Origin: an uncultured bacterium
Lineage (GTDB): Bacteria; Patescibacteriota; Minisyncoccia; UBA6257; 2-01-FULL-56-20
Direction of reading: 5' to 3'
Assembly (NCBI GenBank): GCA_963844965.1
Contig: CAWJQC010000007.1
Coordinates: 64,001 to 128,000 of the forward strand
Length of the DNA: 64,000 bases
Notes under the pieces: model-generated
Told to the model about the DNA's origin: nothing
The model's database searches: none
Seen by the model: only the letters and a program-made list of their open reading frames with translations
Translations under genes and position numbers: made by a program
Shown: in pieces, positions 1-64,000 of the stretch
How the letters are laid out: each line of letters starts with the position of its first letter
Position numbering within the stretch: position 1 is the first letter of the stretch

Positions 1-193
1 CGAGGCGTTGTCCAGGGAATCCTTGGGGGCTCAGCTTAAGTTGGCGAACAAGGAGGGGATATCGCTCGCCTTGATATTGGGGCAGAAAGAGATTTACGAA
101 TCGTCGGTCATAATCCGCGACATGAGGACGGGGTTGCAAGAATCCGTGCCTTTAGATAGACTGGTTGATGAAATTAAAAAGCGCTCGAAGTAG
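1..193 (+). CDS. C-terminal anticodon-binding domain of a class II aminoacyl-tRNA synthetase, most like histidyl-tRNA synthetase (5' end outside the window)
   Basis: Translation ...QLKLANKEGISLALILGQKEIYESSVIIRDMRTGLQESV resembles the HisRS/ProRS/ThrRS anticodon-binding fold. The ORF is open to the window edge. Confidence 0.5.
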   Translation, partial: EALSRESLGAQLKLANKEGISLALILGQKEIYESSVIIRDMRTGLQESVPLDRLVDEIKKRSK

Positions 194-280
194 AGTAATC
201 GCTAATGACGCGAATGATAGCAAATAACGCAAATAAAATTCGCATTATTGGTAAAAATTAGCATTATTCGCGAACACTCT

Positions 281-712
281 ATGGAAGATTGTATCTTTTG
301 TAAAATAGCGGTCAAGAAAAATCCGGCCTTCGTCGTCTACGAGGACGAAGAAACGATGGCGTTTTTGGATGTTACTCCGCGCGCGGAGGGGCACACCATG
401 GTCATACCGAAGCAGCATTACGCCACGCTCGTTGACTTGCCGGAATCGGAGGTTAAGGCGCTTTTTCTGGCCGTGAAGTCGGTATCGGAGCTTCTTCTTA
501 AGAACCTGAACGCGGAAGGGCTTACGATCGGCATCAATCACGGCGCGGTGAGCGGCCAGGTTGTGGGGCACCTACACGTTCACGTTCTGCCAAGATTCAG
601 CAATGATGGTGGCGGCATGATTCAGTCTATCGTGCACCAGCCACCCACGAGTTCGCTAGGAGATACGCTCAAAAAAATACTGGCGAAATCAAAAGGCCGA
701 AAATTAAATTAA
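281..712 (+). CDS. HIT-family (histidine triad) nucleotide hydrolase
   Basis: Carries the HxHxHxx triad as HLHVHVLPR and an N-terminus MEDCIFCKI typical of HIT proteins. The start was moved to the internal ATG that fits the family N-terminus. Confidence 0.8.
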   Translation: MEDCIFCKIAVKKNPAFVVYEDEETMAFLDVTPRAEGHTMVIPKQHYATLVDLPESEVKALFLAVKSVSELLLKNLNAEGLTIGINHGAVSGQVVGHLHVHVLPRFSNDGGGMIQSIVHQPPTSSLGDTLKKILAKSKGRKLN

Positions 713-787
713 AGATGAAAAATGAAATATTAAAAATTAGTACCCATGCGCATTTTTAATTTTTAATATTTAATTTTTTATTTTTCG

Positions 788-1006
788 ATGTCAAGCGTTG
801 AAGCAAAAAGAAAACAGGGCGAGTCGGCTTCAAGCCTTCTCTATAATTTCACCAAAAGGGTAAAACGCAGCGGCGTTTTAAAGGAAGCGCGCAAACGCCG
901 TTTCCACACGCGCCGGATAAGCCGTCTGAAGCGGCGCCTTTCGGCGATTCACCGCGACAATAAGCGGAAAGAAATGGAAAGGGCGCGCAAGCTGGGCATT
1001 CTATGA
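788..1006 (+). CDS. rpsU: 30S ribosomal protein S21
   Basis: Small, very basic protein with the FKRxxxRSGVLxExRKRRF pattern of S21. Confidence 0.6.
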   Translation: MSSVEAKRKQGESASSLLYNFTKRVKRSGVLKEARKRRFHTRRISRLKRRLSAIHRDNKRKEMERARKLGIL

Positions 1007-1018
1007 ACCATATATTTT

Positions 1019-1474
1019 ATGTCTACCCACGACAAAATTAAAGAAGACCTGACGGTGGCGTTGAAGAGTGGCTTGAAAGACCGCATCAGTGTTTTGCGCA
1101 TGATTATGGCGGAGCTTCACAATAAAGAAAAAGAAAAGCCGGCGGATAAGCAATCTTTGATCGAAGAAGAAACGCTCGCGGTTTTGAAAAAAGAAGTTAA
1201 AAAAAGAAAGGAGGCCATAGAACTTTTCCGAAAAGGAAACCGGGAAGATTTGGCAAAAAAAGACGAAGCCGAACTCAAGATTATCGGCGAGTATCTGCCG
1301 CCGGAGATTGACCCCGCAGAAATCAAAGCGGTCGTTGAGCGGCTCTTCACCGCGGGTAACAAAGAATTCAACACGCTGATGCGCGAAACGATGAAAGAAC
1401 TCGCGGGCCGCGCCGATGGCAAGATTGTGAGTGAGAATCGTGAAAGAGAAGTTGGCAAAATAAGCCGTGGTTGA
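1019..1474 (+). CDS. GatB/YqeY domain protein
   Basis: N-terminal LKxxLKxxLKxRxxxxLxxLRMIxAExxNKE pattern and ~150-aa length, as in YqeY. Confidence 0.7.
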   Translation: MSTHDKIKEDLTVALKSGLKDRISVLRMIMAELHNKEKEKPADKQSLIEEETLAVLKKEVKKRKEAIELFRKGNREDLAKKDEAELKIIGEYLPPEIDPAEIKAVVERLFTAGNKEFNTLMRETMKELAGRADGKIVSENREREVGKISRG

Positions 1475-1550
1475 CGCTGTATTGCAGCGGTCGGGCGTTG
1501 CTCGGCTTTTTTGTTATTGACTATGGCCGTTTTTTCAGCGAAGATATGTC

Positions 1551-1958
1551 TTGATGGTTAGAAAATTGGGAAAAACACCACTCGAAACGCGGCTTGAATC
1601 GCTCTCTCAGCGGCTGTTTCGCGTTCTCAAAATTAAAAACTCCTACGCGGAGGTTTTTTTATTGAGCGGGGCGGAAATGCGGCGTTTAAGCAGGAAATAC
1701 CTCAAAAAAAAGAAGGGCTATACGCCGGATGTCCTAAGTTTTGTTGAGCCAAAAGGATTCCCGCACCCGGAAAAATCAAAGAAGCTTCTGGGTGAAATTT
1801 GTATAAATGAAGACATTGCCCGTCGCGACCCGAGGCGCGCGCGGGTGCTCCTCCTGCATGGACTTTTGCACATCTTGGGCTACACACACGACAAGAAAGG
1901 TGATACGCTGAAGATGGAGCGGTTAGAACGAAAGCTGATTAAAAAATTAACGAATTAA
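1551..1958 (+). CDS. ybeY: rRNA maturation endoribonuclease YbeY
   Basis: Metal-binding motif HGLLHILGYTHD (HxxxHxxGxxH) and ~135-aa size. Confidence 0.8.
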   Translation: MMVRKLGKTPLETRLESLSQRLFRVLKIKNSYAEVFLLSGAEMRRLSRKYLKKKKGYTPDVLSFVEPKGFPHPEKSKKLLGEICINEDIARRDPRRARVLLLHGLLHILGYTHDKKGDTLKMERLERKLIKKLTN

Positions 1959-2030
1959 CGAGTTCACGAGTTAGCGCGACGCTTATTGTTTTTATTTAAC
2001 CCGTTAACCGATTAATTGTATTTACTAATT

Positions 2031-3257
2031 ATGTCTTCTAACTTTATAACCGGCTTAGATATCGGAACTTCCGCGATTAAAGTCGCTGTTGCCGAGAACA
2101 AAGACAACCGGCCGGCGCTAAAAGCGGTTTTTAAGGAACCGTCCATGGGATTGAGGAAGGGCGCCATTACCGAGCTCGCGGAGGCCTCCCAGGCCATAAG
2201 CCGCGCCCTCGCGGAGGTCAAAAAGATTTCCAAATCCGCGGCGAAGAACATTTACGTGAACATAGGAACTTCGCAGGTCAAGGCACAGGTTTCAAAAGGA
2301 ATAGTAGCGGTATCCCGCGCCGACACGGAAATTTATCGCGACGACGTAGATAGGGCAGTCAAGGCGAGTCAGGCGGTAAATCTCCTGCCGAATCGGACTA
2401 TCATACATAACGTCACGAGGGAATTCGTAGTTGACGGAGTCGGAGACATTCCTGACCCCTTGGGATTGTCTGGCAGCCGCCTTGAGGTGCAGAGTCTGGT
2501 CATAGACGCATTCTCTCCTCACGTGAAAAGCCTGGTCAAGGCCGTGGAACTTGCCGGTGGTCAAGTATCGGGACTCGTATTCAGTCCGCTTGTCGCAAGC
2601 CGTTCGTCTTTGAGCAGGAGCCAGAAGGATCTGGGAGTCGCGCTCATAGATATCGGATTCGGCACGACGGGCCTCGCGATTTACGAGGAGAACAAATTGT
2701 TGAGCGCGGTGAAGTTCCCGGTCGGCGCCTCCAACATTTCCAACGATTTGGCCGTCGGTTTGAAGATTCCCGTTCCGGCCGCGGAGAGTTTGAAATTGAA
2801 TTATGGCTACGCCTTGGCTCGCGACGTCGGGCAGAAAGAGTCCGTGGACCTCAAGAAATTTTTCCCGGAGGCTAAAGGAACAGTTTCGCGCCGTTTTGTG
2901 GCGGAGATTATAGAATCGCGGCTTGCCGAAATTCTGGATTTTATTAATAATGAATTGAAACTTTTGGAGAATCGAGGAAAGTTGCCCGGCGGAGTTATGT
3001 TAGTTGGGGGCGGAGCGAAGATGCCGGGCTTGAGCGACCTCGTCAAACAGGAACTGAAGCTTCCGAGCCAGGTAGGATTGTCTCTCGGCGATGAATGGGG
3101 AACCGAGGGCGCAAATTTTGAAGAATTTTTGGAAGATCCGGAATTTGTCACAGCCTTGGGGCTGGTCCTTTGGGGAACAGATAATGAGGGTTGGAATCGG
3201 AGCGGAGCGCTTTCCGGTTTCAGTGTCAGAAATGTCGTGAAATTGTTTTTGCCATAA
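2031..3257 (+). CDS. ftsA: Cell division protein FtsA
   Basis: Actin-like ATPase signatures (LDIGTSAIKVAV ... MLVGGGAKMPGL). It sits immediately upstream of ftsZ. Confidence 0.85.
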   Translation: MSSNFITGLDIGTSAIKVAVAENKDNRPALKAVFKEPSMGLRKGAITELAEASQAISRALAEVKKISKSAAKNIYVNIGTSQVKAQVSKGIVAVSRADTEIYRDDVDRAVKASQAVNLLPNRTIIHNVTREFVVDGVGDIPDPLGLSGSRLEVQSLVIDAFSPHVKSLVKAVELAGGQVSGLVFSPLVASRSSLSRSQKDLGVALIDIGFGTTGLAIYEENKLLSAVKFPVGASNISNDLAVGLKIPVPAAESLKLNYGYALARDVGQKESVDLKKFFPEAKGTVSRRFVAEIIESRLAEILDFINNELKLLENRGKLPGGVMLVGGGAKMPGLSDLVKQELKLPSQVGLSLGDEWGTEGANFEEFLEDPEFVTALGLVLWGTDNEGWNRSGALSGFSVRNVVKLFLP

Positions 3258-3387
3258 CCTTCCAATACATGAATCCCGTTAGAAGCCGCGATCGCCATAT
3301 CAAACAACAAATCAGTCCCATGTACTACAGTCGTTGTTATAAAATAATTTTACAGACTCGCATCAATCGCGATCTGCTTCTAACGGG

Positions 3388-4638
3388 ATGAAAGAGAGCA
3401 AGAAGCAGCGCCATATTCAGAAGAAGAAGGAGAAGCCCCAAGAAATCTTGGCGAATATAAAAGTGGTCGGCATTGGCGGCGGAGGGGGAAATGCGGTGGC
3501 GCGCATGAGCAAGAACTTCATCCGCGGAGTTGAATTTGTTGCCATCAATACCGACCATCAGGACCTTGACCGGTGCAGCGTGCGCAGGAAAATTTATATC
3601 GGTAAAAATCTCACGAAAGGATTGGGCACCGGCATGAATCCGGACCTCGGGAGGCAGGCGGCGGAAGAGAATAAGTCGGAGATTGCGGAGGCGCTCGCAG
3701 GCGCGGATATGGTTTTTGTGGCGGCGGGGTTGGGCGGCGGAACCGGTTCCGGCGGAGCGCCGGTCATTGCCGAGGTCGCGAAGCACAGCGGAGCGCTCAC
3801 GATTGCCGTTGTCACGAAACCCTTCGCTTTTGAAGGAGCCCAGCGCGACAGGATCGCCCGCGAGGGCCTCGTGAAGCTGAAGGACAAGGTGGACGCCATA
3901 ATCGTGGTTCCGAACGATAGGATTTTCAGTATCATCAGCAAGGATACGCCGATCATGAAGGCCTTTGACGCAATTGACGACGTTCTGAGGAACGCGCTCC
4001 GCGGCATTGTTGAGCTGATTGTTTCTCCGGGGATAATCAACGTTGACTTCGCCGATGTCAAAACGATAGTTCAGGACGCCGGCGCCGCCGTTATCGGGGT
4101 CGGGATTGGGTCTGGTGCTGACAGGGCCGCGAGCGCCGTCAATCTGGCGCTAAGCTCGCCGCTCGTTGAGGCGACTGCCGAAGGCGCGAAAGCGGTGCTT
4201 TTGGGAATTTCCGGCGGGCGCGATTTGAAAATGAACGAGATAAATGAGGCGGCAAAAGTTGTCGCTCAGGTAGTAGATCCGGGCGCGCGCATAATATTCG
4301 GTGCGTATCACGATAAGAACTTGCGGCCGAACCAGGTCAAGGTCACTTTGATCGCTACCGGTTTTAACGGCAATCAGCCAAGCTCCCTTTTTCCCGGCGG
4401 CCAGTCGGGCGAGAAACATCCGGGTTATGGCGTGGAGTCGGCGCATGGCGACGACAAATCCAAAACCGGCATTGCTGATGCGAGAAAGACACAAGTTTTC
4501 AAATCTAAGCAGGAAAGCGGCGCGGTGCAGGCCGTTGCTGATAAAAGAAGAGACGATAATTTTCCGCAGAAAACCGAGGCGGCAAAAAGCGACAGCGACT
4601 GGGACTTCCCGACGTTTTTGAGAAAAAAGAAAAAATAA
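3388..4638 (+). CDS. ftsZ: Cell division GTPase FtsZ
   Basis: Tubulin signature GGGTGSG and VVGIGGGGGNAV, followed by a C-terminal low-complexity tail. Confidence 0.95.
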   Translation: MKESKKQRHIQKKKEKPQEILANIKVVGIGGGGGNAVARMSKNFIRGVEFVAINTDHQDLDRCSVRRKIYIGKNLTKGLGTGMNPDLGRQAAEENKSEIAEALAGADMVFVAAGLGGGTGSGGAPVIAEVAKHSGALTIAVVTKPFAFEGAQRDRIAREGLVKLKDKVDAIIVVPNDRIFSIISKDTPIMKAFDAIDDVLRNALRGIVELIVSPGIINVDFADVKTIVQDAGAAVIGVGIGSGADRAASAVNLALSSPLVEATAEGAKAVLLGISGGRDLKMNEINEAAKVVAQVVDPGARIIFGAYHDKNLRPNQVKVTLIATGFNGNQPSSLFPGGQSGEKHPGYGVESAHGDDKSKTGIADARKTQVFKSKQESGAVQAVADKRRDDNFPQKTEAAKSDSDWDFPTFLRKKKK

Positions 4639-4654
4639 TCCGCTTAAGAATTTC

Positions 4655-4678
4655 AACCCCCTCTGTTGCGAGGGGGTT
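4655..4678. terminator. Bidirectional intrinsic terminator between ftsZ and rmuC
   Basis: Hairpin AACCCCCT-N8-AGGGGGTT flanked by T-runs, lying between two convergent genes. Confidence 0.6.
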
Positions 4679-4701
4679 TCACTTCTGGCTGAGGTCGTTT
4701 C

Positions 4702-5748
4702 CTAATCGTCGCTTTCAGTGTCTGGTCCTTCAATCGCCATGGGCTCTATATTCATGCCTTCGCCGGTGATTTTCAGAACGTCTTTGTCCACTTTTTTCAG
4801 TTCTTTGTAGGCTTTTGTATACATTCCTACCGTTGTTCCGAGGTGTGTTCCCAATTTTTGCATGTAGGCATCGTAGCTCCCGAGATGTCTTCCCAATTCT
4901 TCCACGCGGGCGCGGATTTCCTTTGCCGATTCTTCAATTTGCATCGCCTTTAGTCCCTGGAGGACCGTTTGCAGATAGGCGAGAAACGAAGTGGGGGAGA
5001 CGATGATCACCTTCTTATCTTTTGTCGCGTACTCCACGAGGTCGCGCGTGTTCGCCTTTACCGAGCCGATTTTGTTGACGAGAAGATCGTAGTAAATGGC
5101 TTCGGAGGGGATGAACATGAAGGCGAAGTCCATCGTGCCTTCGTTGGGCTTGATGTATTTTGACGTTTCGTCAATTCTGGTTTTGAGGTCGTTTTTGAAT
5201 ACTTCCTCAAGTCGTTCCCGCTCGGCGTCATTTTTCGCTTCAAGAATGCGGTTGTAATTATCAAGACTGAATTTGGAATCAATCGGTATGATCCTGTCTT
5301 TTACGAAAATGATGGCATCCACAATCGTTCCGTCCTTGAATCCGTACTGCATTTGATACGTACCCGGCGGCATGACATTCTTCAAAACCGTTTCCAGGTA
5401 ATATTCGCCGAGTATCCCGCGCTGTTTCGGGTTTTTCAGGATATCCTGGAGATTTTTCAGCTGGTCGGTTATGTTCATGACCTGCTTTTGCCCTTCGCCC
5501 ACCTTTGTGAGCTCGGTCGTGATTTCCTTGATGATTTTGGCGCTTTCGCCGAATTGTTGCTGGATCACCTTCGTAGATTCGCCGAGTTTTGTATCAAGCG
5601 TGCGTGAGAGTTCATTGATTTGGTTCTGAATCAGTAGAAACGCCTGATCTTTTTGATCGGTTTTCTTGTGAGCTCTTACGAAATTCCAGAAGATGGCGAT
5701 TCCCGCAGCTAAGACTATTAAGACGATTATGAGGAGTATTGTTTCCAT
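4702..5748 (-). CDS. rmuC: DNA recombination protein RmuC
   Basis: N-terminal transmembrane segment, a long coiled coil, and a C-terminal RmuC-type domain (FAFMFIPSEAIYYDL). Confidence 0.8.
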   Translation of the reverse strand: METILLIIVLIVLAAGIAIFWNFVRAHKKTDQKDQAFLLIQNQINELSRTLDTKLGESTKVIQQQFGESAKIIKEITTELTKVGEGQKQVMNITDQLKNLQDILKNPKQRGILGEYYLETVLKNVMPPGTYQMQYGFKDGTIVDAIIFVKDRIIPIDSKFSLDNYNRILEAKNDAERERLEEVFKNDLKTRIDETSKYIKPNEGTMDFAFMFIPSEAIYYDLLVNKIGSVKANTRDLVEYATKDKKVIIVSPTSFLAYLQTVLQGLKAMQIEESAKEIRARVEELGRHLGSYDAYMQKLGTHLGTTVGMYTKAYKELKKVDKDVLKITGEGMNIEPMAIEGPDTESDD

Positions 5749-5788
5749 TTTTTTAATTCTAACTTTTTTCGTAAAAATTTAAAACAAA

Positions 5789-5818
5789 ACCGCCGAGCAC
5801 GTATACCCGGCGGTTTTA
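5789..5818. terminator. Hairpin plus T-run, a possible bidirectional terminator
   Basis: ACCGCCG-N11-CGGCGGT palindrome flanked by AAAA on one side and TTTT on the other. Confidence 0.5.
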
Positions 5819-6164
5819 TAAAAGGCGTTTCATTTCGACCGTTATCTCAAGATGATTTTCGCCACAGTGCACAGTGGCGAGCGCACTAAACCATCTCAAT
5901 CAAACGCGTTCTACTTTGAAATCTTCTCGTTAGCCTTAGCCGCTGGATTGCTCCAAGCCGTAGGCGGTGGGCCGATAAATCGACTCTGCCTGTATGGGGG
6001 AGGCCTTTCAGCATTCCCGACTTACCTTAAGTATAGCTCCTATATTCCTCAAAGTCAAATTGTTTTATCCACAGGACAAAACATCCCCAATTTGAGCCGG
6101 GGTGTTTTTTGGGTTGCGTTTACCAGCGTCCCTGTCCGCCGCGATCTCCGCGCAGAGCCGGTTC

Positions 6165-6190
6165 AAAGAAAAAAGCTGCCATACGGCAGC
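6165..6190 (-). terminator. Intrinsic terminator of the small minus-strand ORF at 6217-6387
   Basis: Perfect GCTGCC-ATAC-GGCAGC hairpin followed on the minus strand by TTTTTTCTTT. Confidence 0.65.
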
Positions 6191-6216
6191 TATCTGGAGG
6201 ATTTACCTCCCGCACT

Positions 6217-6387
6217 TCATTTTTTTGAGGCGCGTTTTTTGCGCTTAGTACTTTTTGTGGCTGTCTCGTCAATAATTGACTCTATCTGCTTACGCCTTTT
6301 TTCTGAAACCCCCAGAATTTTCGCGACTTCTTTTGTTGTCGGGTATGGTGTGGTGATTAGGACCGGTTTCTTCTTTTGTTTTGCCAT
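6217..6387 (-). CDS. Unannotated 56-aa basic protein (MAKQKKKPVLITTPYPTTKEVAKILGVSEKRRKQIESIIDE...), possibly a small HTH-like DNA-binding protein
   Basis: Not in the ORF track because it is under 60 aa. A strong GGAGG Shine-Dalgarno sits 7 nt upstream, and its own terminator follows immediately. Confidence 0.55.
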   Translation of the reverse strand: MAKQKKKPVLITTPYPTTKEVAKILGVSEKRRKQIESIIDETATKSTKRKKRASKK

Positions 6388-6499
6388 TTTCTAGCCTCCT
6401 CGTACGAGTTAATTGATGCTAAATTTATTATATCGTCATATATACAATAAAACAACCCCGACTTTGTGTCGGGGTTGTTTTATTGTCTCAAGCGGTAAA

Positions 6500-6805
6500 T
6501 TACCAACGTCCCTGTCCGCCGCCGTAACCGCCCCTGTCTCCGCGAGGAGCCCGGGGTTCTAACGGCCGCGCTTCGTTGACCGTGAGCGTGCGTCCGCCGA
6601 ATTCCTTTCCGTTCCACATTTCAATTGCCTTGTTTGCCTCATCGTCAGAGGACATCTCAACAAAGCCGAAGCCCTTGGAGCGGCCGGACATCTTGTCAAC
6701 GATTACCGTTGCCGAGGTGACCGTGCCGGCCTGGGCGAAGGCGTTTTGCAATTCGTCCTGCGTCGTAGAGTAGGGCAGACCGCCAACGTATAACTTCTTA
6801 GCCAT
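6500..6805 (-). CDS. Glycine-rich RNA-binding protein with an RRM domain
   Basis: RNP-1 motif KGFGFVEM and RNP-2 motif LYVGGL, with a C-terminal RGDRGGYGGGQGRW tail. A ~290-nt upstream region has no ORF and is likely a long 5' leader. Confidence 0.9.
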   Translation of the reverse strand: MAKKLYVGGLPYSTTQDELQNAFAQAGTVTSATVIVDKMSGRSKGFGFVEMSSDDEANKAIEMWNGKEFGGRTLTVNEARPLEPRAPRGDRGGYGGGQGRW

Positions 6806-7118
6806 TAATTAATAAATTAACTTCTAGCTTTTAGCTCAAAGCTTTTAGTAATTTTAGTCTTCTAAAACCTAACAGCTAACACCTAAAAACTATTTTCTTG
6901 TAAGGCGACCGATTTCTCTTTATTTCGCGCACACCTCGCACACAGTTTGCTGTTGCGCGGGGCATATCCACACCTTATTTGTGCGTAGATTCGCGTTTGC
7001 GAGAACACTTACAAACATATGTAGTATACACCAATATGAAAAATAAAGCAAGAGGCGGGCTTTTTAGGCTATTTGCTTCACGCCGCTACCTCGGGCGGTG
7101 TATACTTTTTGTATATAT

Positions 7119-7589
7119 ATGCCCAAAACCAGCGCGGGAATAATTTTATATCGCAAACGCGAGGGTGGATTGGAAGTTTTGCTTGTGCACCCAGGAGGAC
7201 CGTTTTGGGCTAAAAAAGATTCGGGCGCATGGAGCGTGCCGAAGGGGGAGATTGAATCCGGCGAGGACTTGCTATCCGCCGCCAAGCGGGAATTTGAAGA
7301 GGAACTGGGGTTTACGCCGCCGTCCGTAGAGCTCTTGCCACTCGGGACGATTATTCAGAAGGGCGGGAAGGTAGTTTATGCCTGGGCGATTGAAGGGGAT
7401 TGTGACGTCCGGGCGATAAGAAGCAACACTGTTAAGGTTGAATGGCCGCCGCACTCGGGAAGACTTCAAGAGTTTCCGGAAGTGGATCGCGCGGAGTTTT
7501 TCGGAATTGAAGAAGCGAAGAAAAAAATCAACCCGGCGCAGGTTGAGCTTCTGGAGAGAGCTGGAGAGAAAAAAGGATTAGGAGCGTAA
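7119..7589 (+). CDS. NUDIX hydrolase
   Basis: Nudix box GEIESGEDLLSAAKREFEEELG. Confidence 0.85.
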   Translation: MPKTSAGIILYRKREGGLEVLLVHPGGPFWAKKDSGAWSVPKGEIESGEDLLSAAKREFEEELGFTPPSVELLPLGTIIQKGGKVVYAWAIEGDCDVRAIRSNTVKVEWPPHSGRLQEFPEVDRAEFFGIEEAKKKINPAQVELLERAGEKKGLGA

Positions 7590-7614
7590 TTTGTCGCCCC
7601 CCCTTATTTCTGTG

Positions 7615-8253
7615 TCATGCTCGGCCGAACAGCAGATAATCCTTCGGGAATATGTATTTTGTAATATGGAAAATACCGAAAGAGATAAAGAGTGCGGAGA
7701 AAACGTCTATGGAATAGTGAAGATGCCCTAAAAGGACGCTTGTGCCGCCGATCGCGGTTGAAAGAAGGAAGAAATACCTTGGAAGTTTTTCTTTCCAGAA
7801 GATGATCGCAAAGAGAAACGGCAAGCCGGTGTGCGCGGAGAAGAACAGATCGTCGCCGGAGCTCAGCTTGTGGAGAATTTCGGTCGGGTCTATATACGAT
7901 TGGGCAAGGGGAGGAGCAAGATGCGTGAGGACCATAAAAAGCGAGCGCACGAGCGTGAAAAGCGCCGCACCCTTCAAGACGAAGGGAATTCGCCGCGGTT
8001 CGTGGAGAAGCATTATCACGACTATGCATATAAAAATTAAAGCGCCCTCGTTGAAAACGAAGTCCACGTTTACTACTGGCAAATTGTCCAGAATGATATC
8101 CGTGACGGCGTTGCTCGCGCGAATGGTGGTGTAAATGTTGGCGTAATACGTCGCGACCAAACTTGCCGCAAGTAGCAGCAAGCCGAACAAAACCTGCCAA
8201 ATGAACGATTTATTTGGCCAAAGTAACTTGTGCTTTTGGAGAATTTCGCGCAT
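7615..8253 (-). CDS. PAP2-superfamily membrane protein (phosphatase / sphingomyelin-synthase-like)
   Basis: Polytopic membrane protein with SAHTG and HYSIDV motifs, the PAP2_C-type SGH...H..D pattern. Confidence 0.5.
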   Translation of the reverse strand: MREILQKHKLLWPNKSFIWQVLFGLLLLAASLVATYYANIYTTIRASNAVTDIILDNLPVVNVDFVFNEGALIFICIVVIMLLHEPRRIPFVLKGAALFTLVRSLFMVLTHLAPPLAQSYIDPTEILHKLSSGDDLFFSAHTGLPFLFAIIFWKEKLPRYFFLLSTAIGGTSVLLGHLHYSIDVFSALFISFGIFHITKYIFPKDYLLFGRA

Positions 8254-8336
8254 TTATCGCTTTGTTGCCGTCCCCGGCTGCTTGTATGGTAGTATACCAC
8301 TCCCGCGCACAGCGCGGGAGTGGTGGCTGGGGAAGA

Positions 8337-8813
8337 TTACTGCTGTGGGTTTGCTTGCTGTCCGGGATTACCTGCGGGGCTATTGGTCGGCCGTATTTGT
8401 ATTGACTGCGCGGTTACGCTGCCGTCGGAATTGGCCGTGCCGACAACGGTTACATTTTCTCCCGTCGTGAGGTCGTCAAGAGTGCCGTTCACCGATTTCG
8501 TTATGGGCGTGGAGTTTGAGACAAGGACTATTTTCGTGGAATTCCCGGAACTTGTAGAACTGCCATTGCTCAATTCCACGATTATGCTCTGGTTATCTTT
8601 GGAGATAATTTGTCCGGATACGAATCCGCCGCTATTTCCTCCGCCGGATCCACCGTTCCTCATCCTTCCTGTTCCAAACCCTTGGCCTCCTGCCGATGTG
8701 CCGCTAGACGGACTTTTAGTTCCGGTTTGCGACTTGCCATATATCATGCCGCCGTAAAACACGGCTATCACAACTATGAGTGCGCCGACGATTGTAATGA
8801 TGCGTTTTTTCAT
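8337..8813 (-). CDS. Secreted / membrane-anchored hypothetical protein, paralogous to the 14311-14789 gene
   Basis: N-terminal signal anchor, a G/S-rich linker, and a C-terminal TGENVTVVGTANSDGSVTAQSIQI block shared with the 14311-14789 gene. Confidence 0.6.
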   Translation of the reverse strand: MKKRIITIVGALIVVIAVFYGGMIYGKSQTGTKSPSSGTSAGGQGFGTGRMRNGGSGGGNSGGFVSGQIISKDNQSIIVELSNGSSTSSGNSTKIVLVSNSTPITKSVNGTLDDLTTGENVTVVGTANSDGSVTAQSIQIRPTNSPAGNPGQQANPQQ

Positions 8814-8895
8814 CTTACGGTTTTTATTTAAGCCACCCGACTAAGTGGCCGGTTTATTTGTGCTCAAGTGTTTTTTATCGGATTAGGTTCAGCGT

Positions 8896-10575
8896 CTATT
8901 TTCCGGCATTGAGCGCCGCCCGTGTCGCAGGGCCAACGTTGCCAAGTGGCTCAATGCCGTTGAGTGTTTGATATTTCTCAACAGCCGTTTCCGTGAGGGA
9001 GCCATAGTATCCCGTGATTGGTCCTGAATATATTCCTTCAGTAGTAAGCCGCTGTTGAAGTTCCGTGACATCCTGACCTGTGGAGCCGAGTGTCAGCGGA
9101 TTGAGGAATTTGTAAGTGGTAGCGGCGCTGTTGCTTTGCTGGGCTTGGGTTTGCAGTTGTGCAAGCTGGGTCTGCAATGCCTGAATTTGAGCTGTTAACG
9201 CGCTTGTGCCCGAAGCTTGAATTGTCGCGGTTGCTCCTGTCTGAACGGTGAATGGGGAAATAAAGAGCTGATTGCTGGTATTCCCGGAATAGTCGGTGAC
9301 CGTAATAGAGCAATTACTGTGTGTTCCGTCAGCCAAACTGTTAAAAATTATGTTATTCGTGCCAGCAATGGCGTTCGCCACAGAACCTGAGCAGTCCCCG
9401 CCGTAACGTATGATGCCGGCAACGTTTGAGACGAAGCCATAGCTTGGGTTTGCCGTCGTAACCACGCTTGGCACCGAAGTTACCACATAAATGAACGGCG
9501 CTGAGGAGTTAGTGTTGATTGTCCTCACCACGTCATAACCGGAAATGGGATAACTTGTGTTGCCGTTCTCGTCTGTCACCGTCACGCCGGTTATCTGAAG
9601 CGGTGTGGATTGGTTGGCTTGGCCACCTGCAACGATATAAGTGGCCGTGTATGTCGCTCCGCCGTCATTTGTATACCAAGAAAGGAGAACGCCATTGTAA
9701 TAGCCGGTTACTTTCGCGTTGGGCAGCGCCGTCCCGAGATGCAGGGTGAAGATGATTGAACCTCCCACGCTCAACACGCCTGCCGTCGTGGCGTCAGACG
9801 TGATATAACCGCTTATGGCCGCTGACGAATTCGTGCTGCCATAGATGTTTACCGTTGCCCGCCCGGAATTTCCTTGGGCATCCGTGAAGGAAACAATGAC
9901 GGGAATGGTTCCTTCCTGATCACCGCTTACTAATGTGTAGTTTACCGTGTACGGGCCGGAACCATTCCCGTTCACCGCGATCGTGTGGCCTAAAATGGTT
10001 ACGGTCGGATTCACCACGGTCTCGTTCGTGGTGAACGAAATTGTTACCATACTGCCGACGGTAGAGAAGGCGTTGTTTATATTATTGAAGTTTGCGGAAA
10101 ATGACTGAAGGATGGGCACGACGGCGCTTGTGACCTGAAATGTTCCGCCGGAGAAATAAGTTGTGTCGCTTATGCCGTAAACACCGCTGCCGATGTAGAG
10201 GTAGCCGGTCGCGCCAGGCTGGAACGGCGTGCCGTTGAAGGTAAGGGTGATGGTGTTCGTGCCGCTGCCGTTCACCGACATCAAAGCGGCTCCGGAAAGT
10301 GACCCCGTGAAGCCGCTGTAATCGCCGGGACTTGTAGCCACCGGCTCCGACCACAGAAGCGTTATCGTATTGGTACTTGTCACTTTCGCGCTTATAAGCG
10401 ACGGTCCCGCCGCGTAGACCGGATAGATGGGGGCGCTTAGCGCGATAATGCCCATGGCAAGGAAAATACTTAAGAAGGTGGACTTGTTTTTACTTGAAAC
10501 CATATTTGTTGTGTTTTTATTTTTAGTAATGGACTTTTTTTTGCAATCGTTCGACCAAACCCGCCGGAATTTCAA
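8896..10575 (-). CDS. Large secreted surface protein with a C-terminal peptidoglycan-binding domain
   Basis: Signal peptide, T/S/G-rich Ig-like repeats, and a C-terminal PG_binding_1-like segment (GSTGQDVTELQQRL...GPATRAALN). Confidence 0.7.
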   Translation of the reverse strand: MKFRRVWSNDCKKKSITKNKNTTNMVSSKNKSTFLSIFLAMGIIALSAPIYPVYAAGPSLISAKVTSTNTITLLWSEPVATSPGDYSGFTGSLSGAALMSVNGSGTNTITLTFNGTPFQPGATGYLYIGSGVYGISDTTYFSGGTFQVTSAVVPILQSFSANFNNINNAFSTVGSMVTISFTTNETVVNPTVTILGHTIAVNGNGSGPYTVNYTLVSGDQEGTIPVIVSFTDAQGNSGRATVNIYGSTNSSAAISGYITSDATTAGVLSVGGSIIFTLHLGTALPNAKVTGYYNGVLLSWYTNDGGATYTATYIVAGGQANQSTPLQITGVTVTDENGNTSYPISGYDVVRTINTNSSAPFIYVVTSVPSVVTTANPSYGFVSNVAGIIRYGGDCSGSVANAIAGTNNIIFNSLADGTHSNCSITVTDYSGNTSNQLFISPFTVQTGATATIQASGTSALTAQIQALQTQLAQLQTQAQQSNSAATTYKFLNPLTLGSTGQDVTELQQRLTTEGIYSGPITGYYGSLTETAVEKYQTLNGIEPLGNVGPATRAALNAGK

Positions 10576-10599
10576 ATAAATTGGGCGGGCAAACGATTT

Positions 10600-11838
10600 T
10601 TATTCATATCTCAGGGCCTCTATGGGATTGAGGCCGGCCGCGCGGCGGGCGGGATAATATCCGAAAACGATTCCCGTTAGCGCCGACACGCCTACGGCCA
10701 GGAAGACCGACCACCAAGAAACGCTCGTGGTAATGCTTGCGAATCTGGTTATCAGGAATGAAACTATCCAGCCGAGTATCACCCCCACAATGCCGCCGAC
10801 AAACGTGAGCATCACGGATTCCAGCAAAAACTGTATGCTTATGTCCCTTTTTTTCGCGCCAATTGCTTTGCGCAGCCCTATTTCCCTCGTCCTTTCGGTC
10901 ACGGTCGTGAGCATCATGTTCATGATCCCTATGCCGCCGACGATAAGTGAAATTCCGGCGATGGAAGCGAGAAGCATGGTGAACGTATTCGTAACGCTTG
11001 AGGCCGTGGCGACAATGTCCGATTGAGTTTGAACGGTGAAATCCGCTTGCGAAGAATCGGAAATGTTATGCCTGCCCAAAAGCAGATCGGTGATCTCGTT
11101 CTGCACTTGTGAAATTGAATTCTGGTCTTGCGCCTGGACGTCTACTTCGGAAACGTAGGACGTGCTTCCCAAAAGATAATGTTGGCCCGTTGTAAGCGGG
11201 ACATAGATGACGTTGTCCTGATTGCCGAATCCGGTGCCGCCTTTGGATACAGTGACGCCGACAACCTTGAAGTTAATGCTTTTTATCCTGATGGTATTTC
11301 CGATCGCCTCGTCCGGAGTAGCGGTGGCATTTACGCCAAAGAGGTCTTGCAGGACCGTAGGACCAATAACCGCAATCTTGTCGGATTTTGTCACGTCCGC
11401 ATCCGTGATAAAAGCGCCCTGATCGATTGCCACGTTGCGTACTTGTGTATACGCCGGGACAGTTCCCACAACGCTTGTGTTGGTGTTCGCACCCTTGTAG
11501 ATAACTTGGTATCTGCCGCTGATTTGGGAGCCGTCGCTTCCACGCCGCTCAGCCCTGCGATCGCGTCTGCGTCGTCCGGCGTCAAGGTTTGCGCGCTTCC
11601 TTGCCCTGCCCGCACACCGTAGCCCAAAGTTCTTTGTTGCCCCGGAGTTACCATTAGAAGATTTGATCCAATTGATTGGATTCGCGCGGTGATCGAATCC
11701 TTGCGCACCTTGGCCGATGGAAACCATGGCGATGACGGAGCCGATGCCGATTACGATGCCCAATATTGTGAGGCCCGACCGCACCTTGTTCACCGTTATG
11801 GCGGACGAGGCCTCGTGAAATAGTTCGGAGATGATCAT
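10600..11838 (-). pseudogene. MacB/FtsX-family ABC transporter permease with two apparent compensating frameshifts (near 11700 and 11515)
   Basis: Frame A encodes TM1 and then an implausible R-rich stretch. Frame B over the same ~190 bp encodes the conserved periplasmic segment ITARIQSIGSNLLMVTPG...LTPDDADAIAGLSGV. Frame A resumes with canonical MacB sequence and a C-terminal FtsX domain. Confidence 0.65.
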
Positions 11839-12548
11839 TGATGGTTAACGTGAACAATGCGGCGGTCGTGACTTTTGCCGTCTGTGGCTATTTCGCCGTC
11901 GAGTATGTGAATTATGCGTTCGGCGTGTTCGGCGATGTATTTTTCGTGCGTGATGAGCACGATGGTGCGTCCTTCTTCGTGCAGGTTCTGGAATGTGTCA
12001 ATGACTATTTCGCCGGTTTTTGAATCAAGATTGCCGGTCGGTTCGTCAGCTAAGATAAGCGTCGGATTATTCACGAGCGCCCGGGCAATGGCTACTCTCT
12101 GCATTTGTCCTCCCGATAGCTGATTTGAATGGTGTTGCCACCATGCTTCGGGCAGGGCCGCACCTCTAAGTGCGCGCTTCGCCTCCTCCTCCCTTTTCTC
12201 TTTCGCCGCGCCGGCGTAAATGAGGGGCAGCATTACGTTGCGGAATACCGTAGCGCGGGGCAATAGATTGAATTGCTGGAATACGAAACCTATTTTTTCG
12301 TTGCGGATGTCGGCGAGCTCGTCTTCGGAGAACTTTGAAACGTCTTTTCCATCGAGAAGATATTCTCCGCTCGTCGGCGTATCAAGAGCTCCCAGGATAT
12401 GCATCAGGGTTGACTTGCCGGAACCGGAAGGTCCCATAATCGAAACAAATTCCCCGTCTTTTATGGTGAAAGAAATGTTTTTCAGCGCCACCGTTTCAAC
12501 ATCGTCGCCGATTTTATATATTTTCGTGATGTTGCGCAGTTCGATCAT
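11835..12548 (-). CDS. ABC transporter ATP-binding protein (MacB/LolD-like)
   Basis: Walker A GPSGSGKST, signature LSGGQMQRV, and Walker B ILADEPT. Confidence 0.9.
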   Translation of the reverse strand: MIELRNITKIYKIGDDVETVALKNISFTIKDGEFVSIMGPSGSGKSTLMHILGALDTPTSGEYLLDGKDVSKFSEDELADIRNEKIGFVFQQFNLLPRATVFRNVMLPLIYAGAAKEKREEEAKRALRGAALPEAWWQHHSNQLSGGQMQRVAIARALVNNPTLILADEPTGNLDSKTGEIVIDTFQNLHEEGRTIVLITHEKYIAEHAERIIHILDGEIATDGKSHDRRIVHVNHQ

Positions 12549-12580
12549 TGTGATTTAGCCGCCGCCAGATCTACCGCCGC

Positions 12581-14278
12581 CTATGAGTATCCCGCCCCCT
12601 CCCCCAAGACCCGGAAGTCTGGTTCCCCTCCGCCCGTAGTAGCTTGCGAAGTGCCAGAAGTTATGGTTTGCGTAACGACGGCGTCTCCTTCGTTCAGGCC
12701 TGAAACTATTTCCGTCATCGTGTCGTTCGATAGGCCGACGGTTACCTCCTGTTGTTTCGGCTTACCGTCTGACCCTAGGACGCTCACATGCGAAGTTCCT
12801 TGTTTTGTCGTAACGGCAGAATTTGGCACAAGAAGCACGCCTGATTTTACGTTTGTGATAATGTTAACCGTGTCGCTCATGCTGGGTTTTACGTCCGAAG
12901 TGGAATTGTCCAGCACGATTTGCACGCCGTAGCTCACAACTCCCTGAGATACGGTTCCTACCGGATCAACCTCCGAAACTTTTCCAGTAAAGGTAACGTC
13001 CGGCAGTGCGTCAAGCGTTATTGTGGTCTCCTGCCCGACTTTTACGTTGACTATGTCGGTCTCGTTGAATGTCGCCTGCGCGAATTTCTGGTCGGAAACG
13101 ATTGTTGCGACGGCGCCGCTTGCCGTATCGCCGACTTTCACGCTGACCGAAGCAATGGTGCCGTCAAACGGTGCAACGATCGTGTAGTAACTCAAATCAT
13201 TTTGCAGGTCAACAAGATTTTGCTCCTCGGTTATAAGATTGTTATTAGCGATCTGAAGGCTTATTGGATTGTCGCCGTTGGGATTGCCGACCTGGAGTAG
13301 CGCGATGTTCTGCTTGTCGGCTGTAATCGTCTGCTTGTCTGTATCGATCGTGTTTTTCTGGGACAAGAGAGCGCTCAGGTCGTTATTCACCGTCGACAAA
13401 TAGTTCCGCGTATTTGTCTGCAGCGTATTTACCGCCGTCGGGAGGTAACGATTATACTGAGTCGCGAGATCGTTCGCCGCCCCAAGTAGATTCAACTCGT
13501 CCTGTAATGTTTGCGCAACGTCAGTCGCCATATCAATCGATTGTTCAAGTATGGTTTCAATCTGGTCGCCGCTCGAATTCCGACTTAATTGTTTATAGGC
13601 AATAACGCTCGGGTCATATTCTGCAGTCGCGGTCGCGTAGCTACTTTTTGCGCTGTCTGCAAGTGTTTCCATTGTTGATGTGGTTTTGTCGCTGAATAAG
13701 TTGATAAGTGTGTCTACGTTCCACTGGCTGGCCTTCGGGTTGATGTCTGTGCCATAGAGGACGTCTTGCATGCCGGTCATGACGTTTGGCAGGTCCAAGT
13801 AGGTGTTCGATAGCGTGTTGAACGCATCGTTATATTGGGTTTGCAAATTATCTTGATCGGTGGTGAGGGTATCAAGCGCTTTTTGGTAATCGATCGGGGC
13901 CTGAGCCGTACTTTGCTGGAGTTGGAGCTTTGCTGTTACGAGGGATTGCTTTGCGTTTGCAACTGCCTGTTGCGCATCGGTGTCATCCATCTTCATTATC
14001 GCCTGATTGGCTTTGACCTTGTCGCCCGCGCTTACCCCTATCCACGTTATCTCTCCGGCAACCTGCGCTTTTATGTCAATTTGGTACAAGGCCGCGATCT
14101 GCCCGCTGCCCGAAACAGAAACGACAAGCGTTCCTTTCTGGGCCTTAGTTGTGACGTATTGCAACTTAGTGGAAGTGCCACCTCTGATTGCGCCGTAGGC
14201 GTAGTAGGCGGCGATAATGATAACGATTGCTGCTATAACGAGAAATTTTTTATTTGTTAATATCTTTTTCATGTTCAA
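12581..14278 (-). CDS. HlyD/MacA-family periplasmic adaptor (membrane fusion protein)
   Basis: N-terminal transmembrane segment, biotin-lipoyl-like halves flanking a long coiled coil, and a C-terminal beta-barrel. It lies upstream of the ABC ATPase and permease in one operon. Confidence 0.75.
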   Translation of the reverse strand: MNMKKILTNKKFLVIAAIVIIIAAYYAYGAIRGGTSTKLQYVTTKAQKGTLVVSVSGSGQIAALYQIDIKAQVAGEITWIGVSAGDKVKANQAIMKMDDTDAQQAVANAKQSLVTAKLQLQQSTAQAPIDYQKALDTLTTDQDNLQTQYNDAFNTLSNTYLDLPNVMTGMQDVLYGTDINPKASQWNVDTLINLFSDKTTSTMETLADSAKSSYATATAEYDPSVIAYKQLSRNSSGDQIETILEQSIDMATDVAQTLQDELNLLGAANDLATQYNRYLPTAVNTLQTNTRNYLSTVNNDLSALLSQKNTIDTDKQTITADKQNIALLQVGNPNGDNPISLQIANNNLITEEQNLVDLQNDLSYYTIVAPFDGTIASVSVKVGDTASGAVATIVSDQKFAQATFNETDIVNVKVGQETTITLDALPDVTFTGKVSEVDPVGTVSQGVVSYGVQIVLDNSTSDVKPSMSDTVNIITNVKSGVLLVPNSAVTTKQGTSHVSVLGSDGKPKQQEVTVGLSNDTMTEIVSGLNEGDAVVTQTITSGTSQATTGGGEPDFRVLGEGAGYS

Positions 14279-14310
14279 TAAAATTCAATATTTAAATATT
14301 AATTAATTTA

Positions 14311-14789
14311 TTACCGCAGAATACGTATGAAACTTGCTTCTATTTGGCCGCTTTCGTCCGGAGAGCCGATGACAACGACCGGGTCACCGGTTTTAAAATC
14401 AGCAATCTGGATTTCTTCACCGCCTTCACGCATGATTGTAGAAGGAAGGATGGTTGCGGTCCTCTCGATCCGTCTTGGCCGCTTATGGCTATGCTGGAAC
14501 TCGTTGTGTTTAGAACCGTGCCGAAAGCGCCGTGCGCATTTATGGGGCCAGGGTTTGGAGGAGTTCCTGGGGCGCCTATAAATCCTGGGCCTGCTGGAAT
14601 TCCTAATATGTTATGACGTTCTCCTCCGAAATTGCGGCCATAGTTCTCTCCCCAGGCGTACGAAAACCGCGCCTTGTTATAGCCAACCAAAATCCCTGCG
14701 CCGAAAGATATTAAAACTATAATAAGCAGGCCGACGCCGATGACGATTCTCTTGAAAAGTTTTGATTGGAGAAAATTATTGTAGTTCAT
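14311..14789 (-). pseudogene. Secreted hypothetical protein (paralog of 8337-8813) with an apparent frameshift near 14455
   Basis: The ORF-track frame loses protein-like character after ...SSSIAISGQDG. An alternative frame gives ...TATILPSTIMREGGEEIQIADFKTGDPVVVIGSPDESGQIEASFIRILR, which matches the C-terminal block of the 8337-8813 paralog. Confidence 0.5.
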
Positions 14790-14792
14790 CGC

Positions 14793-15221
14793 TTAGTTGC
14801 TCTTTACAAGTTTTGAGAACGAGAAGGTGTCGCTCGCGTATTTGGCGGCATATTTGAGCGACTCAAGGAGGACGAGAAGTGTAGTCAGGAAAACTGCCAG
14901 GTAAACAACGGGGAGTGACTCCAGGAGGAACGAACCGAAGTCCAACCAATTGGCCGCGATTGACAGAGGGTCGGAGACGATAAGCGAAAGGAGTTTGAAT
15001 ATTTGTGACTCCGCAAGCGCACCCTCCAGCGATAAGAACGCGGCCAAAAAAGCGATTGCCGAACCGAAAAGCGCGAAAACGAAAAATACCGTTCTCTTTC
15101 GAACCACTTCAAATTTTTTCTCGGCGCGTATGCGGTTCATTATCTTGCCACAAAGACAAGAAGGCGGCGTCGCCGCTTCCTTGTTGTCAAGGAAAATATC
15201 AGTTTTATCGCCTTGTTCCAT
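14793..15221 (-). CDS. Putative membrane anti-sigma factor (partner of the adjacent ECF sigma factor)
   Basis: Lies directly downstream of the ECF sigma gene in the same orientation. It has a cytoplasmic N-terminus with Cys residues and a central transmembrane region. The call rests on position only. Confidence 0.4.
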   Translation of the reverse strand: MEQGDKTDIFLDNKEAATPPSCLCGKIMNRIRAEKKFEVVRKRTVFFVFALFGSAIAFLAAFLSLEGALAESQIFKLLSLIVSDPLSIAANWLDFGSFLLESLPVVYLAVFLTTLLVLLESLKYAAKYASDTFSFSKLVKSN

Positions 15222-15256
15222 AACAATAATACGGCGGGACCGGCGTTTTTGGTGCG

Positions 15257-15880
15257 TTAATCCTCGTTTTCCGGCGCTTTGGCGTAGCTGCGCAAAAGAT
15301 GGATGGCGCGCCAGTAATGGCTTTTGACTGTGTTCAGCGGTTTCTTTAATTTTTTGGCTATTTCCTTGAACGTTAGATATTCTTTGTTCCGCATCGTTAT
15401 TACCGCTTGGTAGTGTTCCGGCAAACTGTTGGCGGCCGCATTCACTTTCTCGGCGGCCATCTTAATGTCCAGTGTGGCGTCGGGCAGGGCAAGCGAATCG
15501 GCCACTTCAAGAATCGGATTTTCGTTTTCTTCTCTGGTCGCGAGCGAAGAGAACGGCAAGGCCCCGCGCTTCTTCAGCCAATCAAGCGCCGTGTTTTTGG
15601 CGATGGCGTAGAGCCACGGTTTGAATTGTTTTGTCCGGTCAAATTTTTTCAGATTGCGCCAGACCTTGATGAATGTTTCCTGCGCGATATCGGCGGCTTT
15701 GTCGGTGTCGCCGGTATAGCGCCGCGAAAAACCATAAATCAACGGTAGGTATCTTTTAATAAGAACCTCCAAAGCCGTTTCATCGCCTTTGCGCGATAAG
15801 AGAATAAGTTCTTCGTCTTTTAGATTTTCCAAATTATTCATGCCTACAGTGTCCATTTTAGCACAACCAAAAGAAATCAC
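15257..15880 (-). CDS. RNA polymerase ECF-type sigma-70 factor
   Basis: Sigma70 region 2 (LIYGFSRRY...AQETFIKVW) and region 4 (LTFKEIAKKLKKPLNTVKSHYWRA). The true start is probably an internal Met (MDTVG or MNNLEN). Confidence 0.85.
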   Translation of the reverse strand: MISFGCAKMDTVGMNNLENLKDEELILLSRKGDETALEVLIKRYLPLIYGFSRRYTGDTDKAADIAQETFIKVWRNLKKFDRTKQFKPWLYAIAKNTALDWLKKRGALPFSSLATREENENPILEVADSLALPDATLDIKMAAEKVNAAANSLPEHYQAVITMRNKEYLTFKEIAKKLKKPLNTVKSHYWRAIHLLRSYAKAPENED

Positions 15881-16136
15881 GCAAGCTCAGTATGGTTGTT
15901 TGTGGTGTTTTTGGAGGTTTATCTAAACATAGACGTTAAATTATGAATAATATCTGAAGAATCATGGGCATGGGTATGACGCATTTCGGGCGTTTACACG
16001 AATCCCGGAAAGAAATCGGTTTTGATTCGTCGCCTTTCTAACCCAATGTTTTTTGATACTTCTTCAAATGCGACGACCATGGAGCGCGGGCCCGAGGGGT
16101 AGAACATTCTTTTCCGATAGTCCGGGATTTCTTTTT

Positions 16137-16535
16137 CTAATTCCAGTTTAGGGCCGTTATGGTGAGTTGCAACACTGTCGCGAATAAGACCCAGAGGAGG
16201 TACGGAATATTTACGAGGGCGATCCAATTCGCGTAGGGATAGATCGCGGCGATTGTCCAGACAAGTGTAGCGAGTACGAGGAGAATGTCGATTGCCGCCA
16301 GGATATTATTTCGCAGGCCGAATTGGATCGGCGCGAAGGCAAGATTGGAAACGAGATTCAGGGCGAACGGCAGAGCCGTTATCTTTGGCAATTGGCCCTC
16401 TGCGATTTTATAGAATGTCGCGCCAAAAGAAACAGCGATAATCGCGTAGAGTACTGTCCAGACCGGCCCGAAGAGCCAGGCGGGCGGAGCCCACGACGGC
16501 TTCGTTAATGTTTGATACCAAGCGTAAGCGCTCAC
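16137..16535 (-). CDS. TspO/MBR tryptophan-rich sensory protein
   Basis: Five-transmembrane, Trp-rich sequence (WYQTLTKPSWAPPAWLFGPVWTVLY), as in the TspO family. Confidence 0.8.
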   Translation of the reverse strand: MSAYAWYQTLTKPSWAPPAWLFGPVWTVLYAIIAVSFGATFYKIAEGQLPKITALPFALNLVSNLAFAPIQFGLRNNILAAIDILLVLATLVWTIAAIYPYANWIALVNIPYLLWVLFATVLQLTITALNWN

Positions 16536-16690
16536 CTGTTAATTCTATATTTTTTTGGGAAATTTGAAAGTTTCGGGCGCAATGATTTTTTCGGCTGGCT
16601 GGATTTTGGTTTGGATTCGAGCTCATTAAGTAAATCCAGTTATTCTGGTACTATAATAGTGTTCTGGCTGAGAAAAAATAAAAGTTCTCA

Positions 16691-19208
16691 ATGCGCAAAC
16701 AAGATGTTCTCGGGATAAGTTTGAGCGGGCTTTTTGGCGAATTGAGATCGTCCGAGAACGGTCTCACCGAAGAAGAAGCCGCCAAACGTTTTCGCGAGCA
16801 CGGTCCGAATATTCTCAAAAAAGAAGGCGTTAGCGCGCTCGGAGTTTTGCTTCGCCAATTCCAAAGCTCACTGATTTATCTTCTTGTCGCGGCGAGCGCG
16901 ATATCTTTTTGGATTAGGGATTATTCGGATGGGACGATTATCGCCGTTATTCTCCTCGTCAACGCCTCCCTGGGATTTTTTCAGGAATATAGATCGGAAA
17001 AGATCGTTGAGAAACTTTCAAAGTTTATCAGCCACCAAGTTCGCCTCAGGAGAAGCGGGCAGATTGTGTTATTGGACGAATCACGGATTGTTGTCGGAGA
17101 CGTGCTTGTCGTTCGCGAAGGCGATATTGTTCCGGCGGACATGCGGCTGTTTGAAGCCGACAATCTGGAAGTGAACGAGTCGCAGCTTACGGGCGAGTCG
17201 GTGCCGGTCGTTAAGCGTGTCTCAAATGATATCGCCAAAAATCCCGACTGCCTCGTTTTCACTGGCAGCGTCATTGAGAAAGGTGAGGGCGTTGGGATTG
17301 TCTATGCGATCGGCAACGACACGGAATTGGGAACTATCGCCAGGTTGTCAACGGAAACAAAGAAAGAAACGCAGTATGAGAAATCACTGCGGTCATTCAG
17401 TTCTTCTTTGATGAAAGTTGTTCTCCTCGGCTTGGCCCTGGTTTTCGCGCTCAAGTTGATTTTGAACGGAGGATTTTCAAACGCAGCGGGTCTTTTGCTT
17501 TTTATCATAGCCATGGCCGTTGCCGTGGTGCCCGAAGTTCTGCCGGTTATCGCCACGGTTACCTTGTCAAACGGAGCATTGAAACTCGCCAAAAGGCATG
17601 TGGTAGTTAAACGCCTGTCGTCGCTGGAGGATCTCGGCAATGTGGATTTGCTGTGCGCCGATAAGACAGGGACCATCACCGAAAACAGAATGGTCATAAA
17701 CAAAATTGTTTCCGCCGATGATAAATTGTTTCAGGAGCTTGCCTACGCCGCCATTACGCCCCTGAAAGGCAGAAAGAGAAGGATGCAGAATTCGTATGAC
17801 GACGCGTTCAACCGATATGTTTCCGACGCCGTGAGGAAAGAGGCGGTGAATTTCAGAGATCTTGAAAGAACTTCCTTTTGACCCGTATGACAGGAGAAGC
17901 CGGGTGGTGCTTGAGGATGCGGCGCACGGAAAACACTTTCTGCTTTCAATCGGCGCCCCCGAAGCGGTCTTTGAAATTAGCGGGAGCGAGCAAAAAGCGA
18001 AATATCTGGAAGACATCGCCGCGGAAGGCAGAAAAGGCCTGCATCATCTGGCGATAGCGTACAAGGAAGTATCATATGCTAACGATTTTGATATTTTGAA
18101 AAACGAACGCGATTTGAAATTCCTCGGATATGTGAGTTTAGAAGATCCGTTGCGGCCTACGGCCAAGAATACCGTTTACCTTGCCGAAAAACTTGGCATA
18201 AAAATCAAAATCCTGACGGGAGACAGCAAAGAGGTCGCCGAGTATGTCGGAAAGCAAATAGGGTTGGTGAAAGAGGGAGATAAAGAGGAAGATAAGGTGT
18301 ATCTCGGCGGCGAACTTGAGAAAATGTCGGAGGACGAATTCAGGACAGCCGTTCGGAGATGCAATGTGTTCGCCAGAGTTTCTCCGACCGATAAATACAA
18401 TATTATAAGGGCTCTCAAGGAAACTAATGTCGTCGGCTACGAGGGAGACGGCATCAATGACGCTCCGGCGCTGAAACTGGCGGACGTGGCGATCGCGGTC
18501 AACTCGGCCACGGACATCGCCAAGGAAAATTCCGACATTGTTCTTCTCAACAAAAGCCTTGAGGTCGTTATCAACGGCATAAAATACGGCAGGTCCATAT
18601 TCGTGAATATCAATAAGTATATTAAATACACCATGGTAAATAATTTTGGCACCTTTATTGCACTGGCCGTTTTATACTTGCTGTCTGCCTATTTACCAAT
18701 GCTCCCGATTCAAATACTTTTGACGAATGTGATTACAGACATTCCTCTCGTCACAATTTCGTCCGACACGGTTGAAGATGTAGAAGTAGTGCGGCCGGAA
18801 AAACACAATACGAAAGAACTGGTGTTCATCTCGCTTATTCTGGGAATTCCAACGGCTTTTTTTGAACTTCTCTACTTCTTGATTATCCGCTCACATCCCC
18901 GAGAGTTCGTGGCAACAGGCCTTTACGTCTTCCTTACCTTCTTGGCATTAATTGTTTTCTATGCGATAAGAAACAAAGAAAATTTCTGGAAAACAAAGCA
19001 GCCATCCCGTCTTTTGAACGTCTCTTTTGTGCTCGCTTTTGTCTTCTCGCTCGCGATCATTTATATGCCCCAGTTTCAGGCGTGGTTTTCCTTCGTGCCG
19101 TTGCCCGCGGCGTCGGTGATTGTCATTCTAATTCTGATGGTGCTCTACCTTTTCGCGGTGGATTTCGTCAAGGTGAGGTATTACAAGTTTTCTGCGGGGG
19201 AGAAATGA
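16691..19208 (+). pseudogene. P-type cation-transporting ATPase split by an apparent frameshift near 17855
   Basis: ORF1 (16691-17881) carries TGESVPV and DKTGTIT. ORF2 (17862-19208, TTG start) carries ELPFDPYDRR, GDGINDAPAL and C-terminal transmembrane helices. The two ORFs overlap by 20 nt in different frames. Confidence 0.75.
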
Positions 19209-19320
19209 GGTTTATATCATAACCGGTTATTTTTCCGTTGTTGTGTGTTTGATGGTTACAAATCGTTGGGCCATTACGATAGATTTTGCAATATCATACC
19301 GGACAGTTGGTTAGAAAATA

Positions 19321-19350
19321 AAAACGCCCCGTTTGTTTCGGGGCGTTTTT
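19321..19350. terminator. Bidirectional intrinsic terminator between the P-type ATPase and the CBS gene
   Basis: AAAACGCCCCG-TTTGTTT-CGGGGCGTTTTT. Confidence 0.7.
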
Positions 19351-19388
19351 ATAGCTTACTGGGCATTTATTTATAGCATAGCGTTTTG

Positions 19389-19862
19389 TCAGAACCCCAA
19401 ATGTTTCTTGAAAATGGTGCCGTAGATGTCTCTGCGGGTTATGATGCCGATCAGCTTTTTATTTTCCACCACGGGCAAGCGATGGAGGCCTCGGCCGAGC
19501 ATAAGGCCGCCGGCGCTCAGGATGCAGGCGTCGGCGTCAATCGTGACTACGCGCCTGTTCATATATTTTTCTATCGGCTGCGCGCGAATCTCTTCAATTT
19601 CATCTTCCTGAAGCTCCGGGTCGTGGTACACGTAAGGTTCCCGTGCGTAGTTCTCGTAGGACGGGAACATTGCCCGGAAGAGATCTTTCTCCGAAACAAT
19701 GCCGATGAGATTCCCCGCGTCGTCCACCACTGGCATGCCACTGATTTTGTGCTTATGAAGAAGCGCCGCCGTCTCCTCGTAGCTTGTCTTCGGCGAGACC
19801 GTGACGACAGGCGCAATCATTACTTCACGCACCTTCATGCAGTTTATCGTAGCGCTTGCCAC
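19389..19862 (-). CDS. CBS-domain pair protein
   Basis: Two CBS motifs. The likely true start is the internal MKVREVM at about 19838. Confidence 0.8.
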   Translation of the reverse strand: MASATINCMKVREVMIAPVVTVSPKTSYEETAALLHKHKISGMPVVDDAGNLIGIVSEKDLFRAMFPSYENYAREPYVYHDPELQEDEIEEIRAQPIEKYMNRRVVTIDADACILSAGGLMLGRGLHRLPVVENKKLIGIITRRDIYGTIFKKHLGF

Positions 19863-19969
19863 GCAAAAGGGAAGTCACAGTTTGTGCACCGATTTCCTTA
19901 CACAAAATTAAAAAATATTGCTTGCTATGACAACAGGAATCGAACCTAAAATTGGAAGCCCCCGATATC

Positions 19970-20030
19970 CAGAGGCTATTATAAGTGTCCTTTCAGATAG
20001 AAATTATATGGAAAATCTGCATTTTAAATT
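19970..20030 (+). repeat. Copy 1 of a ~65-bp direct repeat (CCAGARGCTATTATAAGTGTC...AATTATATGGAAAATCTG...)
   Basis: About 85% identical to the copy at 22484-22545. Preceded 20 nt upstream by a tRNA T-arm-like motif (GGTTCGATTCC on the minus strand). Confidence 0.7.
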
Positions 20031-20296
20031 CTGTTTCATAAAGGCGTTACAACGCTCAGAAACGGCACATTAACGGCGGCAAGAAATTATTATAACAAAG
20101 GACCTCTTCTTGCGCGGCATAGTAGACGACGCTAGAGCCGTCATCCAGCGATAAAATGAGTATATTTACATCCCAAATTTGAGGGCAGAAGCAATGAGGG
20201 TATAATTTCACCTACTGCATTATTCACTATTTCTCTTGCCATAATATCCTGCGCTTGACACCTGTTTTTAATTTTTGGAAGGGATATAATTATATT

Positions 20297-20572
20297 ATGA
20301 ATAAAAAATTACTAATAAGCGTCTTAGGTGTCTTCGTGTTATTAATTTTAGGCCTAGCCGGTTATTATTTGTGGTTTTATAAAAAACCAATGTCTCCTAC
20401 CGCCGAACAAGCGGTTACGGATATTCAAAAAACGGTTCAGTCTATTGATCAGAATGTAGCCGGGAGTGTTTTCGGCACCACAACGGCTAATCCAATGGAG
20501 AATGTCCCCGATGTTAATCCCTATAAAAATACCAACCCATTTTCAGATATTAAAACCAATCCTTTTCAATAA
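20297..20572 (+). CDS. Small signal-anchored protein with a C-terminal NPY/NPF-repeat tail
   Basis: Begins MNKKLLISVLGVFVLLILGLAGYYLW, a transmembrane anchor. A TATAAT box lies 7 nt upstream. Confidence 0.55.
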   Translation: MNKKLLISVLGVFVLLILGLAGYYLWFYKKPMSPTAEQAVTDIQKTVQSIDQNVAGSVFGTTTANPMENVPDVNPYKNTNPFSDIKTNPFQ

Positions 20573-20577
20573 AAACT

Positions 20578-22263
20578 ATGAATAAAAAAACTTTAAGCGT
20601 ATTGATACTAATTTCTTCAGTAATGATCTCCGGTGTTATTGTCGGTTCGGCGATGGCGCAGACCCCGGCCGATCAAAGTACGACAACTTTATCCGCAAGT
20701 ATCACGTATCCGATTCCGGAATTGGGCAATTGTCAAAGTCAGGCGGATTGTAAAACCTTTTGCGACGATACCAAGAATACCGATGCCTGTTTGGCTTTTG
20801 CCCAAGCCAATAATTTAATGAGTTCCGACCAAGTGGCTGCCGCTAAAAAATTTGCGGATAGCGGAATGGTTGGTCCGGGCGGATGCAAGGGAGAAACCGA
20901 ATGCGACACGTATTGCGGCGATACGAGCCACATAGAAGAGTGTATTACGTTTGCGCAAAATAACGGATTGATGTCCGAACAAAAGCTACAGGAATCGCAA
21001 AAGGTTTTGGCAGCCATTAAAACAGGTGTCAAACCTTTGGGCTGCAATAGTGAGCAGGAATGTGAAGCATATTGTGCGACCGCTGAACATATGGAGGAGT
21101 GCATAAATTTCGGCACCGAGGCAGGAATATTGCCGGCTCAGGATCAGGAGAATGCGCGCAAAGTTTTGACCGCTATAAAAAATGGTGCCGTGCCTCCGTG
21201 CGAAGGTGATGCGTGTCCGGCTTTTTGCAGCAAACCGCAGAACGCGGATGCTTGCGAGAAGTTCCGTATCGAGGCTGGAATTCCGTCACGCTCCGAAATG
21301 ATAGTAGTTCAGGCAATACTTACTCTTATAGCAAAAGGAACTACTATGTCTACTTGCAGCGGTGCGCAAGGATGCCAGGATTATTGTTCTCAAGATGCCC
21401 ATGCTGAAGAATGCGCTAAATTTGCCGAGGATAATGGGGCGATTACGTCTTCAGAGGCAGAAGCAGCTATAGGCGGAGAAGCAGCGCCCGAAGGACCGGG
21501 TGGATGTAAGACTAAAGACGAGTGCGATGCTTATTGCAATAATCCGGATAATTCCGAAACTTGCTTTAATTATGCCAAGGATAACGGACTGATTTCCTCG
21601 GAAGACCTAAAGAAAATAGAAGATAGCCAGCAGCAAATGAAAGATTCTTTTAATAATATGCCCGCAGAGATATTAACCTGTTTAACTACTTCTTTAGGCG
21701 CAGACACGGTTGAAAAATTAAAAAGCGGAAACGCTATACCAGATCAGAAAACGGCCGAACAAATGAAGACTTGTTTTGACCAATACACTCCAACCGCTCC
21801 AACCGCTCCGGCTGGTCCGGGGAGTCAAGCCGGACAAAATCAGGGCGGACAAGGACAGGGTGGCGGAGGAGGTGGCAACGGTGGTGGTAGCGGCGGAGGT
21901 AGTGGCGGGGGAGGACAGGGCCAAGGTAACCAACCAACCCAACCTACTCAACCGAGCCAACCTATGCAACCAACCCAACCTACTCAACCGGGCCAGCCGA
22001 CTCAGCCCAGCCAACCATCACAGCTACTACCTCAGACGGGCCCCGGTGGATGCAAAACCATCGAAGAATGTAAGACGTATTGCCAGGCGCATCCGGAAGC
22101 TAAAACAGAGTGTCAGCAATTTAAGCAGAGTCAACAGGGACAATCTGGACAGAATCAGCCGACGCAAGGCCCGAATAATCAACAACCCAGTCAACCCAGC
22201 CAGCCGACTCCACCGCAACCTCCGACTCAGCCTACTCCACCAAGTCAACCAAGCCCGCCATAA
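20578..22263 (+). CDS. Secreted cysteine-rich repeat protein with a G-rich and (PTQ)n-rich C-terminal tail
   Basis: Signal peptide followed by at least six ~40-aa repeats of the pattern GGCKxxxECDxYCx6-8CxxFAxxNGLxS. Then a GGGGGNGGGSGGGSGGGG stretch and PTQPTQPSQP repeats. Confidence 0.8.
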   Translation: MNKKTLSVLILISSVMISGVIVGSAMAQTPADQSTTTLSASITYPIPELGNCQSQADCKTFCDDTKNTDACLAFAQANNLMSSDQVAAAKKFADSGMVGPGGCKGETECDTYCGDTSHIEECITFAQNNGLMSEQKLQESQKVLAAIKTGVKPLGCNSEQECEAYCATAEHMEECINFGTEAGILPAQDQENARKVLTAIKNGAVPPCEGDACPAFCSKPQNADACEKFRIEAGIPSRSEMIVVQAILTLIAKGTTMSTCSGAQGCQDYCSQDAHAEECAKFAEDNGAITSSEAEAAIGGEAAPEGPGGCKTKDECDAYCNNPDNSETCFNYAKDNGLISSEDLKKIEDSQQQMKDSFNNMPAEILTCLTTSLGADTVEKLKSGNAIPDQKTAEQMKTCFDQYTPTAPTAPAGPGSQAGQNQGGQGQGGGGGGNGGGSGGGSGGGGQGQGNQPTQPTQPSQPMQPTQPTQPGQPTQPSQPSQLLPQTGPGGCKTIEECKTYCQAHPEAKTECQQFKQSQQGQSGQNQPTQGPNNQQPSQPSQPTPPQPPTQPTPPSQPSPP

Positions 22264-22483
22264 CAACCAACTCCACCACAACTGCCGACTCCGCCAAGCA
22301 GTTTCTTGCGACAAACGCAGAAGTTTTTAGGGAGCATCTTGGATGTATTCACGAGGTAAGGATTTTTGCAATAAAATAGATTGTTATTCCTCCCGGCCCT
22401 CTCCTTCGGTTCGAATCCAGACTGTCAAAACGAGAAATAAAAATGAACGGCGCAAGACCGTTCATTTTTATTTTAGCTCCAGG

Positions 22484-22545
22484 TTCCAGAAGCTATTATA
22501 AGTGTCTTATCGGATAGGAATTATATGGAAAATCTGTATTCCAAG
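22484..22545 (+). repeat. Copy 2 of the ~65-bp direct repeat
   Basis: Aligns with 19970-20030. It lies 43 bp from the IS3 copy A end and is preceded by a bidirectional hairpin terminator (22437-22470) and a T-arm-like GGTTCGAATCCAG motif. Confidence 0.7.
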
Positions 22546-22644
22546 TTTTACATTTTGAGGGAGATGGAGCGGTTGGAAATATCTAAATGTAAAGGATAGG
22601 TTTCTTTAGACAGTGATTCGACGGCTTTTTGCCGTTTTTTTTCG

Positions 22645-23427
22645 TTAAGCCGCAATCTTCTCGGCAAACACGGACGGCGGCATCTTGAGGGCGGAGTGGA
22701 TCCGCGTGTGGTTGTACTGCCACAAGGTGCTGTAGATCTCCGCCACGAGCTCGCCGAAGGTCCCGAACCGGTTGGGATCACCGAGGTCAATCTTGAACTT
22801 GTCATAGAACGATTCCTGGTAGCCGTTTTCCCATGGGGCACCGGGCCGCGACCGCGAGATCGTGATGCCACAGTCCCCCAGTGTATCGGTGAACGCTCGT
22901 GCCTTGTACTCGCTGCCGTTGTCCGAATGGAAGATGACCGGATGCGGATGGTGGAAAAGCGCGTTGGCCAGGGTCTGTATCGTGAGGGGCGATCCTTTCC
23001 GCAACGCCACATGGACGCCCATCAATCGTCTCGTGAAAAGATCGAGTATCGTGGACACGTACACTTTCTTGCCGCGATACAGGAACTCCGTGAAATCGGT
23101 TGCCCAGACGTGGTTCGCGTACGAGGGCATGATGGCAAGTAAGAGGTTCGGAAAGGCCCGCGATGCCTTTGATTTCCGGTATTTCCTGCCTCGCCTCCGG
23201 TACGGCCTTATGCCGAAGATTCGCATGACGCGCTGCGCTCGCGGACGGCTCACGCCCAGAGCTTGTCCCAAGCGCCGGGAACCGTATGCCGGATGGCGCT
23301 GCAATTCTTCTTCCATGCGGATCTTGAGCGCCCAATCTTTCTTGTCCTGCCGTGATACGTAGTAGAGCGATGCCCGCGAGACGCCCATGGCCCGCGCCAT
23401 GGCGGACTTGTTCCGCTTTTCCGTCAA
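22645..23427 (-). CDS. IS3-family transposase OrfB (DDE integrase, rve domain)
   Basis: HSDNGSEYKARAF...PGAPWENGYQESFY rve-type DDE motif. Confidence 0.9.
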   Translation of the reverse strand: MTEKRNKSAMARAMGVSRASLYYVSRQDKKDWALKIRMEEELQRHPAYGSRRLGQALGVSRPRAQRVMRIFGIRPYRRRGRKYRKSKASRAFPNLLLAIMPSYANHVWATDFTEFLYRGKKVYVSTILDLFTRRLMGVHVALRKGSPLTIQTLANALFHHPHPVIFHSDNGSEYKARAFTDTLGDCGITISRSRPGAPWENGYQESFYDKFKIDLGDPNRFGTFGELVAEIYSTLWQYNHTRIHSALKMPPSVFAEKIAA

Positions 23428-23687
23428 TTCTTTTTTTGGGCCTGGGAGAGCTTCACGGTGAGCTCGCCCACCACTTCAAACAGCTCCCTGTTCTGCTTCT
23501 GGAGACGGCTGAACTCGCCCCAGGAAGGGACGCCCGATGCTCCTGCGCCTAGCCAATTGTAGATGGTGGACTCGTGCAAACCGTGGTCCTTCGCAGCCTG
23601 CGCTACGGGGACTCCTTCTTCCTTCACCCGGCGGAGGATGTCCGCCTTCACTTCCTTCGCAATCCGATGCCCTTTTTTGTTGCTCAT
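23424..23687 (-). CDS. IS3-family transposase OrfA (HTH)
   Basis: HTH segment VPVAQAAKDHGLHESTIYNWL. The ORF ends at an A AAA AAG slippery site that overlaps the start of orfB. Confidence 0.85.
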   Translation of the reverse strand: MSNKKGHRIAKEVKADILRRVKEEGVPVAQAAKDHGLHESTIYNWLGAGASGVPSWGEFSRLQKQNRELFEVVGELTVKLSQAQKKN

Positions 23688-23741
23688 GACACAATGGTAG
23701 TTTGTTTCGACCTTTGTGTCTAAATTATCCTATCCGGGTCA

Positions 23742-23773
23742 ACCTTTGTGTCTAAATTATCCTATCCGGGTCA
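23742..23773. repeat. 32-bp tandem duplication of the IS3 left terminal repeat
   Basis: CCTTTGTGTCTAAATTATCCTATCCGGGTCA occurs twice in tandem at 23711-23741 and 23743-23773. Confidence 0.8.
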
Positions 23774-23777
23774 AGTG

Positions 23778-23951
23778 ATGGTTGATTTAAGTAAGCTCTA
23801 TCCCGATATTGATATTGCCGAAACGCTCTCGAACCTAACGGGAAAATGGATCAAGACAATCAAGGGCAATAAGGTTGAATTTTCTGATGGTAGCGAGATA
23901 GATACAAGCGATATGGATTACAAACTTATTAAGCCATTGATTTGGTGGTAA
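23778..23951 (+). CDS. 57-aa ORF whose N-terminus resembles that of the downstream helicase (possible 5' duplicate fragment)
   Basis: MVDLSKLYPDIDIAETL...GKW versus MSKLYLQDIVEDIPFDDLPAKW in the next gene. It overlaps that gene's start by 10 nt. Confidence 0.35.
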   Translation: MVDLSKLYPDIDIAETLSNLTGKWIKTIKGNKVEFSDGSEIDTSDMDYKLIKPLIWW

Positions 23952-23953
23952 AT

Positions 23954-26650
23954 ATGTCGAAGTTGTATTTACAAGACATAGTTGAGGACATCCCGTTTGA
24001 TGATCTGCCCGCGAAATGGCAGGACTTTGACTTCGGCAGGTTTTCTTCCGATAAAACACTATTTGGCTTCCAGCAAAATGGCTTACGGAACGCTCTGAAA
24101 GCGCTCTGGCTTTTTTATAAAGATAGGAAGGGAAACAAAATAGAGCTTTATGAACAATATAAGGCAAATGGCTTGGGCGCGGATTTTGATTATGATTTGA
24201 CGCGAGAAAGAAAAGCCGCTGACCATCTTTTGGAATTTGATACGGATTATCCGAAAACAGACGGCAAAATTGCTTTTGCCCACTTCTTAAACCGCATGAG
24301 CTTTTGGATGGCTACGGGCTCTGGAAAGACGCTGATTATCGTAAAACTCATTGATATGCTCGGCGCTTTAATGAGGCAAAAAGAGATTCCTCAAAACGAT
24401 ATTCTGTTCTTGGCTCATAGGGACGACCTTTTGGAACAATTCAAAAATCATGTGGATCAATTCAATAGCTTCAATTTTGAAACAAGAATCAACTTCAAGA
24501 GCTTGAAAGATTATGAGAGCGTCAAGCGCGAGAACGCTCTGCCATTTGCAAAAAACGAGATAACGGTATTCTACTACCGCTCGGATTTAATATCAGACGA
24601 GCACAAAGAAAAAATTGTCAATTTCAAAAATTATGATAACGGCGGCAAGTGGTATGTTCTTCTCGATGAGGCGCACAAAGGCGATAGAGAGGACAGCAAA
24701 AGACAGATTCTATATTCAATCCTTTCAAGAAGCGGCTTTCTGTTCAATTTTTCCGCTACCTTTACCGATCCGCGGGATTACGCAACCTGTGCCTTTAATT
24801 TCAATCTTTCAAAATTCATTGAGGATGGTTACGGCAAGCATATTTATGTATCAAGCGCGGAAGTAACGGCTTTCCGCGATCAAGACGACTTCTCAAAAAT
24901 TACGAAGCAGAAAATCGTTTTGAAAACGCTGATACTGCTTACATATATCAATAAGTATTTTGAGAAGGTTCGGAAACAGGATAAAAAGCTGTATCATCGC
25001 CCACTCCTTCTTACTCTCGTCAATTCCGTTGATACGAAAGATGCGGACTTAAAGCTGTTCTTTTCCGAACTGGAAAAGATAGCCAAAAATGAAATAAGAG
25101 GCGACTTGATTGAAAAAGCCAAAGAGGAACTCATAAAAGAATTTGAAGAAAATCCGCAATATGAATTTGAGGGCATAAATGTAGAGATTGATAAGGCCTC
25201 GCTCAAAAAAATCTGCTATAAGGATATTTTGAAGCAGATTTTCAACGCAAAATCTTCTGGTAATATCGAGGTTTTGAAAATTCCGAATAACAGAAACGAA
25301 ATAATCTTTAAGCTGCAAACTTCTGAAAAACCATTCGGGCTGATTAAGATCGGGGATATTTCGGGATGGCTTAAGGAAACGCTTGAGGGTTATGAAATAA
25401 TCGAGAGCTTTGAGAATGAAAGCGTATTTAAGCGGATCAACCACGATGACTCCGAAATTAACATTCTGATGGGCTCCCGTGCCTTTTACGAGGGCTGGGA
25501 CTCAAACAGGCCGAACATTCTCTTATTCGTAAATATCGGCATCGGAAGCGACGCAAAGAAGTTTGTCCTGCAATCCGTTGGCCGAGGCGTAAGAATTGAA
25601 CCGCAAAAGAATAAACGGAAAAGAATTTTGGAATTGCACAACGCAAAAGAAATAAAGACAGAGCTATTTAATAAAATCCGAAGCAATATACAAGCGCTTG
25701 AGAGCTTGTTCGTATTCGGAACAAACGCCGATAATCTGAAGGAAATAATCAAGGCGCTGAAAGAAGAAAAACAAGAGCAAGATTTAGGTGCCGAATTTAT
25801 TATAAATAAAGATGCTGAAAAACGGCTGTTGCTTATACCTACTTACCGAGAATCGGAAAAGATATTTGCCGAAGAAAAAGAGCCGCAGAAATACGGAATC
25901 AGCCGAGAGGACTTGGCACTCGCAAAATCAATGTTCAGCTATCTTGGCGATAAAGTAACTCTGGCAAAATTTGAGTGTGAAGTAAGGGTTATTAAAAAGA
26001 CAGCCGAGAGTTTTGAAACAGCCGAGCAATACTTTGACCTTAACGAGGAGAGGTCAATTTCCGAGCCAGATTTGCTGGTTGATAGGATACTGGACTACTT
26101 CAGCGTCAGGGATAAAGAATTTGATAAATTCAAAAAACTGGAAAACGAGATCGTCCACTTCAAGCGGATAAGGTTTAATGACGGCGAGAAGTTTGAAGAA
26201 ATAAAACAGAAAATCGGCAAAATAAAGGAGTATCCAGAAAGACAGCGAGAACTGGATAAACAATACGGAAAAATATCGCGGGAAGAATTTGCGAGAAAGC
26301 AGGCGAGTTTGTTTGACGCGCAGACCTTTGAATACAAGAGCAAAAAGCTAAAAATCAAATATATCCAAAACCATTACTACATTCCTCTGATTATTTCAGA
26401 AAATGAAAAAGTTGATTATCTCAACCACATTATTGATGTTGAAAGCGAAGTCCGTTTCATAGAACAATTGGAAGAATACCTACAGCAGGACGACAATGTA
26501 TTCAAACAATTTGATTGGTGGATGTTCTCAAAGCTCGATCAAACGCTGGACGAAGTTCATGTGCCGTATTACAGCCCAAAAGAAAACAATATGGCAAGGT
26601 TTAAGCCCGACTTTATCTTCTGGCTGCAAAAGGTGACCCGGATAGGATAA
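23954..26650 (+). CDS. SF2 helicase / Type III restriction Res-like protein (DEAH box), C-terminally truncated by IS3 copy B
   Basis: Motif I MATGSGKT, motif II LLDEAHKG, and motif VI QSVGRGVR. The C-terminus ...FKPDFIFWLQK runs 17 nt into the IS terminal repeat and stops (KVTRIG*), as if the PD-(D/E)xK nuclease motif were cut off. Confidence 0.7.
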   Translation: MSKLYLQDIVEDIPFDDLPAKWQDFDFGRFSSDKTLFGFQQNGLRNALKALWLFYKDRKGNKIELYEQYKANGLGADFDYDLTRERKAADHLLEFDTDYPKTDGKIAFAHFLNRMSFWMATGSGKTLIIVKLIDMLGALMRQKEIPQNDILFLAHRDDLLEQFKNHVDQFNSFNFETRINFKSLKDYESVKRENALPFAKNEITVFYYRSDLISDEHKEKIVNFKNYDNGGKWYVLLDEAHKGDREDSKRQILYSILSRSGFLFNFSATFTDPRDYATCAFNFNLSKFIEDGYGKHIYVSSAEVTAFRDQDDFSKITKQKIVLKTLILLTYINKYFEKVRKQDKKLYHRPLLLTLVNSVDTKDADLKLFFSELEKIAKNEIRGDLIEKAKEELIKEFEENPQYEFEGINVEIDKASLKKICYKDILKQIFNAKSSGNIEVLKIPNNRNEIIFKLQTSEKPFGLIKIGDISGWLKETLEGYEIIESFENESVFKRINHDDSEINILMGSRAFYEGWDSNRPNILLFVNIGIGSDAKKFVLQSVGRGVRIEPQKNKRKRILELHNAKEIKTELFNKIRSNIQALESLFVFGTNADNLKEIIKALKEEKQEQDLGAEFIINKDAEKRLLLIPTYRESEKIFAEEKEPQKYGISREDLALAKSMFSYLGDKVTLAKFECEVRVIKKTAESFETAEQYFDLNEERSISEPDLLVDRILDYFSVRDKEFDKFKKLENEIVHFKRIRFNDGEKFEEIKQKIGKIKEYPERQRELDKQYGKISREEFARKQASLFDAQTFEYKSKKLKIKYIQNHYYIPLIISENEKVDYLNHIIDVESEVRFIEQLEEYLQQDDNVFKQFDWWMFSKLDQTLDEVHVPYYSPKENNMARFKPDFIFWLQKVTRIG

Positions 26651-26687
26651 TTTAGACACAAAGGTCGAAACAAACTACCATTGTGTC

Positions 26688-26951
26688 ATGAGCAACAAAA
26701 AAGGGCATCGGATTGCGAAGGAAGTGAAGGCGGACATCCTCCGCCGGGTGAAGGAAGAAGGAGTCCCCGTAGCGCAGGCTGCGAAGGACCACGGTTTGCA
26801 CGAGTCCACCATCTACAATTGGCTAGGCGCAGGAGCATCGGGCGTCCCTTCCTGGGGCGAGTTCAGCCGTCTCCAGAAGCAGAACAGGGAGCTGTTTGAA
26901 GTGGTGGGCGAGCTCACCGTGAAGCTCTCCCAGGCCCAAAAAAAGAATTGA
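26688..26951 (+). CDS. IS3-family transposase OrfA (HTH)
   Basis: Identical to the product of 23424-23687. Confidence 0.85.
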   Translation: MSNKKGHRIAKEVKADILRRVKEEGVPVAQAAKDHGLHESTIYNWLGAGASGVPSWGEFSRLQKQNRELFEVVGELTVKLSQAQKKN

Positions 26952-27730
26952 CGGAAAAGCGGAACAAGTCCGCCATGGCGCGGGCCATGGGCGTCTCGCG
27001 GGCATCGCTCTACTACGTATCACGGCAGGACAAGAAAGATTGGGCGCTCAAGATCCGCATGGAAGAAGAATTGCAGCGCCATCCGGCATACGGTTCCCGG
27101 CGCTTGGGACAAGCTCTGGGCGTGAGCCGTCCGCGAGCGCAGCGCGTCATGCGAATCTTCGGCATAAGGCCGTACCGGAGGCGAGGCAGGAAATACCGGA
27201 AATCAAAGGCATCGCGGGCCTTTCCGAACCTCTTACTTGCCATCATGCCCTCGTACGCGAACCACGTCTGGGCAACCGATTTCACGGAGTTCCTGTATCG
27301 CGGCAAGAAAGTGTACGTGTCCACGATACTCGATCTTTTCACGAGACGATTGATGGGCGTCCATGTGGCGTTGCGGAAAGGATCGCCCCTCACGATACAG
27401 ACCCTGGCCAACGCGCTTTTCCACCATCCGCATCCGGTCATCTTCCATTCGGACAACGGCAGCGAGTACAAGGCACGAGCGTTCACCGATACACTGGGGG
27501 ACTGTGGCATCACGATCTCGCGGTCGCGGCCCGGTGCCCCATGGGAAAACGGCTACCAGGAATCGTTCTATGACAAGTTCAAGATTGACCTCGGTGATCC
27601 CAACCGGTTCGGGACCTTCGGCGAGCTCGTGGCGGAGATCTACAGCACCTTGTGGCAGTACAACCACACGCGGATCCACTCCGCCCTCAAGATGCCGCCG
27701 TCCGTGTTTGCCGAGAAGATTGCGGCTTAA
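26948..27730 (+). CDS. IS3-family transposase OrfB (DDE)
   Basis: Identical to the product of 22645-23427. Probably expressed as an OrfAB fusion through a -1 frameshift. Confidence 0.9.
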   Translation: MTEKRNKSAMARAMGVSRASLYYVSRQDKKDWALKIRMEEELQRHPAYGSRRLGQALGVSRPRAQRVMRIFGIRPYRRRGRKYRKSKASRAFPNLLLAIMPSYANHVWATDFTEFLYRGKKVYVSTILDLFTRRLMGVHVALRKGSPLTIQTLANALFHHPHPVIFHSDNGSEYKARAFTDTLGDCGITISRSRPGAPWENGYQESFYDKFKIDLGDPNRFGTFGELVAEIYSTLWQYNHTRIHSALKMPPSVFAEKIAA

Positions 27731-27861
27731 CGAAAAAAAACGGCAAAAAGCCGTCGAATCACTGTCTAAAGAAACCTATCCTTTACATCGGGCAAAAAGT
27801 TAGAGTTTACAATGCGAAAACCGTTTGATGCGGTCCTCGAATTGGCTACTTGTCCAACTGG

Positions 27862-27933
27862 GCTCCGGCGCCTGGATTCGAACCAGGAACCTTCTCCTTA
27901 ACAGGGAGCCGCTCTACCGTTGAGCTACGCCGG
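27862..27933 (-). tRNA. tRNA-Asn (GTT anticodon)
   Basis: Cloverleaf with acceptor TCCGGCG/CGCCGGA, D-arm GCTC-AACGGTA-GAGC, anticodon loop CTGTTAA, and T-arm CCTGG-TTCGAAT-CCAGG. The first base is U1, as in E. coli tRNA-Asn. CCA is not encoded. Confidence 0.8.
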
Positions 27934-28087
27934 AATCCTTATTCTTATTAATGTATCAAAAAAACAGATTTTTTTCAATCTCGCCAGCCGCAATGCTGCG
28001 AGATCATACTTTAATGTTGAAAAAAAAGAAAAAAGCCGAGTGGTTGGAAAAGTTAGGAAAGGCGGCGTAAAAATTAAAACGTCCCGG

Positions 28088-28831
28088 TTAGAATCGGGGC
28101 GTTCTTGTTTGGTGCCAGGCGCGCAATTTTTTCCAGGCGAGCTTTAATATCTTCGTTTCGTCAGTGACGTCAGTGAACGGTATTGGAAAAGCGTTGAGTA
28201 CGATAAGGAAGATAGAGAAGAATCCTCCAATAATTAGCCACACAACAATATTGCCGTAGTCAGGGGCGGATGTCCCTGCGGCGTGCGCGGTAGTGGTTGT
28301 GACGGCGTTGTGGTGGATTATAAAAGCGCAGAAGGTGTAGTAGGAGAGAAGTCCGGCGGCTATCGGGCCAAGAAGCGGCAATACGTAGGCACAGAATATT
28401 TTTGAGAAAATAATCAATACGGAAATTACCGCGCAGCTCGCGGCGGCAATTATCATAAACCACTGGTTTTTTGGACAGTAGCCGATAAGGAAAGCGGCGG
28501 AAAGCAAGGTTATTCCGAATACAATATTTGCTAACATGCCGGCTCCGTGAAAAAGAGCAGCGTCTTTGTATGCGAGTTTCCCGAATTTCTCTGTGGTATC
28601 GGGCGACGTTTCAAGGTTGATTCCAACGAAAAATAGTGGATTTATTGTTATCGGATATTTGCGGAATTTCAGCTGCAAGGAGGGGAGCCATTTTATTTTC
28701 ATGCCTAAGCCGATTTTCACTATTTTTATGCCGAGATTGCGCATGGCAAGCCAATGTCCAGTTTCGTGTACGGCGGCAACCAAAGCGATCAAAAAGACAG
28801 TAGAAATAATGGGTAACACAGCAGCCTCCAC
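28088..28831 (-). CDS. Site-2 protease family membrane metalloprotease (M50)
   Basis: HETGHWL zinc-binding HExxH within a transmembrane helix; polytopic. Confidence 0.75.
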   Translation of the reverse strand: MEAAVLPIISTVFLIALVAAVHETGHWLAMRNLGIKIVKIGLGMKIKWLPSLQLKFRKYPITINPLFFVGINLETSPDTTEKFGKLAYKDAALFHGAGMLANIVFGITLLSAAFLIGYCPKNQWFMIIAAASCAVISVLIIFSKIFCAYVLPLLGPIAAGLLSYYTFCAFIIHHNAVTTTTAHAAGTSAPDYGNIVVWLIIGGFFSIFLIVLNAFPIPFTDVTDETKILKLAWKKLRAWHQTRTPRF

Positions 28832-28967
28832 ATAAAATATAAAAGCAACGCTGTTTTATTTATACAGCAGGCGCGATTTTTTGTATAGTCGACGGTTTAT
28901 CGGTGGCAAGCGATCAGCCACGGGTAGTTGTGCGGCAGGCGCGATTCTTCCGGCGCGGTATCTTTGG

Positions 28968-31274
28968 TTAGGAAGTATATTTGGCCAGATTTTCGTCGCC
29001 GATTTTCGCCACGGCCTCGTCTATTTCGCAAACGCCGCCGACGCACGCCAATTCTTTCTTTACGTCCGTTTCATCATCTTTCTCGTAGAGAAGGATCTGC
29101 GAGAAATCTATCTCGGGCATTTTCGCTGCCATTTCTTCGTACCTCTCTTTCGTGATCTCTTCGTACGGCGCGAGAAGGTAAGAATGGTCGTCGCGCGGCA
29201 GGAAAGAAAGTCCGCCGATTATTTCCCAATTGTCGTAGACCCAGTTCGCAACTCCGATCCATTCTTTATCGCCGACGGAAATGGTCACCGAAGGATTGTG
29301 CTCCGTGTAATTCACCTTCACTTTTTTCCAGTAGTCCAGTTGTTCAAGCGCGGTGAGGTCGTCTTTCACGACGGCTCCTTCCGGCGACTTTATGGGGAAT
29401 TCAATCACGAAAGTGTTTGCCGCGTTCGTTGATTGTCCGACTTCCGGATAGTAGGGGATCTTCTGGTCCTTGAGCATTTGGAAGAGAGCGTCGGTGGAAG
29501 CGATGCGCACGCGCCGGATGTAATACTTGGAGTGACGCGGATGGAGGCCGGAAGAGGCGTCAACGGTTTGCGAAAGATTTCCGGATGGTTTGATGCAGGT
29601 GATCGCGGCGGAGGGGTTGATGCCGAACCTCGCTGCATATTCCTTATTGACTTCAATGGCGCGATTCAGCAGTTTGCGGAGCGTTTGTTCGTTCCTCACT
29701 GCTTCGCAATCCCATTGGCCGGTGATGGAGACACCAAGGAGTCGCTCCTCGTCGCAGTGTTTTTTCCATTCGCTTGAAAGGAAAGGAAAGTTTGTGAGCG
29801 TTGACTGGTATGTCCCCAAAATCGTGGCCAAGCTGATTTTTTTGAGCAGGGTTTCTTCGGTGTCCTTGGCGCGGGCGACAACTTCCGACAGATTGCAGAA
29901 TTCCTTCGGCTCAAGAAGTATTTCGCCGCAGGGATTTGTACCGATTTTTGAGATATAGGGTTTTATTGTTTTGCGGCGACGCTCGGGAATTTGGTTTAAG
30001 ATGCTACCGCGGTTGAATATGCCGCGCTCGCCCGTGCCGCTTCTCGCCAAGGCGAGCCATTCTTCCAAGAATTGCGTCGCGCTCGGCTTTTCGGTATAGA
30101 CGGCGGAGTTGTTGGCCATGGAGCGCTGCGGTTCTGTGATGTAGAATTGTCCTTTTTTCGCGTCGCGCATTAGTGGATCGTCCAGATCGGAGAGGGAGAT
30201 CATCGCGCTCCTTCGCACGCCGCCCGACACCACGACTTCGCCGATCTTGCAGATGATGTCGTGGACGTCAATGTTCGAGAGCCGCTTGTTCTGGTTAGCC
30301 AAAATTTTGCGGCGGGTGAAATCCAAGAGCGCGCGCAACGGTTCCGGTCCAGAACTTTTGCCTCCCATGGTCTTAAGGCGAGCTCCCGCCGGCCGGAGTT
30401 TTGAATAGTCAAATGTGATATCTTTGCCGCCGAACCAAGCTTTGAGGCCGAACGTGAGTGCTCCGCACCATCCTTCCTTGCTGTCCTCTATAATGTGGGT
30501 CGGCAATTTTTTTCCGGTTTGTTTTTTTATTTGCGGGAGTTGCTGGACTGATTGGCTTTCAACGCTGAAGCCCGCGCCGGTGCCGCACATGGAGATGTAC
30601 ATGATCTCAGCGAAGTCCTCGAGCTTCTCCGGCGTTATGAATGAGCAATTGAAAGCGGCGACGTTCGTCGCGCGCGCCGCGCGGCCCGCGAATTGCAGAA
30701 GCCGCATTGAAGGCATCGCTTCCTGACGGAGAATTCCTTCGCGCAATTCCGCGTATTCATCGTCGTTGAGCTTCCCTCCAAGATTTTCTTTCATGAAGTT
30801 CATGTAGCGGTCAACGGTCTCTATCCAGGTTTCGCGGCGGCCTTCCTCGTCTACCCAACGGGAGTAGGTGCGGTAATACACGAACTCGGCGAGCTGATTT
30901 CTGAAATATTTTTTGCTTTCGGCGGCAAGGTGCGCGACGTGTTCCGGGATCTGTCTCCTTTGTTCCCTGATTTCGGCGCGCTTTTTTCTGTATAAGATGT
31001 AGGCTTTCGCGGTTTTGGCGAAGTCCATCATCACGAGCTGTTCCTCAACGACATCCTGTATCTCTTCAATGGAGGGAACATGGTCTTTGTCAATTTTTTT
31101 TGCGAGCGAACTTATCACCTGGTCGGCGACTTTCTCCGCGTCGTCCTTCGGATCGCCTTCCTGAGCCGCCTGCATCGCGCGCGAAACTGCGCTTACTATT
31201 CTCGTTTGATCAAAAGGCGCGATTCTCCCATCGCGCTTTCTTACTTCCGTGAACGGAAACTTCTTGAAGAGCAT
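28968..31274 (-). CDS. nrdJ: Class II (adenosylcobalamin-dependent) ribonucleotide reductase with an N-terminal ATP-cone
   Basis: ATP-cone (KRDGRIAPFDQTRIVSAV), a monomeric ~770-aa RNR with active-site Cys segments (NPCGEI) and a C-terminal Cys pair (CVGGVC). Confidence 0.85.
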   Translation of the reverse strand: MLFKKFPFTEVRKRDGRIAPFDQTRIVSAVSRAMQAAQEGDPKDDAEKVADQVISSLAKKIDKDHVPSIEEIQDVVEEQLVMMDFAKTAKAYILYRKKRAEIREQRRQIPEHVAHLAAESKKYFRNQLAEFVYYRTYSRWVDEEGRRETWIETVDRYMNFMKENLGGKLNDDEYAELREGILRQEAMPSMRLLQFAGRAARATNVAAFNCSFITPEKLEDFAEIMYISMCGTGAGFSVESQSVQQLPQIKKQTGKKLPTHIIEDSKEGWCGALTFGLKAWFGGKDITFDYSKLRPAGARLKTMGGKSSGPEPLRALLDFTRRKILANQNKRLSNIDVHDIICKIGEVVVSGGVRRSAMISLSDLDDPLMRDAKKGQFYITEPQRSMANNSAVYTEKPSATQFLEEWLALARSGTGERGIFNRGSILNQIPERRRKTIKPYISKIGTNPCGEILLEPKEFCNLSEVVARAKDTEETLLKKISLATILGTYQSTLTNFPFLSSEWKKHCDEERLLGVSITGQWDCEAVRNEQTLRKLLNRAIEVNKEYAARFGINPSAAITCIKPSGNLSQTVDASSGLHPRHSKYYIRRVRIASTDALFQMLKDQKIPYYPEVGQSTNAANTFVIEFPIKSPEGAVVKDDLTALEQLDYWKKVKVNYTEHNPSVTISVGDKEWIGVANWVYDNWEIIGGLSFLPRDDHSYLLAPYEEITKERYEEMAAKMPEIDFSQILLYEKDDETDVKKELACVGGVCEIDEAVAKIGDENLAKYTS

Positions 31275-31398
31275 GGTGATAACGATAAATCTGTTTTTTC
31301 AACCCAATATGATTTTAGCACGTCAAGCTATCCGCTTTTCACGGAAACTGGGGATAACTTTCGCCTGGATATTGAAGTCCGGCTCGGATCCGGGAAAT

Positions 31399-31415
31399 TT
31401 TTACCCCAGATACAC
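31399..31415. promoter_or_regulatory. 17-bp palindrome ATACACA-TTT-TGTGTAT upstream of nrdJ, a candidate operator
   Basis: Perfect 7-bp arms, ~125 bp upstream of the ATP-cone RNR start. Its ACAC...GTGT ends recall NrdR boxes, but the spacing differs. Confidence 0.3.
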
Positions 31416-31598
31416 ATTTTGTGTATGGCATGAACCGTTCGCACTGCCATTTCAATGGAAATACGCTTGGAGGCGCTGGTAACTGATGTTTTTTGTCGGT
31501 GCGGTGATTTTTTTGGGGGCGTATTGACGCGAAGAGGCCGTCTTTGATAGGGTAGTGGTGATTTTATTTGGGATTCCGTGTGTTAGATTCCCGCGAAT

Positions 31599-33539
31599 AT
31601 GGACACTTTTGGCTTGGAAGAAGAAAAACAAAAGGAGAAAAATAGCCGCAGATTGCGATTCGTGCTTATTATTGTTGTGGTCGCCGCCGTTTTGGTGGTT
31701 GGCATATGCGGATTTATTTACGGATTTGACGTACCGGAGGCATTTTTGAGCAAAACCGCGGCTTTGACGCTTAATACGTTCCGTGATGTGCTTGGTTCGG
31801 GAGGCGGAGGAAAATTGGCCTTCGAGATTGACATGAGCGGCGAGCCGCAGTCGTCTTCGCCGCTGTCCGCGATTTCCGAAACGGCGTCATCCGGCGCCGT
31901 CCAAGATTACGCGAGCGGTGAAATGGTCTCCGTGTCTCAAATTTTGAATGCGAGCGGCGAAAAAAGCGCGGCTTTGGGCGGCTCCAACGGGGAATCGTCA
32001 TCAGCTTCTTCGCTTGGAGCGGGTTTCGGAAGCGATTCCGCGCCTTCCGACGCCACGGCAAAGACGTCTTCAGGTAAGTCGGCGAAAAATTCTTCGGCTC
32101 CAGCCACGTCTCTTTGCGGTTTTGCCTCGGCTGGTAGTCCGGCTCGTAAGGTTATCTTTAATGAAATTGCTTGGATGGGTTCCGCGCCGCAAGCCGGTGA
32201 AACCGCGGCTCACGCCGCGAACAGAGAGTGGATTGAACTCAAGAATATTTCCCGCGACGACATTGATCTGACCGGCTGGCAGATTTCGGACAGTTCGGGA
32301 AAATTTAAAGTTATTTTCGGCGCCGGAGATAAAATCGGCACTGGCGGTTCGGTCACGTTCAACGCTGGCGGATTTTACCTGCTTGAACGCGCGAGCGATA
32401 ATTCCGTGCCTGGGATCAAAGCGAACGAAATTTATTCGGGCGTTCTTACGAATTCCGGAATGAGTTTGCGCCTCTTCGGTGCGGATTGCACGCTCTCCGA
32501 TGAAATTGTAAACGCTTCCTCCGGTTGGGCTGCCGGGGATAATCCAACCAAAGCGACGATGGAGCGGAATGCCCACGATTTTGGCTGGCACACGAGTGTC
32601 TCTCCCGGCGGAACGCCCAAAGCGGAGAATTCTGTTCCAGCGGTTGTCGCAAGCGCAACTACAACCGCAAGTACCTCCACGATTACTGCAGCGACAACAA
32701 CGGCGGTGACGGTGACGACGACAACCGTTTCGGCGGCCACAACCACTCCGATTTCCTCAATCGTGTCCTATACGGTCGGCGTTTCGTCCCAGGGCGACGG
32801 CTCCGGTATGGTTATTTCCAGTCCGGTTGGAATTTATTGCGGCACGGATTGCGTGGAATCGTATATCTCGGGGACATTACTCACTCTCGCCGCCATGCCG
32901 GACAGCAATTCGGAATTTGCCGGCTGGTCCGGCCCCTGCAGCGGCACTGGCGTTTGTGTGTTTGCCGTGAACGGCACGACGGCGGTTGTTGGTATGTTCA
33001 AGTCGCTCGCGCCGTCTTCGCCAACGGCCTCGCAAAGTTCAGGCGATGATCAAAGTGGGGAGAATCCTACTTCAACTCCTGCCGTACCAGCTTCTGGCGG
33101 CATCGTTGTCAGCGAAATTTTTTATGATGCCGTGGGCAGCGACGCGGGAAAAGAATTCGTTGAACTTTACAACGGGGGCACTGCCGCCGTTGACCTTCCC
33201 GGCTGGTCGCTCAAGAACGGCACGAGCTCGCTTGTTTCAATAGGTTCAAAGACCGAGGACAAGACCAGCGTGAACGGCGGCGGATATTTCCTGATCGGCT
33301 TCAGCAGCTACAACTCAACGCCGCCGGCGGACGCCGTGCGCTCGGCTTCTTTGCCGAACACGACCACCACACTTACTTTTTACAATAAGGACGGTGGCAT
33401 TGTTGATTCCGTTACTTATCCTGCTTCTTGCTCAGGCTGCCTTTTGTCGGCCGGCCAAAGCTATGAACGCGATCCTCTTTCGGGTGACCAGTTTGTCGTA
33501 GAGCCTAATCCCAATCCGCAAAATTCCGGGAATTTATGA
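31599..33539 (+). CDS. Cell-surface protein with two lamin-tail domains (LTD) and an InlB B-repeat-like Cys domain
   Basis: VIFNEIAWMGS...EWIELKN and IVVSEIFYDAVGS...EFVELYN are LTD signatures. GWSGPCSGTGVC is a B-repeat. The N-terminus has a transmembrane anchor. Confidence 0.75.
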   Translation: MDTFGLEEEKQKEKNSRRLRFVLIIVVVAAVLVVGICGFIYGFDVPEAFLSKTAALTLNTFRDVLGSGGGGKLAFEIDMSGEPQSSSPLSAISETASSGAVQDYASGEMVSVSQILNASGEKSAALGGSNGESSSASSLGAGFGSDSAPSDATAKTSSGKSAKNSSAPATSLCGFASAGSPARKVIFNEIAWMGSAPQAGETAAHAANREWIELKNISRDDIDLTGWQISDSSGKFKVIFGAGDKIGTGGSVTFNAGGFYLLERASDNSVPGIKANEIYSGVLTNSGMSLRLFGADCTLSDEIVNASSGWAAGDNPTKATMERNAHDFGWHTSVSPGGTPKAENSVPAVVASATTTASTSTITAATTTAVTVTTTTVSAATTTPISSIVSYTVGVSSQGDGSGMVISSPVGIYCGTDCVESYISGTLLTLAAMPDSNSEFAGWSGPCSGTGVCVFAVNGTTAVVGMFKSLAPSSPTASQSSGDDQSGENPTSTPAVPASGGIVVSEIFYDAVGSDAGKEFVELYNGGTAAVDLPGWSLKNGTSSLVSIGSKTEDKTSVNGGGYFLIGFSSYNSTPPADAVRSASLPNTTTTLTFYNKDGGIVDSVTYPASCSGCLLSAGQSYERDPLSGDQFVVEPNPNPQNSGNL

Positions 33540-33722
33540 CCTCGCGAAATCTCGCGAGAGGGAGATCAAACCAGCCGCCACTCATCCCACGCGTACTTTT
33601 GGTATGTGTGGTTAATCGACTAACAGAAAATTTTGTGATAGATTAAAAGGTGTAGTTTTCGCGGTTCACAGAGTTTTGCCATTCCTCGCGTCACCTTGAG
33701 CCCGCCGCCAATAATTTATAAG

Positions 33723-34436
33723 ATGAACACGCAAAATTTGGACAAGTCCGGGATATGCTTCATCATTCTGCACGGTTTCGCTTCAGATCCCGATCCGCTC
33801 AAGCCTATAAAAAGTTATCTTGAGAAGATCGGATGCGCGGCGATAGCGACAAATTTTTGGGGCGACGGCGTCGTATCCGATTTTTCCAAGTTGAGAATTG
33901 AGCCGTGCATTGAGAATCTTGATTCTTTGGTCAAAAAAGTCAGGAGCAAATGCCGACTTGTGGTTGGTGTCGGTATAAGCCTCGGCGGTTCAATATTGAT
34001 TGAATACGCCAAAAATCATTCAGAATTGGATTATATCGTGAGCGTTGGGACGCCGTTCAGATTAAAGAACAGAAAATTAATATCTATCGGCCTTTTTTTG
34101 CTTCCCATCATCAATCCTGTGTGGAATTTAATAGATAAAATAAAAATATTGAGGTTGCCTCCAATCGGTGCCTCAAAAACAGTTGTGAATTTTTTGGAGA
34201 GGCAATGTTTGGAAAATTTGGACAAAGTAAAGACACCCCTTCTCTTCCTCCATAGCTGCAAGGATCCCATAGCCGATTACAGAGCGGTAGGCGAGTACGC
34301 GGAAAAAATTTTGAACGCGCCCAAAAAGATAATTTTATTTGAGAACGGGAGCCACGAGATAAATTACGATTCGGAAACCATATGCGAGAATATAATGAAA
34401 TTCGTCGGGCTGACGCGAAACGTCAACCGGAAATGA
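33723..34436 (+). CDS. Alpha/beta hydrolase
   Basis: HGF oxyanion motif and GISLGG nucleophile elbow. Confidence 0.7.
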   Translation: MNTQNLDKSGICFIILHGFASDPDPLKPIKSYLEKIGCAAIATNFWGDGVVSDFSKLRIEPCIENLDSLVKKVRSKCRLVVGVGISLGGSILIEYAKNHSELDYIVSVGTPFRLKNRKLISIGLFLLPIINPVWNLIDKIKILRLPPIGASKTVVNFLERQCLENLDKVKTPLLFLHSCKDPIADYRAVGEYAEKILNAPKKIILFENGSHEINYDSETICENIMKFVGLTRNVNRK

Positions 34437-34508
34437 CGCATTTCAGATTCTGGTTGCGGCTGGTCGTTTCGCATTTTTGTATCATGGGCGCGAGAGGTTA
34501 TAATAATA

Positions 34509-35234
34509 GTGATGCTTGAGATAAAAAATCTCGTAAAAAAGTTCGGTCCGGTGGGGGCGGTGAACAAAGTGACGCTTAACGTGAAAGCCGGAGAAATTTA
34601 TGCACTGATTGGGCCGAACGGTTCCGGAAAGACCACGCTTATAAAAACCGTCGCCGGACTTCTGCGGCCGACGGCGGGCGAGGTGCGCGTCGGCGGGGCG
34701 GATGTGAAAAAGGATCCCGCCGCGACAAAACAGCTGATAGGCTATGTTCCGGACGAACCGTCCGTCTGGCCGGCGATGACCGGGGAGGAGTTTTTGCATT
34801 TCACGGGCGCGCTTTTCGGAGTCGCGGAGAACGAACGCGCGAAAAAAATAAGCGGGTTGCTCAAAATTTTCGGCTTGGAAGGAATAGAAAAGGGGTATTT
34901 TGAGGATTATTCCCGCGGCAACAAGCAGAAGTTCACAATTATCGCGGCACTGCTCCATAAACCGAAACTGCTTCTGGTTGACGAACCGATCGTAGGCCTT
35001 GACCCGACATCCGCCGAGGTCGCGAAAAACGAATTCAAGAAATTCGCCGCCGGAGGCGGCGCCGTGCTTCTCGCGACTCACACGCTTCCCGTGGCGCAGG
35101 AGATCGCGGACACTATCGGCGTCTTGAGGGAAGGAAAACTTCTTGCTTCGGCGCCCTTCCCGAAACTCGTTTCGCGGGCCAGGCTCGGGCGTAGCGCCTC
35201 GCTTGAGGATGTGTACCTCGTGCTCACAAAATAA
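34509..35234 (+). CDS. ABC transporter ATP-binding protein
   Basis: GPNGSGKTT Walker A, LSGGQ-like signature, and LLVDEP Walker B. Confidence 0.9.
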   Translation: MMLEIKNLVKKFGPVGAVNKVTLNVKAGEIYALIGPNGSGKTTLIKTVAGLLRPTAGEVRVGGADVKKDPAATKQLIGYVPDEPSVWPAMTGEEFLHFTGALFGVAENERAKKISGLLKIFGLEGIEKGYFEDYSRGNKQKFTIIAALLHKPKLLLVDEPIVGLDPTSAEVAKNEFKKFAAGGGAVLLATHTLPVAQEIADTIGVLREGKLLASAPFPKLVSRARLGRSASLEDVYLVLTK

Positions 35235-36919
35235 TGTTCGCTTATTTACTTCGTTTCCGGTTTTTACAGGCCCGCCGTTATTTCAAAAACAGGCGCCTCG
35301 CCAAGGCCATAACGGCCTTGATCTTCCTCGCAGTCATATTCCTTGTGGCGGTCGGCATCTACGTTTTTTTCCGCTGGGAGTTCCGGCTCACGTCCGCGGA
35401 CCAGTATCTGAAATCCGCCCTGCCTCTCTATCTCTTTGAGTGGCTTTTCTTCGTTGTTTTCGCTCTCGTCGCGGCGAGTGCCTTCGTTACCGGCCTCTTC
35501 ACGCTTTTCCGCGGTGAGAACGACGGCTGGCTCATCGCCTCGCCGAAATTCAAAACTGTTTTCTGGAGCGCTTACGCGAGAATTTTTCTTTCCTCCGTCT
35601 GGCCGCTTTTGATCGTTGCCCTGCCTGCCTTCCTCGGTTTCCGCGCCTCATACAATATCGGACTCGCGGGAATTGCGCTCGGACTTTTGGCAATGGTGTT
35701 TTTGGTCGGATTCGCCGTTTCGCTCGCGGTTTTTATCGTGATGCTTTGCGCGTATATCTTGTCCGTTCCGTCAAAGAAAAATTTTTTGACCATTGGGCGG
35801 GTCGCGCTTCTCGTCGCGCTTATTTTCGTGGCATTCGTTTTCTTCGCCTGGCAGAGGATCGGAACGGCGGATATTTTGAAACTGTTCGCGCCGGTCAGTC
35901 CGTCGTGGAATTTCTCCCGTACAGATGTTATTCTCGGGCAGTTCAGGATTTTCCCGTCGCATCTTGTTGCGCTCACCCTTTTCGCTTTGCAAAATAATCT
36001 GGTGGGTGAGGCGTTTCTCGCGGTTATCCAGCTCGGTGTTATGTTTATTTTGGGATTTCTTCTCGTATGGATTTCGTCCCTGACATATCTGGAGTTGTGG
36101 CAAATTTTGCGCGAGGGGCATCTTCAGGCGAAAACTGCGGTGCGCGGAGTGAGAACGGGGCCGGTTCGCTTCCCGCGGTATTTGAAGAGTCCGCTCGGCG
36201 CGTTCTTTGAAAAGGAAGCGCTCGTCAACTTCCGCGAACTTCGGAACGTCCTTTGGTTCGGTTTTCTCTTTTTCCTCTGGCTCGTGCAGGTGGCGGCCGG
36301 GTTTTTCATCCGCCGCAACATGGTTCATTACGGGACAAGCCAGCTCGCGTCCGTGGCTTTGCTTGAAGCGCTGGAAATAGTCGTCGCGGTTTATTTCGCG
36401 AGCGCCTTCGTTCTGCGCTTCGCTTTTCCTTCGTTCAGCACGGAGCGCAAGACCGCCTGGATCTTCGGCAGCGCGCCTTTGAAGCTTGAAAAAGTTTTTT
36501 TGGCAAAACTTTTGTTTTACGGAGCGGTTTTCATGGCGATGGGGTTAGCCGTGGGCGCCGCGAATTCCTTCATCATCGGCGTTCCTCTCGCGGATGCGGT
36601 GCTATTCCTCTTTTTTGTCGCGCTCGCTATCGCTTTTGTCACCACATTCGGGCTTTGCATGGGAACAGTTTACCCGAATTTTGACACCGACGACCCGGAA
36701 GTTCTGAGCACGTCGCTTGCCGGCCTCGGATTCATTTTCGGCTCGCTCATATACGGCGGCGCGGGCTCGCTTGCGTTCTATGTGTTCCTCGCGGGCGGCG
36801 GCCCGCTTGGCCTCGTCGCTTTCGGAATTTTATCCGTCCTCGGCATCGCGGTGCTTTTGGATTGGGCGTTCCGCTCGCTCCGCACATTTGAATTCGTGAA
36901 AGAAATTTCGGCAGGTTGA
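35234..36919 (+). CDS. Polytopic membrane protein, putative permease partner of the upstream ABC ATPase
   Basis: At least ten hydrophobic helices. Its start codon overlaps the ATPase stop. Confidence 0.6.
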   Translation: MFAYLLRFRFLQARRYFKNRRLAKAITALIFLAVIFLVAVGIYVFFRWEFRLTSADQYLKSALPLYLFEWLFFVVFALVAASAFVTGLFTLFRGENDGWLIASPKFKTVFWSAYARIFLSSVWPLLIVALPAFLGFRASYNIGLAGIALGLLAMVFLVGFAVSLAVFIVMLCAYILSVPSKKNFLTIGRVALLVALIFVAFVFFAWQRIGTADILKLFAPVSPSWNFSRTDVILGQFRIFPSHLVALTLFALQNNLVGEAFLAVIQLGVMFILGFLLVWISSLTYLELWQILREGHLQAKTAVRGVRTGPVRFPRYLKSPLGAFFEKEALVNFRELRNVLWFGFLFFLWLVQVAAGFFIRRNMVHYGTSQLASVALLEALEIVVAVYFASAFVLRFAFPSFSTERKTAWIFGSAPLKLEKVFLAKLLFYGAVFMAMGLAVGAANSFIIGVPLADAVLFLFFVALAIAFVTTFGLCMGTVYPNFDTDDPEVLSTSLAGLGFIFGSLIYGGAGSLAFYVFLAGGGPLGLVAFGILSVLGIAVLLDWAFRSLRTFEFVKEISAG

Positions 36920-37001
36920 TTTTGAGCCGGAAAGGGCAATAATGCAGTGGAGATTTGCGGTTGAGGAAATTTAAAAAGTATGATAAAATAAGAACAACGG
37001 G

Positions 37002-38027
37002 ATGGATAAAAAACAGATTATACAATATATAGAAGGCGCGCGGCACTCGCGCATTATAACCTACCTTACGAGCGACAGGCAGGGGCCGTTTAACGCGCGG
37101 ATAGCGATGGACATTGTGCCGCTTGTGAGCAAACAGCTTCGGAATATAGGGAAAACGCAGAATATAGACCTTTACCTTTATAGTGTGGGCGGGGATACGA
37201 TGGCGCCGTGGCGGCTGGTGTCTATGATCCGCGAATATTGCGACAAATTTTCCGTGCTGGTGCCATATAAAGCGCACAGTGCGGCAACGATGGTTGCGCT
37301 TGGAGCGGATGAAATTGTGATGAGCGACCTTTCGGAGCTTTCGCCGATTGATCCCTCCACCGCGAACGTTTTCAATCCGATTGACCCGGCGAATCCGCAA
37401 AATCGCATTCCGATTTCGGTTGAGGATGTGATGGCATATTTTGAACTGGCAAAAAATAAATTCGGCATAAAAAGCGACGAAGATTTAGCCCGCATATTTA
37501 TGAAATTCGTTGAAGCCAATCCGCAAATTCATCCGCTCGCGCTTGGAAACGTAAACCGCATCCATAACCTTATTCGTATCCTTGCGAAGCGGTTGATCAA
37601 AAGCCACAAAACGCCGCTCAAAGAAGAAGAGGTGGAAAAAATCGTTGATTACTTCACCGAAAAATTATATTCTCACCAGTATTTCATCGGTAGAAAAGAA
37701 GCGAAAGACGATTTGGGGCTTAAAACCGTCGTTGACGCCGACGCCAATCTTTCCAAAGCGATGTCCGACCTCCTGGAGGAATACAACAAAGATTTGGATT
37801 TTGGGAAAATCTGGAATCCCGAAGGCGAATTGGGCGCGAACGCCGTGCAGACCCGAAAGGATTATAAAATTGCCTACATTGAGAGCCGCCAGCTTTCAAA
37901 TTATTATGATATCTCCGTTGAGTACAGAAAACAGCAGGTAAATATGGTCCAACAAACGCCGCAAGGACCAATTCAGGTTCCGCAGGAACAAGTCGGGTTC
38001 AAAATCATCGGGCAAGGGTGGAAATAG
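37002..38027 (+). CDS. ClpP-fold (SDH / S49-like) serine peptidase
   Basis: ClpP/crotonase-fold core LYLYSVGGDTMAPWRLV...YKAHSAATMVALGADEIVMS. No ATPase domain. Confidence 0.6.
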   Translation: MDKKQIIQYIEGARHSRIITYLTSDRQGPFNARIAMDIVPLVSKQLRNIGKTQNIDLYLYSVGGDTMAPWRLVSMIREYCDKFSVLVPYKAHSAATMVALGADEIVMSDLSELSPIDPSTANVFNPIDPANPQNRIPISVEDVMAYFELAKNKFGIKSDEDLARIFMKFVEANPQIHPLALGNVNRIHNLIRILAKRLIKSHKTPLKEEEVEKIVDYFTEKLYSHQYFIGRKEAKDDLGLKTVVDADANLSKAMSDLLEEYNKDLDFGKIWNPEGELGANAVQTRKDYKIAYIESRQLSNYYDISVEYRKQQVNMVQQTPQGPIQVPQEQVGFKIIGQGWK

Positions 38028-38029
38028 CC

Positions 38030-38710
38030 ATGAATTTTTCTGATTACAAGAATTCTATTTTACTGCCCGATCAATCTGCTTGGCAACAGGCGGAGTATTG
38101 GATTACTGAATCGAATATCAATGTTTTCAGCTTTCTTTCCTCTCAAAACGTTTCCATCAAAACTACGAGTTCTTCTGCTAGAGAGCTTTCATTCCAGTCG
38201 TACGTTCAGAATTTGTTTGTCAACGACCTTTCGAATACAGCGTCAGAATTAAATAGTAAGGAATCCTTTGTTTTGTCTTCCATTAATGGCTCTTTGACTT
38301 TTGAAAAATTAAGCCCCTTGGGATTTCCGGCACAAGTTATTCCAGATAAAGAGTTGGGTTCTTTAATAAAATCAAACCAATTTCCACTTTGGGATTCCTC
38401 GCCCTTCTTTTTGAGAATGAAAAGGAATAGGCGCAGTCAAGCTGATATCGAGCATTTTTATCTTGGGAGATATTTACAGAAGAATAAGCAGCCATTTTTC
38501 GTTTTTACAAATGACGACGACCAGATCCGGCAGGCTCAGCTTGAAGGATTTAAATTTATGCGGCCGCCAGACCTTCTGGTGTGGATGGTTAAAGATACGT
38601 TTGTCACGCGACAAAAAGCCGTGTGGGCTTACGAGAAAGCAAAAAAACATAATGCGCGATGGGCGAAAGCAGGCCTAAGATTCAGAGATATTCTGAACAA
38701 GTGTAGGTAA
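38030..38710 (+). CDS. Hypothetical protein, translationally coupled to the ClpP-like peptidase
   Basis: The ATG lies 3 nt after the upstream stop, with a GGTGGA ribosome-binding site. No recognisable domain. Confidence 0.55.
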   Translation: MNFSDYKNSILLPDQSAWQQAEYWITESNINVFSFLSSQNVSIKTTSSSARELSFQSYVQNLFVNDLSNTASELNSKESFVLSSINGSLTFEKLSPLGFPAQVIPDKELGSLIKSNQFPLWDSSPFFLRMKRNRRSQADIEHFYLGRYLQKNKQPFFVFTNDDDQIRQAQLEGFKFMRPPDLLVWMVKDTFVTRQKAVWAYEKAKKHNARWAKAGLRFRDILNKCR

Positions 38711-38775
38711 CTTAGCGCAATGCCCTCTCTTAACTGGATTGGGAAAGAAAAAATCGTAAATCACGACAAAGTTAA

Positions 38776-39795
38776 ATGACCGAGTTGAAAAATCGGACTT
38801 TATATTTCGGCGACAATCTGGAAATCCTACGCGAGAAAATTCCCGACGAGAGTTTTGATTTGATTTACCTTGACCCGCCGTTCAATTCCAACCGTGCCTA
38901 CAATGTAATTTATAAGGAAGGGTTGCAGGACAGCCCGGCACAAATTAAGGCCTTTGAGGATTCTTGGCATTGGACGCCGGAGGCGCAGGCAACTTTTGAG
39001 GAACTTGTCGGCATGCGGCAATCAAGGACGAAAATCAACGCTGACATTGTCAATTTGATGCAGGCGATGGAAAAACTCGTGGGACACAATGATATGCTTG
39101 CGTACCTTACAATGATGACAGTTCGGCTCATTGAACTGCGGCGCGTTTTGAAGTCAACCGGCAGTATTTATCTGCATTGCGACCCGACCGCAAGCCATTA
39201 TTTGAAAATCGTGATGGACACGATTTTCGGAAAACAGAATTTCCAAAACGAAATTATTTGGTGTTATGAAATCGGAGCTAGAAGTAAAACACACTGGGGG
39301 AGTAAACACGATGTAATTCTCTTTTATACAAAATCAGGAAACTTTATCTTTAACACAAGGGCCGTTGCTGTGCCACGGAAAGAAGGGACACACATGAAAA
39401 CCGCAGTAGACGAAGAAGGAAGAGAATATCAAGAAAAGAAGGATGCAAAAAGTGGTAAGGTCTATAGATATTATCTTGATGAAGGCGCCATCCCTCCCGA
39501 TTGGTGGGTGGGAATTCAGCAATTAAATCGTGAAGCACAAGAAAGATTGCATTATCCCACCCAAAAACCCGAAGCGCTTCTGGAAAGAATTATTAAGGCA
39601 TCGTCTAACGGACCTCCGCCAAGTCCTTCGCTGATTGCGACAGAGACAGAGGAGGTGGAGGAGAATAGAGGCGATTGGGTTCTTGACCCGTTTTGCGGTT
39701 GCGGCACGACGGTTGCCGTCGCCGAGCGGCTGAAAAGAAACTGGGTCGGCATTGACCCGCTCCGCCGCAAGCCCCGGCCTTTAGGCCGAGGATAA
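38776..39795 (+). pseudogene. N4/N6 DNA methyltransferase (beta class) whose 3' end is interrupted by an IS200/IS605 element
   Basis: DPPFN motif IV near the N-terminus and DPFCGCGTT motif I near the C-terminus. The reading frame runs into IS sequence after ...NWVGID. Confidence 0.8.
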
Positions 39796-40320
39796 GGCGA
39801 CCCCGTAGCCCCGAGCGAAGCGAGGGGCGGAGGGCTTATTTGCCTGTTCCCACTGGTTTCTGCCGGTGCGATAATGAAGATAATGCCCTCTGGATTCTGG
39901 CCAAGCAACCACAGCTATACGCGATGTTTGTACCACGTTGTTTTCTGCCCAAAGTACCGCCGCTCGATACTGCGAGGGGACATGGTCGGGCGACTCAAGA
40001 CATTGTTCTTTCAAGCCGCCAAGATGAATAAATGGTTCATCCATGAAGCGCAGATAATGCCCGACCATGTCCATCTATTGCTTCAAATTCCTGCTACCCT
40101 GACGGTTGCCAAAGCGGTGTTTTATCTCAAAGGCGGTACGTCCAGGGCTGTCAGAAAAGAATTTCCCGAGCTGGAAGAATTCCTCTGGGGAGACAGCTTG
40201 TGGCAGGATGGTTACTTTGCCGAAACCGTTGGCCGTCAAAACGAAAAAGCGATGAGAGAATATATCAGAAACCAGTGGGAACAGGAGCCGAACACAAGCC
40301 GCGGGCTTTAGCCCGCGGTG
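39757..40320 (+). mobile_element. IS200/IS605-family element (tnpA only)
   Basis: Y1 HuH transposase ORF and subterminal hairpins (CCGCGGGC-TTTA-GCCCGCGG at 40297-40317). A 20-bp inverted repeat CCTGTTCCCACTGGTTTCTG occurs at 39844-39863 and 40266-40285. An ATTGAC hexamer abuts both ends. Confidence 0.75.
39874..40311 (+). CDS. tnpA: IS200/IS605 TnpA (Y1 HuH transposase)
   Basis: YHVVFCPKYRR ... MPDHVHLLLQIP (HuH motif) ... YIRNQ C-terminus. Confidence 0.9.
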   Translation: MKIMPSGFWPSNHSYTRCLYHVVFCPKYRRSILRGDMVGRLKTLFFQAAKMNKWFIHEAQIMPDHVHLLLQIPATLTVAKAVFYLKGGTSRAVRKEFPELEEFLWGDSLWQDGYFAETVGRQNEKAMREYIRNQWEQEPNTSRGL

Positions 40321-40935
40321 ATTGACATTACGATGCTTGCCATCAATTTAATAAAACACCGGCTGATAGACGGCTTGGGAGTGGGACGGAACGAAATATG
40401 CACCGACGGTATTCCAAAGGACTTGAGCGGAGCGGAGGAACTGGCCAAAAAGGACAGATTTGCCTTTGAGTATTGGGTTTTGGATTTGGTGAACGCCGTT
40501 CCGGCGCAAAGCAAGACGAAAGAAAATATGCGCGGCGCGGACAAGGGGATTGACGGCATAATTACCATCGTAAAGTCGGTCAAGGACAATAAAAAAGAGC
40601 TTGGGAAAATTTTGGTTCAGGTGAAAAGCGGCGGCGTCCATCGCGACGACGTAGCCACGCTTAAGAGCGACGTTGAACGGGAAAAGGCCGTCGGCGGCGT
40701 TTTCATCACGCTGGAAAAGCCGACTCAGCCGATGAGAACGGAGGCGGTTGAGGCGGGAACGTTCAGGGTTGACTACTCCCAGGAAAATTTGCCGAAAATT
40801 CAGATTATAACGGTTGAGGACTTGTTGAGCGGCAAGAAACTGGACCTGCCTCCGGCCGTGGCGCTTCAGGAAACCTACTATAAGGAAGCAAAACCTGCGA
40901 AACCCGAAAACAGGGCAAAAAAATTGGGAATATAG
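40318..40935 (+). pseudogene. Mrr-like PD-(D/E)xK restriction endonuclease domain, separated from the methyltransferase by the IS200 insertion (likely the C-terminal part of one fusion protein)
   Basis: FAFEYWVLDLV...GADKGIDGII...ILVQVKSG is the Mrr_cat pattern. The frame is open from the IS end with no ATG (GTG only). Joining ...NWVGID to ITMLAINLIKHRL... gives a typical methyltransferase C-terminal helix. Confidence 0.65.
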
Positions 40936-40941
40936 AATTTT

Positions 40942-41595
40942 ATGAATTTGGATGAATTTAAACTGCAGAATTTGGGCATTGACAAAGAAAAATTCGGAAA
41001 AATTCTCAGCTTTGTAGACTTCGGCAACGTTAATTATTGGTATGAGAAAGACCGGCGCGACTGGGAGGACAACACCATTAAGCCGAATCAAAGATTAATA
41101 ATTGATATCGCAAAACTCGCTCAATTTTTGAATCTTTTCTCTGATCAAAAGCGCTTTTACTACGGATGGCACAAGCGCATGAAGAGATCTTGGCATATTT
41201 TGGTATTGGCGGAGAGAAATGGATTTGTTAAAATTACCAAACCAATACAATTCATAAAGCATTATCTTGAAGAGTTAGAGTTGGCGAGCGCAAACGGGAG
41301 GCTTGTTAAAGAAGACTTGATGGGCAGGTATATTGAAATTCCAAAAAGCAATTTTGATGTAGAGATAAGCGTTGATTCAATTCGTTTGCTGGACAAATAC
41401 AATACATTTTGCTTGCTTTCCGGCGATAGCGATTTTACTTATTTAAACCGATTTTTAAAAAGAAGGGGGAAGAAAATTATTGTTATTGCTGCAGGTCAAA
41501 TACTTCATTCCCTAAAAGAAACCGCGGACTTATATATAAACGCGCAGACAATTAAGGGAAGCATTGCCGCCGTAAAAGAAACCTCGCCCGGTTAA
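40942..41595 (+). CDS. NYN-domain (LabA-like, PIN fold) protein
   Basis: FVDFGNVNYW, DVEISVD and LLSGDSDF acidic motifs. Confidence 0.7.
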   Translation: MNLDEFKLQNLGIDKEKFGKILSFVDFGNVNYWYEKDRRDWEDNTIKPNQRLIIDIAKLAQFLNLFSDQKRFYYGWHKRMKRSWHILVLAERNGFVKITKPIQFIKHYLEELELASANGRLVKEDLMGRYIEIPKSNFDVEISVDSIRLLDKYNTFCLLSGDSDFTYLNRFLKRRGKKIIVIAAGQILHSLKETADLYINAQTIKGSIAAVKETSPG

Positions 41596-41724
41596 GGGCG
41601 AGGTTTGGATATCGGATCCGTCTCCGACGGACAGGGTAGCTTGAGGCTACAAAGTAAGCATAGCATGGGCAATTATTAAAAGTCAATGAACTGTGGATAA
41701 TTAAAGGAGTAATCAAAATACAAC

Positions 41725-42507
41725 ATGTCCCAATATTACAAGCCGAAACGCGGCAGGAATTTATACAATCCGGCGAATCCGGAGCCGTTCGTCGTCAGCC
41801 GTTCCGGCATTGACCTATATATAGAGTGCCCGCGGTGTTTTTATCTGGACAGGCGTCTTGGCACCGCTAGGCCGCCGGGTTTTCCTTTCAGTTTGAACAC
41901 GGCGGTTGATGCTTTGCTCAAAAAAGAATTTGACATCCACCGCGCCGCGAACACGCAGCATCCCTTGATGAAAAAATATGGCATTGACGCCGTGCCCTAT
42001 GCGCACGAAAAGCTGGAAGAGTGGCGCGATTCCCGCCTTCGGGGCATAAAATTTTTCCACGAGCCGACGAATCTCACGATAAAAGGCGGCATTGACGACG
42101 TCTGGGTAAATCCGAAAGGAGAATTGCATATCGTGGATTACAAAGCTACCTCAAAAACATCGGAAGTTAACATTGACGCCGAGTGGCAGAGCGGATACAA
42201 GCGGCAGATGGAAGTTTACCAGTGGCTTTTCCGCAAGAACGGCTTTGATGTTTCCGACATCGGCTATTTCGTTTACTGCAACGGCGACACGGACAAAAAA
42301 GCGTTTGACGCCAAGCTGGAATTTAACGTCAAGGTGATTCCCTACAAAGGAAACGACGGCTGGGTGGAGGAAACGATTCGCGAGGTAAAAAGCTGCCTTG
42401 ATTTTGATGAACTTCCCGCGGCGAACGACAGCTGCGACTGGTGTGCCTACTTCGGCGCGAGAGAACGGCTGGAGAAAGGAAACAGCGACTTTATTGAGAG
42501 CGCGTGA
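41725..42507 (+). CDS. PD-(D/E)xK nuclease with a four-Cys cluster (Cas4/RecB-like)
   Basis: GIDDVWVNPKGELHIVDYKATSK core; N-terminal CPRC and C-terminal CDWC. Confidence 0.65.
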   Translation: MSQYYKPKRGRNLYNPANPEPFVVSRSGIDLYIECPRCFYLDRRLGTARPPGFPFSLNTAVDALLKKEFDIHRAANTQHPLMKKYGIDAVPYAHEKLEEWRDSRLRGIKFFHEPTNLTIKGGIDDVWVNPKGELHIVDYKATSKTSEVNIDAEWQSGYKRQMEVYQWLFRKNGFDVSDIGYFVYCNGDTDKKAFDAKLEFNVKVIPYKGNDGWVEETIREVKSCLDFDELPAANDSCDWCAYFGARERLEKGNSDFIESA

Positions 42508-42558
42508 TTTGGAGGCGTTCTTCATCAAATATTTCGGTGTCTCCATTAGCTTTTTAAT

Positions 42559-43248
42559 ATGCTTAGGAGTTTTCTGGGCAAACGTTTGCTTGTTCTTGTG
42601 GCGCATCCCGACGACGAGAGTTTCGCGGCCGCCGGAACTATCCACAAGAATCGCGAGGCGGGCGGAAAGAACGCCATCATTTGCGTTACCCGCGGCGAGA
42701 GGGGAAAGTCCCATCTCGCAAGGCCGCATACGTCGCGCGAGCTTAAAGCCATCCGTTCAAAGGAGCTTGAAGCCGCGGCGCGGTTTTTGAAGGTGATGGA
42801 ACTGCGCATTCTTGATTTTCCCGATGGAAGAGTCACGGAGAATAAAAATAAAATTTACGAAAGATGCCTGCCACTTGCGCGGTGTTTGAAGCCCGACGTG
42901 ATTTTGAGCTTCGGTCCGGACGGAATTTCCGGGCATCTTGACCACATCGCCGTCGGTTCCGTGGCGAAAAAAATAGCAAGAGACCTGAAAGTTCCTTTCA
43001 TAGCTTTCGCTGCTTCGCCGCATCTCGTCAAGAATTTCCGAAGTCTTGAACAACGTAGGAAATTCGGCGTGTATTCAAAGAGCGTCCGTCACGCGGCGCA
43101 CGATCTGAAGATAGCCGTCAATTCTAAAATAAAATCAAAGACGCTGCGGTTCCATAGATCGCAGATAGGCGATGTTGGGCAGTTCCGCTCCGAAAACAGG
43201 GTGATTGCCAAAAATTTTTTGCGATACGAATATTTTCGCGTGTTGTGA
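42559..43248 (+). CDS. LmbE/PIG-L family N-acetylglucosaminyl deacetylase
   Basis: VAHPDDESFAAAG motif. Confidence 0.75.
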   Translation: MLRSFLGKRLLVLVAHPDDESFAAAGTIHKNREAGGKNAIICVTRGERGKSHLARPHTSRELKAIRSKELEAAARFLKVMELRILDFPDGRVTENKNKIYERCLPLARCLKPDVILSFGPDGISGHLDHIAVGSVAKKIARDLKVPFIAFAASPHLVKNFRSLEQRRKFGVYSKSVRHAAHDLKIAVNSKIKSKTLRFHRSQIGDVGQFRSENRVIAKNFLRYEYFRVL

Positions 43249-43333
43249 GCAGCGGGCGCGGCTTGCGCGAGCGTTTCAGCGCCGGGGAAAATCCGGAGAA
43301 AAAATCGCGATGTCGGGAGATTTGCTGCGGAGG

Positions 43334-43930
43334 TTATCGGGAATATTTTTTTGTTATCCTGCGGTAAATTCTTACTAGTACAAAAATTACGACTCCGACG
43401 GCAACGATGCCGGCGATGGTGCTTTGGATACCGGAAAAATCGCCCCAATAGCTTCCTGCGGCGTATCCAAGGGACAGCGCAACGAAAGGTTCAATAAAGT
43501 TACCTAAGAAATCATATGTGATGAAGGTTTTGAACGGCACCTTCACGAGGCCGGCGAGAATCGCCGCAATTGGGCTTAGCGATCCCGCAAAGCGGGTCGC
43601 GAATACCGTCGCCGCGGCATCAGCAACCAGTTCTTCTTTGAGCCGGGTAAAAAAGACAATTTTTTCCAGCCGCAGGACGCGGACAATCCACCTGCTGTAT
43701 TTTCTTGTAACCGCGTAGTCGGTTAAGTCGCCGAGCGTGTTGGCGGTAACGGCAACGGTGAGCGCCAGCCAATAACTGAAATACCCCTGGCTTGAAAACG
43801 CTCCTATGGCGAGGAGCATGGCATTGCCGGGAAGCGGCAGAATCACCGCGGCGGAATAGACGATGATGAAGATCGCCTCATATCTATATAGTAGTACGTA
43901 GGATAGAAGAGAACCGAGCAGGGGAATCAT
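43334..43930 (-). CDS. DedA/VTT-family membrane protein
   Basis: Polytopic, with a GDLTDYAVTRK-type DedA motif. Confidence 0.6.
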   Translation of the reverse strand: MIPLLGSLLSYVLLYRYEAIFIIVYSAAVILPLPGNAMLLAIGAFSSQGYFSYWLALTVAVTANTLGDLTDYAVTRKYSRWIVRVLRLEKIVFFTRLKEELVADAAATVFATRFAGSLSPIAAILAGLVKVPFKTFITYDFLGNFIEPFVALSLGYAAGSYWGDFSGIQSTIAGIVAVGVVIFVLVRIYRRITKKYSR

Positions 43931-44391
43931 TTTGTTGCGCTGGGTACCGTGCTTGTTGAGTAGGTGCGCACCGCGTTTTGGACGACGGCTAAGAACACGG
44001 TTGCCGTGATGTGCTGGTTACTCGCGCAGCGGTTAAGAGAAACGCGCGGATAATGCGGGTCCGATATCCCCAGTTTTGTTTTGAGATAATACGGCTGCAG
44101 GTTGAAAATTCTGTTTATGTAGTCAAATGTCATCCAGCCCTGGATGATGCCGGAGTTTTCTGGTGAAAGCGGGCCGCGCCCGCGAAGAGTGTTCAAAAAG
44201 GAGGTGTGGTCGCGCATAATTTGCGACCTGCGCAAGGTCCGGTATTCCCTGTAGAGCGCGAAACACAAAACGACCAGTATGATGCCGAGAACCGCGATGA
44301 CGTACTTCAGGTACGAACCGGTGTGGTTTGGTTTTGATATTGTCATACCGTTAATTATAATCCTTTTAGTTTTAGAAAACCCGATATTCAC
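43927..44391 (-). CDS. Hypothetical membrane protein (operon partner of DedA)
   Basis: Single transmembrane segment. Its stop overlaps the DedA start (4-nt overlap). Confidence 0.4.
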   Translation of the reverse strand: MNIGFSKTKRIIINGMTISKPNHTGSYLKYVIAVLGIILVVLCFALYREYRTLRRSQIMRDHTSFLNTLRGRGPLSPENSGIIQGWMTFDYINRIFNLQPYYLKTKLGISDPHYPRVSLNRCASNQHITATVFLAVVQNAVRTYSTSTVPSATK

Positions 44392-44421
44392 GAATCTTTA
44401 CTTTGCGGCTAAAATAAAGAG

Positions 44422-45042
44422 ATGAGAGGCGCTTATTTTTTTATTGTATTAGCGGGAATCGCGGCACTGTCTGCTCCCGTGGCGCGGGTCGCGGCGGATG
44501 TGAATGCGGCTTCGTCAACGGGGAATATTCGCCCGACCATTCCTGCCGGTGTGGACGTGAACCGCGTGCCGGTTACGGAGCGCGGCTGGGAAGTCGGGAG
44601 GACAGACGATATAGAAATTGTCGGATTGAAAGCTCCAGCCGTTGTGCCGGCTGTCGCGACGACAAGCGACCCTTTGCTCGTTCAAACCGTGAGCGACATG
44701 AGAACGTTCGGGCGGGACGTAGCGGAGCGTGACGCGAATATCAGATTGATTATGGTCAGTCCCGAGACGACGGAGGTGGATTATGCCGTCCAGGGAAAGT
44801 TTCTTTGGATCGTGCCAATGAAAGTAAACGTAGATGTGTCGGTTGATAAGGAAGACGACGTGAAAGTAGAACTGCCGTGGTACGGAGCTTTCGTGAAAAT
44901 GGCGGCGAGATTTGACGTTTGGGACATTGAACAGACGCTTGATGAGCGCGCCGTCTCGGCGCCGGAGGATGAGTTCAGCCGTCAGGCGTGGACCCTGCAG
45001 GAATTGGCCGCGATCATGAAGGAATATACCGCGCGTAATTAG
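44422..45042 (+). CDS. Secreted hypothetical protein
   Basis: Signal peptide MRGAYFFIVLAGIAALSAPVARVAA. No recognisable domain. Confidence 0.5.
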   Translation: MRGAYFFIVLAGIAALSAPVARVAADVNAASSTGNIRPTIPAGVDVNRVPVTERGWEVGRTDDIEIVGLKAPAVVPAVATTSDPLLVQTVSDMRTFGRDVAERDANIRLIMVSPETTEVDYAVQGKFLWIVPMKVNVDVSVDKEDDVKVELPWYGAFVKMAARFDVWDIEQTLDERAVSAPEDEFSRQAWTLQELAAIMKEYTARN

Positions 45043-45697
45043 ATTCGTTTTTTCTTAATCGGTTTGTTGGGAAGTGTTCGGTCACGGCGCGTGAGCTTGA
45101 CCACGCCCGCAGTTCGCGCTAAACTGCGGCTGGCGTTAATTTTTGAGAAAACACGGGAGGCGCGGAGTGGAAATACAGATTGTTGGTATTGGGTGTGCGT
45201 TGCTTAGCGGGATATGGGTTGCCCATCTGGATATGGGCATTTTGTTGCTTGCCATCATGCTCTTTGTGGTGATCATCGCGGCGAGACATTTACTGCCCAA
45301 AATGTCCCAGGCTTCACATGAACCGCTGGCGAAAGATGGCAAAAGATAGAGAATCGCGGTGAGGAGGGCGAGGAGAAGGAAGTATCCCGGGGTTATCGCC
45401 GAAATCAAGAAAGTGAAATCGGCCAGAGACCTTATGGATATTGTCGGCAGGTATAATTGCTTGGTCGGGAAAGAGAACAATGTTTTCCTAGTGAAAGCAC
45501 AGTTGTTTGAAAACCATCTCTCTGAGTGTGACTGGGCCAATATCTATTGCATCGCGGAAGAAGGGAGCGAGCTTGAAAAAGTCGCCAGAGAAAAAGCCGG
45601 CGATGCGTTGGATTTTCCTGAACCGATTTGAGTTTTTACGGCCGCGCGGTCAAGAACCGGCGGCCTGTTTTATTTTTAGTTGTGTTAAAATTACCTT

Positions 45698-46597
45698 ATG
45701 AAGTTGCCAAAGAAAGAAATTCCTACGCTCGCGGGAGTCGCCGCGGTGATTTTGCTTTTGGTTTTCGGGGGATATTATTTCTGGAAACTGAACGAAGAGA
45801 AGAAAATTCTTGAGGCGCGGAATACCACGCTCACGCAGTCCTTGAAGACCACCGAGGAAGCGCTTACGCGCCTCGAGGGGAATTTGTCGCAGTCCCAGAA
45901 AGACAACTCCGATCTCTCGGAGTCGCTCACGGCGGAAAAAACTAGGAACGATTCGTTCGCGTCGCAGATCAGCGACCTTTCGGGAACGGTCGGCACGCTT
46001 CAGAAGCTGGCCGCGACCGACCCGGAGCTTTTGATGAAATATTCCAAAGTTTATTTTTTGAGCGAAAATTACGTGCCCGCCCAACTTTCACCTATCGGTT
46101 CGGATTATCTTTACGACGAGAAAAAACCCCAGCTCATACTTTCCGGCGTTCTGCCGTACATCACGGCGATGCTCGCGTCGGCCAAGCGTGACGGAGTTGA
46201 ACTGCGCGTTCTTTCCGCCTACCGGTCTTTCTATGAGCAATTTTCGCTTAAGTACGAATACAAAATGGTCTACGGTTCGGGCGCCAACCAATTTTCTGCC
46301 GACCAGGGATATTCTGAGCACCAGCTGGGGACGGCTTGCGACTTCACGACGCCCGCGGTCGGTGGAAACCTTTCAGAATTCGCGAGTTCAACCGCTTATG
46401 CTTGGCTTACGGCGAACGCTTACGAATTCGGTTTCACGCTTTCCTATCCGGAAAACAATTCCTATTACCAGTTTGAACCGTGGCACTGGCGTTTCGTCGG
46501 TGTGGCTTTGGCGACCCATCTCCACGAAACGAACGAATATTTTTACGAGATGGCCCAGCGCGACATAGACCAATATCTCGTTTCATTTTTTGATTAG
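45698..46597 (+). CDS. M15-family D-Ala-D-Ala carboxypeptidase (VanY-like) with an N-terminal anchor and coiled coil
   Basis: SEHQLGTACD and EPWHWRFVG zinc-peptidase motifs. Confidence 0.75.
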   Translation: MKLPKKEIPTLAGVAAVILLLVFGGYYFWKLNEEKKILEARNTTLTQSLKTTEEALTRLEGNLSQSQKDNSDLSESLTAEKTRNDSFASQISDLSGTVGTLQKLAATDPELLMKYSKVYFLSENYVPAQLSPIGSDYLYDEKKPQLILSGVLPYITAMLASAKRDGVELRVLSAYRSFYEQFSLKYEYKMVYGSGANQFSADQGYSEHQLGTACDFTTPAVGGNLSEFASSTAYAWLTANAYEFGFTLSYPENNSYYQFEPWHWRFVGVALATHLHETNEYFYEMAQRDIDQYLVSFFD

Positions 46598-47060
46598 GCG
46601 CGGTTCGTCTGTCCGCCGGAAAGAAGCAGCCGCGCAGATTTTATAAGGCGAAACCGGCTTATGCACAGGGGTGTGCACAACGCGCCACTTTACGGGCAGA
46701 CCGCGGCACTACAATTAAGGTGAGCCTCGGGATGAGGAGAACGAAGTCGTAAGGCAGAGTTGTTCAGCAGAAATGTTGATATGTGTCCCGGGGCTCACGA
46801 AAGACCGCGCCCGCGCGGCTTTTTGTTTTGGCTGGTATGAGTTCATTTGCGCGCAAGTTTTATCCACACAAGATTTGCCGAATTGATGTTTATTTAGTTT
46901 AGTTGAGGACGTCAGTAGCCTGTCTGGTTGGACAGGACGGCAAGAGACCTATCCCTCACAAGGCGAGTTGATTGAGTGTAGGTATTATGGTAAGATGTCC
47001 TTAATGGGTCGATGGATTGAATTAATTAAACATAATTATTAATTATCTATAAAATTTAAA

Positions 47061-48230
47061 ATGGTTTCCAAGAAATTGTTTTGTTTCGGCATTATTGTTT
47101 CTCTTGTTTCTTTCGCGGGAGCGATGTCCTTTGTTTTTGCTCGCCAGCCGATAGACGGTTTTGAAGCTCATCATCCTATCCATGTGAGAGGAGAAGATTC
47201 TCATGGGAATATAACGGCTATCGCCGCCGCTCTTAGGCCCGATCAGACAACCAGCCTTACGCCGACAGCGATAAAGAGCGCATATAAATTGCCGGCAACC
47301 GGCGGCAGCGGAACGACGATTGCCATCGTGGACGCATACAACGATCCGAACATAGAAAACGACCTCAATGTCTTCAGTAAACAGTTTGGCTTGCCTTCGG
47401 TTACCAGTGCGAACTTCAGCGAGGTTTTAATGTCCCCGAGAGTTCAGAACGACAGCGGCTGGGGGCTTGAGGAATCACTCGATACCCAGTGGGCTCATGC
47501 TGTTGCGCCAAGCGCAAAAATTCTTCTAGTGATTGCGAAATCGGCGAGCGGCAATGACCTTCTTGCGGCAGTTGATTACGCGCGATCTCAGCGTGGCGTT
47601 GTGGCGGTCTCTATGAGCTGGGGTGGCAGCGAATTTTCAGGCGAGTCAAGCTATGATTCGTATTTTACGAGCAAGAACGGCAATAGCATTACCTTCTTTG
47701 CCGCCTCGGGAGATGGCGGACACGGTGTTGAATGGCCTGCGGTTTCTTCAAATGTCGTTGGCGTAGGCGGGACAACACTTACGCTCGCGGCGAACGGCGC
47801 AGTATCTTCTGAAACGGCCTGGAGCGGGAGTGGTGGAGGATTGAGCGGCTACGAGTCTGAGCCGGGCTACCAGACAACGTATAATATTCCAAATGATGCA
47901 AAAAAGTATCGGGCGGTACCGGATGTGTCGTATGATGCCGATCCCAATTCCGGTGTTTCGGTATATGACAGTTACGCTTATCAGGGATATAAGGGTTGGT
48001 TTGTCGTTGGCGGCACAAGCGTCGGAGCACCTCAATGGGCGGCAATCAAAGCGCTCGGCGGCACAGCCTCAAACCAGAAATTCTATCCGGACGCTTCGGG
48101 TGTCTCCTATGCATCCTACTTCCGCGACATCATGAGCGGCGGAAATGGTTCGTGTGCTCTTTATTGTACGGCCTCAGGTGGCTACGATTACGTTACTGGA
48201 CTCGGAAGTCCGCTTACGACAAAGTTCTAG
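47061..48230 (+). CDS. Secreted S8/S53-family serine peptidase (sedolisin-like)
   Basis: Signal peptide, IAIVDAY (catalytic Asp), and GGTSVGAPQWAAIKAL (catalytic Ser motif). Confidence 0.6.
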   Translation: MVSKKLFCFGIIVSLVSFAGAMSFVFARQPIDGFEAHHPIHVRGEDSHGNITAIAAALRPDQTTSLTPTAIKSAYKLPATGGSGTTIAIVDAYNDPNIENDLNVFSKQFGLPSVTSANFSEVLMSPRVQNDSGWGLEESLDTQWAHAVAPSAKILLVIAKSASGNDLLAAVDYARSQRGVVAVSMSWGGSEFSGESSYDSYFTSKNGNSITFFAASGDGGHGVEWPAVSSNVVGVGGTTLTLAANGAVSSETAWSGSGGGLSGYESEPGYQTTYNIPNDAKKYRAVPDVSYDADPNSGVSVYDSYAYQGYKGWFVVGGTSVGAPQWAAIKALGGTASNQKFYPDASGVSYASYFRDIMSGGNGSCALYCTASGGYDYVTGLGSPLTTKF

Positions 48231-48263
48231 TTCCCCTTCGGAAACGGAAAAGACAATCCAATT

Positions 48264-48290
48264 AAAAACCGGGCGTATGCCCGGTTTTTA
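48264..48290 (+). terminator. Intrinsic terminator of the peptidase gene
   Basis: ACCGGGC-GTAT-GCCCGGT followed by TTTTTA. Confidence 0.75.
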
Positions 48291-48363
48291 ATTTGTCCGT
48301 GCGTTACCGGGCACCGGCTGTTTCTGTTATACTTAAACCAGATCTTGCGAAGGAGGTGGAATT

Positions 48364-48498
48364 ATGTTCGGTCAGATCTTTGCTATAGTATTTATCGTGG
48401 CCGAAGCCGCTGCAGTAACTTTTATTTTTGCCGGCGCCAGGCCGAAAAAGCCGAAAGAGTCCAGAGAGGAGAAGCAGGAGAAAAAGAAAGATAAGTAG
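48364..48498 (+). CDS. Unannotated 44-aa membrane peptide (MFGQIFAIVFIVAEAAAVTFIFAGARPKKPKESREEKQEKKKDK)
   Basis: Strong AAGGAGGTG Shine-Dalgarno 5 nt upstream of the ATG. One hydrophobic helix plus a charged tail, followed by its own terminator. Below the 60-aa threshold of the ORF track. Confidence 0.6.
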   Translation: MFGQIFAIVFIVAEAAAVTFIFAGARPKKPKESREEKQEKKKDK

Positions 48499-48533
48499 GC
48501 CGCCCATCGCGCTTCACCGGGCGGCTTTTTTTG
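48499..48533 (+). terminator. Intrinsic terminator
   Basis: GGCCGCCC-N13-GGGCGGC followed by TTTTTTT. Confidence 0.7.
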
Positions 48534-48673
48534 ATTACGTTGCGACACATCGCGCTTGCCTTGCGGAACCGCTCCATCATTCGGGCGAATGGTGGAATAG
48601 TTGATGAAATCGCTTAAATGTAGGATGATGCAGGGACCGCGGAAATTCCCGGCAAACGGCAAATTTTAAGCAG

Positions 48674-49420
48674 ATGAAAATAAGGAACATCGGCGCGGGG
48701 AAGGCAACAGTCCTCGTGGGCGTTCTCAAGCGCAAGCGGGATTTGGACATATTTCTCAAAGAACATTGGTATAGGATCCCGCTTCTTAAAGTGCCCAAGC
48801 GGAAGTTTCGTTATTTGGCGCTGTACGAACCGGCGCGCTTTGGACGGCGAAGCAAGTGCATCAGATATTACGCCCGCGTCGCGCGGTGCCTTGTGGAGAA
48901 GCGGCGCGAACTGCTGCCGGACGAAAGGGAGCATCCGAACGCCGAAGAGAGGTATCTGAGGATTCGCGTCGGCAGGGTCACGCGGTTGCCGCGGCCAATT
49001 CGGAACGTGCCGCCGCGCCGCCTGTCTTTCGGTTTCGCCGACCTTGACCGGCTGCTTGCCGTGAAGACCATTTTACAGCTTTACCACGTCGCTCCGACCG
49101 AGGAGATCGTCGGCGCGGCGCTCAAGCGTTCTCACATCCGCGCCATTCCCCAGTGCCATGTTTCGTGCGCCGGGAAACATTACTGTTTGGATTTCGCGGT
49201 CCATTGCGAACGCGGCTCAATTGCCGTTGAGTGCGACAATAAGAAAGCGCATGCCGGCGCCCGCCAGCAAGCGTACGATAGCGCCAAAGACACTTTTCTT
49301 TTTAATCATGGCTGGACGGTCATCCGGCTGAAGGAGGAAGCGATACTCTCCGATGTCCAATCCTGTGTTTTGCGGATACGGCGCGCCATAAAAAACTTCG
49401 GTGGAATGGCCTGTCGGTAG
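48674..49420 (+). CDS. DUF559-type (Vsr-like) endonuclease-domain protein, GC-rich and probably foreign
   Basis: C-terminal DFAVHCERGSIAVECDNKKAH...D..R...L...GWTVIRL pattern of DUF559. Arg-rich and visibly higher GC than neighbouring genes. Confidence 0.55.
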   Translation: MKIRNIGAGKATVLVGVLKRKRDLDIFLKEHWYRIPLLKVPKRKFRYLALYEPARFGRRSKCIRYYARVARCLVEKRRELLPDEREHPNAEERYLRIRVGRVTRLPRPIRNVPPRRLSFGFADLDRLLAVKTILQLYHVAPTEEIVGAALKRSHIRAIPQCHVSCAGKHYCLDFAVHCERGSIAVECDNKKAHAGARQQAYDSAKDTFLFNHGWTVIRLKEEAILSDVQSCVLRIRRAIKNFGGMACR

Positions 49421-49580
49421 TTGCCAGAAATTCGCGCCGCCATAAAAATTTCCGCGGGTGTTTGCCTGCTGGTAGGGCGGTTATGTTTTCGGATTTTTTC
49501 CGATTTCGTTTCCGCCGAGGGCGGATTAGCTTCCGATAGAAACCTACGGCGAGCCGTCGGGTAATTCAAGCGTCCTCACC

Positions 49581-50367
49581 GCCCGCCGGTTAACAATTGT
49601 TAACCGGCGGGCGGGAAGAGCAGGGTGTAATGAGGCGCGTAGCTCACCTGGCTGCTAATGGCGCGGCGCGATTTTCTCGCGCTAATTTCCGGGATGCGAA
49701 CCATTTCAGGATTTTCGGCAGATCGTTTTTGCTGATAACAAAAGCCCTCCCGATGCGGGTTGCCGGAATTCTCTTTTTGTCTATATTTTTGAAAACCGCG
49801 ACGCGGCTGATGCCCAAAACTTTCGCAAGTTCCGCCGTGGATATGAATTCCTTGTTGATCTCGTCCGCCATTCTCCGCATTTTCATTTTTCCACCTTAGC
49901 ACAATATCCGCGGGTTAACAATTGTTAACTTTGTCGGAATGGTAATCGGCCATAGTTAAAATCATAGTCAAAATGGTGGCTCATCTAGTGATTTGCCTCT
50001 GGTTGGGGGCTCTGAGTATCAACCAGTACCGGTTAACAATTGTTAACTTTGTCAGAATAGTGATTTGACATAGTTAGAACAATTAGAATGGTGACCTGCC
50101 ATAGTCGCATAGTCACGTGGCTCGTCCTTGGTGGTGGACTTTGGGCATCAATCGGCGCGGGTTAACAATTGTTAACTTTGTCAGAATGGTAATCTGTAGC
50201 CGGCGGGATCTCTGGCGGAGTCCTCCGCCAGGGGCGTGGTATCCCGGACATCAACTGGCGCCGGTTAACAATTGTTAACCGAGCAACAGAAAACAAAACC
50301 GAGAAAAAATCCCCCCAGTCATTTTTTCATCGTTTTTCCGTCCGCAGGTTAACAATTGTTAACCTGC
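49581..50367. repeat. Array of six perfect 16-bp palindromes GTTAACAATTGTTAAC. Copies 2-5 sit within ~100-130-bp degenerate tandem repeat units.
   Basis: Palindrome cores at 49589, 49914, 50032, 50161, 50264 and 50348. Three are extended to 22-32-bp perfect palindromes (for example GCCCGCCGGTTAACAATTGTTAACCGGCGGGC at 49581-49612). Copies 2-4 share a TTTGTCRGAATRGTRATY extension, and repeat units share ...ATCAAYNNNNCSGGTTAAC. Confidence 0.85.
49644..49886 (-). CDS. Excisionase-family / MerR-like helix-turn-helix DNA-binding protein
   Basis: ISTAELAKVLGISRVAVFKNIDKKRIPATRIGRAFVISKNDL matches the excisionase-family HTH pattern. Confidence 0.7.
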   Translation of the reverse strand: MKMRRMADEINKEFISTAELAKVLGISRVAVFKNIDKKRIPATRIGRAFVISKNDLPKILKWFASRKLARENRAAPLAAR

Positions 50368-50484
50368 ACTGTGCGCTGCCTGTTGACTATTACTGACTAT
50401 TAAAAAATGCGGGTAGATAAAGCGAGCACGGTATGGAGTTGGGGCCGCTTGACGATGCGCGGTCGCGGTGTTAATTTCATAAAT

Positions 50485-50967
50485 ATGAACGAGGAAAAGA
50501 GGGGGAAATATTGGAAGTTCGCGGTCGGGCTCGTCGCGCTCGTTCTTTTGGCGTTAGGGGCTTTTGTCGCGGCGAGGTATTATGGGCGACTGGAAGAGCA
50601 GCGGGCGGCGAACGACGCCACACAGTCGCTCCAAAAAGAAATCGCGGACTACAACGCGCGTCTCGCCTTGGACACCTACGGCGGCAAAACGCCGCAGGAA
50701 ACGCTGCAGCTCTACGTTGACGCCGTGGAGAAAGGCAACTACGTCCTCGCGAGCAAGTATTTCATAGGGGACAATCAGGAGAAGGAATTAAGCAGTTTAC
50801 AGAACAGTCCGAAGGAAAACACACAAAATGTTTTGCGTCTGCTTAAAACCGATCTTCAATCCGAAGGAAGTTTTTCTGAGAATAAAGATACGTATGGTAT
50901 AGAGAAGCCGCTTTTTGTTGATTTCAGACTTTATCCCAACGGCATCTGGAAGATTATAGAAATTTAG
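50485..50967 (+). CDS. Membrane-anchored hypothetical protein
   Basis: MNEEKRGKYWKFAVGLVALVLLALGAFVAA transmembrane anchor. Lies downstream of the palindrome array and is followed by a weak hairpin terminator at 51075-51096. Confidence 0.5.
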   Translation: MNEEKRGKYWKFAVGLVALVLLALGAFVAARYYGRLEEQRAANDATQSLQKEIADYNARLALDTYGGKTPQETLQLYVDAVEKGNYVLASKYFIGDNQEKELSSLQNSPKENTQNVLRLLKTDLQSEGSFSENKDTYGIEKPLFVDFRLYPNGIWKIIEI

Positions 50968-51100
50968 TAGTTCTTGTGGCTCTTGCCTGCCGGCAGGCAG
51001 GCAATAGGGTTTGGCCAACAGTCGTCTGTCATCTATCTGTCCGTCACAGCATCGCTTGGCACTGGCTTGAAAAAATCCGCCGAGAAGCGGTTTTTATTGA

Positions 51101-51130
51101 CTGGAAAAATTCGCGAAAAAGTGGGACAAT
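51101..51130 (+). promoter_or_regulatory. 30-bp motif CTGGAAAAATTCGCGAAAAAGTGGGACAAT immediately upstream of the RhuM-Fic gene (copy 1)
   Basis: 29 of 30 nt identical to the motif at 52340-52369. Contains the palindromic core TTCGCGAA. Confidence 0.6.
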
Positions 51131-51141
51131 AAGACAAAACC

Positions 51142-52107
51142 ATGAAAAAGAAGGCGATAAAAAATGAAATTGTAATATATCAGGCCAAAAACGGAGCGAT
51201 AGAATTTCGTAAGGACTTGCGCGCAGAAACGATTTGGGCAACGCAGGCGCAGATCGTTAAACTTTTTGATATTGATCAGTCAGTAGCTTCGCGGCACATA
51301 AGCAATATCTTCAAGGACGGCGAGGTTGACAAAAAAAGCAATATGCAAAAAATGCATATTGCAAATTCGGACAAACCAGTTGTTCTTTATTCACTCGATA
51401 TGATTTTAGCAGTCGGATATAGGACGAACTCGGGACGGGCGATAACTTTCCGCCAGTGGGCAACCAAGACCTTGCGGGCGCATATTATAGATAGCTATAC
51501 CATCAACCGTGCTCGCATTGCCCAGAATTACGAAGTTTTTCTGAAAGCGGTGGAAGATGTAAAAAAACTTCTTCCAACGGGCGGAGCAGTGGATATTGTC
51601 AATGTATTGGAATTGATCAAGACATTCGCGAGTACCTGGGTATCGCTGGATGCCTACGACAAATCCGCTCTGCCAAAGAGCGGCGCTACAAAAAAACAGG
51701 TTAAACTGACGGCGCAGGATTTCTCGGCCGCGCTCCTTGAACTTAGGCGGGAATTAACGGCCAAAAAAGAAGCCAGTGAACTTTTCGCGGTTGAACACCA
51801 GAAAGGAAACGTGACCGGTATAGTCGGCAACGTACTCCAATCCTTCGGCGGCAAAGACCTCTATCCAAGTGTTGAAGAAAAAGCGGCCCACCTTTTGTAT
51901 TTTATGGTTAAGAATCATCCGTTCACTGACGGCAACAAACGAGCAGGCGCATTTTCGTTCGTATGGTTTTTGAGAAAAGCCGGATTGCTGAATACCGCGC
52001 GCCTTACTCCCGAAGCCTTGACGGCGCTCACTCTGCTCGTTGCGGAAAGCAGTCCGAAAGACAAAGAGCGGGTAGTCGGATTGGCTCTTCTGCTTTTAAA
52101 AAAGTAG
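51142..52107 (+). CDS. RhuM-family N-terminal domain fused to a Fic/Doc domain
   Basis: N-terminal IVIYQAKNGAIEFRKD...WATQAQIVKLFD (RhuM-like). C-terminal HPFTDGNKRAG (Fic/Doc motif HxFx(D/E)GNKR). Confidence 0.7.
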   Translation: MKKKAIKNEIVIYQAKNGAIEFRKDLRAETIWATQAQIVKLFDIDQSVASRHISNIFKDGEVDKKSNMQKMHIANSDKPVVLYSLDMILAVGYRTNSGRAITFRQWATKTLRAHIIDSYTINRARIAQNYEVFLKAVEDVKKLLPTGGAVDIVNVLELIKTFASTWVSLDAYDKSALPKSGATKKQVKLTAQDFSAALLELRRELTAKKEASELFAVEHQKGNVTGIVGNVLQSFGGKDLYPSVEEKAAHLLYFMVKNHPFTDGNKRAGAFSFVWFLRKAGLLNTARLTPEALTALTLLVAESSPKDKERVVGLALLLLKK

Positions 52108-52339
52108 TTGCGACGAACCATCGAACAGTCCCACCCGTGCTCATCGGGGTTTAGTATTGGGGTGCGAAGCAGGGTGGTGAATGCGGCCTTTTTATATCCG
52201 GAGGATACCGCGTTCTACTGCTCTGGCCCGGCTAGGTTAATTGCCCCGACCTTGCGTCGGGGCTACTACCCATGAGCCCCATGGTGAAATTGCGACCAAA
52301 AATCGTGGCCGTAGGCCTTCGCAATTTCTACTATCGGGG

Positions 52340-52369
52340 CTGGAAAAATTCGCGAAAAAGTGGGAGAAT
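52340..52369 (+). promoter_or_regulatory. 30-bp motif CTGGAAAAATTCGCGAAAAAGTGGGAGAAT immediately upstream of the restriction endonuclease gene (copy 2)
   Basis: See copy 1. It ends 6 nt before the ATG at 52376. Confidence 0.6.
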
Positions 52370-52375
52370 GGGGAT

Positions 52376-53062
52376 ATGTCACAAGAGCAAATTAGGAAAA
52401 AAAATGGAGGCGCGGCAATCAAGGCTTTAGTCTCGGCAGGAGAAGAGATTTTGTCTAATTTGCAGCGAGTTATTGCTGTTGGCGGTTTCGATTATCGCAC
52501 TTTTGGTACGGCCATCGAGAAACACCTTAGCAATATTATTGTCAAAATTTTTAAAGAGAGAGGTTTTATTAGAAATAATCGGGATTACATTGTTGCACCA
52601 CATAAAAATTATTTTCCTGATTTTGAGTTAAAAACTGCGCCGCCCATTGCGATAGAGTTTAAATCCGGCAATAAAAGTCAGAACAGAAAGGGCAAATGGG
52701 TTACCGTTAAAAACAGCGAGAACGATATGGGCACGTTGAACGAGTGGCCCAAAAAGATTAAAAGATTTGGGGGAGAAAATATATACTATGTTTTTGTAAT
52801 CTATAATTTTAATAAAAAAACGAAACAGATCTTGAGTATAGAAATAGCCCCATTTTATAAATTTTTAGGACTTAGCAAGGGAAGCGTTCTTAAATATAGA
52901 GAAAAAGACGGAAATTTGCGGCCAAAAAATTTCGACGCCGAACCGCCGATAAAAAACCTGAGTCAGTTTGAGCAGTTATTTAATAAAACTATAATTTACA
53001 GATCAAAACGAATAATCAAAAAACACAAGCTAATTATTAAAAAAGCATCCTCGGGTTCTTGA
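52376..53062 (+). CDS. PD-(D/E)xK Type II restriction endonuclease candidate
   Basis: FPDFELKTAPPIAIEFKSG fits the PD...ExK pattern. Convergent with the methyltransferase and overlaps its 3' end by 26 bp. The start was chosen at the Met directly downstream of the conserved motif. Confidence 0.55.
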   Translation: MSQEQIRKKNGGAAIKALVSAGEEILSNLQRVIAVGGFDYRTFGTAIEKHLSNIIVKIFKERGFIRNNRDYIVAPHKNYFPDFELKTAPPIAIEFKSGNKSQNRKGKWVTVKNSENDMGTLNEWPKKIKRFGGENIYYVFVIYNFNKKTKQILSIEIAPFYKFLGLSKGSVLKYREKDGNLRPKNFDAEPPIKNLSQFEQLFNKTIIYRSKRIIKKHKLIIKKASSGS

Positions 53063-54617
53063 CGTTCACAGGGCTAGCTTTTTTATTAATTTGTTTTCTG
53101 GCAATAGCGAATGCGGGGTTATCTATCGGATAGATTCCTTCATCTTCGGATATCGTTAAATTTCTCAGATATTTTGATGCAACTTCTGGGGTATCGCCAT
53201 TGTATTTATAGCCGTTACTTGATCTATAATTAACTTTTTTGAGCTTGTCCGCAACAATTTTTTTATATTTTGGATCTATGTCAATACCGATATAGTTTCG
53301 GCCGAGTCGCTTTGCGGCCAATGCGGTTGTTCCTGCCCCAACGAAAGGATCTAGTACCACGTCGCCCTCGTCCGTCGTCATCAGAATCAAGCGTTCAAGT
53401 AGCGGCTCCGGAAGTTGGCACGGATGGGCGTCTCTGCGCGCATTATGTCTTATGCGGTGAATATCGGCCCAAACATCGCTTAGAAGTGTTCCGTGCGGGT
53501 GTATCTGACTTTTCTTTCCTCCGTAATCTTTGATCATTTTGCCACAACTCCGGCATTTCTTATGTGGCGCCCTAAGTTCGTGGAATTTAAATCCTTTGGG
53601 AAGTTTTGTATAGAATAGTATTCCGTAGTGTGCGGGTAATAAGGTTTTGCCTAAAGGCGTACTCATTGAATCCCACGCGATCCAGTGTTTAAAGACCGCA
53701 ATCTTATTGAGATGATTAGCATAATAAATTAACCACTTTGGTATATTGTGGACCAAAATAGAGCCCGTTGGTTTAGTTATTCTAACCATCTCGGTTAGCC
53801 ATTGCTCACACCACTTTATATAATCTTCCGCCGCTTTTTTGTCTTTATAGCTGCCGTATTTCTTATTTAGGTTAAATGGAGGGTCCGCGAAGGTCATATC
53901 AATTGAGTCGGCGGGAAGTTTTCTCATTTCCTCAATCGAATCTCCGCATAAAATTTCGTTGAGCGGTATCTTTTTGTATTGCTTATATTCTGTTTTTGTT
54001 TCCGGAAAGGTGACAGTAGAGGGAGTTTCTTCGCTGATAACATCGAGTACTATTCCTTGTATGGAAATATCCCGGCCATTTCGAAAGATTAGAGGCTCCA
54101 TGTTTTTGTTCGCCGGTTGTAAACGGATTCGGCCCCGTTCTTTATAGAATTTTTTAAGCGTTGCTTCGTGATTATCTATAAGTGCCACCACCTTTTGTCC
54201 ATTTTCGGCAACGCCCTGTTGTTTAACCAAGACGAGATCGCCATTGTTTATATTTTCGTCAACCATACTGTTTCCGACCACGCGTAGAGCGAAGAATTCT
54301 CCGGAGCGGGGAAGTTTGCTTTGCGGAACGGCAATGGTTTCTTTTTCCTCAACAGCTTCAATCGGCTGGCCGGCAGCTATGATGCCTAACAGGGGGATGC
54401 TAACCATTTTTTCCGATTCAGAAATTTGAATGCCGCGTCGCTTGTTCTCTTCTATTCGCAGGTGGCCGCCTTCCTGGAGCTTCTGAAGGTGTTCATGAAT
54501 GGTTCCGACTGCTCGCTTAAAATGTTTAGCTGTCTCCGGGATAGAAGGAGAGTAGCCATGTTTTTTTGAGTACGTTTTAAAAAAATCCAGAACCTCCTTT
54601 TGTTTTTTAGTGATCAT
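53037..54617 (-). CDS. LexA-like repressor (HTH plus S24 peptidase domain) fused to an N4/N6 DNA methyltransferase
   Basis: N-terminal ~200 aa: KQKEVLDFFK...HL, IPLLGIIAAGQPIEA, GNSMVDENINNGDLVLV and ATLKKF, the Ser/Lys dyad context of LexA. C-terminal ~320 aa: DPPFN, VLDPFVGAGTT and GIDIDPKY methyltransferase motifs. Confidence 0.75.
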   Translation of the reverse strand: MITKKQKEVLDFFKTYSKKHGYSPSIPETAKHFKRAVGTIHEHLQKLQEGGHLRIEENKRRGIQISESEKMVSIPLLGIIAAGQPIEAVEEKETIAVPQSKLPRSGEFFALRVVGNSMVDENINNGDLVLVKQQGVAENGQKVVALIDNHEATLKKFYKERGRIRLQPANKNMEPLIFRNGRDISIQGIVLDVISEETPSTVTFPETKTEYKQYKKIPLNEILCGDSIEEMRKLPADSIDMTFADPPFNLNKKYGSYKDKKAAEDYIKWCEQWLTEMVRITKPTGSILVHNIPKWLIYYANHLNKIAVFKHWIAWDSMSTPLGKTLLPAHYGILFYTKLPKGFKFHELRAPHKKCRSCGKMIKDYGGKKSQIHPHGTLLSDVWADIHRIRHNARRDAHPCQLPEPLLERLILMTTDEGDVVLDPFVGAGTTALAAKRLGRNYIGIDIDPKYKKIVADKLKKVNYRSSNGYKYNGDTPEVASKYLRNLTISEDEGIYPIDNPAFAIARKQINKKASPVNVKNPRMLF

Positions 54618-54798
54618 ATTTCCATTATATCATACCGACCCGAAAGAAAACCGAAAGTTATCCACAGGTTGGTTTTCGTTGATACGCGCGCTTGACGCCG
54701 CTCGTGTCGTTTGCTACCTTGTAGCGAATAGTAAATAGCCCATAACTCAATAACGAGTTCTGCCGCACTGGAGTAGCTTGCGGCGGAACATTTAATAT

Positions 54799-57700
54799 AT
54801 GCGAATAGCAAATAAGCTATCCGCGCACCAATCCCGCCTGGCGGGATGGTGCGGGATTTCGCTCCGCGGATCTACTCATTTGATAAAGCAAATGCGCGTT
54901 GGAAGCCGCGGAGCTCAACTTTTTGTTGTGTTGATTTTCTGTTTTGTTTTCCTGCCGTATCCCGGTGTCGTTTCGGCTTACGATAATTTGACGACACATC
55001 CGGCGCTCACGCAGGAGGTTGTTGATTTCTACAACAACGGCGGAAATTCCATAACGGCGGAGGAAAAAGAATGGATTATACAAGGGAGCGTTGAGGAAGA
55101 CACGCCGCCGAGGTGGCTGAACCATTTTTACGACCCGATAAGCGGGCAGGGTTGGACCGGCGAAAACACGGGAGAGTTGCCGTCAAGCTTTGTCTTGGAA
55201 TTTTCCGACCTATTTCTCGCGCCGGCAGACCCCGTCTCCGCCGTGCATTGGGTGAATGACGAGCTCACGCAATTGGAATACGGCCGCTATGGCGGCGACT
55301 GGACATGGAAACGCGGGCTCAGATATTTTGCCGACGGCGACAAGAAAGACGCCTATATTGCTTTGGGCCACACCCTGCATCTTTTGGAAGATATGGCCGT
55401 GCCGGAGCACACGAGGAACGATACGCACGTTGACCTGGGCGGCGTGGCGGGCGAATACGGTTCGCCGTACGAGGAATACGCGACCAAGTGGACGCGTACG
55501 ACGATTGGCGATTTGCACATTGTGGACGCGCTTCGCGCCGAGAACGCGACACCGCCCGCGAAAACATCAATTGAGGATTATTTGATTTCCGTCGCGCAAT
55601 ATTCCAATAAATATTTTTTCTCCAAGGATACGATTAACTCGGCGAAGTATTCTCTGCCGAAAATCGTCCGAGATGACGGGAATTTCGGATATGGAATTGA
55701 TGAAAATGAAACAGAGTTTCCGTTGGTAAAAGTTCATCAAACGAAAGATGCGAACAACAATATCCTTACGGGATATTCTATTGAGAACCTTCAAGATTAT
55801 CACCCTGTCCTTGATGCCTACTTTTCTCATCTCGCCCGGCAGGCGGTTCTGAACGGAGCGGGCGCGATAGCTTTATTCCAAAAGCAGGCGCAGGACGCCG
55901 TCGTCAACAAAGATTTCCAGTTCCAGACGGTGAACGAGGACGTGGTGAAGCCCGTCGTCTCCGGATTCTCTCTTTATGGTGAATTTGTGCAGGCGGCGAA
56001 TACGGTTGGAAGTTTCATCGGCAACGCTTTCTCCACGGTCGGCGGCTGGTTCGGCAGCGGCGGCGCGTTGATTGCCGACGCGTTCGGGACGATTACCGGC
56101 CCGAACGAGATAACGATTGTCCCTGAATTAACGACGTCGGACATCGTTAATTCGGGGAATAATGCAACATCAGGACATCCGACGTCCGAGAATTGCGTTA
56201 ATGTTGGGGACGTCGGATGTCCAAGCATTGGCGCGACAAATTCTACACAACATTCCAACATTCTTGAGAATGTTGGAATGTTGTCGTCCACCGTTGTCGG
56301 AGATGTTCCGGCTCAATCGTCGTCGCAGGAAGAACTCGCGGCCGCGCTTGGCAGGTTGGTTGAATTACTGCGGGGTCGGTTTGCGGCGAGTGTCGCGCCG
56401 ACATCCACCCAAATTGCGCCGGTTGCCGGCGGCGGTTCGGCGCTGCTTACCGCAAGCGGCGGCGGAAATTCTCCGGGCGGCGTGAGCATCGTGCTCGCGG
56501 ACGCGGGAGGAGCGTCAACGGCCGGATCGCAAACGGATTCAACGAGTTCCTCGCAGACGGATTCCACAAATTCCGCGAGTTCAACCGATTCACAGCAAGC
56601 CGGTTCCGGGCAGGCCTCCTCAACCGATTCGGGTCAAGCAACTTCAACCGATTCCTCCCAGCAAAATTCCAGCTCGGGAGAGACCACTTCCACCGGTTCA
56701 GGGATTGCCGTTTTGCTGGCCGACGTTCCCTCATCCATGTTTGCCCAGCGCGTTGATTCCACGGTATCAATTGGAAGCGATTACTCCGACAGCTGGTACG
56801 AGTTGGGAACTGGATTTTCCGGAACAATACACTCGCTCACGTTCTACGGATACGCCGATATCATCAGGCCGGATTTCGCCTCGCACATTTGGCTTGATGA
56901 GTTTAACGACCCGGGTTACGCAAGTTCCAGCAACCACTGGGTGATTTCCGATAACGCGCCGTTCGGCACGAGCGCCGGTTATGTCACGATTGGCGGCTTG
57001 AACATCACACTCTCGCCCGATAAATATTATCGCCTGGACACCTATCAGAGCGAGCAGAACAGAAATGTTTATCTCCTGGGCACGAGTTCCACGGGCACGG
57101 CGATGCGCAACTGGTTTTCCTATGGCACGGGGCGCGTGGAAGAACTTTATACTTTTTATCCGTACATCGTGGCGGATAAGCCGGTTCTAAATATTTCTTC
57201 ACTCGCGCAATATCAGCCGGACGGAACGACGGCGATCGGCGAAGGAGACGAGATAAGCGGGGACGCGGTTGCTCTCGGCGCGGTGCCGCAGTCATCGCCG
57301 GAGGGTCACCTGCAGCTGGAGGCACAAATGTTCACGACCGTGTCGCAGGGCGCGTGGTTCTCAAATCCTGTCGTTGACGCAGCCGGTTCTTTTGTTGCGT
57401 CCGGCGGCACGGCGACAGTTGCCGTAAAATTGCCGCGGAACGGATTTTACCATTGGCGCGCGAGGGCCGTGAATATTTGGGGCGACACTTCGGATTGGCT
57501 GGAGTTCGGAACACCGGGCAACACGGACTTCACGGCGCTTCACGTTTATCCAACACCGCCTCCGAGCCAGACGGTTTTTGATGCTTCTACAACATTGCCG
57601 ATGTCCGTCGGCTGCGAGAACGTGACAGGGGACGGGAGCGTGATAAGCAACGTCCGGGTTAAATACAAAACTGCAGATGCCGGCAACAATCCGCGTTTCA

Positions 57701-57990
57701 TAATAGAGACACCTCTTTATCCCGATGATTACAATAATTGCACGGGCAAGGATTCGCCGGCTTCCGCCGGCGCGGATAATCTCTACGACAGCGACTGGCA
57801 CGACATCAATTTCACTTTTCCGTCCACCACGCTTGAACTGGGAAAGCGTTATTTGTACCTTTTCATGTGCACGAACACTGGCTGTTATTTCGGCGGTTCC
57901 GCGTCCGATACTTATTCCGGCGGTAATTGGCTTTCCGGAAGCGGCATTGAGGACGCTTACTTCACGAGCGACGGCGTTGTCCAACAGTAG
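54799..57990 (+). CDS. 1063-aa secreted protein with an N-terminal zinc phospholipase C / P1-nuclease-like domain and long S/T-rich regions
   Basis: Signal anchor, then NHFYDP and LGHTLHLLEDMAVPEHT (PLC/P1 zinc ligands), then S/T/D/Q-rich low-complexity stretches. Confidence 0.55.
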   Translation: MRIANKLSAHQSRLAGWCGISLRGSTHLIKQMRVGSRGAQLFVVLIFCFVFLPYPGVVSAYDNLTTHPALTQEVVDFYNNGGNSITAEEKEWIIQGSVEEDTPPRWLNHFYDPISGQGWTGENTGELPSSFVLEFSDLFLAPADPVSAVHWVNDELTQLEYGRYGGDWTWKRGLRYFADGDKKDAYIALGHTLHLLEDMAVPEHTRNDTHVDLGGVAGEYGSPYEEYATKWTRTTIGDLHIVDALRAENATPPAKTSIEDYLISVAQYSNKYFFSKDTINSAKYSLPKIVRDDGNFGYGIDENETEFPLVKVHQTKDANNNILTGYSIENLQDYHPVLDAYFSHLARQAVLNGAGAIALFQKQAQDAVVNKDFQFQTVNEDVVKPVVSGFSLYGEFVQAANTVGSFIGNAFSTVGGWFGSGGALIADAFGTITGPNEITIVPELTTSDIVNSGNNATSGHPTSENCVNVGDVGCPSIGATNSTQHSNILENVGMLSSTVVGDVPAQSSSQEELAAALGRLVELLRGRFAASVAPTSTQIAPVAGGGSALLTASGGGNSPGGVSIVLADAGGASTAGSQTDSTSSSQTDSTNSASSTDSQQAGSGQASSTDSGQATSTDSSQQNSSSGETTSTGSGIAVLLADVPSSMFAQRVDSTVSIGSDYSDSWYELGTGFSGTIHSLTFYGYADIIRPDFASHIWLDEFNDPGYASSSNHWVISDNAPFGTSAGYVTIGGLNITLSPDKYYRLDTYQSEQNRNVYLLGTSSTGTAMRNWFSYGTGRVEELYTFYPYIVADKPVLNISSLAQYQPDGTTAIGEGDEISGDAVALGAVPQSSPEGHLQLEAQMFTTVSQGAWFSNPVVDAAGSFVASGGTATVAVKLPRNGFYHWRARAVNIWGDTSDWLEFGTPGNTDFTALHVYPTPPPSQTVFDASTTLPMSVGCENVTGDGSVISNVRVKYKTADAGNNPRFIIETPLYPDDYNNCTGKDSPASAGADNLYDSDWHDINFTFPSTTLELGKRYLYLFMCTNTGCYFGGSASDTYSGGNWLSGSGIEDAYFTSDGVVQQ

Positions 57991-58053
57991 GTTCATAATG
58001 TTCCAAACAAACGGTGTCCCGCGGGCACGAATTTTGGGGAACAGGCAAAGCGC

Positions 58054-58081
58054 TTGACGTTTTAATGGTTTTATGTATAAT
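58054..58081 (+). promoter_or_regulatory. Sigma70-like promoter (TTGACG-16 nt-TATAAT) upstream of the DksA-like gene
   Basis: TTGACG at 58054-58059 and TATAAT at 58076-58081, ~70 nt before the start codon. Confidence 0.5.
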
Positions 58082-58149
58082 GGGCAGTAGTACGACAGTT
58101 GTGAAGTAAGTAATCTTGCAAGCAATCTTCAGGTATAAGGAGGAAAAGG

Positions 58150-58533
58150 ATGACAGAAAGAGCGGATGTTAACGTTGTTAGAAAACGTTTGTTGGCCTTA
58201 TTGCCCAGGGTTAGCGCAGAGGTGGAAACTTTGCGCGAAACCGAGAAACTGAACTTGCTTGGATTTTTGGGTGATGACGCGCGGCTGGTTGTGGTCCAAG
58301 AGGAAACGACCGTGGCCGTTATCGGTGTGAAGGAAAATATAAGGCAAAACATCCTTTACGCCCTGCGGCGTCTCCGCGAAGGCCATTACCATTACGGGCA
58401 GTGCGAAGATTGCGGCGCCGAAATTCCGCAGGTGCCGCGCCTGGAAAGCGTTCCTTGGGCAACCCGTTGTGTGAGTTGCCAGGAATATTTTGAAACGTTC
58501 GGCGAACCACGAGTGCTTGCCCGGGCTGCGTAG
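58150..58533 (+). CDS. DksA/TraR-family C4 zinc-finger protein
   Basis: C-terminal CEDCGAEIP...RCVSCQ four-Cys finger after a coiled-coil N-terminus. Confidence 0.7.
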   Translation: MTERADVNVVRKRLLALLPRVSAEVETLRETEKLNLLGFLGDDARLVVVQEETTVAVIGVKENIRQNILYALRRLREGHYHYGQCEDCGAEIPQVPRLESVPWATRCVSCQEYFETFGEPRVLARAA

Positions 58534-58551
58534 GGCGCGGCAATCGCGGAC

Positions 58552-58583
58552 GTATCCTTGTGAGGCCTTTTTGTGCAAGGCCT
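58552..58583 (+). terminator. Intrinsic terminator
   Basis: GAGGCCT-N9-AGGCCTC followed by TTTTGTTTT. Confidence 0.75.
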
Positions 58584-58670
58584 CTTTTGTTTTCGGGAAA
58601 TAAAAATCCGAGCTTCTGGCTCGGTTTTTTGGTCTTAGTAATTGCTGTGTTGGAATTGCGGTTCGTGCTC

Positions 58671-59189
58671 TCAGCTCAGGCCTTTCGGAATTTTGTTCGT
58701 GTCAATGTTTCGTAAGAACTCCAATGCTTGCGCGTCGCTCATCCGCTCCGTTTTGTGCTCGCTTTGAAGACCCTGCTTCATTTTTTCAAGGACGCTTTCT
58801 TCTATATAGATAGGGCGAGTTGCGAGTACCGCTAAAACTATGGCTTCGTCAGGTGACGAATCAATTTTTATCACTTCGTTGCCGCGTTCTATGAATATCA
58901 GCGCTTGGAAGGCGTCACCTTGGCAATCGCTCACAACTACTTTCTGAACATGTCCGCCGAGCGCGTCAATGCAGTTGCTCAACGTCGCGTACACTTTGGA
59001 GCGCGGCGTCGGTATATTATCTCCGGCTCCCTTTGCCGCTAATATTGAAAGTACGGCTTCGGAGTCAATATTAAGACAGTAAAGGTCGGCTGGACCAGTT
59101 ATCTTCTGGCCTGACCTATGGAAGAATACCATTGATATCGGCAATTGTTCGGCCGCTATCACGCTTAAGACCTTAACCTCAACTTCCAT
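58671..59189 (-). CDS. Bifunctional nuclease (BFN/DUF151) family protein
   Basis: Pattern ...ALGGHVQKVVVSDCQGDAFQALIFIERGNEVIKIDSSPDEAIVLAV... matches the BFN domain. Confidence 0.6.
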   Translation of the reverse strand: MEVEVKVLSVIAAEQLPISMVFFHRSGQKITGPADLYCLNIDSEAVLSILAAKGAGDNIPTPRSKVYATLSNCIDALGGHVQKVVVSDCQGDAFQALIFIERGNEVIKIDSSPDEAIVLAVLATRPIYIEESVLEKMKQGLQSEHKTERMSDAQALEFLRNIDTNKIPKGLS

Positions 59190-59330
59190 CGTTTATCTCC
59201 TTTTGTCGTTGTCGGACAACTGTCAGTATAATAGCTGTTCTTCAATTCAAGTCAAGTGTGAGGGGCGCGGTCTGCGCGGAAACAAAAAGCCCCGCTCCGA
59301 CCGTGGTCGGAGCGGGATAGCCAAAGGATG

Positions 59331-59729
59331 TTATAAACTTCTCCGAACGAGGATTTTCTCCACCTGTTTCCTTAGCTCGGGATCATGTCCCTTGAGCCCG
59401 CGGGAGGCATCCATCAATTTGGTCGCCTCATCGTGGGGAAGGCCAATATCTTTGGCCGCAAGAGCCCATTGTTCAGGAGGATGATATTTTCCCTTGATGG
59501 CGTAGCACACCGCCGTAATCGGGCACAATTCACCTTCCAGGCTTTGAGCGTGTATGTGTCCATTCTCACCAATTTTCCAGTTGTAGCAATCGTGACACGC
59601 CGCGGCAAATCGCAGAACTTCTTTAGCGTTTATCATTCGTTGCTGTTCCACCCCCCCTCCTTTTGAAGCGTCATAGAATTGAACTTCGGTGAACTGTAAG
59701 CGATAATAGCATTCTACTTCTGAAGACAC
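59331..59729 (-). CDS. Hypothetical Cys/His-containing protein
   Basis: ORF only; no recognisable domain. Confidence 0.35.
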   Translation of the reverse strand: MSSEVECYYRLQFTEVQFYDASKGGGVEQQRMINAKEVLRFAAACHDCYNWKIGENGHIHAQSLEGELCPITAVCYAIKGKYHPPEQWALAAKDIGLPHDEATKLMDASRGLKGHDPELRKQVEKILVRRSL

Positions 59730-60225
59730 AAGGAAGCCGCGCCGAATTCTCTCCGTGTTGCCCGGAAATTATTGAACGCCCGCGGCATTTGACTTTTTAT
59801 GGGCTGGGAGTATTATTGTATGTGGTTCTACATTCCGGCGGAACCGATGTTCCGTCGCTGTCCCTGATAATCATTACGCCCGGTTGGCTGAAAGAGGCGG
59901 TTCGTCGCTCATTCTCCGCTCGAAACGCGGAGGAGCCGATGAAAATCGGATGCGTGAAGAGTACTGCCATCTAAGCGGTAAAACGTTGTGGCAGGAAAGT
60001 AGCGCTTTGACGAGGGCTGTCAACCCCACCGATTCGGCTTTTGAGGACGCGTTGCTTCTTTCTGGGAAGAAAGGAGGGCTAAAGACTCCCGAAAATGTTG
60101 CGATTGCGTTTTTCTTCGGTTTTTTTCGCGGTCCGGATGCGCGGCGACTATGTTCTGTCGCCGCGCATTCCCCCCTACCTAAATTCGTTACGTCGTAGTG
60201 GGTTTAGGCAGAGGAATAGGAAAAT

Positions 60226-60702
60226 ATGTCCGAGGTAGTCGTGGTTCTGCATAATATAAGAAGCTTGCACAACGTCGGTTCTATTTTCCGTACGGCGGAT
60301 GCCGCCGGCGTCTCCAAGATTTATTTGTGCGGTATAACGCCGGCGCTAATTGACCGGTTCGGAAAAATCCGCCCGCAGTTCGCGAAGGTTTCGCTGGGCG
60401 CGGAGAAATACGTGGAATGGGAAAAGGTTAATGCGACAAGCGCCTGTTTGAGAAAATTGAAAAAAGATAACTATAAAGTTTTTGCCGTTGAGCAATCAAA
60501 AAAATCAATTCCGTATTACAAATTGAAAATTGAAAATTTAAAATTGAAAATTGCTTTAGTGCTTGGCAACGAGGTCAATGGCCTGCCGCCGTCGGTTTTG
60601 AAACTTGCCGATAAAATTCTGGAGATTCCCATGGGGGGCGGGAAAGAATCGCTTAATGTGAGCGTGGCCGCCGGCGTTGTGCTTTTTGGGATTCAATACT
60701 AA
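60226..60702 (+). CDS. SpoU/TrmH-family RNA 2'-O-methyltransferase
   Basis: LVLGNEVNGL and SLNVSVAAGVVLF SPOUT motifs. Confidence 0.8.
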   Translation: MSEVVVVLHNIRSLHNVGSIFRTADAAGVSKIYLCGITPALIDRFGKIRPQFAKVSLGAEKYVEWEKVNATSACLRKLKKDNYKVFAVEQSKKSIPYYKLKIENLKLKIALVLGNEVNGLPPSVLKLADKILEIPMGGGKESLNVSVAAGVVLFGIQY

Positions 60703-60920
60703 AATTTCCGTCATACCCAGTAGGAAAATTTCGAATTGGCATCCCATATATTGCCCACCCATGAACATTCCCACTATCAACATAATAGGAACGAATCAAC
60801 GGCTTAGTCGAAAAAGCCGAAGAACTATTATAATGTGAAATTCTCCGGCAGAAGAGCAAAGCTCTCTACCGGACTTTAATCCCGTAGACAGCTTCGCTGT
60901 TCTACGGGGCTCTACTAGGT

Positions 60921-62156
60921 ATGGACAACGATAAAAAAATTTTCGGCGTCACGCGCAACGTATTTTTTCTGGGGCTCGTAAGTTTTTTCAACGACTTTTC
61001 CGCAGAGATGGTGCAGTCGGTGATGCCGGTTTTCATCACCAGCGTTCTGGGCGCGCCGGCTTTTTTTGTCGGCCTCATTGAAGGAGTGGCGGACGCCTTA
61101 TCAAGCGTGCTTAAGGTTTTTTCCGGCTGGTTTTCCGACAAAATAGGCCGGCGCAAGTTGCCGACCGTCCTGGGCTATGTGCTCTCGGTCGCCACGCGGC
61201 CGTTCCTAGCGCTGGTTTCCGGTTTTTGGCAGGTGTTTGAGCTTCGCGTCGTTGACCGCATCGGCAAGGGATTCCGCGACTCGCCGCGCGACGCCCTGAT
61301 TTCCGAATCCGTGGACAAAGCGGAGCTCGGAAAATCTTTCGGTTTTCACCGCTCGCTTGATACGCTCGGCGCGACGTTCGGTCCGCTTCTCGCGCTCGTG
61401 CTCCTGCCCCTGCTTCACGACAACTACCGCCATCTTTTTCTGATCGCCTTCGTGATAGGCGTAGGCGCGATTTTCAGTTTTATTTTCGTGAAAGAAAAGT
61501 CCCGACCCAGAGTCGGGACTCCGACCGAAGCGTCGGAGAAAGGAAAACCTCCGGCGGCGGAAGCGGTTAAGGCAAGGCCGAAGCTTAATTTTCAGCTCCT
61601 GCGAAATAACAAGAAATTTGCCCTCGCGGTTTTTTCTTTGTTTGTTTTCGGTCTCGGTACCCTGCCTATACTTTTGGTATTGCTGAAGGCAAAAGAGGCC
61701 GGCTTTCCCGGCGATATGGTACCGCTCATGTATTTTATATACAGTTTGACCTTTGTCCTGACCGCGGTTCCCTTGGGGCGGCTATCGGACAGAGTAGGTG
61801 AGCGCTATGTCATCGCCGGCGGGTTCTTGGCGGCGGCGCTCGCTTATTTCGGATTGGCAATGACCGCGAATCGGCTCGCTGTCATCGCGCTGTTCGTAGT
61901 CCTCGGGCTTTATTCCGCGGCAACTGACGGAATTGAGCGCGCGCTCGCGGCGAAGAATTTGGCGCCGGAAATTTTGGCGACGGGCCAGGGATTTTTGAAT
62001 ATGGCCATCGGTTTTTCATCTTTGTTCGCGGGAATTGTGGGTGGTCTTCTTTGGACGAACATCGGCTCTTCGGCGGCGCTCGTTTACGCCGGTGCATTCT
62101 CGGTGGTTGGCCTCATTTTCTTTCTCGTGATGACCCGCTCCAAGAGATATTCATAA
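60921..62156 (+). CDS. MFS transporter
   Basis: Twelve predicted transmembrane helices and an MFS loop motif GRLSDRVGER. Confidence 0.8.
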   Translation: MDNDKKIFGVTRNVFFLGLVSFFNDFSAEMVQSVMPVFITSVLGAPAFFVGLIEGVADALSSVLKVFSGWFSDKIGRRKLPTVLGYVLSVATRPFLALVSGFWQVFELRVVDRIGKGFRDSPRDALISESVDKAELGKSFGFHRSLDTLGATFGPLLALVLLPLLHDNYRHLFLIAFVIGVGAIFSFIFVKEKSRPRVGTPTEASEKGKPPAAEAVKARPKLNFQLLRNNKKFALAVFSLFVFGLGTLPILLVLLKAKEAGFPGDMVPLMYFIYSLTFVLTAVPLGRLSDRVGERYVIAGGFLAAALAYFGLAMTANRLAVIALFVVLGLYSAATDGIERALAAKNLAPEILATGQGFLNMAIGFSSLFAGIVGGLLWTNIGSSAALVYAGAFSVVGLIFFLVMTRSKRYS

Positions 62157-62211
62157 TGCGGAATTTTTCCGGTTTTTATTTTTCCCCGGCGCCGTATATA
62201 CTTAATACAAC

Positions 62212-62724
62212 TTGGTTGGGCAAATGACCAAAAACGTGTTTATAATCGCTGTTTTATTTGTGGTTTTGGCCGCGGTCGTTTTTGGTTACTACTTTTTGGG
62301 AATGCAAAACCCCGCGCTTCGCAAGGCTCAGGTTACGATTGGCACAAAAACTTTCCAGGTTGAAGTTGCCTCCACGACGCTTGAGCGTGCGCGCGGACTT
62401 TCGGGGCGCGACAGTTTGGCCGAGGACAGCGGAATGTTCTTCATTTTTGATGCGCCGTCCGATTACGGTTTCTGGATGAAGGATATGAAATTTCCTATAG
62501 ACATAATTTGGATAAAAGGTTCACCCTCCCAAATTTTGCCGGGCAAAACCTGGGAGGGCAAGGTGGCCGGCTTCGCGGAAAACGCCGCACCGGAACCTAG
62601 CAAGTCGGTTTGGGATTTGAAGATATATTATCCGCCGGAACCGGTTGACCGTGTGCTGGAAGTGAACGCCGGCGATGTCGCGAAATACGGCATAAAAGTC
62701 GGCGATAAAGTGTCGGCTCAGTAA
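62212..62724 (+). CDS. DUF192-domain protein
   Basis: RARGLSGRDSL...GMFFIF...FWMKDMKFPIDIIWI matches the DUF192 (COG1430) pattern. Confidence 0.65.
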   Translation: MVGQMTKNVFIIAVLFVVLAAVVFGYYFLGMQNPALRKAQVTIGTKTFQVEVASTTLERARGLSGRDSLAEDSGMFFIFDAPSDYGFWMKDMKFPIDIIWIKGSPSQILPGKTWEGKVAGFAENAAPEPSKSVWDLKIYYPPEPVDRVLEVNAGDVAKYGIKVGDKVSAQ

Positions 62725-62806
62725 TTGAGAACTGTCGGTTGCCGTTGGTATTGCGACCGGGCGTTTATTGGTATAGAATGGCTTCGGAAGAAATTTTGAA
62801 AAGGAG

Positions 62807-63541
62807 ATGACTAATATGGGAGAACTTGGCTGCTGTGTTGACCTTACTTGCCTTAAATCGTGGGCGACGCTGGGTGATTATGAAAAGCTGTGCCTGGATG
62901 CGATCGCTAACCGGGAAATTGTCCGCGCGGTTTGCATACCGCCCGTCTTGGAGATAATTTCTTATTGCAAGGGTTTCTCGCCGTCGATGGTGCCGATATG
63001 CGCGGTTGTGGACTTCCCGGAGGGATGGAGCGGTTTGGCTAAGATCTCCGAGGCACAAATTATGAAAGAAACGGGCGTCAACGAGGTTGATACGGTATTG
63101 AATGCCAGATTGATCATGTCCGCGGTGAAACACCCGGAGATGAAAGAGACATTCTACGATTTATTGGTTGCAGAGCTGAAGTCCGTTACGAGCAAATTTC
63201 CCGGACGGACCAAGGTTATCCTTGAAACCGGCCACGAGTTTTGGACCAAAGAGCTGATTCAGGAAGCGGTTCGGCTTGTCGGGAGGGCCGGAGTGTTCTG
63301 CGTCAAAACCAGCACCGGAGTTATTGATAATATCCCTCGCGCCGGAATACCGCTAGAGGTGAAAGTTCAGCACGTTGCCTGGATGTGGGAAGCTATCACA
63401 AGAGACAATTTGGGTCTTGCGATAAAGGTTGCCGGCGGCATAAAGACCATGAAAGACGCACGACTTTTTATGGATCTTGGCATTCCGCCGGAGAAACTTA
63501 TCTTCGGCGCCTCGGAAAAGTTCTGGGAGAAAGAAGAATAG
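62807..63541 (+). CDS. deoC: Deoxyribose-phosphate aldolase-like (DeoC family)
   Basis: CVKTSTGV Schiff-base lysine segment and an AGGIKT motif. Confidence 0.65.
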   Translation: MTNMGELGCCVDLTCLKSWATLGDYEKLCLDAIANREIVRAVCIPPVLEIISYCKGFSPSMVPICAVVDFPEGWSGLAKISEAQIMKETGVNEVDTVLNARLIMSAVKHPEMKETFYDLLVAELKSVTSKFPGRTKVILETGHEFWTKELIQEAVRLVGRAGVFCVKTSTGVIDNIPRAGIPLEVKVQHVAWMWEAITRDNLGLAIKVAGGIKTMKDARLFMDLGIPPEKLIFGASEKFWEKEE

Positions 63542-63656
63542 TTCATTATTGCAATAAGTTGTTATTGCAGCCGCCCCGGTTTGGACTTGGGCGGTTTTTT
63601 ATTTGGATTGCATTAATTTTTTAAAAGATGTAATATAAGCATAGCGCAATGTTTTT

Positions 63657-64000
63657 ATGAGGAGGCGGGAATGTTGTTTGCGGAACGAGAAGACGAAGAA
63701 TGTCACAAAAATTTATAAAGAAACGGAAAAGGAAGCGATTGCCTGGGGGCCGGTGAAATTTACCAAGGAAGAAGGCGACAGCTGGCGCATAAGTTTTAAG
63801 GCGCAATGGCAGGGGATGGAGCTGGTTCTCGAAAAACGGCATTCTATCGAATATGGTGGAAATGTTTCGAGAGATATTTGTTCTTTGACCGTCAGCAAGA
63901 ATGGCAAGAAGGAATTTTCGGCAGGTTATTCCACGGACGAAGATTACGTAGAGACGCTTGGCGCGACCGGCGTTCCGACTCTTGGATTACTCACGAGGCA
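63657..64000 (+). CDS. Hypothetical protein, 3' end outside the window
   Basis: Open frame from the ATG at 63657 (MRRRECCLRNEKTKNVTKIYKETEKEAIAWGPVKF...) to the window edge. Not in the ORF track because no stop codon is reached. Confidence 0.35.
   Translation, partial: MRRRECCLRNEKTKNVTKIYKETEKEAIAWGPVKFTKEEGDSWRISFKAQWQGMELVLEKRHSIEYGGNVSRDICSLTVSKNGKKEFSAGYSTDEDYVETLGATGVPTLGLLTR

Follow-up and report, generated by a model that had tools for sequence, protein, structure and literature searches.

Two identical inverted IS3-family insertion sequences in what is probably a tRNA-Asn island eroded in situ

Insertion sequences (IS) of the IS3 family are expected to leave target duplications of 3-5 bp. 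Other outcomes have been described for members of this family. In the E. coli long-term evolution experiment, 14 of 83 IS150 events were insertions accompanied by a deletion and without a target-site duplication, and the deletions ranged from 14 bp to 48.9 kb (PMC11708052). For IS911, insertion targeted to the ends of resident IS has been described (Loot et al. 2002 and Rousseau et al. 2008, as cited in PMC7986276 and PMC2909936). Here, we analyze a locus within a stretch of 64,000 nucleotides of bacterial DNA (the window), in which an earlier note had seen a composite-transposon-like structure with two IS3 copies around a truncated Res-like helicase (Table 1). We propose that the locus is probably the product of ordinary genome decay, that is, of the in situ erosion of a tRNA-Asn island by IS insertions coupled to deletions, with no cargo transposon involved.

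The two copies are indeed identical and inverted. A direct comparison of the reverse complement of copy A with copy B gave no mismatches in 1154 bp, so the substantial divergence that the earlier note thought would speak against the pair was not found, and the self-comparison of the region that it had suggested recovered inverted arms of 1162 nt (22587-23748 and 26627-27788), about 100% complementary in a repeat search of the window. On the inner side, the arms run 7 nt past the copies in a fuzzy extension with two mismatches, and the single extra nucleotide at the outer side is an A/T pair due to chance. The terminal inverted repeats are imperfect, measure about 35 bp, and have the TG...CA form previously noticed on both copies (left end, TGACCCGGATAGG...TTTAGACA; right end in reverse complement, TGTAAAGGATAGG...TTTAGACA). 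The same ends are present in relatives, and full-length alignments at 74-78% to independent relatives confirm the termini.

Table 1. Features of the locus, with positions counted from the first nucleotide of the window.
Feature	Position	Strand	Details
IS3-family insertion sequence, copy A	22588..23741	-	1154 bp; IRR at 22588, IRL at 23741
Copy A coding parts	orfA 23424-23687, orfB 22645-23427		slippery heptamer 23430-23436
Solo IS left end (nt 1-32)	23742..23773	-	32 nt, directly adjoining copy A's own left end
Type III methyltransferase (mod) 3' remnant	23774..23951	+	last ~59 codons + stop
Type III restriction subunit (res)	23954..26633	+	codons 1-893 of about 976, truncated by copy B following ...FKPDFIFWLQK
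IS3-family insertion sequence, copy B	26634..27787	+	1154 bp; inverted relative to copy A
Copy B coding parts	orfA 26688-26951, orfB 26948-27730		slippery heptamer A AAA AAG 26939-26945
Large serine recombinase 3' remnant	27788..27901	+	about last 38 codons; overlaps tRNA-Asn 3' end on opposite strand
Probable right attachment-site core (ACTGGGCTCCGGCGC)	27857..27871	.	island homology yields to host-specific tRNA body
tRNA-Asn (GTT)	27859..27935	-	ARAGORN; Rfam tRNA 68.2 bits; island integration target

The 34-nt right end occurs twice in the window, while the 32-nt left end (TGACCCGGATAGGATAATTTAGACACAAAGGT) occurs three times (23710-23741 and 23742-23773 on the minus strand and 26634-26665 on the plus strand), with no matches to either expected from shuffles. 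The third exact match thus places a tandem solo left end at 23742-23773, and homology to the mod gene of a related contig, L001, begins at 23773/23774, that is, at the boundary of this solo end. The 32-bp tandem duplication that had been described at the end of copy A is therefore real, but it starts at 23742, one base before the position given earlier (23743).

The coding content of the element is that of an IS3-family member. The proteins of orfA (87 aa, with the HTH) and orfB (260 aa, with the rve DDE domain) are each identical between the copies, as the earlier note had stated; the Pfam domains are HTH_Tnp_1, rve, and rve_3, and the NCBIfam model NF033516 (transpos_IS3) gives 189.8 bits, above its cutoff of 160. 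Counted on the translation, the DD(35)E spacing runs from WATD... through HSD and 35 residues to QES. The proposed -1 frameshift site also holds, given that the heptamer A AAA AAG lies in the zero frame of orfA, with orfB in the -1 frame, and is invariant in seven relatives whose overall identity is only about 75%; a downstream frameshift-stimulating hairpin was not supported (fold z-score of 0.67). With their DD(35)E triad and conserved slippery site, both copies look intact. Since the last six nucleotides of the right end are TTTACA and nt 13-18 of the left end read GATAAT, the abutted junction of a circle, predicted as IRR-3 or 4 bp-IRL (...CCTTTACA NNN TGACCCGG...), would form a promoter-like -35/-10 pair.

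Compared with the IS3-family transposases found on more than 5000 plasmids, the transposase reaches only about 31-33% identity, and the closest relatives, 74-79% identical, are almost all in Patescibacteria MAGs. The element is an undescribed new member of an IS3-like clade that occurs mainly in CPR genomes. Protein cluster tables place the exact OrfA on three contigs, and a third copy with a frameshift mutation (P0124) lies on the same contig as the window, which appears to carry at least three copies of the IS.

As reported previously, there are no matching 3-bp target duplications. In the orientation of the IS, copy A is flanked by GGT and TTT (or by ACT and TTT if the solo end is counted in the element) and copy B by AGG and TCG, while the whole IS-segment-IS unit is flanked by AAA (22585-22587) and TCG (27788-27790). 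Duplications are also missing at 20 of the 21 related IS copies examined (8 in a closed 804-kb chromosome, 3 of a relative at 55%, and 10 in other contigs), so their absence alone is no sign of deletion in the window. Joining the IS flanks of relatives in silico gave no convincing restored genes. Tandem end duplications were found at none of 100 related loci, an apparent one in contig L024 having proved spurious, and an 84-nt solo left-end remnant of a related IS is present in two metagenome contigs (L080 and L097). It is conceivable, if on the whole unlikely, that this clade, which is almost restricted to Patescibacteria, habitually integrates without target duplications, through insertion with deletion or by landing in resident ends, and mainly erodes tiny genomes. 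The solo left end, copy A, and copy B would then each be a footprint of this habit, making three in the window, and the almost complete absence of duplications among relatives would be a property of the clade itself, with neither assembly nor recombination as its cause. An intrinsic absence of this kind would add to IS3-family biology in a modest but real way.

The segment between the copies holds what remains of a type III R-M system. The mod remnant aligns with aa 761-821 of the 820-aa Mod of L001 at 93% (tblastn) and with positions 763-816 of the 816 of the PADLOC profile MTase_III; instead of the intact Mod of a type III R-M system, only the last 59-61 codons are present. The restriction subunit is recognized by Pfam (ResIII, SWI2_SNF2, and DEAD) and PADLOC (REase_III), and its product is 93% identical in amino acids to a 976-aa homologue (P0003). 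Its reading frame continues through five IS-encoded codons to a stop at 26650, and the Res-like ORF (23942-26650) amounts to 898-902 aa, compared with about 976 aa in homologues. Thus, the helicase is truncated, as the earlier note had said, and the cut falls inside a presumed nuclease motif. In the alignment, the conserved ILFVDPKGTEH and all later residues (~80) are missing; the helicase domains are present, and the presumed C-terminal PD-(D/E)xK nuclease of type III R-M is not intact. By analogy, PD...DPK (PD...DxK) is presumed to be the catalytic nuclease motif of Res, and the second half of it would have been lost; no PDB structure was matched by the sequence of the Res nuclease domain. 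As read from the remaining reading frames, both the R-M system and the mobility of the island are dead.

The origin of the segment becomes apparent from related contigs, in five to six of which (L001, L002, and L100-L103) the order HTH_17-Mod-Res-serine recombinase is intact; several contigs have this order at 82-85% nucleotide identity. Their recombinase has 524 aa, with Resolvase, Recombinase, and Zn_ribbon domains, and in L100 and L103 the intact island ends at tRNA-Asn, as it does in the window. Positions 23773-26631 of the window match 9820-12678 of L001, and the homology resumes just outside copy B, where 27787-27871 matches 14343-14428 of L001 at 97.7% (blastn) and the recombinase remnant corresponds to aa 472-503 of the protein (tblastn). 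The DNA that copy B replaces corresponds to L001 12679-14342, a 1,664-bp deletion that would account for the missing target duplication of this copy. The right flank is also 88% identical to L100 over 149 bp, tRNA-Asn included. When the window is aligned with L100, L103, and L001, conservation of the island part extends to GGGCTCCGGCG, and beyond it the T-arms of the tRNAs differ; the junction between island and tRNA-Asn is common to the window, L100 (Ca. Azambacteria, a CPR genome unrelated to that of the window), and L103. Because the intact islands run from Res through the recombinase to tRNA-Asn, what lies between the IS copies and what lies to the right of copy B are colinear fragments of one integrative island; the alignment with L001 shows this segment and the outer 84 bp as neighboring island pieces in their ancestral order and orientation.

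What is missing relative to the intact islands falls at the two IS positions. At copy B, the last ~80 codons of res and codons 1-471 of the recombinase are absent, and at copy A and the solo end, codons 1-760 of mod are absent together with all island DNA further left and the left attachment site; no other island pieces were found in the window. The core ACTGGGCTCCG occurs once each in the window, L001, and L103, with no second copy in any of them. A T-arm-like 13-mer at 22408-22425 was considered as the left attachment site and rejected, because it lies on the strand opposite to that required and its match breaks off ahead of the core. No empty or intact site was found in close relatives: the nearest relatives by RNR (87%) share the RNR-LTD synteny and tRNA-Asn, with different DNA beyond, and the neighboring M50-like protein had no homologue except itself.

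This colinearity bears directly on the composite transposon that the earlier note had proposed. Under that reading, the IS pair would have captured the res fragment elsewhere and moved in as a 5.2-kb unit through its outer right ends. The arrangement has the appearance of such an element, as two identical and apparently intact copies bracket a foreign segment of low GC content (40%, whereas the IS has 57% and the window 49%) and complete right ends lie at both outer ends of the pair, which is thus structurally complete there and predicted to be competent for transposition. However, an incoming unit would not recreate an arrangement in which the 3' end of the recombinase and tRNA-Asn follow the segment in the same order and orientation as in intact islands. 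In addition, the unit as a whole has no flanking duplication, and neither the unit nor the exact IS was found in any other context in 185,579 species genomes and the JGI metagenomes. We therefore regard the composite transposon as largely refuted by the colinearity and as highly improbable.

Erosion in place, which we favor, would depend on junctions that are read from an assembly, and a perfect 1.15-kb inverted repeat merits a flag for assembly checks. Collapse or misjoining of this repeat could in principle have produced one of the IS copies, the 32-bp tandem end, or the loss of 1.66 kb, as short-read assemblies commonly collapse or misjoin repeats of such length, the copies are 100% identical, and the contig appears to be metagenome-derived and to carry at least three copies of the IS; a collapsed pair of direct copies would resemble copy B exactly. 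Nevertheless, all four junctions between IS and flank are unique sequences, and both junctions of copy B lie in island DNA that has kept its ancestral order and orientation, which a random misjoin would seldom yield. The solo end, moreover, is bounded exactly at nucleotides 1 and 32 of the IS, which is what transposase-like chemistry would produce and not a polishing error. An assembly artifact thus seems rather improbable to us.

The history that we propose for in situ erosion would begin with the entry of a mobile island, carrying an HTH regulator, a type III Mod, a type III Res, and a large serine recombinase, into the 3' end of tRNA-Asn in what is probably a Patescibacteria (CPR) chromosome. 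An earlier IS copy, X, may then have landed in mod with its left end toward the 3' end of the gene, and the solo 32-nt left end would be its remnant. Copy A would next have joined X between nt 32 and 33, in an IS-end-targeted insertion as for IS911, and the rest of X and the DNA leftward could have been lost either in a single IS150-like insertion with deletion or by way of a tandem insertion, after which IS x IS recombination and an adjacent deletion removed them. Copy B may likewise have come from one insertion with deletion, or from two copies inserted in direct orientation that recombined afterwards. Given that the two copies are 100% identical, these events are recent or gene conversion has homogenized the copies. 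More than one number and order of IS events would fit the one sequence.

A model of replicative inversion was tried and rejected, since it predicts a target duplication that is split and inverted, with one part on an inner flank and the other on an outer flank, and the flanks do not fit this prediction; the segment is, moreover, in its ancestral orientation. Homologous inversion of the 2.9-kb segment between the copies is possible in principle, the assembled orientation being the ancestral one. A perfect inverted repeat of 1.15 kb is a good substrate for such inversion, and one could imagine a functional switch in which the IS pair flips the res segment and thereby regulates restriction. We consider this extremely improbable, as mod is down to 59 codons, res has lost its nuclease end, and there is no promoter-bearing partner on either side, so nothing is left to switch; the ancestral orientation is also the only one seen.

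For annotation, erosion in place would mean that the locus is best described as a decayed tRNA-Asn island, not a transposon, in which the type III R-M system is dead and an undescribed IS3-family element is present twice. It would also be a single documented case in which a Patescibacteria genome lost a defense island, along with the recombinase belonging to that island, through IS activity. Furthermore, in at least one other candidate phylum (Ca. Azambacteria, L100), tRNA-Asn is likewise the target of a near-identical R-M island.

With respect to known systems, the locus resembles Tn10 and Tn5, which have inverted IS arms, in that two identical inverted copies bracket a few kb of unrelated DNA. 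Unlike them, it lacks a flanking duplication, occurs only once, has the left ends of its IS turned inward, and encloses a segment that adjoins the outer flank in the ancestral island. With the type III R-M modules on large-serine-recombinase islands at tRNA genes it shares the gene order and the tRNA-Asn end seen in L100 and L103, although, compared with the intact islands, it keeps only codons 761-821 of mod, codons 1-893 of res, and about the last 38 codons of the recombinase. The element itself has in common with the copy-out-paste-in members of the IS3 family (IS911, IS3, and IS150) an orfA with the HTH and, in the -1 frame, an orfB with the rve DDE domain, the heptamer, the ends, and the DD(35)E triad, whereas it is small (1154 bp), its transposase is distant, and target duplications are missing. 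As in the IS150 events, the junction left by a deletion coincides exactly with an IS3-family copy that lacks a target duplication, and the range of those deletions spans the 1.66 kb lost at copy B; the IS150 events were observed as they arose, whereas in the window a single-step origin is what we infer, and two insertions with later IS x IS recombination would look the same. Parallels may also be found in IS911, for which a promoter-like pair at the abutted circle junction is the counterpart of the one predicted here, and whose targeted insertion offers an analogy for the arrangement IRL(1-32)-IRL-IS, in which an incoming copy would likewise have been joined to a resident terminal repeat.

We consider it quite probable that an undescribed IS3-family element is eroding a type III restriction-modification (R-M) integrative island at a tRNA-Asn gene. 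The two insertion sequence (IS) copies, A and B, were described in an earlier note as identical and inverted, and direct comparison (copy A as reverse complement) gave no mismatches over 1154 bp, so substantial divergence was not seen; a repeat search placed the arms of a perfect inverted repeat at 22587-23748 and 26627-27788, the surplus bases beyond 1154 bp being mismatched extension. Each copy starts with TGACCCGGATAGGATAATTTAGACA and finishes with ...TGTCTAAAGAAACCTATCCTTTACA, and the sequence of both ends bears out the reported TG...CA tips within imperfect terminal repeats. These ends can be regarded as fixed, given that full-length alignments to independent elements from other genomes and metagenomes (74-78 %) begin and stop at identical nucleotides. 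The window has three occurrences of the 32-nt left end (IRL) and two of the 34-nt right end, while shuffles lead one to expect none. The third left end, a solo end, is the tandem duplication already noticed at copy A, and the minus strand there reads IRL(1-32) followed directly by IRL(1-32)CGAAAC... Elsewhere on the same 331,718-bp contig lies a third, frameshift-mutated copy, which implies that the IS has been resident for some time; the identical copies A and B are recent or homogenised.

Coordinates of features in the window
Feature	Position	Strand	Remarks
IS copy A	22588-23741	minus	
IS copy B	26634-27787	plus	
Solo IS left end	23742-23773	minus	directly abuts copy A's own left end
Putative right attachment site	about 27857-27871		
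Partial T-arm match	22408-22425	plus	CGGTTCGAATCCAGAC
ATPase ORF 1	16691-17881		N-terminus and E1-E2 domain
ATPase ORF 2	17862-19208		hydrolase and C-terminal domains
63-nt direct repeat, first copy	19968-20030		intergenic
63-nt direct repeat, second copy	22485-22547		intergenic; ends 40 bp left of copy A
Cys-rich secreted protein	20578-22263	plus	561 aa
M50-like ORF	28088-28831	minus	247 aa; beside the tRNA
Palindrome array	49571-50380		~800-bp intergenic stretch

Two proteins are encoded by each copy, one of 87 aa with an HTH (Pfam HTH_Tnp_1) and one of 260 aa with an rve domain. The second scores 189.8 bits against a curated NCBIfam IS3 threshold of 160, and D...D-35-E was counted on the transposase translation. 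The proposed -1 frameshift site, A AAA AAG, indeed lies in the zero frame of orfA, 7 bases ahead of its stop, with orfB in the -1 frame; the heptamer and its context, CCCAAAAAAAGAATTGA, are unchanged in all seven relatives, which are otherwise ~75 % identical, and a stimulatory hairpin downstream of it was unsupported (fold z-score 0.67). Judged from sequence, this is apparently an intact IS3-family element by every criterion except target duplications. Its transposase shares only ~31-33 % identity with those of IS3-family elements carried by plasmids of cultured bacteria, and nearly all of the best hits in 185,579 species genomes (74-79 % identity) come from Patescibacteria/CPR MAGs; as far as we can tell from these two collections, the element would be undescribed.

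The 2.9-kb segment between the copies (the cargo) holds remnants of a type III R-M system. Its large ORF encodes a Res subunit of type III (matches to ResIII, SWI2_SNF2, DEAD and PADLOC REase_III), and the match of the small ORF at the left of the segment is confined to the very end of type III methyltransferases, on the C-terminal side (PADLOC profile 763-816 of 816). Homologues of Res are ~976 aa long, 70-94 % identical and spread over many phyla. The truncation suspected in this protein was confirmed by alignment with seven of them: it ends after the invariant KPDFIFW-QK, with neither the conserved ILFVDPKGTEH nor the final ~80 residues. Type III Res proteins should carry a C-terminal PD-(D/E)xK nuclease motif, and the PD...DPK of the homologues may, by analogy only, correspond to it; a sequence search of this region against solved structures gave no match.

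The contigs with the closest full-length Res homologues share the gene order HTH_17 protein, 741-820-aa N6/N4 methyltransferase (mod), Res (res) and ~520-aa large serine recombinase, whose gene overlaps the res stop. Comparison of one such intact island, on contig L001, with the window (blastn) gave two colinear blocks, namely window 23773-26631 with L001 9820-12678 (85 %) and window 27787-27871 with L001 14343-14428 (97.7 %), the second of which directly adjoins copy B on its outer side and was identified as the recombinase 3' end by tblastn (aa 472-503) and translation. Copy B stands in for 1,664 bp, comprising the res 3' end and recombinase codons 1-471, and copy A with the solo end occupies the place of mod codons 1-760 and of all island DNA to their left; no match to any other L001 island protein was found in the window. 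This colinearity indicates that the cargo is resident island DNA that was not carried in by the IS pair, and that its orientation relative to the tRNA is ancestral. The earlier reading of the IS pair and cargo as a composite transposon was not upheld, and its mobilisation as a unit is very improbable, as cargo and outer flank are colinear with one island, no duplication surrounds the unit (AAA vs TCG), and IS-cargo-IS was found nowhere else in the 185,579 species genomes and JGI metagenomes. That the inverted pair serves as a regulatory inversion switch is scarcely credible, since no regulatable target remains. The GC contents of the IS (57 %), island remnant (40 %) and window (49 %) are consistent with two separate foreign origins.

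On the right, the same island in L100, a Ca. Azambacteria contig, ends in a tRNA-Asn(GTT) overlapping the recombinase 3' end. Window 27788-27936 aligns with this junction (149 bp, 88 %), and L103, another island-bearing contig, has a matching one as far as its end. Among window, L100, L103 and L001, conservation of the island DNA extends to GGGCTCCGGCG, after which comes each host's own tRNA body, with compensatory differences between hosts in the T-stems; the right attachment site would lie where this conservation stops, and its core occurs once in the window. The recombinase ORF crosses this core (window 27788-27901 vs L001 14343-14505), so that its last ~10-25 residues are encoded beyond the junction, and the protein ends in ...TGLRRLDSNQEPSP in the window and ...TGLRALHAFRTAIWEIKGSISPFKIVNYW in L001. 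It may be that L001 and the related L002 show an attP-like state or integration at another site. Left of copy A, where no tRNA was called, 13 nt match the tRNA-Asn T-arm exactly; this stretch was rejected as the left attachment site because it matches the opposite strand and diverges ahead of the core, and it may be left over from a separate tRNA-targeted event.

Named RNR homologues belong to Liptonbacteria, Paceibacterota and other Patescibacteria (nearest 87 % identical). Relatives keep RNR-LTD synteny and the tRNA-Asn downstream of RNR and diverge beyond it, so none of those compared offers an empty site. In the nearest RNR relative, L075 (JGI 3300053060), the orthologous tRNA-Asn(GTT) at 5544-5894 has its anticodon loop broken by a ~290-nt insert, for which reason ARAGORN made no call; the insert scores 28.8 bits (E 3.6e-5) against the Rfam group I intron model, under the gathering score. 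The tRNA-Asn 3' end is repeated over 17 nt (ATTCCTACCCGCGGAGC) 420 bp downstream of the tRNA, so that a Cys-rich ORF of 115 aa is bracketed (5872-6320). As this is a second type of insert at one tRNA, and a tiny one, that lineage appears to have an integration hot spot there.

Several other features were observed in the window. A P-type cation ATPase broken into two overlapping ORFs is either a pseudogene with a frameshift or the result of a sequencing error. The second copy of the 63-nt direct repeat (86 % identity) and the IS left end have a 9-mer, CGGATAGGA, in common, probably by chance. The Cys-rich secreted protein has QPT/QPS 9-nt repeats and no Pfam match, and the only homologue of the M50-like ORF among 5.8 billion proteins is itself. 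The perfect palindrome GGTTAACAATTGTTAACC occurs six times at 84-325-bp spacing, in some cases within ~120-bp repeat units, and looks like an operator or iteron array.

Target-site duplications (TSDs) were present in one of 21 related copies whose ends could be fixed (L004-L010, L011, L012, L081-L098, L022/L040/L041). They are missing in 7 of 8 copies on the closed 804-kb chromosome OY970216.1, in L011 and L012, in all seven metagenome copies and in all three of a 55 %-identical relative. Re-pairing of flanks accounts for at most two OY970216.1 copies, and in-silico joining of related copies' flanks restored no genes. The lack of TSDs could come from chimeric assemblies, from insertion that is often coupled to deletion, or from a property intrinsic to the clade. 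Related copies are often clustered a few kb apart; for instance, L004 has three direct copies within 6 kb, and the L006 and L081 copies adjoin other IS elements. Metagenome contigs L080 and L097 carry the orphan left end (84 nt) of a related IS.

The two IS copies sit at deletion junctions of one island, and the junction with mod bears an orphan left end of 32 nt. An assembly artefact at the repeat is unlikely: although a collapsed pair of direct copies would look like copy B, all four IS-flank junctions are unique, both copy B junctions agree with the island in order and orientation, and IS nucleotides 1 and 32 are the exact limits of the solo end. Under the erosion reading, an earlier copy, X, would have entered mod, and copy A would have joined it between nt 32 and 33. 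The rest of X and the DNA to its left could have been lost in a single insertion-with-deletion event, or a tandem insertion could have collapsed via IS x IS recombination, followed by adjacent deletion or recombination with another direct copy at 22587. Copy B could reflect one insertion-with-deletion, or a hybrid left by recombination of two direct copies (res and recombinase gene). Precedents for both routes exist among IS3-family elements. Of 83 IS movements in three E. coli populations of the long-term evolution experiment, 14 were accompanied by deletions (14 bp to 48.9 kb) and created no direct repeats; IS150 was involved in every one of these 14 (PMC11708052). Insertion of IS911 targeted to the ends of a resident IS is established, as cited in PMC7986276.

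What the first reader, a model, noticed from the sequence alone, without database searches (positions are those of the whole stretch)
23778..26650. Orphan Type III Res-like DEAH helicase, cut at its C-terminus by the IS, preceded by a small ORF that mimics its N-terminus
Motifs I (MATGSGKT), II (DEAH) and VI (QSVGRGVR) identify an SF2 helicase. The ORF ends ...FKPDFIFWLQK-VTRIG* inside the IS terminal repeat. This looks like a PD-(D/E)xK nuclease motif severed after PD. No Mod methyltransferase is adjacent. The upstream 57-aa ORF starts MVDLSKLYPDIDIAE..., resembling the helicase N-terminus MSKLYLQDIVEDIPFDDL. This suggests a partial 5' duplication created during IS activity. The locus may be a decayed Type III R-M or defence helicase.
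Basis: partly seen in the sequence, partly recalled or inferred. Interest (0 to 1): 0.5.

Follow-up and report, generated by a model that had tools for sequence, protein, structure and literature searches.

The report
IS-truncated Type III restriction operon remnant
This is the wreck of a Type III restriction-modification operon: the last 60 codons of the methylase gene and 893 of about 976 codons of the helicase-nuclease gene, caught between two identical, oppositely oriented insertion sequences. It is ordinary gene decay by mobile elements, not a new system.

Summary
The helicase ORF is real. Motifs I, II (DEAH) and VI are present, and the ORF runs 5 codons into the terminal repeat of an IS3-family element. 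All 119 other listed homologs keep the C-terminus. They continue after FKPDFIFW(L/M)QK with GKxYxILFVDPKG, so the IS cuts a PD...DxK nuclease motif between PD and DxK.

The "mimic" ORF is not a duplicate of the helicase N-terminus. It is the last 60 codons of the mod methyltransferase gene, 93% identical to residues 761-820 of the 820-aa Mod upstream of res in intact operons. A second, 100% identical IS copy in inverted orientation cuts it.

So the locus is IS / mod-remnant + res-remnant / IS. The central 2860 bp is 40% GC in a roughly 49% GC genome. Intact relatives have HTH, mod, res and a serine recombinase.

The remnant should be dead as a restriction system, because it has no methylase or recognition subunit and no nuclease catalytic centre. 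The res frame is otherwise unspoiled (dN/dS 0.02), so the truncation is recent.

Ordinary finding, low interest.

The parts
22588..23741 (-). Left IS3-family insertion sequence (1154-1155 bp). orfA is at 23424-23687 and orfB at 22645-23427, both on the minus strand. IRR is at the outer (left) end and IRL at the inner end.
   Evidence: It has 0 mismatches to the right copy over 1155 nt. Matches: HTH_Tnp_1, rve, and NCBIfam transpos_IS3 at 189.8 bits against a cut-off of 160.
23742..23773 (-). Extra, exact 32-nt tandem copy of the IS left inverted repeat. It lies between the left IS and the mod remnant.
   Evidence: It is identical to 23710-23741. Homology to mod begins right after it. Its origin is unresolved: slippage, remnant of an earlier IS copy, or an untrimmed overlap at an assembly join.
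23774..23951 (+). 3' remnant of the Type III mod gene, about its last 60 codons. It is annotatable as a 57-aa ORF from ATG 23778 or a 67-aa ORF from GTG 23748 inside the IR.
   Evidence: 56 of 60 residues are identical to residues 761-820 of the 820-aa Mod of L001. PADLOC MTase_III matches model positions 763-816 of 816, E 6.8e-7. The DNA alignment shows homology starting at the IS end.
23954..26633 (+). Truncated res gene: 893 native codons plus 1 nt out of about 976. It contains helicase motif I (24308-24331), DEAH (24665-24676), motif VI (25571-25594) and the PD of the nuclease motif (within 26603-26614).
   Evidence: 93% identical to the 976-aa P0002, P0003 and P0004. Pfam ResIII and PADLOC REase_III hits. 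Ungapped 85% nucleotide identity to L001 over 2858 nt. Homology ends at 26633.
26634..26650 (+). IS-encoded tail of the res ORF: V(shared codon)TRIG plus the TAA stop, all inside IRL.
26634..27787 (+). Right IS3-family insertion sequence. orfA is at 26688-26951. The A7G slippery site is at 26938. orfB is at 26948-27730 in the -1 frame. IRL is at the inner end and IRR at the outer end.
27859..27935 (-). tRNA-Asn(GTT), 71 nt beyond the right IS. It is context, not part of the remnant.
   Evidence: ARAGORN and Rfam tRNA at 68 bits. There is no second copy of its 3' end in the window.

Best explanation
The interval holds the middle piece of a horizontally acquired Type III restriction-modification operon (mod then res). 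An IS3-family element has cut off both of its ends.

Shown:
- One IS copy abuts codon 761 of mod.
- An identical inverted copy abuts codon 893 of res, between the PD and the DxK of the C-terminal nuclease motif.
- The rest of mod, the upstream HTH gene, the res 3' end and the downstream serine recombinase gene seen in intact relatives are absent from the 64-kb window.

Inferred:
- The remnant cannot restrict or methylate. In Type III enzymes Mod supplies sequence recognition and methylation, and Res needs Mod. Here Res has also lost two of its conserved nuclease residues (D903 and K905, P0003 numbering).
- What remains is at most an ATPase/translocase core with a 5-residue IS-encoded tail, with no recognisable promoter in front of it.
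- The event is recent, because the 893 codons carry no frameshift, stop or excess of unusual substitutions.
- The lack of target-site duplications at all four IS junctions means the present arrangement needed more than two simple insertions. The most likely extra step is recombination between IS copies (deletions or inversions) after insertion.
For: Res truncation:
- Homologs are 971-1000 aa long and continue with GKxYxILFVDPKGTEH.
- In 82 sequences of 31-89% identity, E832, D886 and P904 are invariant and P885, D903 and K905 are nearly invariant.
- The AF2 model (pLDDT 89) places PD before strand 887-893 and DPK at the end of strand 896-903, followed by a helix.
- DNA homology stops at the IS end.

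Mod remnant.

Intact operon architecture (HTH_17, mod, res, serine recombinase):
- Seen in L001, L002 and L087.
- The L001 Mod matches PADLOC MTase_III at 2.5e-215. Two of its top five PDB sequence hits are named Type III Mods (7dsu Mbo45V, 4zcf_A EcoP15I Mod); the top hit, 6k0w, is annotated only 'Adenine specific DNA methyltransferase (Mod)'; 6pbd (CcrMI) and 1g60 (MboIIA) rank second and third.

Fold of Res:
- The Foldseek top hit is EcoP15I Res, 4zcf_C.

IS elements:
- The two copies are identical, inverted and of the IS3 family.

Foreign origin:
- The segment is 39.7% GC, against 47-51% for the flanks and 56.8% for the IS.

Recent event:
- dN/dS is 0.023 against L001. There are five window-specific, conservative changes at otherwise invariant columns, against two to three in its closest relatives P0002-P0006.

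Other:
- No other mod or res pieces lie in the window.
- No plus-strand promoter-like site lies upstream of the remnant.
- That restriction needs both subunits and that Mod recognises DNA comes from PMC8259958. That the Mod CTD docks Res comes from PMC4490356.
Against: - There is no sequence-level similarity to EcoP15I Res, even with an 82-sequence profile. The 'Type III' label therefore rests on domain order, the partner Mod, a REBASE-derived PADLOC model and fold similarity. The fold similarity does not cleanly separate Type III Res from Type I HsdR.
- The clean frame and strong purifying-selection signature are equally compatible with the remnant still being under selection.
- No related genome with an empty site was found. 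Assembly in situ versus import of the block is therefore unresolved.
- The contig is a metagenome assembly, and a path through two identical 1.15-kb repeats cannot be verified here.
Confidence: 0.9

Rival explanations
1. The block IS / mod-remnant + res-remnant / IS is a composite transposon. It formed in another genome by two IS insertions into an intact operon and then transposed as a unit into the intergenic space beside tRNA-Asn.
For: - Two identical IS copies in inverted orientation flank the segment, with matching (IRR) outer ends.
- The segment has foreign GC content.
- Both outer junctions fall in non-coding DNA. Removing 22588-27787 would leave about 185 nt between a hairpin at 22435-22473 (a perfect 16-nt inverted repeat, read here as a terminator) and the tRNA.
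- This IS family moves between phyla. A 76% identical copy, a 75-nt miniature derivative in Saccharibacteria and a solo IRL in Acidobacteriota were found.
Against: - There is no target-site duplication across the unit...CTAAA on the left against TCGGG... on the right. No other pairing of the four flanks, direct or inverted, gives one either. The miniature derivative in L004 does show an AATC duplication.
- The same unit was not seen anywhere else, although no collection was searched for the unit itself (neither the composite block nor its IS/remnant junction sequences).
- The cargo has no evident selectable function.
Confidence: 0.25
2. The arrangement, or part of it, is an assembly artefact. 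The assembler threaded a collapsed multi-copy IS to join DNA that is not contiguous in any one genome. The 32-nt tandem IR copy would be an untrimmed overlap (k-1 for k = 33) at a join.
For: - The two IS copies are 100% identical.
- Three distinct GC classes meet exactly at IS ends.
- An exact 32-nt duplication ends precisely at the repeat/unique boundary.
- No target-site duplication is present anywhere.
- The source genome is a metagenome-derived contig absent from the gene-position index.
Against: - All four junction types (two IRR-flank, two IRL-remnant) are needed. A single chromosomal IS cannot supply two IRR-to-chromosome junctions.
- Even if the chromosomal placement were chimeric, the truncation of mod and res at IS ends would still be real sequence in the sample.
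- The other three junctions carry no duplication.
Confidence: 0.1
3. The truncated Res is retained because it is useful. It could act as a nuclease-less SF2 translocase, possibly with the Met-initiated Mod C-terminal peptide. It might work with another methyltransferase in the genome or as a dominant-negative or decoy against incoming Type III systems.
For: - The 893-codon frame is intact, with dN/dS 0.023.
- An AGG to ATG change creates a start codon 5 nt inside the junction, giving the 57-aa ORF.
- In EcoP15I the Mod C-terminal domain is the part that contacts Res.
- Stand-alone Mod C-terminal ORFs sit next to intact Res homologs in other genomes.
- Other N6_N4 methyltransferases are present in the window.
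Against: - The low dN/dS mostly reflects divergence before the truncation (dS is about 1.5, i.e. saturated).
- No promoter-like site was found.
- The remnant keeps only about half of a domain the size of the EcoP15I CTD.
- The nuclease residues and the whole recognition subunit are gone.
- The other methyltransferases match Mod only over their catalytic core.
Confidence: 0.05
4. One reading: the small ORF is a partial 5' duplication of the helicase gene, generated during IS activity.
For: There is a short resemblance, LSKLYPDIDIAE against MSKLYLQDIVED.
Against: - 95 of 2000 shuffles reach the score, and BLASTP does not report the alignment.
- The ORF is 93% identical to the Mod C-terminus and colinear with res exactly as in intact operons. 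The same faint resemblance is present there too.
Confidence: 0.01

Closest known systems
Type III restriction-modification systems (EcoP15I / EcoPI; Mod2Res1)
   Same: - The gene order is mod then res, tightly spaced.
- Res has an N-terminal SF2 motor (motifs I, DEAH, VI), a helical spacer and a C-terminal PD...DxK nuclease in the intact relatives.
- Mod is a beta-class N6_N4 methyltransferase. Its full length matches a REBASE-derived Type III model, and named Type III Mods (7dsu Mbo45V, 4zcf_A EcoP15I Mod) are among its five best PDB sequence hits; the top hit, 6k0w, is annotated only as 'Adenine specific DNA methyltransferase (Mod)'.
- EcoP15I Res is the best Foldseek match of the modelled Res.
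(PMC4490356, PMC8259958)
   Different: - There is no detectable sequence similarity of Res to EcoP15I Res.
- Mod of the intact relatives is 741-820 aa, against 644 aa for EcoP15I Mod.
- The relatives carry an HTH_17 gene upstream and a large serine recombinase gene overlapping the res stop.
- In this window the system is a remnant lacking 93% of mod and the catalytic half of the nuclease.
IS3-family insertion sequences (IS911, IS3, IS150 type; copy-out/paste-in)
   Same: - It has orfA (HTH) and orfB (DDE rve) in 0 and -1 frames, with an A7G slippery site just before the orfA stop.
- It has imperfect terminal repeats beginning 5'-TG and ending CA-3'.
- NCBIfam transpos_IS3 scores above its cut-off.

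   Different: - It is small, at 1154 bp.
- Neither copy here has a target-site duplication.
- One copy carries an extra exact 32-nt copy of its left end.
Composite (compound) transposons with inverted IS arms, such as Tn10 and Tn5 (from general knowledge)
   Same: Two identical IS copies in inverted orientation bracket a 2.86-kb segment of foreign composition.
   Different: - There is no flanking target duplication.
- The cargo is two gene fragments.
- No second occurrence of the unit was seen, although no collection was searched for the unit itself.
Type I HsdR and Type ISP (LlaBIII) motor subunits
   Different: - From general knowledge, the HsdR nuclease is N-terminal and works with HsdM and HsdS. 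Here the nuclease motif is C-terminal.
- The partner in intact relatives is a single Type III-like Mod, with no HsdS.

Membership tests
Type III R-M Res subunit | SF2 helicase/ATPase core with motifs I, II (DEAH) and VI | tested here: met
   Pfam ResIII scores E 3.6e-18. The motifs are located at 24308-24331, 24665-24676 and 25571-25594.
Type III R-M Res subunit | C-terminal PD-(D/E)xK endonuclease domain | tested here: not met
   The window copy ends after PD (K893) and lacks D903-P-K905. Intact homologs have the motif, which is invariant or nearly so in 82 sequences.
Type III R-M Res subunit | Cognate beta-class Mod gene immediately upstream in the same orientation | tested here: not met
   Only the last 60 codons of mod remain. 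An intact Mod of 741-820 aa is present in L001, L002 and L087.
Type III R-M Res subunit | Sequence similarity to a biochemically characterised Res (EcoP15I) | tested here: not met
   phmmer and two profile searches against PDB sequences gave no hit. There is only a partial hit to PADLOC REase_III, E 7e-27.
Type III R-M Res subunit | Fold similarity to EcoP15I Res | tested here: inconclusive
Type III R-M Res subunit | ATP-dependent cleavage requiring Mod and two inversely oriented unmethylated sites | not testable with these tools
   This is a biochemical property (PMC8259958).
IS3 family insertion sequence | orfA/orfB with a programmed -1 frameshift and a DDE (rve) transposase | tested here: met
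   HTH_Tnp_1 and rve match. transpos_IS3 scores 189.8 bits against a cut-off of 160. A7G lies at 26938 before the orfA stop, and orfB is in the -1 frame.
IS3 family insertion sequence | Terminal inverted repeats, 5'-TG...CA-3' | tested here: met
   IRL is TGACCCGGATAGG... and IRR is TGTAAAGGATAGG....
IS3 family insertion sequence | Short (3-4 bp) target-site duplication flanking each copy | tested here: not met
   None is present at either copy in any pairing of flanks. A miniature derivative in L004 has an AATC duplication.
Composite transposon | Target-site duplication flanking the whole IS-cargo-IS unit, and the unit found at more than one site | tested here: not met
   The outer flanks are CTAAA and TCGGG. 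The unit was not found elsewhere. The search for an empty site failed because no close relative was available.

The most novel reading that the evidence does not exclude
The IS-bounded module (a Met-initiated Mod C-terminal peptide plus a nuclease-less Res motor) is not mere debris. It would be a selected, potentially mobile unit, for example a translocase or decoy that interferes with Type III enzymes. More broadly, in this Type III family mod would be a recurrent landing pad whose conserved N- and C-terminal arms let other cassettes (Type II R-M genes, IS21, IS3) replace its core while res is kept.
Probability: 0.06. Interest if true: 0.45.

Novelty: new member of a known kind. Interest (0 to 1): 0.15.

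Why it matters
It matters little beyond annotation. The 898-aa 'DEAD/DEAH box helicase' and the 57-aa 'hypothetical protein' in the source record should be annotated as res and mod pseudogene fragments bounded by IS3-family elements. They should not be counted as a defence system or an orphan helicase.

The locus is a clean example of how an active IS dismantles an acquired R-M operon. In this Res family, disruption of mod with res left intact recurs in unrelated genomes. That fits the rule that Type III Res is harmless without Mod.

Tried and rejected
- Partial 5' duplication of res: rejected.\n- Missing mod 5' or res 3' pieces elsewhere in the window, as expected after an IS-mediated inversion: none found by tblastn. 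The only other hits are the catalytic cores of two unrelated N6_N4 methyltransferases.\n- Target-site duplications in direct, composite, recombination-inversion and replicative-inversion pairings: none.\n- tRNA-Asn as an island attachment site: there is no second copy of the tRNA 3' end in the window.\n- Empty-site test: exact look-ups of four window proteins failed because the source genome is not in the gene index. Relatives of the ribonucleotide reductase (87% identity or less) keep the reductase-tRNA-Asn adjacency in L007 and L013 but share no synteny beyond it.\n- Sequence link to EcoP15I Res: three PDB sequence searches were negative.\n- First AF2 run with only close homologs was unusable, at pLDDT 50.6. 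It was rerun with a diverse alignment.\n- A hot spot for truncation at Mod residues 743-773: initially suggested by three lineages. It was weakened when the recurrent 71/72- and 76/77-aa ORF lengths turned out to start at conserved Met codons. The search itself returned only short proteins, a bias of the search.\n- Papers on IS911 targeted insertion next to IRs (PMC126149, PMC2546779) are not held. That idea for the doubled IR rests only on the reference list of PMC7986276 and my own recollection.
Full report
ANATOMY. The interval lies between two copies of one insertion sequence. The left copy is at 22588-23741 on the minus strand and the right copy at 26634-27787 on the plus strand. They have 0 mismatches over 1155 nt and are in inverted orientation. 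Each copy has an 87-aa orfA (HTH_Tnp_1) and a 260-aa orfB (rve). NCBIfam transpos_IS3 scores 189.8 bits against a cut-off of 160. An A7G slippery run at 26938 lies just before the orfA stop, and orfB is in the -1 frame. The ends are imperfect repeats, TGACCCGGATAGG... (IRL) and TGTAAAGGATAGG... (IRR). Both IRL ends face inward. The left copy is followed by an extra, exact 32-nt tandem copy of IRL at 23742-23773. The DNA between the two copies (23774-26633, 2860 bp) is 39.7% GC. The flanking 10 kb is 47-51% GC and the IS is 56.8% GC. A tRNA-Asn gene lies 71 nt beyond the right IS.

THE HELICASE GENE IS A TRUNCATED RES. The ORF from ATG 23954 to 26650 (898 aa) carries MATGSGKT, DEAH and QSVGRGVR. 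It matches Pfam ResIII (E 3.6e-18) and the PADLOC Type III restriction-enzyme model (E 7e-27). A database search gave 4506 homologs at E 1e-10 or better. The full-length ones among the 119 other listed hits are 971-1000 aa, and the closest (P0002, P0003, P0004; 93-94% identity) are 976 aa. Three shorter hits (855-865 aa) are short at the N-terminus and keep the whole C-terminus. In the alignment every homolog continues after FKPDFIFW(L/M)QK with GKxYxILFVDPKGTEH... and about 70 further residues. The window protein instead reads VTRIG and stops. At the DNA level, homology to the intact genes of L001 and L002 ends at 26633, one base into codon 894, where IRL begins. In an alignment of 82 family members down to 31% identity, E832, D886 and P904 are invariant and P885, D903 and K905 are nearly invariant. 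An AlphaFold model built on that alignment has pLDDT 89.1 and pTM 0.71. It places PD just before strand 887-893 and D-P-K at the end of strand 896-903, followed by a helix. This is the usual layout of a PD-(D/E)xK nuclease core; the layout is from general knowledge. About 83 residues are missing.

THE SMALL ORF IS THE END OF MOD. The 57-aa ORF (ATG 23778; open from GTG 23748 inside the IR) matches only the last positions (763-816 of 816) of a PADLOC Type III methyltransferase model. It is 56/60 identical to residues 761-820 of the 820-aa protein encoded directly upstream of res in L001. The DNA alignment shows homology to mod starting exactly at the end of the extra IR copy. It also shows the same 2-nt gap between the mod stop and the res ATG as in L001 and L002. 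BLASTP does not report it, and it is equally present in the intact operon. It is not a duplication.

CONSEQUENCE (inferred). In Type III enzymes Mod recognises the DNA and methylates it, and restriction needs both subunits (PMC8259958). With 93% of mod and the DxK half of the nuclease gone, the locus can neither methylate nor cut. No sigma-70-like site on the plus strand precedes the remnant. The only sites found are the inward transposase promoters in the two IRL copies. By position, the mod remnant falls in the region that in EcoP15I Mod forms the C-terminal domain contacting Res (PMC4490356). That correspondence is an analogy and was not tested.

AGE. The 2858-nt segment aligns to L001 without a single gap, at 85% nucleotide and 93% protein identity. 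dN/dS is 0.023 (dS about 1.5), no higher than between two intact genes (0.054 for L087 against L001). The window protein has 5 private, conservative changes at columns otherwise invariant in an 11-sequence alignment. Its closest relatives (P0002-P0006) have 2 or 3. The truncation is therefore recent relative to the divergence of these lineages. Continued selection is less likely but cannot be excluded.

HOW THE BLOCK AROSE (unresolved). None of the four junctions shares a 3-5 nt repeat with any other, whether paired as simple insertions, as a composite transposon, or as the products of an inversion. A 75-nt miniature derivative of the same IS in a Saccharibacteria contig does have an AATC duplication. 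Two simple insertions, or one composite transposition, are therefore not enough. The arrangement fits secondary recombination between IS copies (deletions or inversions). The missing mod and res parts are not within the 64-kb window. Import as a composite transposon is suggested by the clean intergenic position but contradicted by the missing duplication. No close relative was available for an empty-site test. The contig is a metagenome assembly. A path through two identical 1.15-kb repeats, and the exact 32-nt duplication at a repeat/unique boundary (the size of a k-1 overlap for k = 33), could be assembly products. Even then, the two IS/remnant junctions would still be real sequence.

FAMILY-LEVEL SIDE OBSERVATIONS.
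- Among other Res homolog loci, mod is often broken while res is intact.
- L088-L090 have an IS21-family element at about Mod residue 773, plus a second interruption.
- L091 and L092 have a cut at about residue 743-746.
- Petrotoga halophila has a frameshift that separates an 87-aa C-terminal ORF.
- L093 and L095 keep the N- and C-terminal parts of Mod, but the middle is replaced by other genes. In L095 these are an N6_N4 methyltransferase and a CfrBI-like endonuclease.
- The recurrent 71/72- and 76/77-aa ORFs start at conserved Met codons. The search that found them returned only short proteins. No frequency can therefore be claimed.
- The mod remnant is 95% identical in nucleotides to L001, against about 84% along res.

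VERDICT. The 'mimic/duplication' and 'no Mod' claims are wrong. The locus is an IS3-flanked remnant of a diverged Type III R-M operon. It is an ordinary product of IS activity, of low interest.

Noticed in passing
window 23710-23773: The terminal 32 nt of the left IS (IRL) are present twice in exact tandem, and the second copy abuts the mod remnant. This could be slippage, the relic of an earlier IS copy or a targeted insertion next to an IR, or an untrimmed overlap from an assembly join.
   Followed up: partly
window 23776-23780: The mod remnant reads GTG ATG GTT where L001 and L002 read GTG AGG GTT. This single change creates an ATG 5 nt inside the IS junction, and the source annotation uses it as the start of a 57-aa protein (P0193).
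   Followed up: partly
window 23774-23951 versus 23954-26633: The mod 3' end is far more conserved at the nucleotide level than res: 95% against about 84% identity to L001, and dS 0.21 against 1.54. This hints at a recombination boundary or a nucleotide-level constraint at the mod/res junction.
   Followed up: partly
L088, L091, L093, L095, L097 (related loci): In this Type III family mod is repeatedly disrupted while res stays intact. The causes are IS21 insertion, truncation, frameshift, and replacement of the Mod core by other genes, including a CfrBI-like Type II endonuclease plus a methyltransferase, nested between the retained Mod N- and C-terminal pieces.
   Followed up: partly
L004:1760-1834, L005:7725-7758, L003:5504-6659: Relatives of the IS were found in three other genomes. 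A Saccharibacteria contig has a 75-nt miniature IRL+IRR derivative with an AATC target duplication. An Acidobacteriota contig has a solo 34-nt IRL. A third MAG has a 76% identical full copy at a contig end.
   Followed up: partly
window 53037-54617 (-): A 526-aa ORF fuses a LexA DNA-binding domain and an S24 peptidase domain to an N6_N4 DNA methyltransferase. It lies next to a RhuM+Fic protein (51142-52107) and a 1063-aa ORF with no Pfam hit (54799-57990).
   Followed up: no
window 49571-50380: Six copies of the 18-bp palindrome GGTTAACAATTGTTAACC, within 34-nt repeats, are spread over about 800 bp. They look like an operator or iteron array.
   Followed up: no
window 19968-20030 and 22485-22547: A 63-nt repeat (86% identity) lies downstream of two different genes. 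The second copy ends 40 nt from the outer end of the left IS.
   Followed up: partly
window 38776-39795 (+): A further stand-alone 339-aa N6_N4 DNA methyltransferase. It is unrelated to the Type III mod except for the catalytic core.
   Followed up: no
window 20578-22263 (+): A 561-aa predicted secreted protein with repeated Cys-containing modules and a long Gln/Pro/Gly-rich low-complexity tail. It has no Pfam hit.
   Followed up: no

Follow-up and report, generated by a model that had tools for sequence, protein, structure and literature searches.

Two adjacent genes in a 64,000-nucleotide stretch of contig CAWJQC010000007.1 from an uncultured bacterium of the Patescibacteriota (hereafter the window) encode a ClpP-fold serine protease (ORF1) and, directly behind it, a protein predicted to be a PIN-like nuclease (ORF2). 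We concluded that this protease/PIN-like pair probably represents a toxin or defence module, so far undescribed, that is under the control of the protease. Our best reading, to which we give a probability of about 45%, is a module within a defence island whose effector nuclease, ORF2, is gated by the protease ORF1. PIN-like nucleases of the ORF2 type were previously unrecognised, and no PADLOC model or paper covers the pair.

Layout of the locus

The features of the region are collected in Table 1. ORF1 ends with the TAG codon at 38025-38027 and ORF2 begins with the ATG at 38030, leaving a gap of 2 nt. A preliminary description of this DNA had given the length of ORF2 (226 aa) correctly, but had placed its start 3 nt past the stop, at 38031. 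The ribosome-binding site that it proposed before ORF2 was found as a Shine-Dalgarno-like heptamer, and a sequence scan detected no terminator-like site between the two genes. The 2-nt gap, the Shine-Dalgarno-like site and the lack of a terminator fit co-transcription of ORF1 and ORF2 with coupled translation. Homologues elsewhere for both genes, together with confident AlphaFold models (pLDDT 83.6 for ORF1 and 80.9 for ORF2), indicated a real pair and no chance ORF. Upstream, a conserved block at 36967-37001 contains almost the whole of the promoter-like site and is the only upstream DNA kept in other protease loci (L009, L011, L013, L019, L020, L024, L041, L057), suggesting that the protease gene has a putative promoter of its own.

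Table 1. Features of the ORF1-ORF2 region and the adjoining island, in window coordinates.
Feature	Position	Strand	Description
Promoter-like site TTGAGG-17 nt-TAAAAT with TG extension	36961-36989	+	Consensus scan; directly upstream of ORF1
ORF1 protease gene	37002-38027	+	341 aa; cytoplasmic SDH-type ClpP-fold serine protease
Shine-Dalgarno-like GGGTGGA	38016-38022	+	Inside 3' end of ORF1, 7 nt before ORF2 ATG
ORF2	38030-38710	+	226 aa; divergent PIN-like nuclease (predicted fold)
Mini-ORF MPSLNWIGKEKIVNHDKVK	38720-38779	+	19 codons; stop overlaps methyltransferase ATG (AATGA)
N6_N4 methyltransferase::Mrr single-chain R-M gene	38776-40935	+	Pfam N6_N4_Mtase, Mrr_cat; outside the ORF1-ORF2 pair
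IS200-type Y1 transposase element	39757-40317		561 nt; Pfam Y1_Tnp; splits R-M gene into 38776-39756 and 40318-40935
NYN-domain gene	40942-41595		
PD-(D/E)XK Cas4-like gene	41725-42507		

Downstream of the pair, the mini-ORF looks like an N-terminus, left over or frameshifted, from a methyltransferase of the type III Mod kind. At 82-88% DNA identity, positions 38720-38769 correspond to the 5' ends of the Mod genes that lie behind the protease in L011, L012, L019, L027, L065 and L085, and the methyltransferases of L027 and L065 begin with the same peptide as the mini-ORF. Judged from its sequence, the methyltransferase::Mrr gene that follows is inactivated by the IS200-like insertion, which has ATTGAC repeats at its flanks and a 20-nt perfect inverted repeat inside; intact orthologues are 505 aa (L080) and 496 aa (L093) long. 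The surroundings reported earlier, with restriction-modification (R-M), IS200, NYN and Cas4-like genes, were thus all present. The idea that ORF2 is the missing restriction endonuclease of the neighbouring methyltransferase was rejected, because the methyltransferase has its own Mrr domain and a Res subunit is present elsewhere.

Conflict-type genes at protease loci comprised R-M, RhuM, Fic/Doc, NYN and IS200 genes. Of 59 protease loci, 16 had a homologous N6_N4 methyltransferase no more than four genes downstream; the gaps behind the variable genes were usually at most 15 nt. ORF2 relatives were closely joined to the methyltransferase behind them at about 6 of 12 loci, and in some of these the stop codon of one gene overlaps the start codon of the next. 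A bacteriocin-type locus, considered because of an ABC transporter just upstream, was dismissed since only 3 of about 60 protease loci have ABC genes at their flanks.

The protease ORF1

The first gene had been described as encoding a ClpP/SDH-like peptidase, and profile searches confirmed this. Pfam PF01972 (SDH_protease) matched aa 2-123 of ORF1 at 53.1 bits (cut-off 31.3, E = 3e-14), and phrog_11747 matched aa 4-254 in a PHROGs profile search (E = 5e-37). The equivalog level of NCBIfam NF047768 was not reached (60.4 bits vs cut-off 250), and a PDB sequence search with ORF1 gave no match. By these sequence comparisons ORF1 is a divergent subfamily of SDH proteinases and not an NF047768 equivalog.

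The serine motif noted before, YKAHSAATMVALGAD, was found at aa 89-103 and contains Ser93. In 71 homologues, down to 36% identity, the invariant positions included S93, D103, D117, H177 and H225, all of which the E. coli homologue also keeps. The invariant Ser93 lies in an HSA motif and has invariant Asp and His residues after it, in the order Ser-Asp-His, a likeness to the SDH-type proteinases (PF01972, NF047768; ClpP/SppA/NfeD class) in which the Asp and His of the triad are candidates by alignment. The ORF1 model has a ClpP/crotonase-type alpha/beta fold, with a ClpP-like alpha/beta core, a helical middle region and long C-terminal beta-hairpins. Unlike in other SDH-type proteinases, about 200 further residues past the Pfam-covered part (the helical region and the long beta-hairpins) are subfamily-specific, and they are equally conserved; 1510-N resembles ORF1 in the protease core only. 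No transmembrane segment was evident when the translation was inspected by eye. By analogy with other ClpP-fold peptidases, ORF1 is probably ring-forming. We know of no biochemical substrate for any close relative of ORF1.

The PIN-like protein ORF2

ORF2 had been called domain-less, which held for sequence profiles but not for the predicted fold. The protein had no match in Pfam, NCBIfam, PHROGs or PADLOC, and curated PIN profiles missed it, PIN_4 being touched by only 3 of 48 relatives (best E = 0.011). An hhalign comparison of the ORF2 family with one canonical PF01850 PIN protein showed no similarity, a PDB search with family profiles A1 and A2 yielded only chance-level matches (E > 0.1), and tblastn of ORF2 against phage and plasmid collections gave no match. 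Structure prediction, proposed as a check on the second protein, nevertheless returned a PIN-like fold: the model, built from a 5-sequence alignment and carrying the PIN assignment, has the parallel beta-sheet between helices of PIN proteins.

Across 48 family members D139 was invariant, D14 and D162 were conserved in at least 90% and E52 in at least 70%. These residues fit the PIN topology of the predicted structure (strands 10-13, 42-46 and 156-159, helix 138-151). In the model, the four acidic residues occupy the canonical places of PIN nucleases (VapC; Nmd4/SMG6, HARP, Nob1/Utp24), namely where strand 1 ends, in the helix that follows strand 2, where a helix begins and, in a TND motif, just behind strand 4. 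As modelled, ORF2 is a divergent PIN-like, metal-dependent nuclease, and probably an RNase. It exceeds a VapC in length by about 90 aa and has a variable insert (approximately aa 57-118) and a helical extension at the C-terminus. No small ORF resembling a VapBC-type antitoxin is paired with it, the 341-aa protease lying upstream and the 19-codon remnant, then the methyltransferase, downstream.

The ORF2 family is rare (56 representative clusters at E < 1e-3 among 1.84 billion). Identities within it run from 20% to 53%, a wide divergence over which the pairing with the protease persists. A rare orphan family thereby gains a fold and a predicted active site. GC3 was 0.42 for ORF2, 0.55 for ORF1 and 0.63-0.66 for the flanking housekeeping genes.

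Conservation and spread of the protease

More than 2252 homologues of ORF1 were found, the best 120 clusters being 80-87% identical to it, and between many Patescibacteria classes protease identity was 65-87%. Omega was about 0.05 and dN 0.08-0.25, with synonymous sites saturated (pS 0.66-0.85). Sequence divergence thus points to very strong purifying selection on the protease, and the saturated synonymous sites ruled out recent horizontal spread as the source of its high identity. This makes the protease one of the most conserved accessory proteins of Patescibacteria, a constraint that needs explanation.

The distribution of the protease was patchy: a scan that took a single genome from each of 185,579 species recovered 71 loci, an undercount because exact peptide patterns were used. 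Loci occurred across phyla, including one on a 2.09-Mb contig labelled as a delta-proteobacterium, and a search of IMG/VR for ORF1 peptide patterns turned up no relative. The protease was solitary in E. coli lambdoid prophages (47 of 5426 genomes), where it sits as a moron with Q on one side and the holin gene on the other, in a clade of MAGs labelled as non-Patescibacteria, in L075 and on a 4.15-kb plasmid. The E. coli prophage homologue aligned end to end with ORF1 at 33% identity and bears the RefSeq name of the SDH-type family. Accessions of the prophage homologue are WP_044064371 and WP_086714419. Homologues travel as cargo at prophage moron sites, on a ~4-kb plasmid and in an inovirus-like episome, and both protease flanks differ from genome to genome. 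Many Patescibacteria, and mobile elements in other phyla, carry the protease, which is an accessory and mobile gene. In several loci it adjoins hrcA-grpE-dnaK-dnaJ or HSP20 genes; loci labelled Staskawiczbacteria, and related loci, have the arrangement grpE, protease plus one or two small genes, dnaK.

Partners of the protease

A comparison of gene neighbourhoods, suggested in the preliminary description, showed that the ORF1-ORF2 pairing recurs in other genomes. ORF2-family members were retrieved without reference to the protease, and a protease gene adjoined them in 7 of 10 informative look-ups (P0002, P0003, P0004, P0005, P0158, P0170, P0165). In an eighth (L085, P0172) the protease is reduced to an 18-codon remnant, and beside two distant relatives (L114, L113) it is absent. 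The alignment showed that P0150 (L114) and P0172 (L085), both lacking a protease, keep the acidic residues. These intact-looking relatives suggest that the nuclease is not lethal alone, which favours activation by the protease over neutralisation. Gene order also varied. It was permuted in L080 (PIN-like gene, methyltransferase::Mrr, protease) and reversed in L083, whose protease comes from a subfamily with only 39% identity to ORF1. The preliminary description had raised the prospect of genes that do not co-occur, or of an ORF2 without homologues beside a housekeeping SppA-like enzyme; the two genes were in fact found together elsewhere, homologues of ORF2 exist, and the peptidase is accessory and mobile and no housekeeping SppA.

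The slot behind the protease holds at least 11 unrelated, alternative gene families, the ORF2 family being one, and even sister proteases carry different downstream cassettes. Among the partners are PIN-like nucleases, proteins of the DUF6680 and DUF6941 families, and small membrane proteins of several kinds. The proposed two-gene module therefore stood as a recurring pair but not as a fixed unit. Same-strand downstream gaps measured 0-30 nt in 36 of 52 cases. At 20 of 59 protease loci, as in the MAG clade labelled non-Patescibacteria and in the E. coli prophages, there was no tightly linked downstream gene, indicating that the protease has a function of its own.

One partner family, c2, was searched independently, and of its 11 informative loci 9 place it behind the SDH protease. 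The remaining two have a non-homologous, proteasome-subunit-like peptidase (PF00227, 30.8 bits vs cut-off 22.4) in front of it, which is a case of peptidase displacement at the same operon position. The second protease subfamily lies directly upstream of a VapBC-like pair (84 aa, then a 134-aa PF01850 PIN protein).

Protease and partner evolve differently. In the same genome pairs the dN of the ORF2 family was 2-14x that of the protease, and between the window and L009 the protease was 86% identical and ORF2 20%. Their divergences were uncorrelated, giving no sign of a co-evolving interface, and DNA similarity between loci ended exactly at the protease stop codon.

Comparison with known systems

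The pair differs from the NfeD (STOPP)/stomatin pair in that the partner here is PIN-like or another small protein, is swappable, and is no SPFH/stomatin. Neither Band_7 nor NfeD had a match in ORF1, in ORF2 and its 47 aligned relatives, in c2, c6, c8, c20, c21, c26 and c35, or in three others; ORF1 has no NfeD C-terminal domain, nor a membrane anchor evident by eye.

In known protease-controlled immune effectors, such as gasdermin with its protease, CalpL and Craspase of type III CRISPR systems, and Lit, a protease is encoded beside a latent effector. The logic proposed here would be analogous, with a pair in a defence island and effectors that would be nucleases or membrane proteins. ORF1 differs in being a ClpP-fold SDH protease and not caspase-like, CHAT, trypsin-like or Lon, and ORF1-ORF2 has no recognisable sensor domain or signalling partner. 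Moreover, the protease here is the ultra-conserved, constant part whereas the effector varies, and the linkage is genomic. To our knowledge, no experiment or known family joins an SDH protease to a PIN nuclease, and a literature search found no paper on the ORF1 protease family in defence or with PIN partners. PADLOC, proposed earlier as a check, recognised no defence system: no model in PADLOC-DB v2.0.0 matched ORF1 or ORF2 at E up to 0.1, nor were there matches to the E. coli and L083 protease homologues or to partner families c2, c6, c8, c35, c21 and c26.

PIN effectors do occur in defence without a classical antitoxin. DS-3 and DS-5, found with DefensePredictor, are validated anti-phage systems with a PIN ribonuclease effector, and DS-5 requires a second, non-antitoxin protein (PMC13092281). 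Unlike ORF1-ORF2 they contain no protease; the likeness to ORF2 lies in the type of effector, known here from a predicted fold.

Interpretation

In our preferred reading, ORF1 and ORF2 would be a co-transcribed two-gene conflict module, for defence or addiction, at the edge of the R-M island. ORF1 would be the constant component, an ATP-independent SDH-type ClpP-fold protease with Ser93 as nucleophile, and ORF2 one of many interchangeable downstream effector cassettes, with an intact acidic site. The nuclease would be made latent and the protease would control it post-translationally, by cleavage most likely within the disordered variable insert or the C-terminal extension. Cleavage would follow a trigger, for example infection by a phage or a disturbance of the adjacent R-M system, and the nuclease activity thus freed would arrest the cell. 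The proteolytic link between ORF1 and ORF2, the direction of activation, the trigger and the defence role are what we infer. This reading is supported by the operon-like layout, the co-occurrence in both gene orders, the swapping of cassettes and the island context. The c2 genes beside a peptidase, even a non-homologous one, the active sites of both proteins, intact by residue conservation, the grpE-dnaK units, and the constant versus variable behaviour of protease and partner argue in the same direction. It is weakened by conservation so extreme as to be unusual for a directly phage-sensing protein, by the frequent solitary occurrence of the protease, by the uncorrelated divergence of protease and ORF2, and by the 2 of 10 ORF2 relatives without one.

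The main rival, which we regard as doubtful though serious, is that ORF1 and ORF2 are unconnected genes that merely share a hotspot of recombination and defence. ORF1 would then be self-sufficient, perhaps an exclusion or defence protease or of some other use to a mobile element, and ORF2 a separate, self-controlled PIN toxin or defence gene that chanced to land in the variable slot. The solitary proteases of the E. coli prophages, the non-Patescibacteria-labelled MAG clade, L075 and the 4.15-kb plasmid fit this account, as do the solitary ORF2 relatives, the end of DNA similarity at the protease stop codon, and cassettes swapped even between sister proteases. The GC3 of ORF2, lower than that of ORF1, suggests a probably later arrival, and DS-3 is a validated single-protein PIN defence without antitoxin (PMC13092281). 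However, independent cargo should occur elsewhere too, yet this rare family sat beside the protease in most of the independent look-ups, in three gene orders and with the 39%-identical subfamily as well; all 11 informative c2 loci had a peptidase next to c2, in two of them a proteasome-like one, and short same-strand gaps dominate. A housekeeping role for ORF1, as an SppA-like or protein-quality-control peptidase beside an unrelated or non-functional ORF2, is very improbable. It would accommodate the very strong purifying selection and the chaperone genes next to several loci. It agrees poorly with the absence of an evident transmembrane segment, the variable flanks, the patchy, cross-phylum distribution (71 loci, an undercount) and the carriage on prophages and plasmids; ORF2, for its part, has a confident predicted fold, conserved catalytic residues and homologues.

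We consider it unlikely that the protease acts as an antitoxin, continuously degrading a constitutively active PIN-like toxin. The toxin would accumulate if the protease disappeared, as when the element is lost, or were blocked, as by a protease inhibitor encoded by a phage; the logic would be one of addiction or abortive infection, with an enzyme as the antitoxin. The toxin-antitoxin-like layout, with a tight gap and the protease gene first in most loci, the subfamily upstream of the VapBC-like pair, and the many partners that are small, plausibly toxic membrane proteins are in keeping with it. That one neutraliser should serve many unrelated toxins has a precedent in promiscuous antitoxin domains, which also counts in its favour. 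If the protease were the sole antidote, though, its deletion should kill, and the remnant locus L085 speaks against this; P0150 and P0172 persist with their catalytic residues, and post-segregational killing calls for a labile antitoxin, a role to which a stable, chambered protease is ill suited. The tight linkage of ORF2 relatives to methyltransferases means that the functional partner could instead be the R-M system. In such a composite of ORF1, ORF2 and the downstream methyltransferase-nuclease, which we think quite improbable, the protease and a middle gene would go with type III Mod-Res or methyltransferase::Mrr enzymes; they could control restriction in the manner of ClpXP alleviation, or guard the R-M system and fire when it is inhibited, like PrrC and PARIS. 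ClpXP-dependent restriction alleviation is an established precedent (PMC4231737). The methyltransferases near 16 of 59 protease loci accord with a composite, as do Mod-Res behind ORF2 relatives (L001-4, L065, L081/82) and methyltransferase::Mrr in the window and L080. So do the overlap of the stop codon of the ORF2 relative with the Mod start codon in L001, the trio kept in L080 despite its permuted order, the series of proteasome-like peptidase, c2 and methyltransferase::Mrr in L093, and the conserved Mod 5' end. Yet 43 of the 59 protease loci have no methyltransferase nearby, the grpE-dnaK units have none either, and L005, L009 and L083 pair the protease with a PIN-like gene without R-M genes. 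In the window itself, IS200 destroyed the R-M gene while ORF1 and ORF2 stay intact.

If the link between ORF1 and ORF2 is functional, the protease-gated module would be a new two-component conflict design, in which a self-compartmentalising, ATP-independent protease controls interchangeable toxins. It would be found mainly in the candidate phyla radiation, where the defence repertoire besides R-M is largely unknown. We tentatively entertain a wider possibility, namely that ORF1 marks a large and so far undescribed class of operons, led by a peptidase and serving immunity or addiction, in which an ultra-conserved chambered peptidase controls exchangeable effectors. In such a class the peptidase would usually be of the SDH/ClpP fold and occasionally proteasome-like, and the operons would often be wired to type III or methyltransferase::Mrr R-M genes. 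The class would be widespread in Patescibacteria, and in E. coli prophages, small plasmids and inoviruses it would be represented by single genes. The full-length E. coli homologue in the Q-holin moron slot makes the role of the protease testable in a tractable host.

The gene pair and its protease

Both reading frames, re-read from the sequence, lay where the preliminary description had placed them, except that its 3-nt gap was one nucleotide too long: the partner gene ORF2 begins 2 nt past the TAG of the protease gene ORF1. A terminator-like site was sought between the two genes and none was found. GC3 of ORF2 was 0.42, far under that of ORF1 (0.55) and of the flanking housekeeping genes (0.63–0.66). 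The 3' part of ORF1 contains a second promoter-like site, TTGAGA-17 nt-TATTAT (37879–37907; 10/12 consensus positions), overlapping a terminator-like hairpin. From it ORF2 could be transcribed independently. The count of such sites in the region was not above that in shuffled sequence.

By profile comparison ORF1 falls among the SDH/ClpP-fold peptidases as a divergent member. It matched the Pfam family PF01972 (SDH_protease; 53.1 bits against a threshold of 31.3) over aa 2–123 only, and the uncharacterised family phrog_11747 over aa 4–254 (E = 5e-37). Models of ClpP-related head-maturation proteases matched weakly, and the NCBIfam equivalog score fell below its cut-off (60 vs 250 bits). Among 71 homologues with identity down to 36%, Ser93, D103, D117, H177, H225 and ~30 other residues were invariant. 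Ser93 sits in the motif from which ORF1 had been called a ClpP-type serine peptidase, and that assignment held. The SDH family is named after its Ser-Asp-His order, with which the invariant residues appear to agree. No transmembrane segment was seen by eye in the translation.

Coordinates of the gene pair, its neighbours and related loci. Positions are in the window unless a locus on another contig (L number) is named.
Feature	Position	Strand	Remarks
Promoter-like site TTGAGG-17 nt-TAAAAT with TG extension	36961–36989		
ORF1, protease	37002–38027	+	341 aa
Shine-Dalgarno-like site GGGTGGA	38016–38022	+	ahead of ORF2
ORF2	38030–38710	+	226 aa; start ATG 38030
Mini-ORF MPSLNWIGKEKIVNHDKVK	38720–38779		19 codons; stop overlaps methyltransferase ATG (AATGA)
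N6_N4 methyltransferase::Mrr fusion gene	38776–40935		downstream of ORF2; split by IS200-like element
IS200-like element	39757–40317		561 nt; flanked by ATTGAC (39751–39756 and 40318–40323)
Y1 transposase ORF of the element	39874–40311		
NYN-domain gene	40942–41595		GC3 0.42, same as ORF2
PD-(D/E)XK Cas4-like gene (cluster c18)	41725–42507		after NYN gene
Second-subfamily protease, 84-aa gene and 134-aa PF01850 PIN gene	L101–L108, about 4001–5660		24-nt gap between protease and the gene pair downstream
Proteasome-subunit-like protein	L092 84–1019; L093 3041–3967		ahead of c2, in the SDH protease's position
E. coli ORF1 homologue	L109 2229–3224; L112 3501–4496		annotated 'SDH family Clp fold serine proteinase'

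A PIN-like partner

The description of ORF2 as domain-less stands as far as profiles go, with zero matches in Pfam, NCBIfam, PHROGs and PADLOC, but its AlphaFold2 model and acidic residues are PIN-like. The model, computed from ORF2 and its four closest relatives, was confident (pLDDT 80.9, pTM 0.80), with aa 57–75 disordered. The family is rare: among 1.84 billion representative proteins, all scanned with HMMER, only 56 clusters reached E < 1e-3, nearly all 200–270 aa in length. In a 48-member alignment D139 was invariant; conservation was at least 90% for D14 and D162 and at least 70% for E52. Of the four acidic residues, one closes strand 1, one is in the helix that follows strand 2, one opens a helix and one comes just past strand 4 (TND motif); in the predicted structure this is the canonical PIN arrangement. 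Because the model was confident and conserved acidic residues occupied canonical PIN positions, we concluded that ORF2 is, by predicted fold, a divergent PIN-like nuclease with its active-site residues intact. At the sequence level the PIN link is nearly invisible: PIN_4 was brushed by three of the 48 members (E = 0.011), and neither hhalign against one canonical PIN protein nor PDB sequence searches with the family gave anything significant. ORF2 also carries a variable insert (~aa 57–118) and a C-terminal helical extension. Its predicted fold and the layout of its active site put it in the PIN-like superfamily, but in none of the curated PIN families.

VapBC systems have an antitoxin, whereas no VapB-like antitoxin gene lies beside ORF2; the pair is therefore not VapBC. 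Nor is it an NfeD-stomatin system, because the SPFH partner is absent. A suggested search with PADLOC came back empty, with no system matching the pair and no system model matching either protein. To protease-controlled immune effectors the pair may be likened in logic only. Literature searches turned up no paper that connects this protease family with defence or with a PIN partner. Defence systems that are built on PIN proteins and have no antitoxin were recently validated (PMC13092281). We rate the pair as a candidate two-component conflict module by kind; there is an appreciable though minor chance that it stands for a wider, undescribed class of operons led by a peptidase and carrying exchangeable effectors.

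Swappable genes behind the protease

ORFs were called and proteins clustered at 59 non-redundant protease loci, each with at least 800 nt of downstream sequence. The next gene shared the protease's strand in 52 loci and was at most 60 nt away in 39, and next genes fell into at least 11 unrelated families plus six singletons. The ORF2 family supplied 4 of the 39 tightly linked genes. Among the others were a 223-aa membrane protein (our cluster c2), DUF6680 (c35), RhuM, and DUF6941 (c8), which was paired with small membrane proteins (c6, c20). On a neighbour-joining protease tree the downstream families were interleaved and cassettes differed between sister proteases; between the window and locus L009 the proteases were 86% identical, the ORF2-family proteins 20%. 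A tightly linked downstream gene was absent in 20 of the 59 loci, including a clade of non-Patescibacteria-labelled MAGs.

At two Staskawiczbacteria-labelled or related loci (L041, L046) a block made up of the protease and one or two small, variable genes is flanked by grpE and dnaK-dnaJ. By-eye recognition from sequence placed hrcA, grpE or dnaK beside the protease in these and in L040, L043, L047, L058 and L067, of the same labelling; the adjacency may stem from a single old insertion, or a few of them, instead of from a functional link. In a second protease subfamily (322–325 aa, about 40% identical to ORF1, 734 homologues) the two downstream genes look like a VapBC pair. Past that pair, contigs that otherwise are identical diverge in their right flank (serine recombinase, NERD or peptidase M23).

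Pairing seen from the partner side

ORF2 relatives were found independently of the protease and their contigs inspected. The protease adjoined the relative in 7 of 10 informative cases, so the pairing recurs on other contigs. It lay directly upstream in P0002, P0004 and P0170, with a c2 gene in between for P0003 and P0005. The order was permuted for P0158 (L080: PIN-like, methyltransferase::Mrr, protease) and reversed for P0165 (L083), where the protease is of a 330-aa subfamily 39% identical to ORF1. At L085 the protease is reduced to its last 18 codons, and it is absent for two distant relatives, one solitary and adjoining a tRNA-like region (L114), the other in the order NYN, 251-aa protein, PIN-like, small methyltransferase (L113). 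Relatives in L114 and L085 retain the acidic residues. The NYN gene of L113 (1–432), near an ORF2 relative and with no protease there, hints at a separate association of NYN and PIN-like genes.

A metagenome search with c2 showed the SDH protease directly upstream in 9 of 11 informative loci. In the remaining two the upstream gene encodes a 308–311-aa proteasome-subunit-like protein (PF00227, 30.8 vs 22.4 bits, E = 2.9e-7), followed at L093 by c2 and an intact methyltransferase::Mrr gene. This is non-homologous peptidase displacement. Because an unrelated peptidase replaces the SDH protease at the same position, it is our strongest single argument that the partner needs peptidase function.

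The restriction-modification island

A disrupted restriction-modification gene, an IS200 element and NYN and Cas4-like genes had been reported beside the pair, and all were found downstream of it. The IS200-like element has a perfect 20-nt inverted repeat (39843–39862 and 40266–40285) and is inserted exactly between the codons for WVGID and ITMLAINLIKHRL; intact orthologues of the methyltransferase::Mrr fusion have 505 aa (L080) and 496 aa (L093). A homologous N6_N4 methyltransferase occurs at most four genes downstream in 16 of the 59 protease loci, often within 15 nt of the variable genes, and Mod-Res or methyltransferase::Mrr follows ORF2 relatives in about half their loci, stop and start codons sometimes overlapping. 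Within the mini-ORF, 50 nt (38720–38769, encoding MPSLNWIGKEKIVNHDK) share 82–88% DNA identity with the 5' ends of type III Mod-like genes at six other protease loci; the mini-ORF may have arisen as a recombination joint, or may be an N-terminus that has undergone a frameshift.

The window's methyltransferase also carries a GC-rich 60-nt in-frame insertion (39609–39668, encoding GPPPSPSLIATETEEVEENR) that is missing from the L080 and L093 orthologues and skipped by the L033 DNA match; part of it (39613–39632) is 75% complementary to 39814–39833 near the left end of the IS200-like element. Homologues of c18 lie directly upstream of the protease at L048, farther upstream at L047 and ~5 kb upstream at L050; they may belong to the island or have a housekeeping role.

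Proposed mechanism

We propose, with a probability of roughly 0.45, that ORF1 and ORF2 form a protease-gated effector module. The PIN-like nuclease would be produced latent, and the adjacent chambered serine protease would control it through proteolysis on some trigger, possibly in defence. The data show the folds of the two proteins, their catalytic residues, the operon layout, the co-occurrence and the exchange of cassettes; from these we infer a proteolytic link, its direction, a trigger and a role in defence. Activation by the protease is more likely than continuous degradation, because there are ORF2 relatives that have survived where the protease is lacking or has been deleted. If the protease were instead an antitoxin, loss of the sole antidote would be lethal, yet the relatives at L114 and L085 persist with their acidic residues, and we regard this explanation as improbable.

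The two-gene reading is complicated by copies of the protease that stand alone and by the methyltransferase genes that often lie close behind. The leading alternative, less likely than the module, treats the two genes as unconnected occupants of a hotspot, behind an accessory protease that suffices on its own. The recurrent methyltransferase genes invite a composite system linked to restriction-modification, with the protease and middle gene as regulators or guards of the restriction enzyme; this seems slightly less probable even than a protease antitoxin. A housekeeping role is very improbable.

Conservation and spread of the protease

Homologues of ORF1 number more than 2252. In the best 120 clusters identity is 80–87% and the length is almost always exactly 341 aa; their sources are Colwell-, Azam-, Giovannoni-, Staskawicz-, Moran- and Paceibacteria-type Patescibacteria. 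A clade at ~80% identity is made up of sequences from MAGs labelled Nitrospirae, Bacteroidota, Smithella/Syntrophaceae, Omnitrophota and delta-proteobacterium; binning errors may account for some of the labels, though the delta-proteobacterium-labelled copy is on a 2.09-Mb contig. Recent spread was rejected as the source of the identity, because synonymous sites were saturated (pS 0.66–0.85) while dN was just 0.08–0.25 (omega ~0.05). DNA similarity between loci starts 0–35 nt 5' of the protease start, in the promoter-like block, and stops exactly at the stop codon.

An E. coli homologue, 33% identical end to end with the invariant residues kept, stands alone in a moron slot, flanked by the Q antiterminator and holin genes and encoded on the opposite strand. 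Of 5426 complete E. coli genomes, 47 have it, and its carriers are lambdoid prophages and a phage-plasmid; it makes the protease accessible to experiment. Porphyromonas phages (beside HicAB), a Mu-like Shewanella phage, a 4.15-kb ColE1-type plasmid and an inovirus-like episome carry more distant homologues as cargo.
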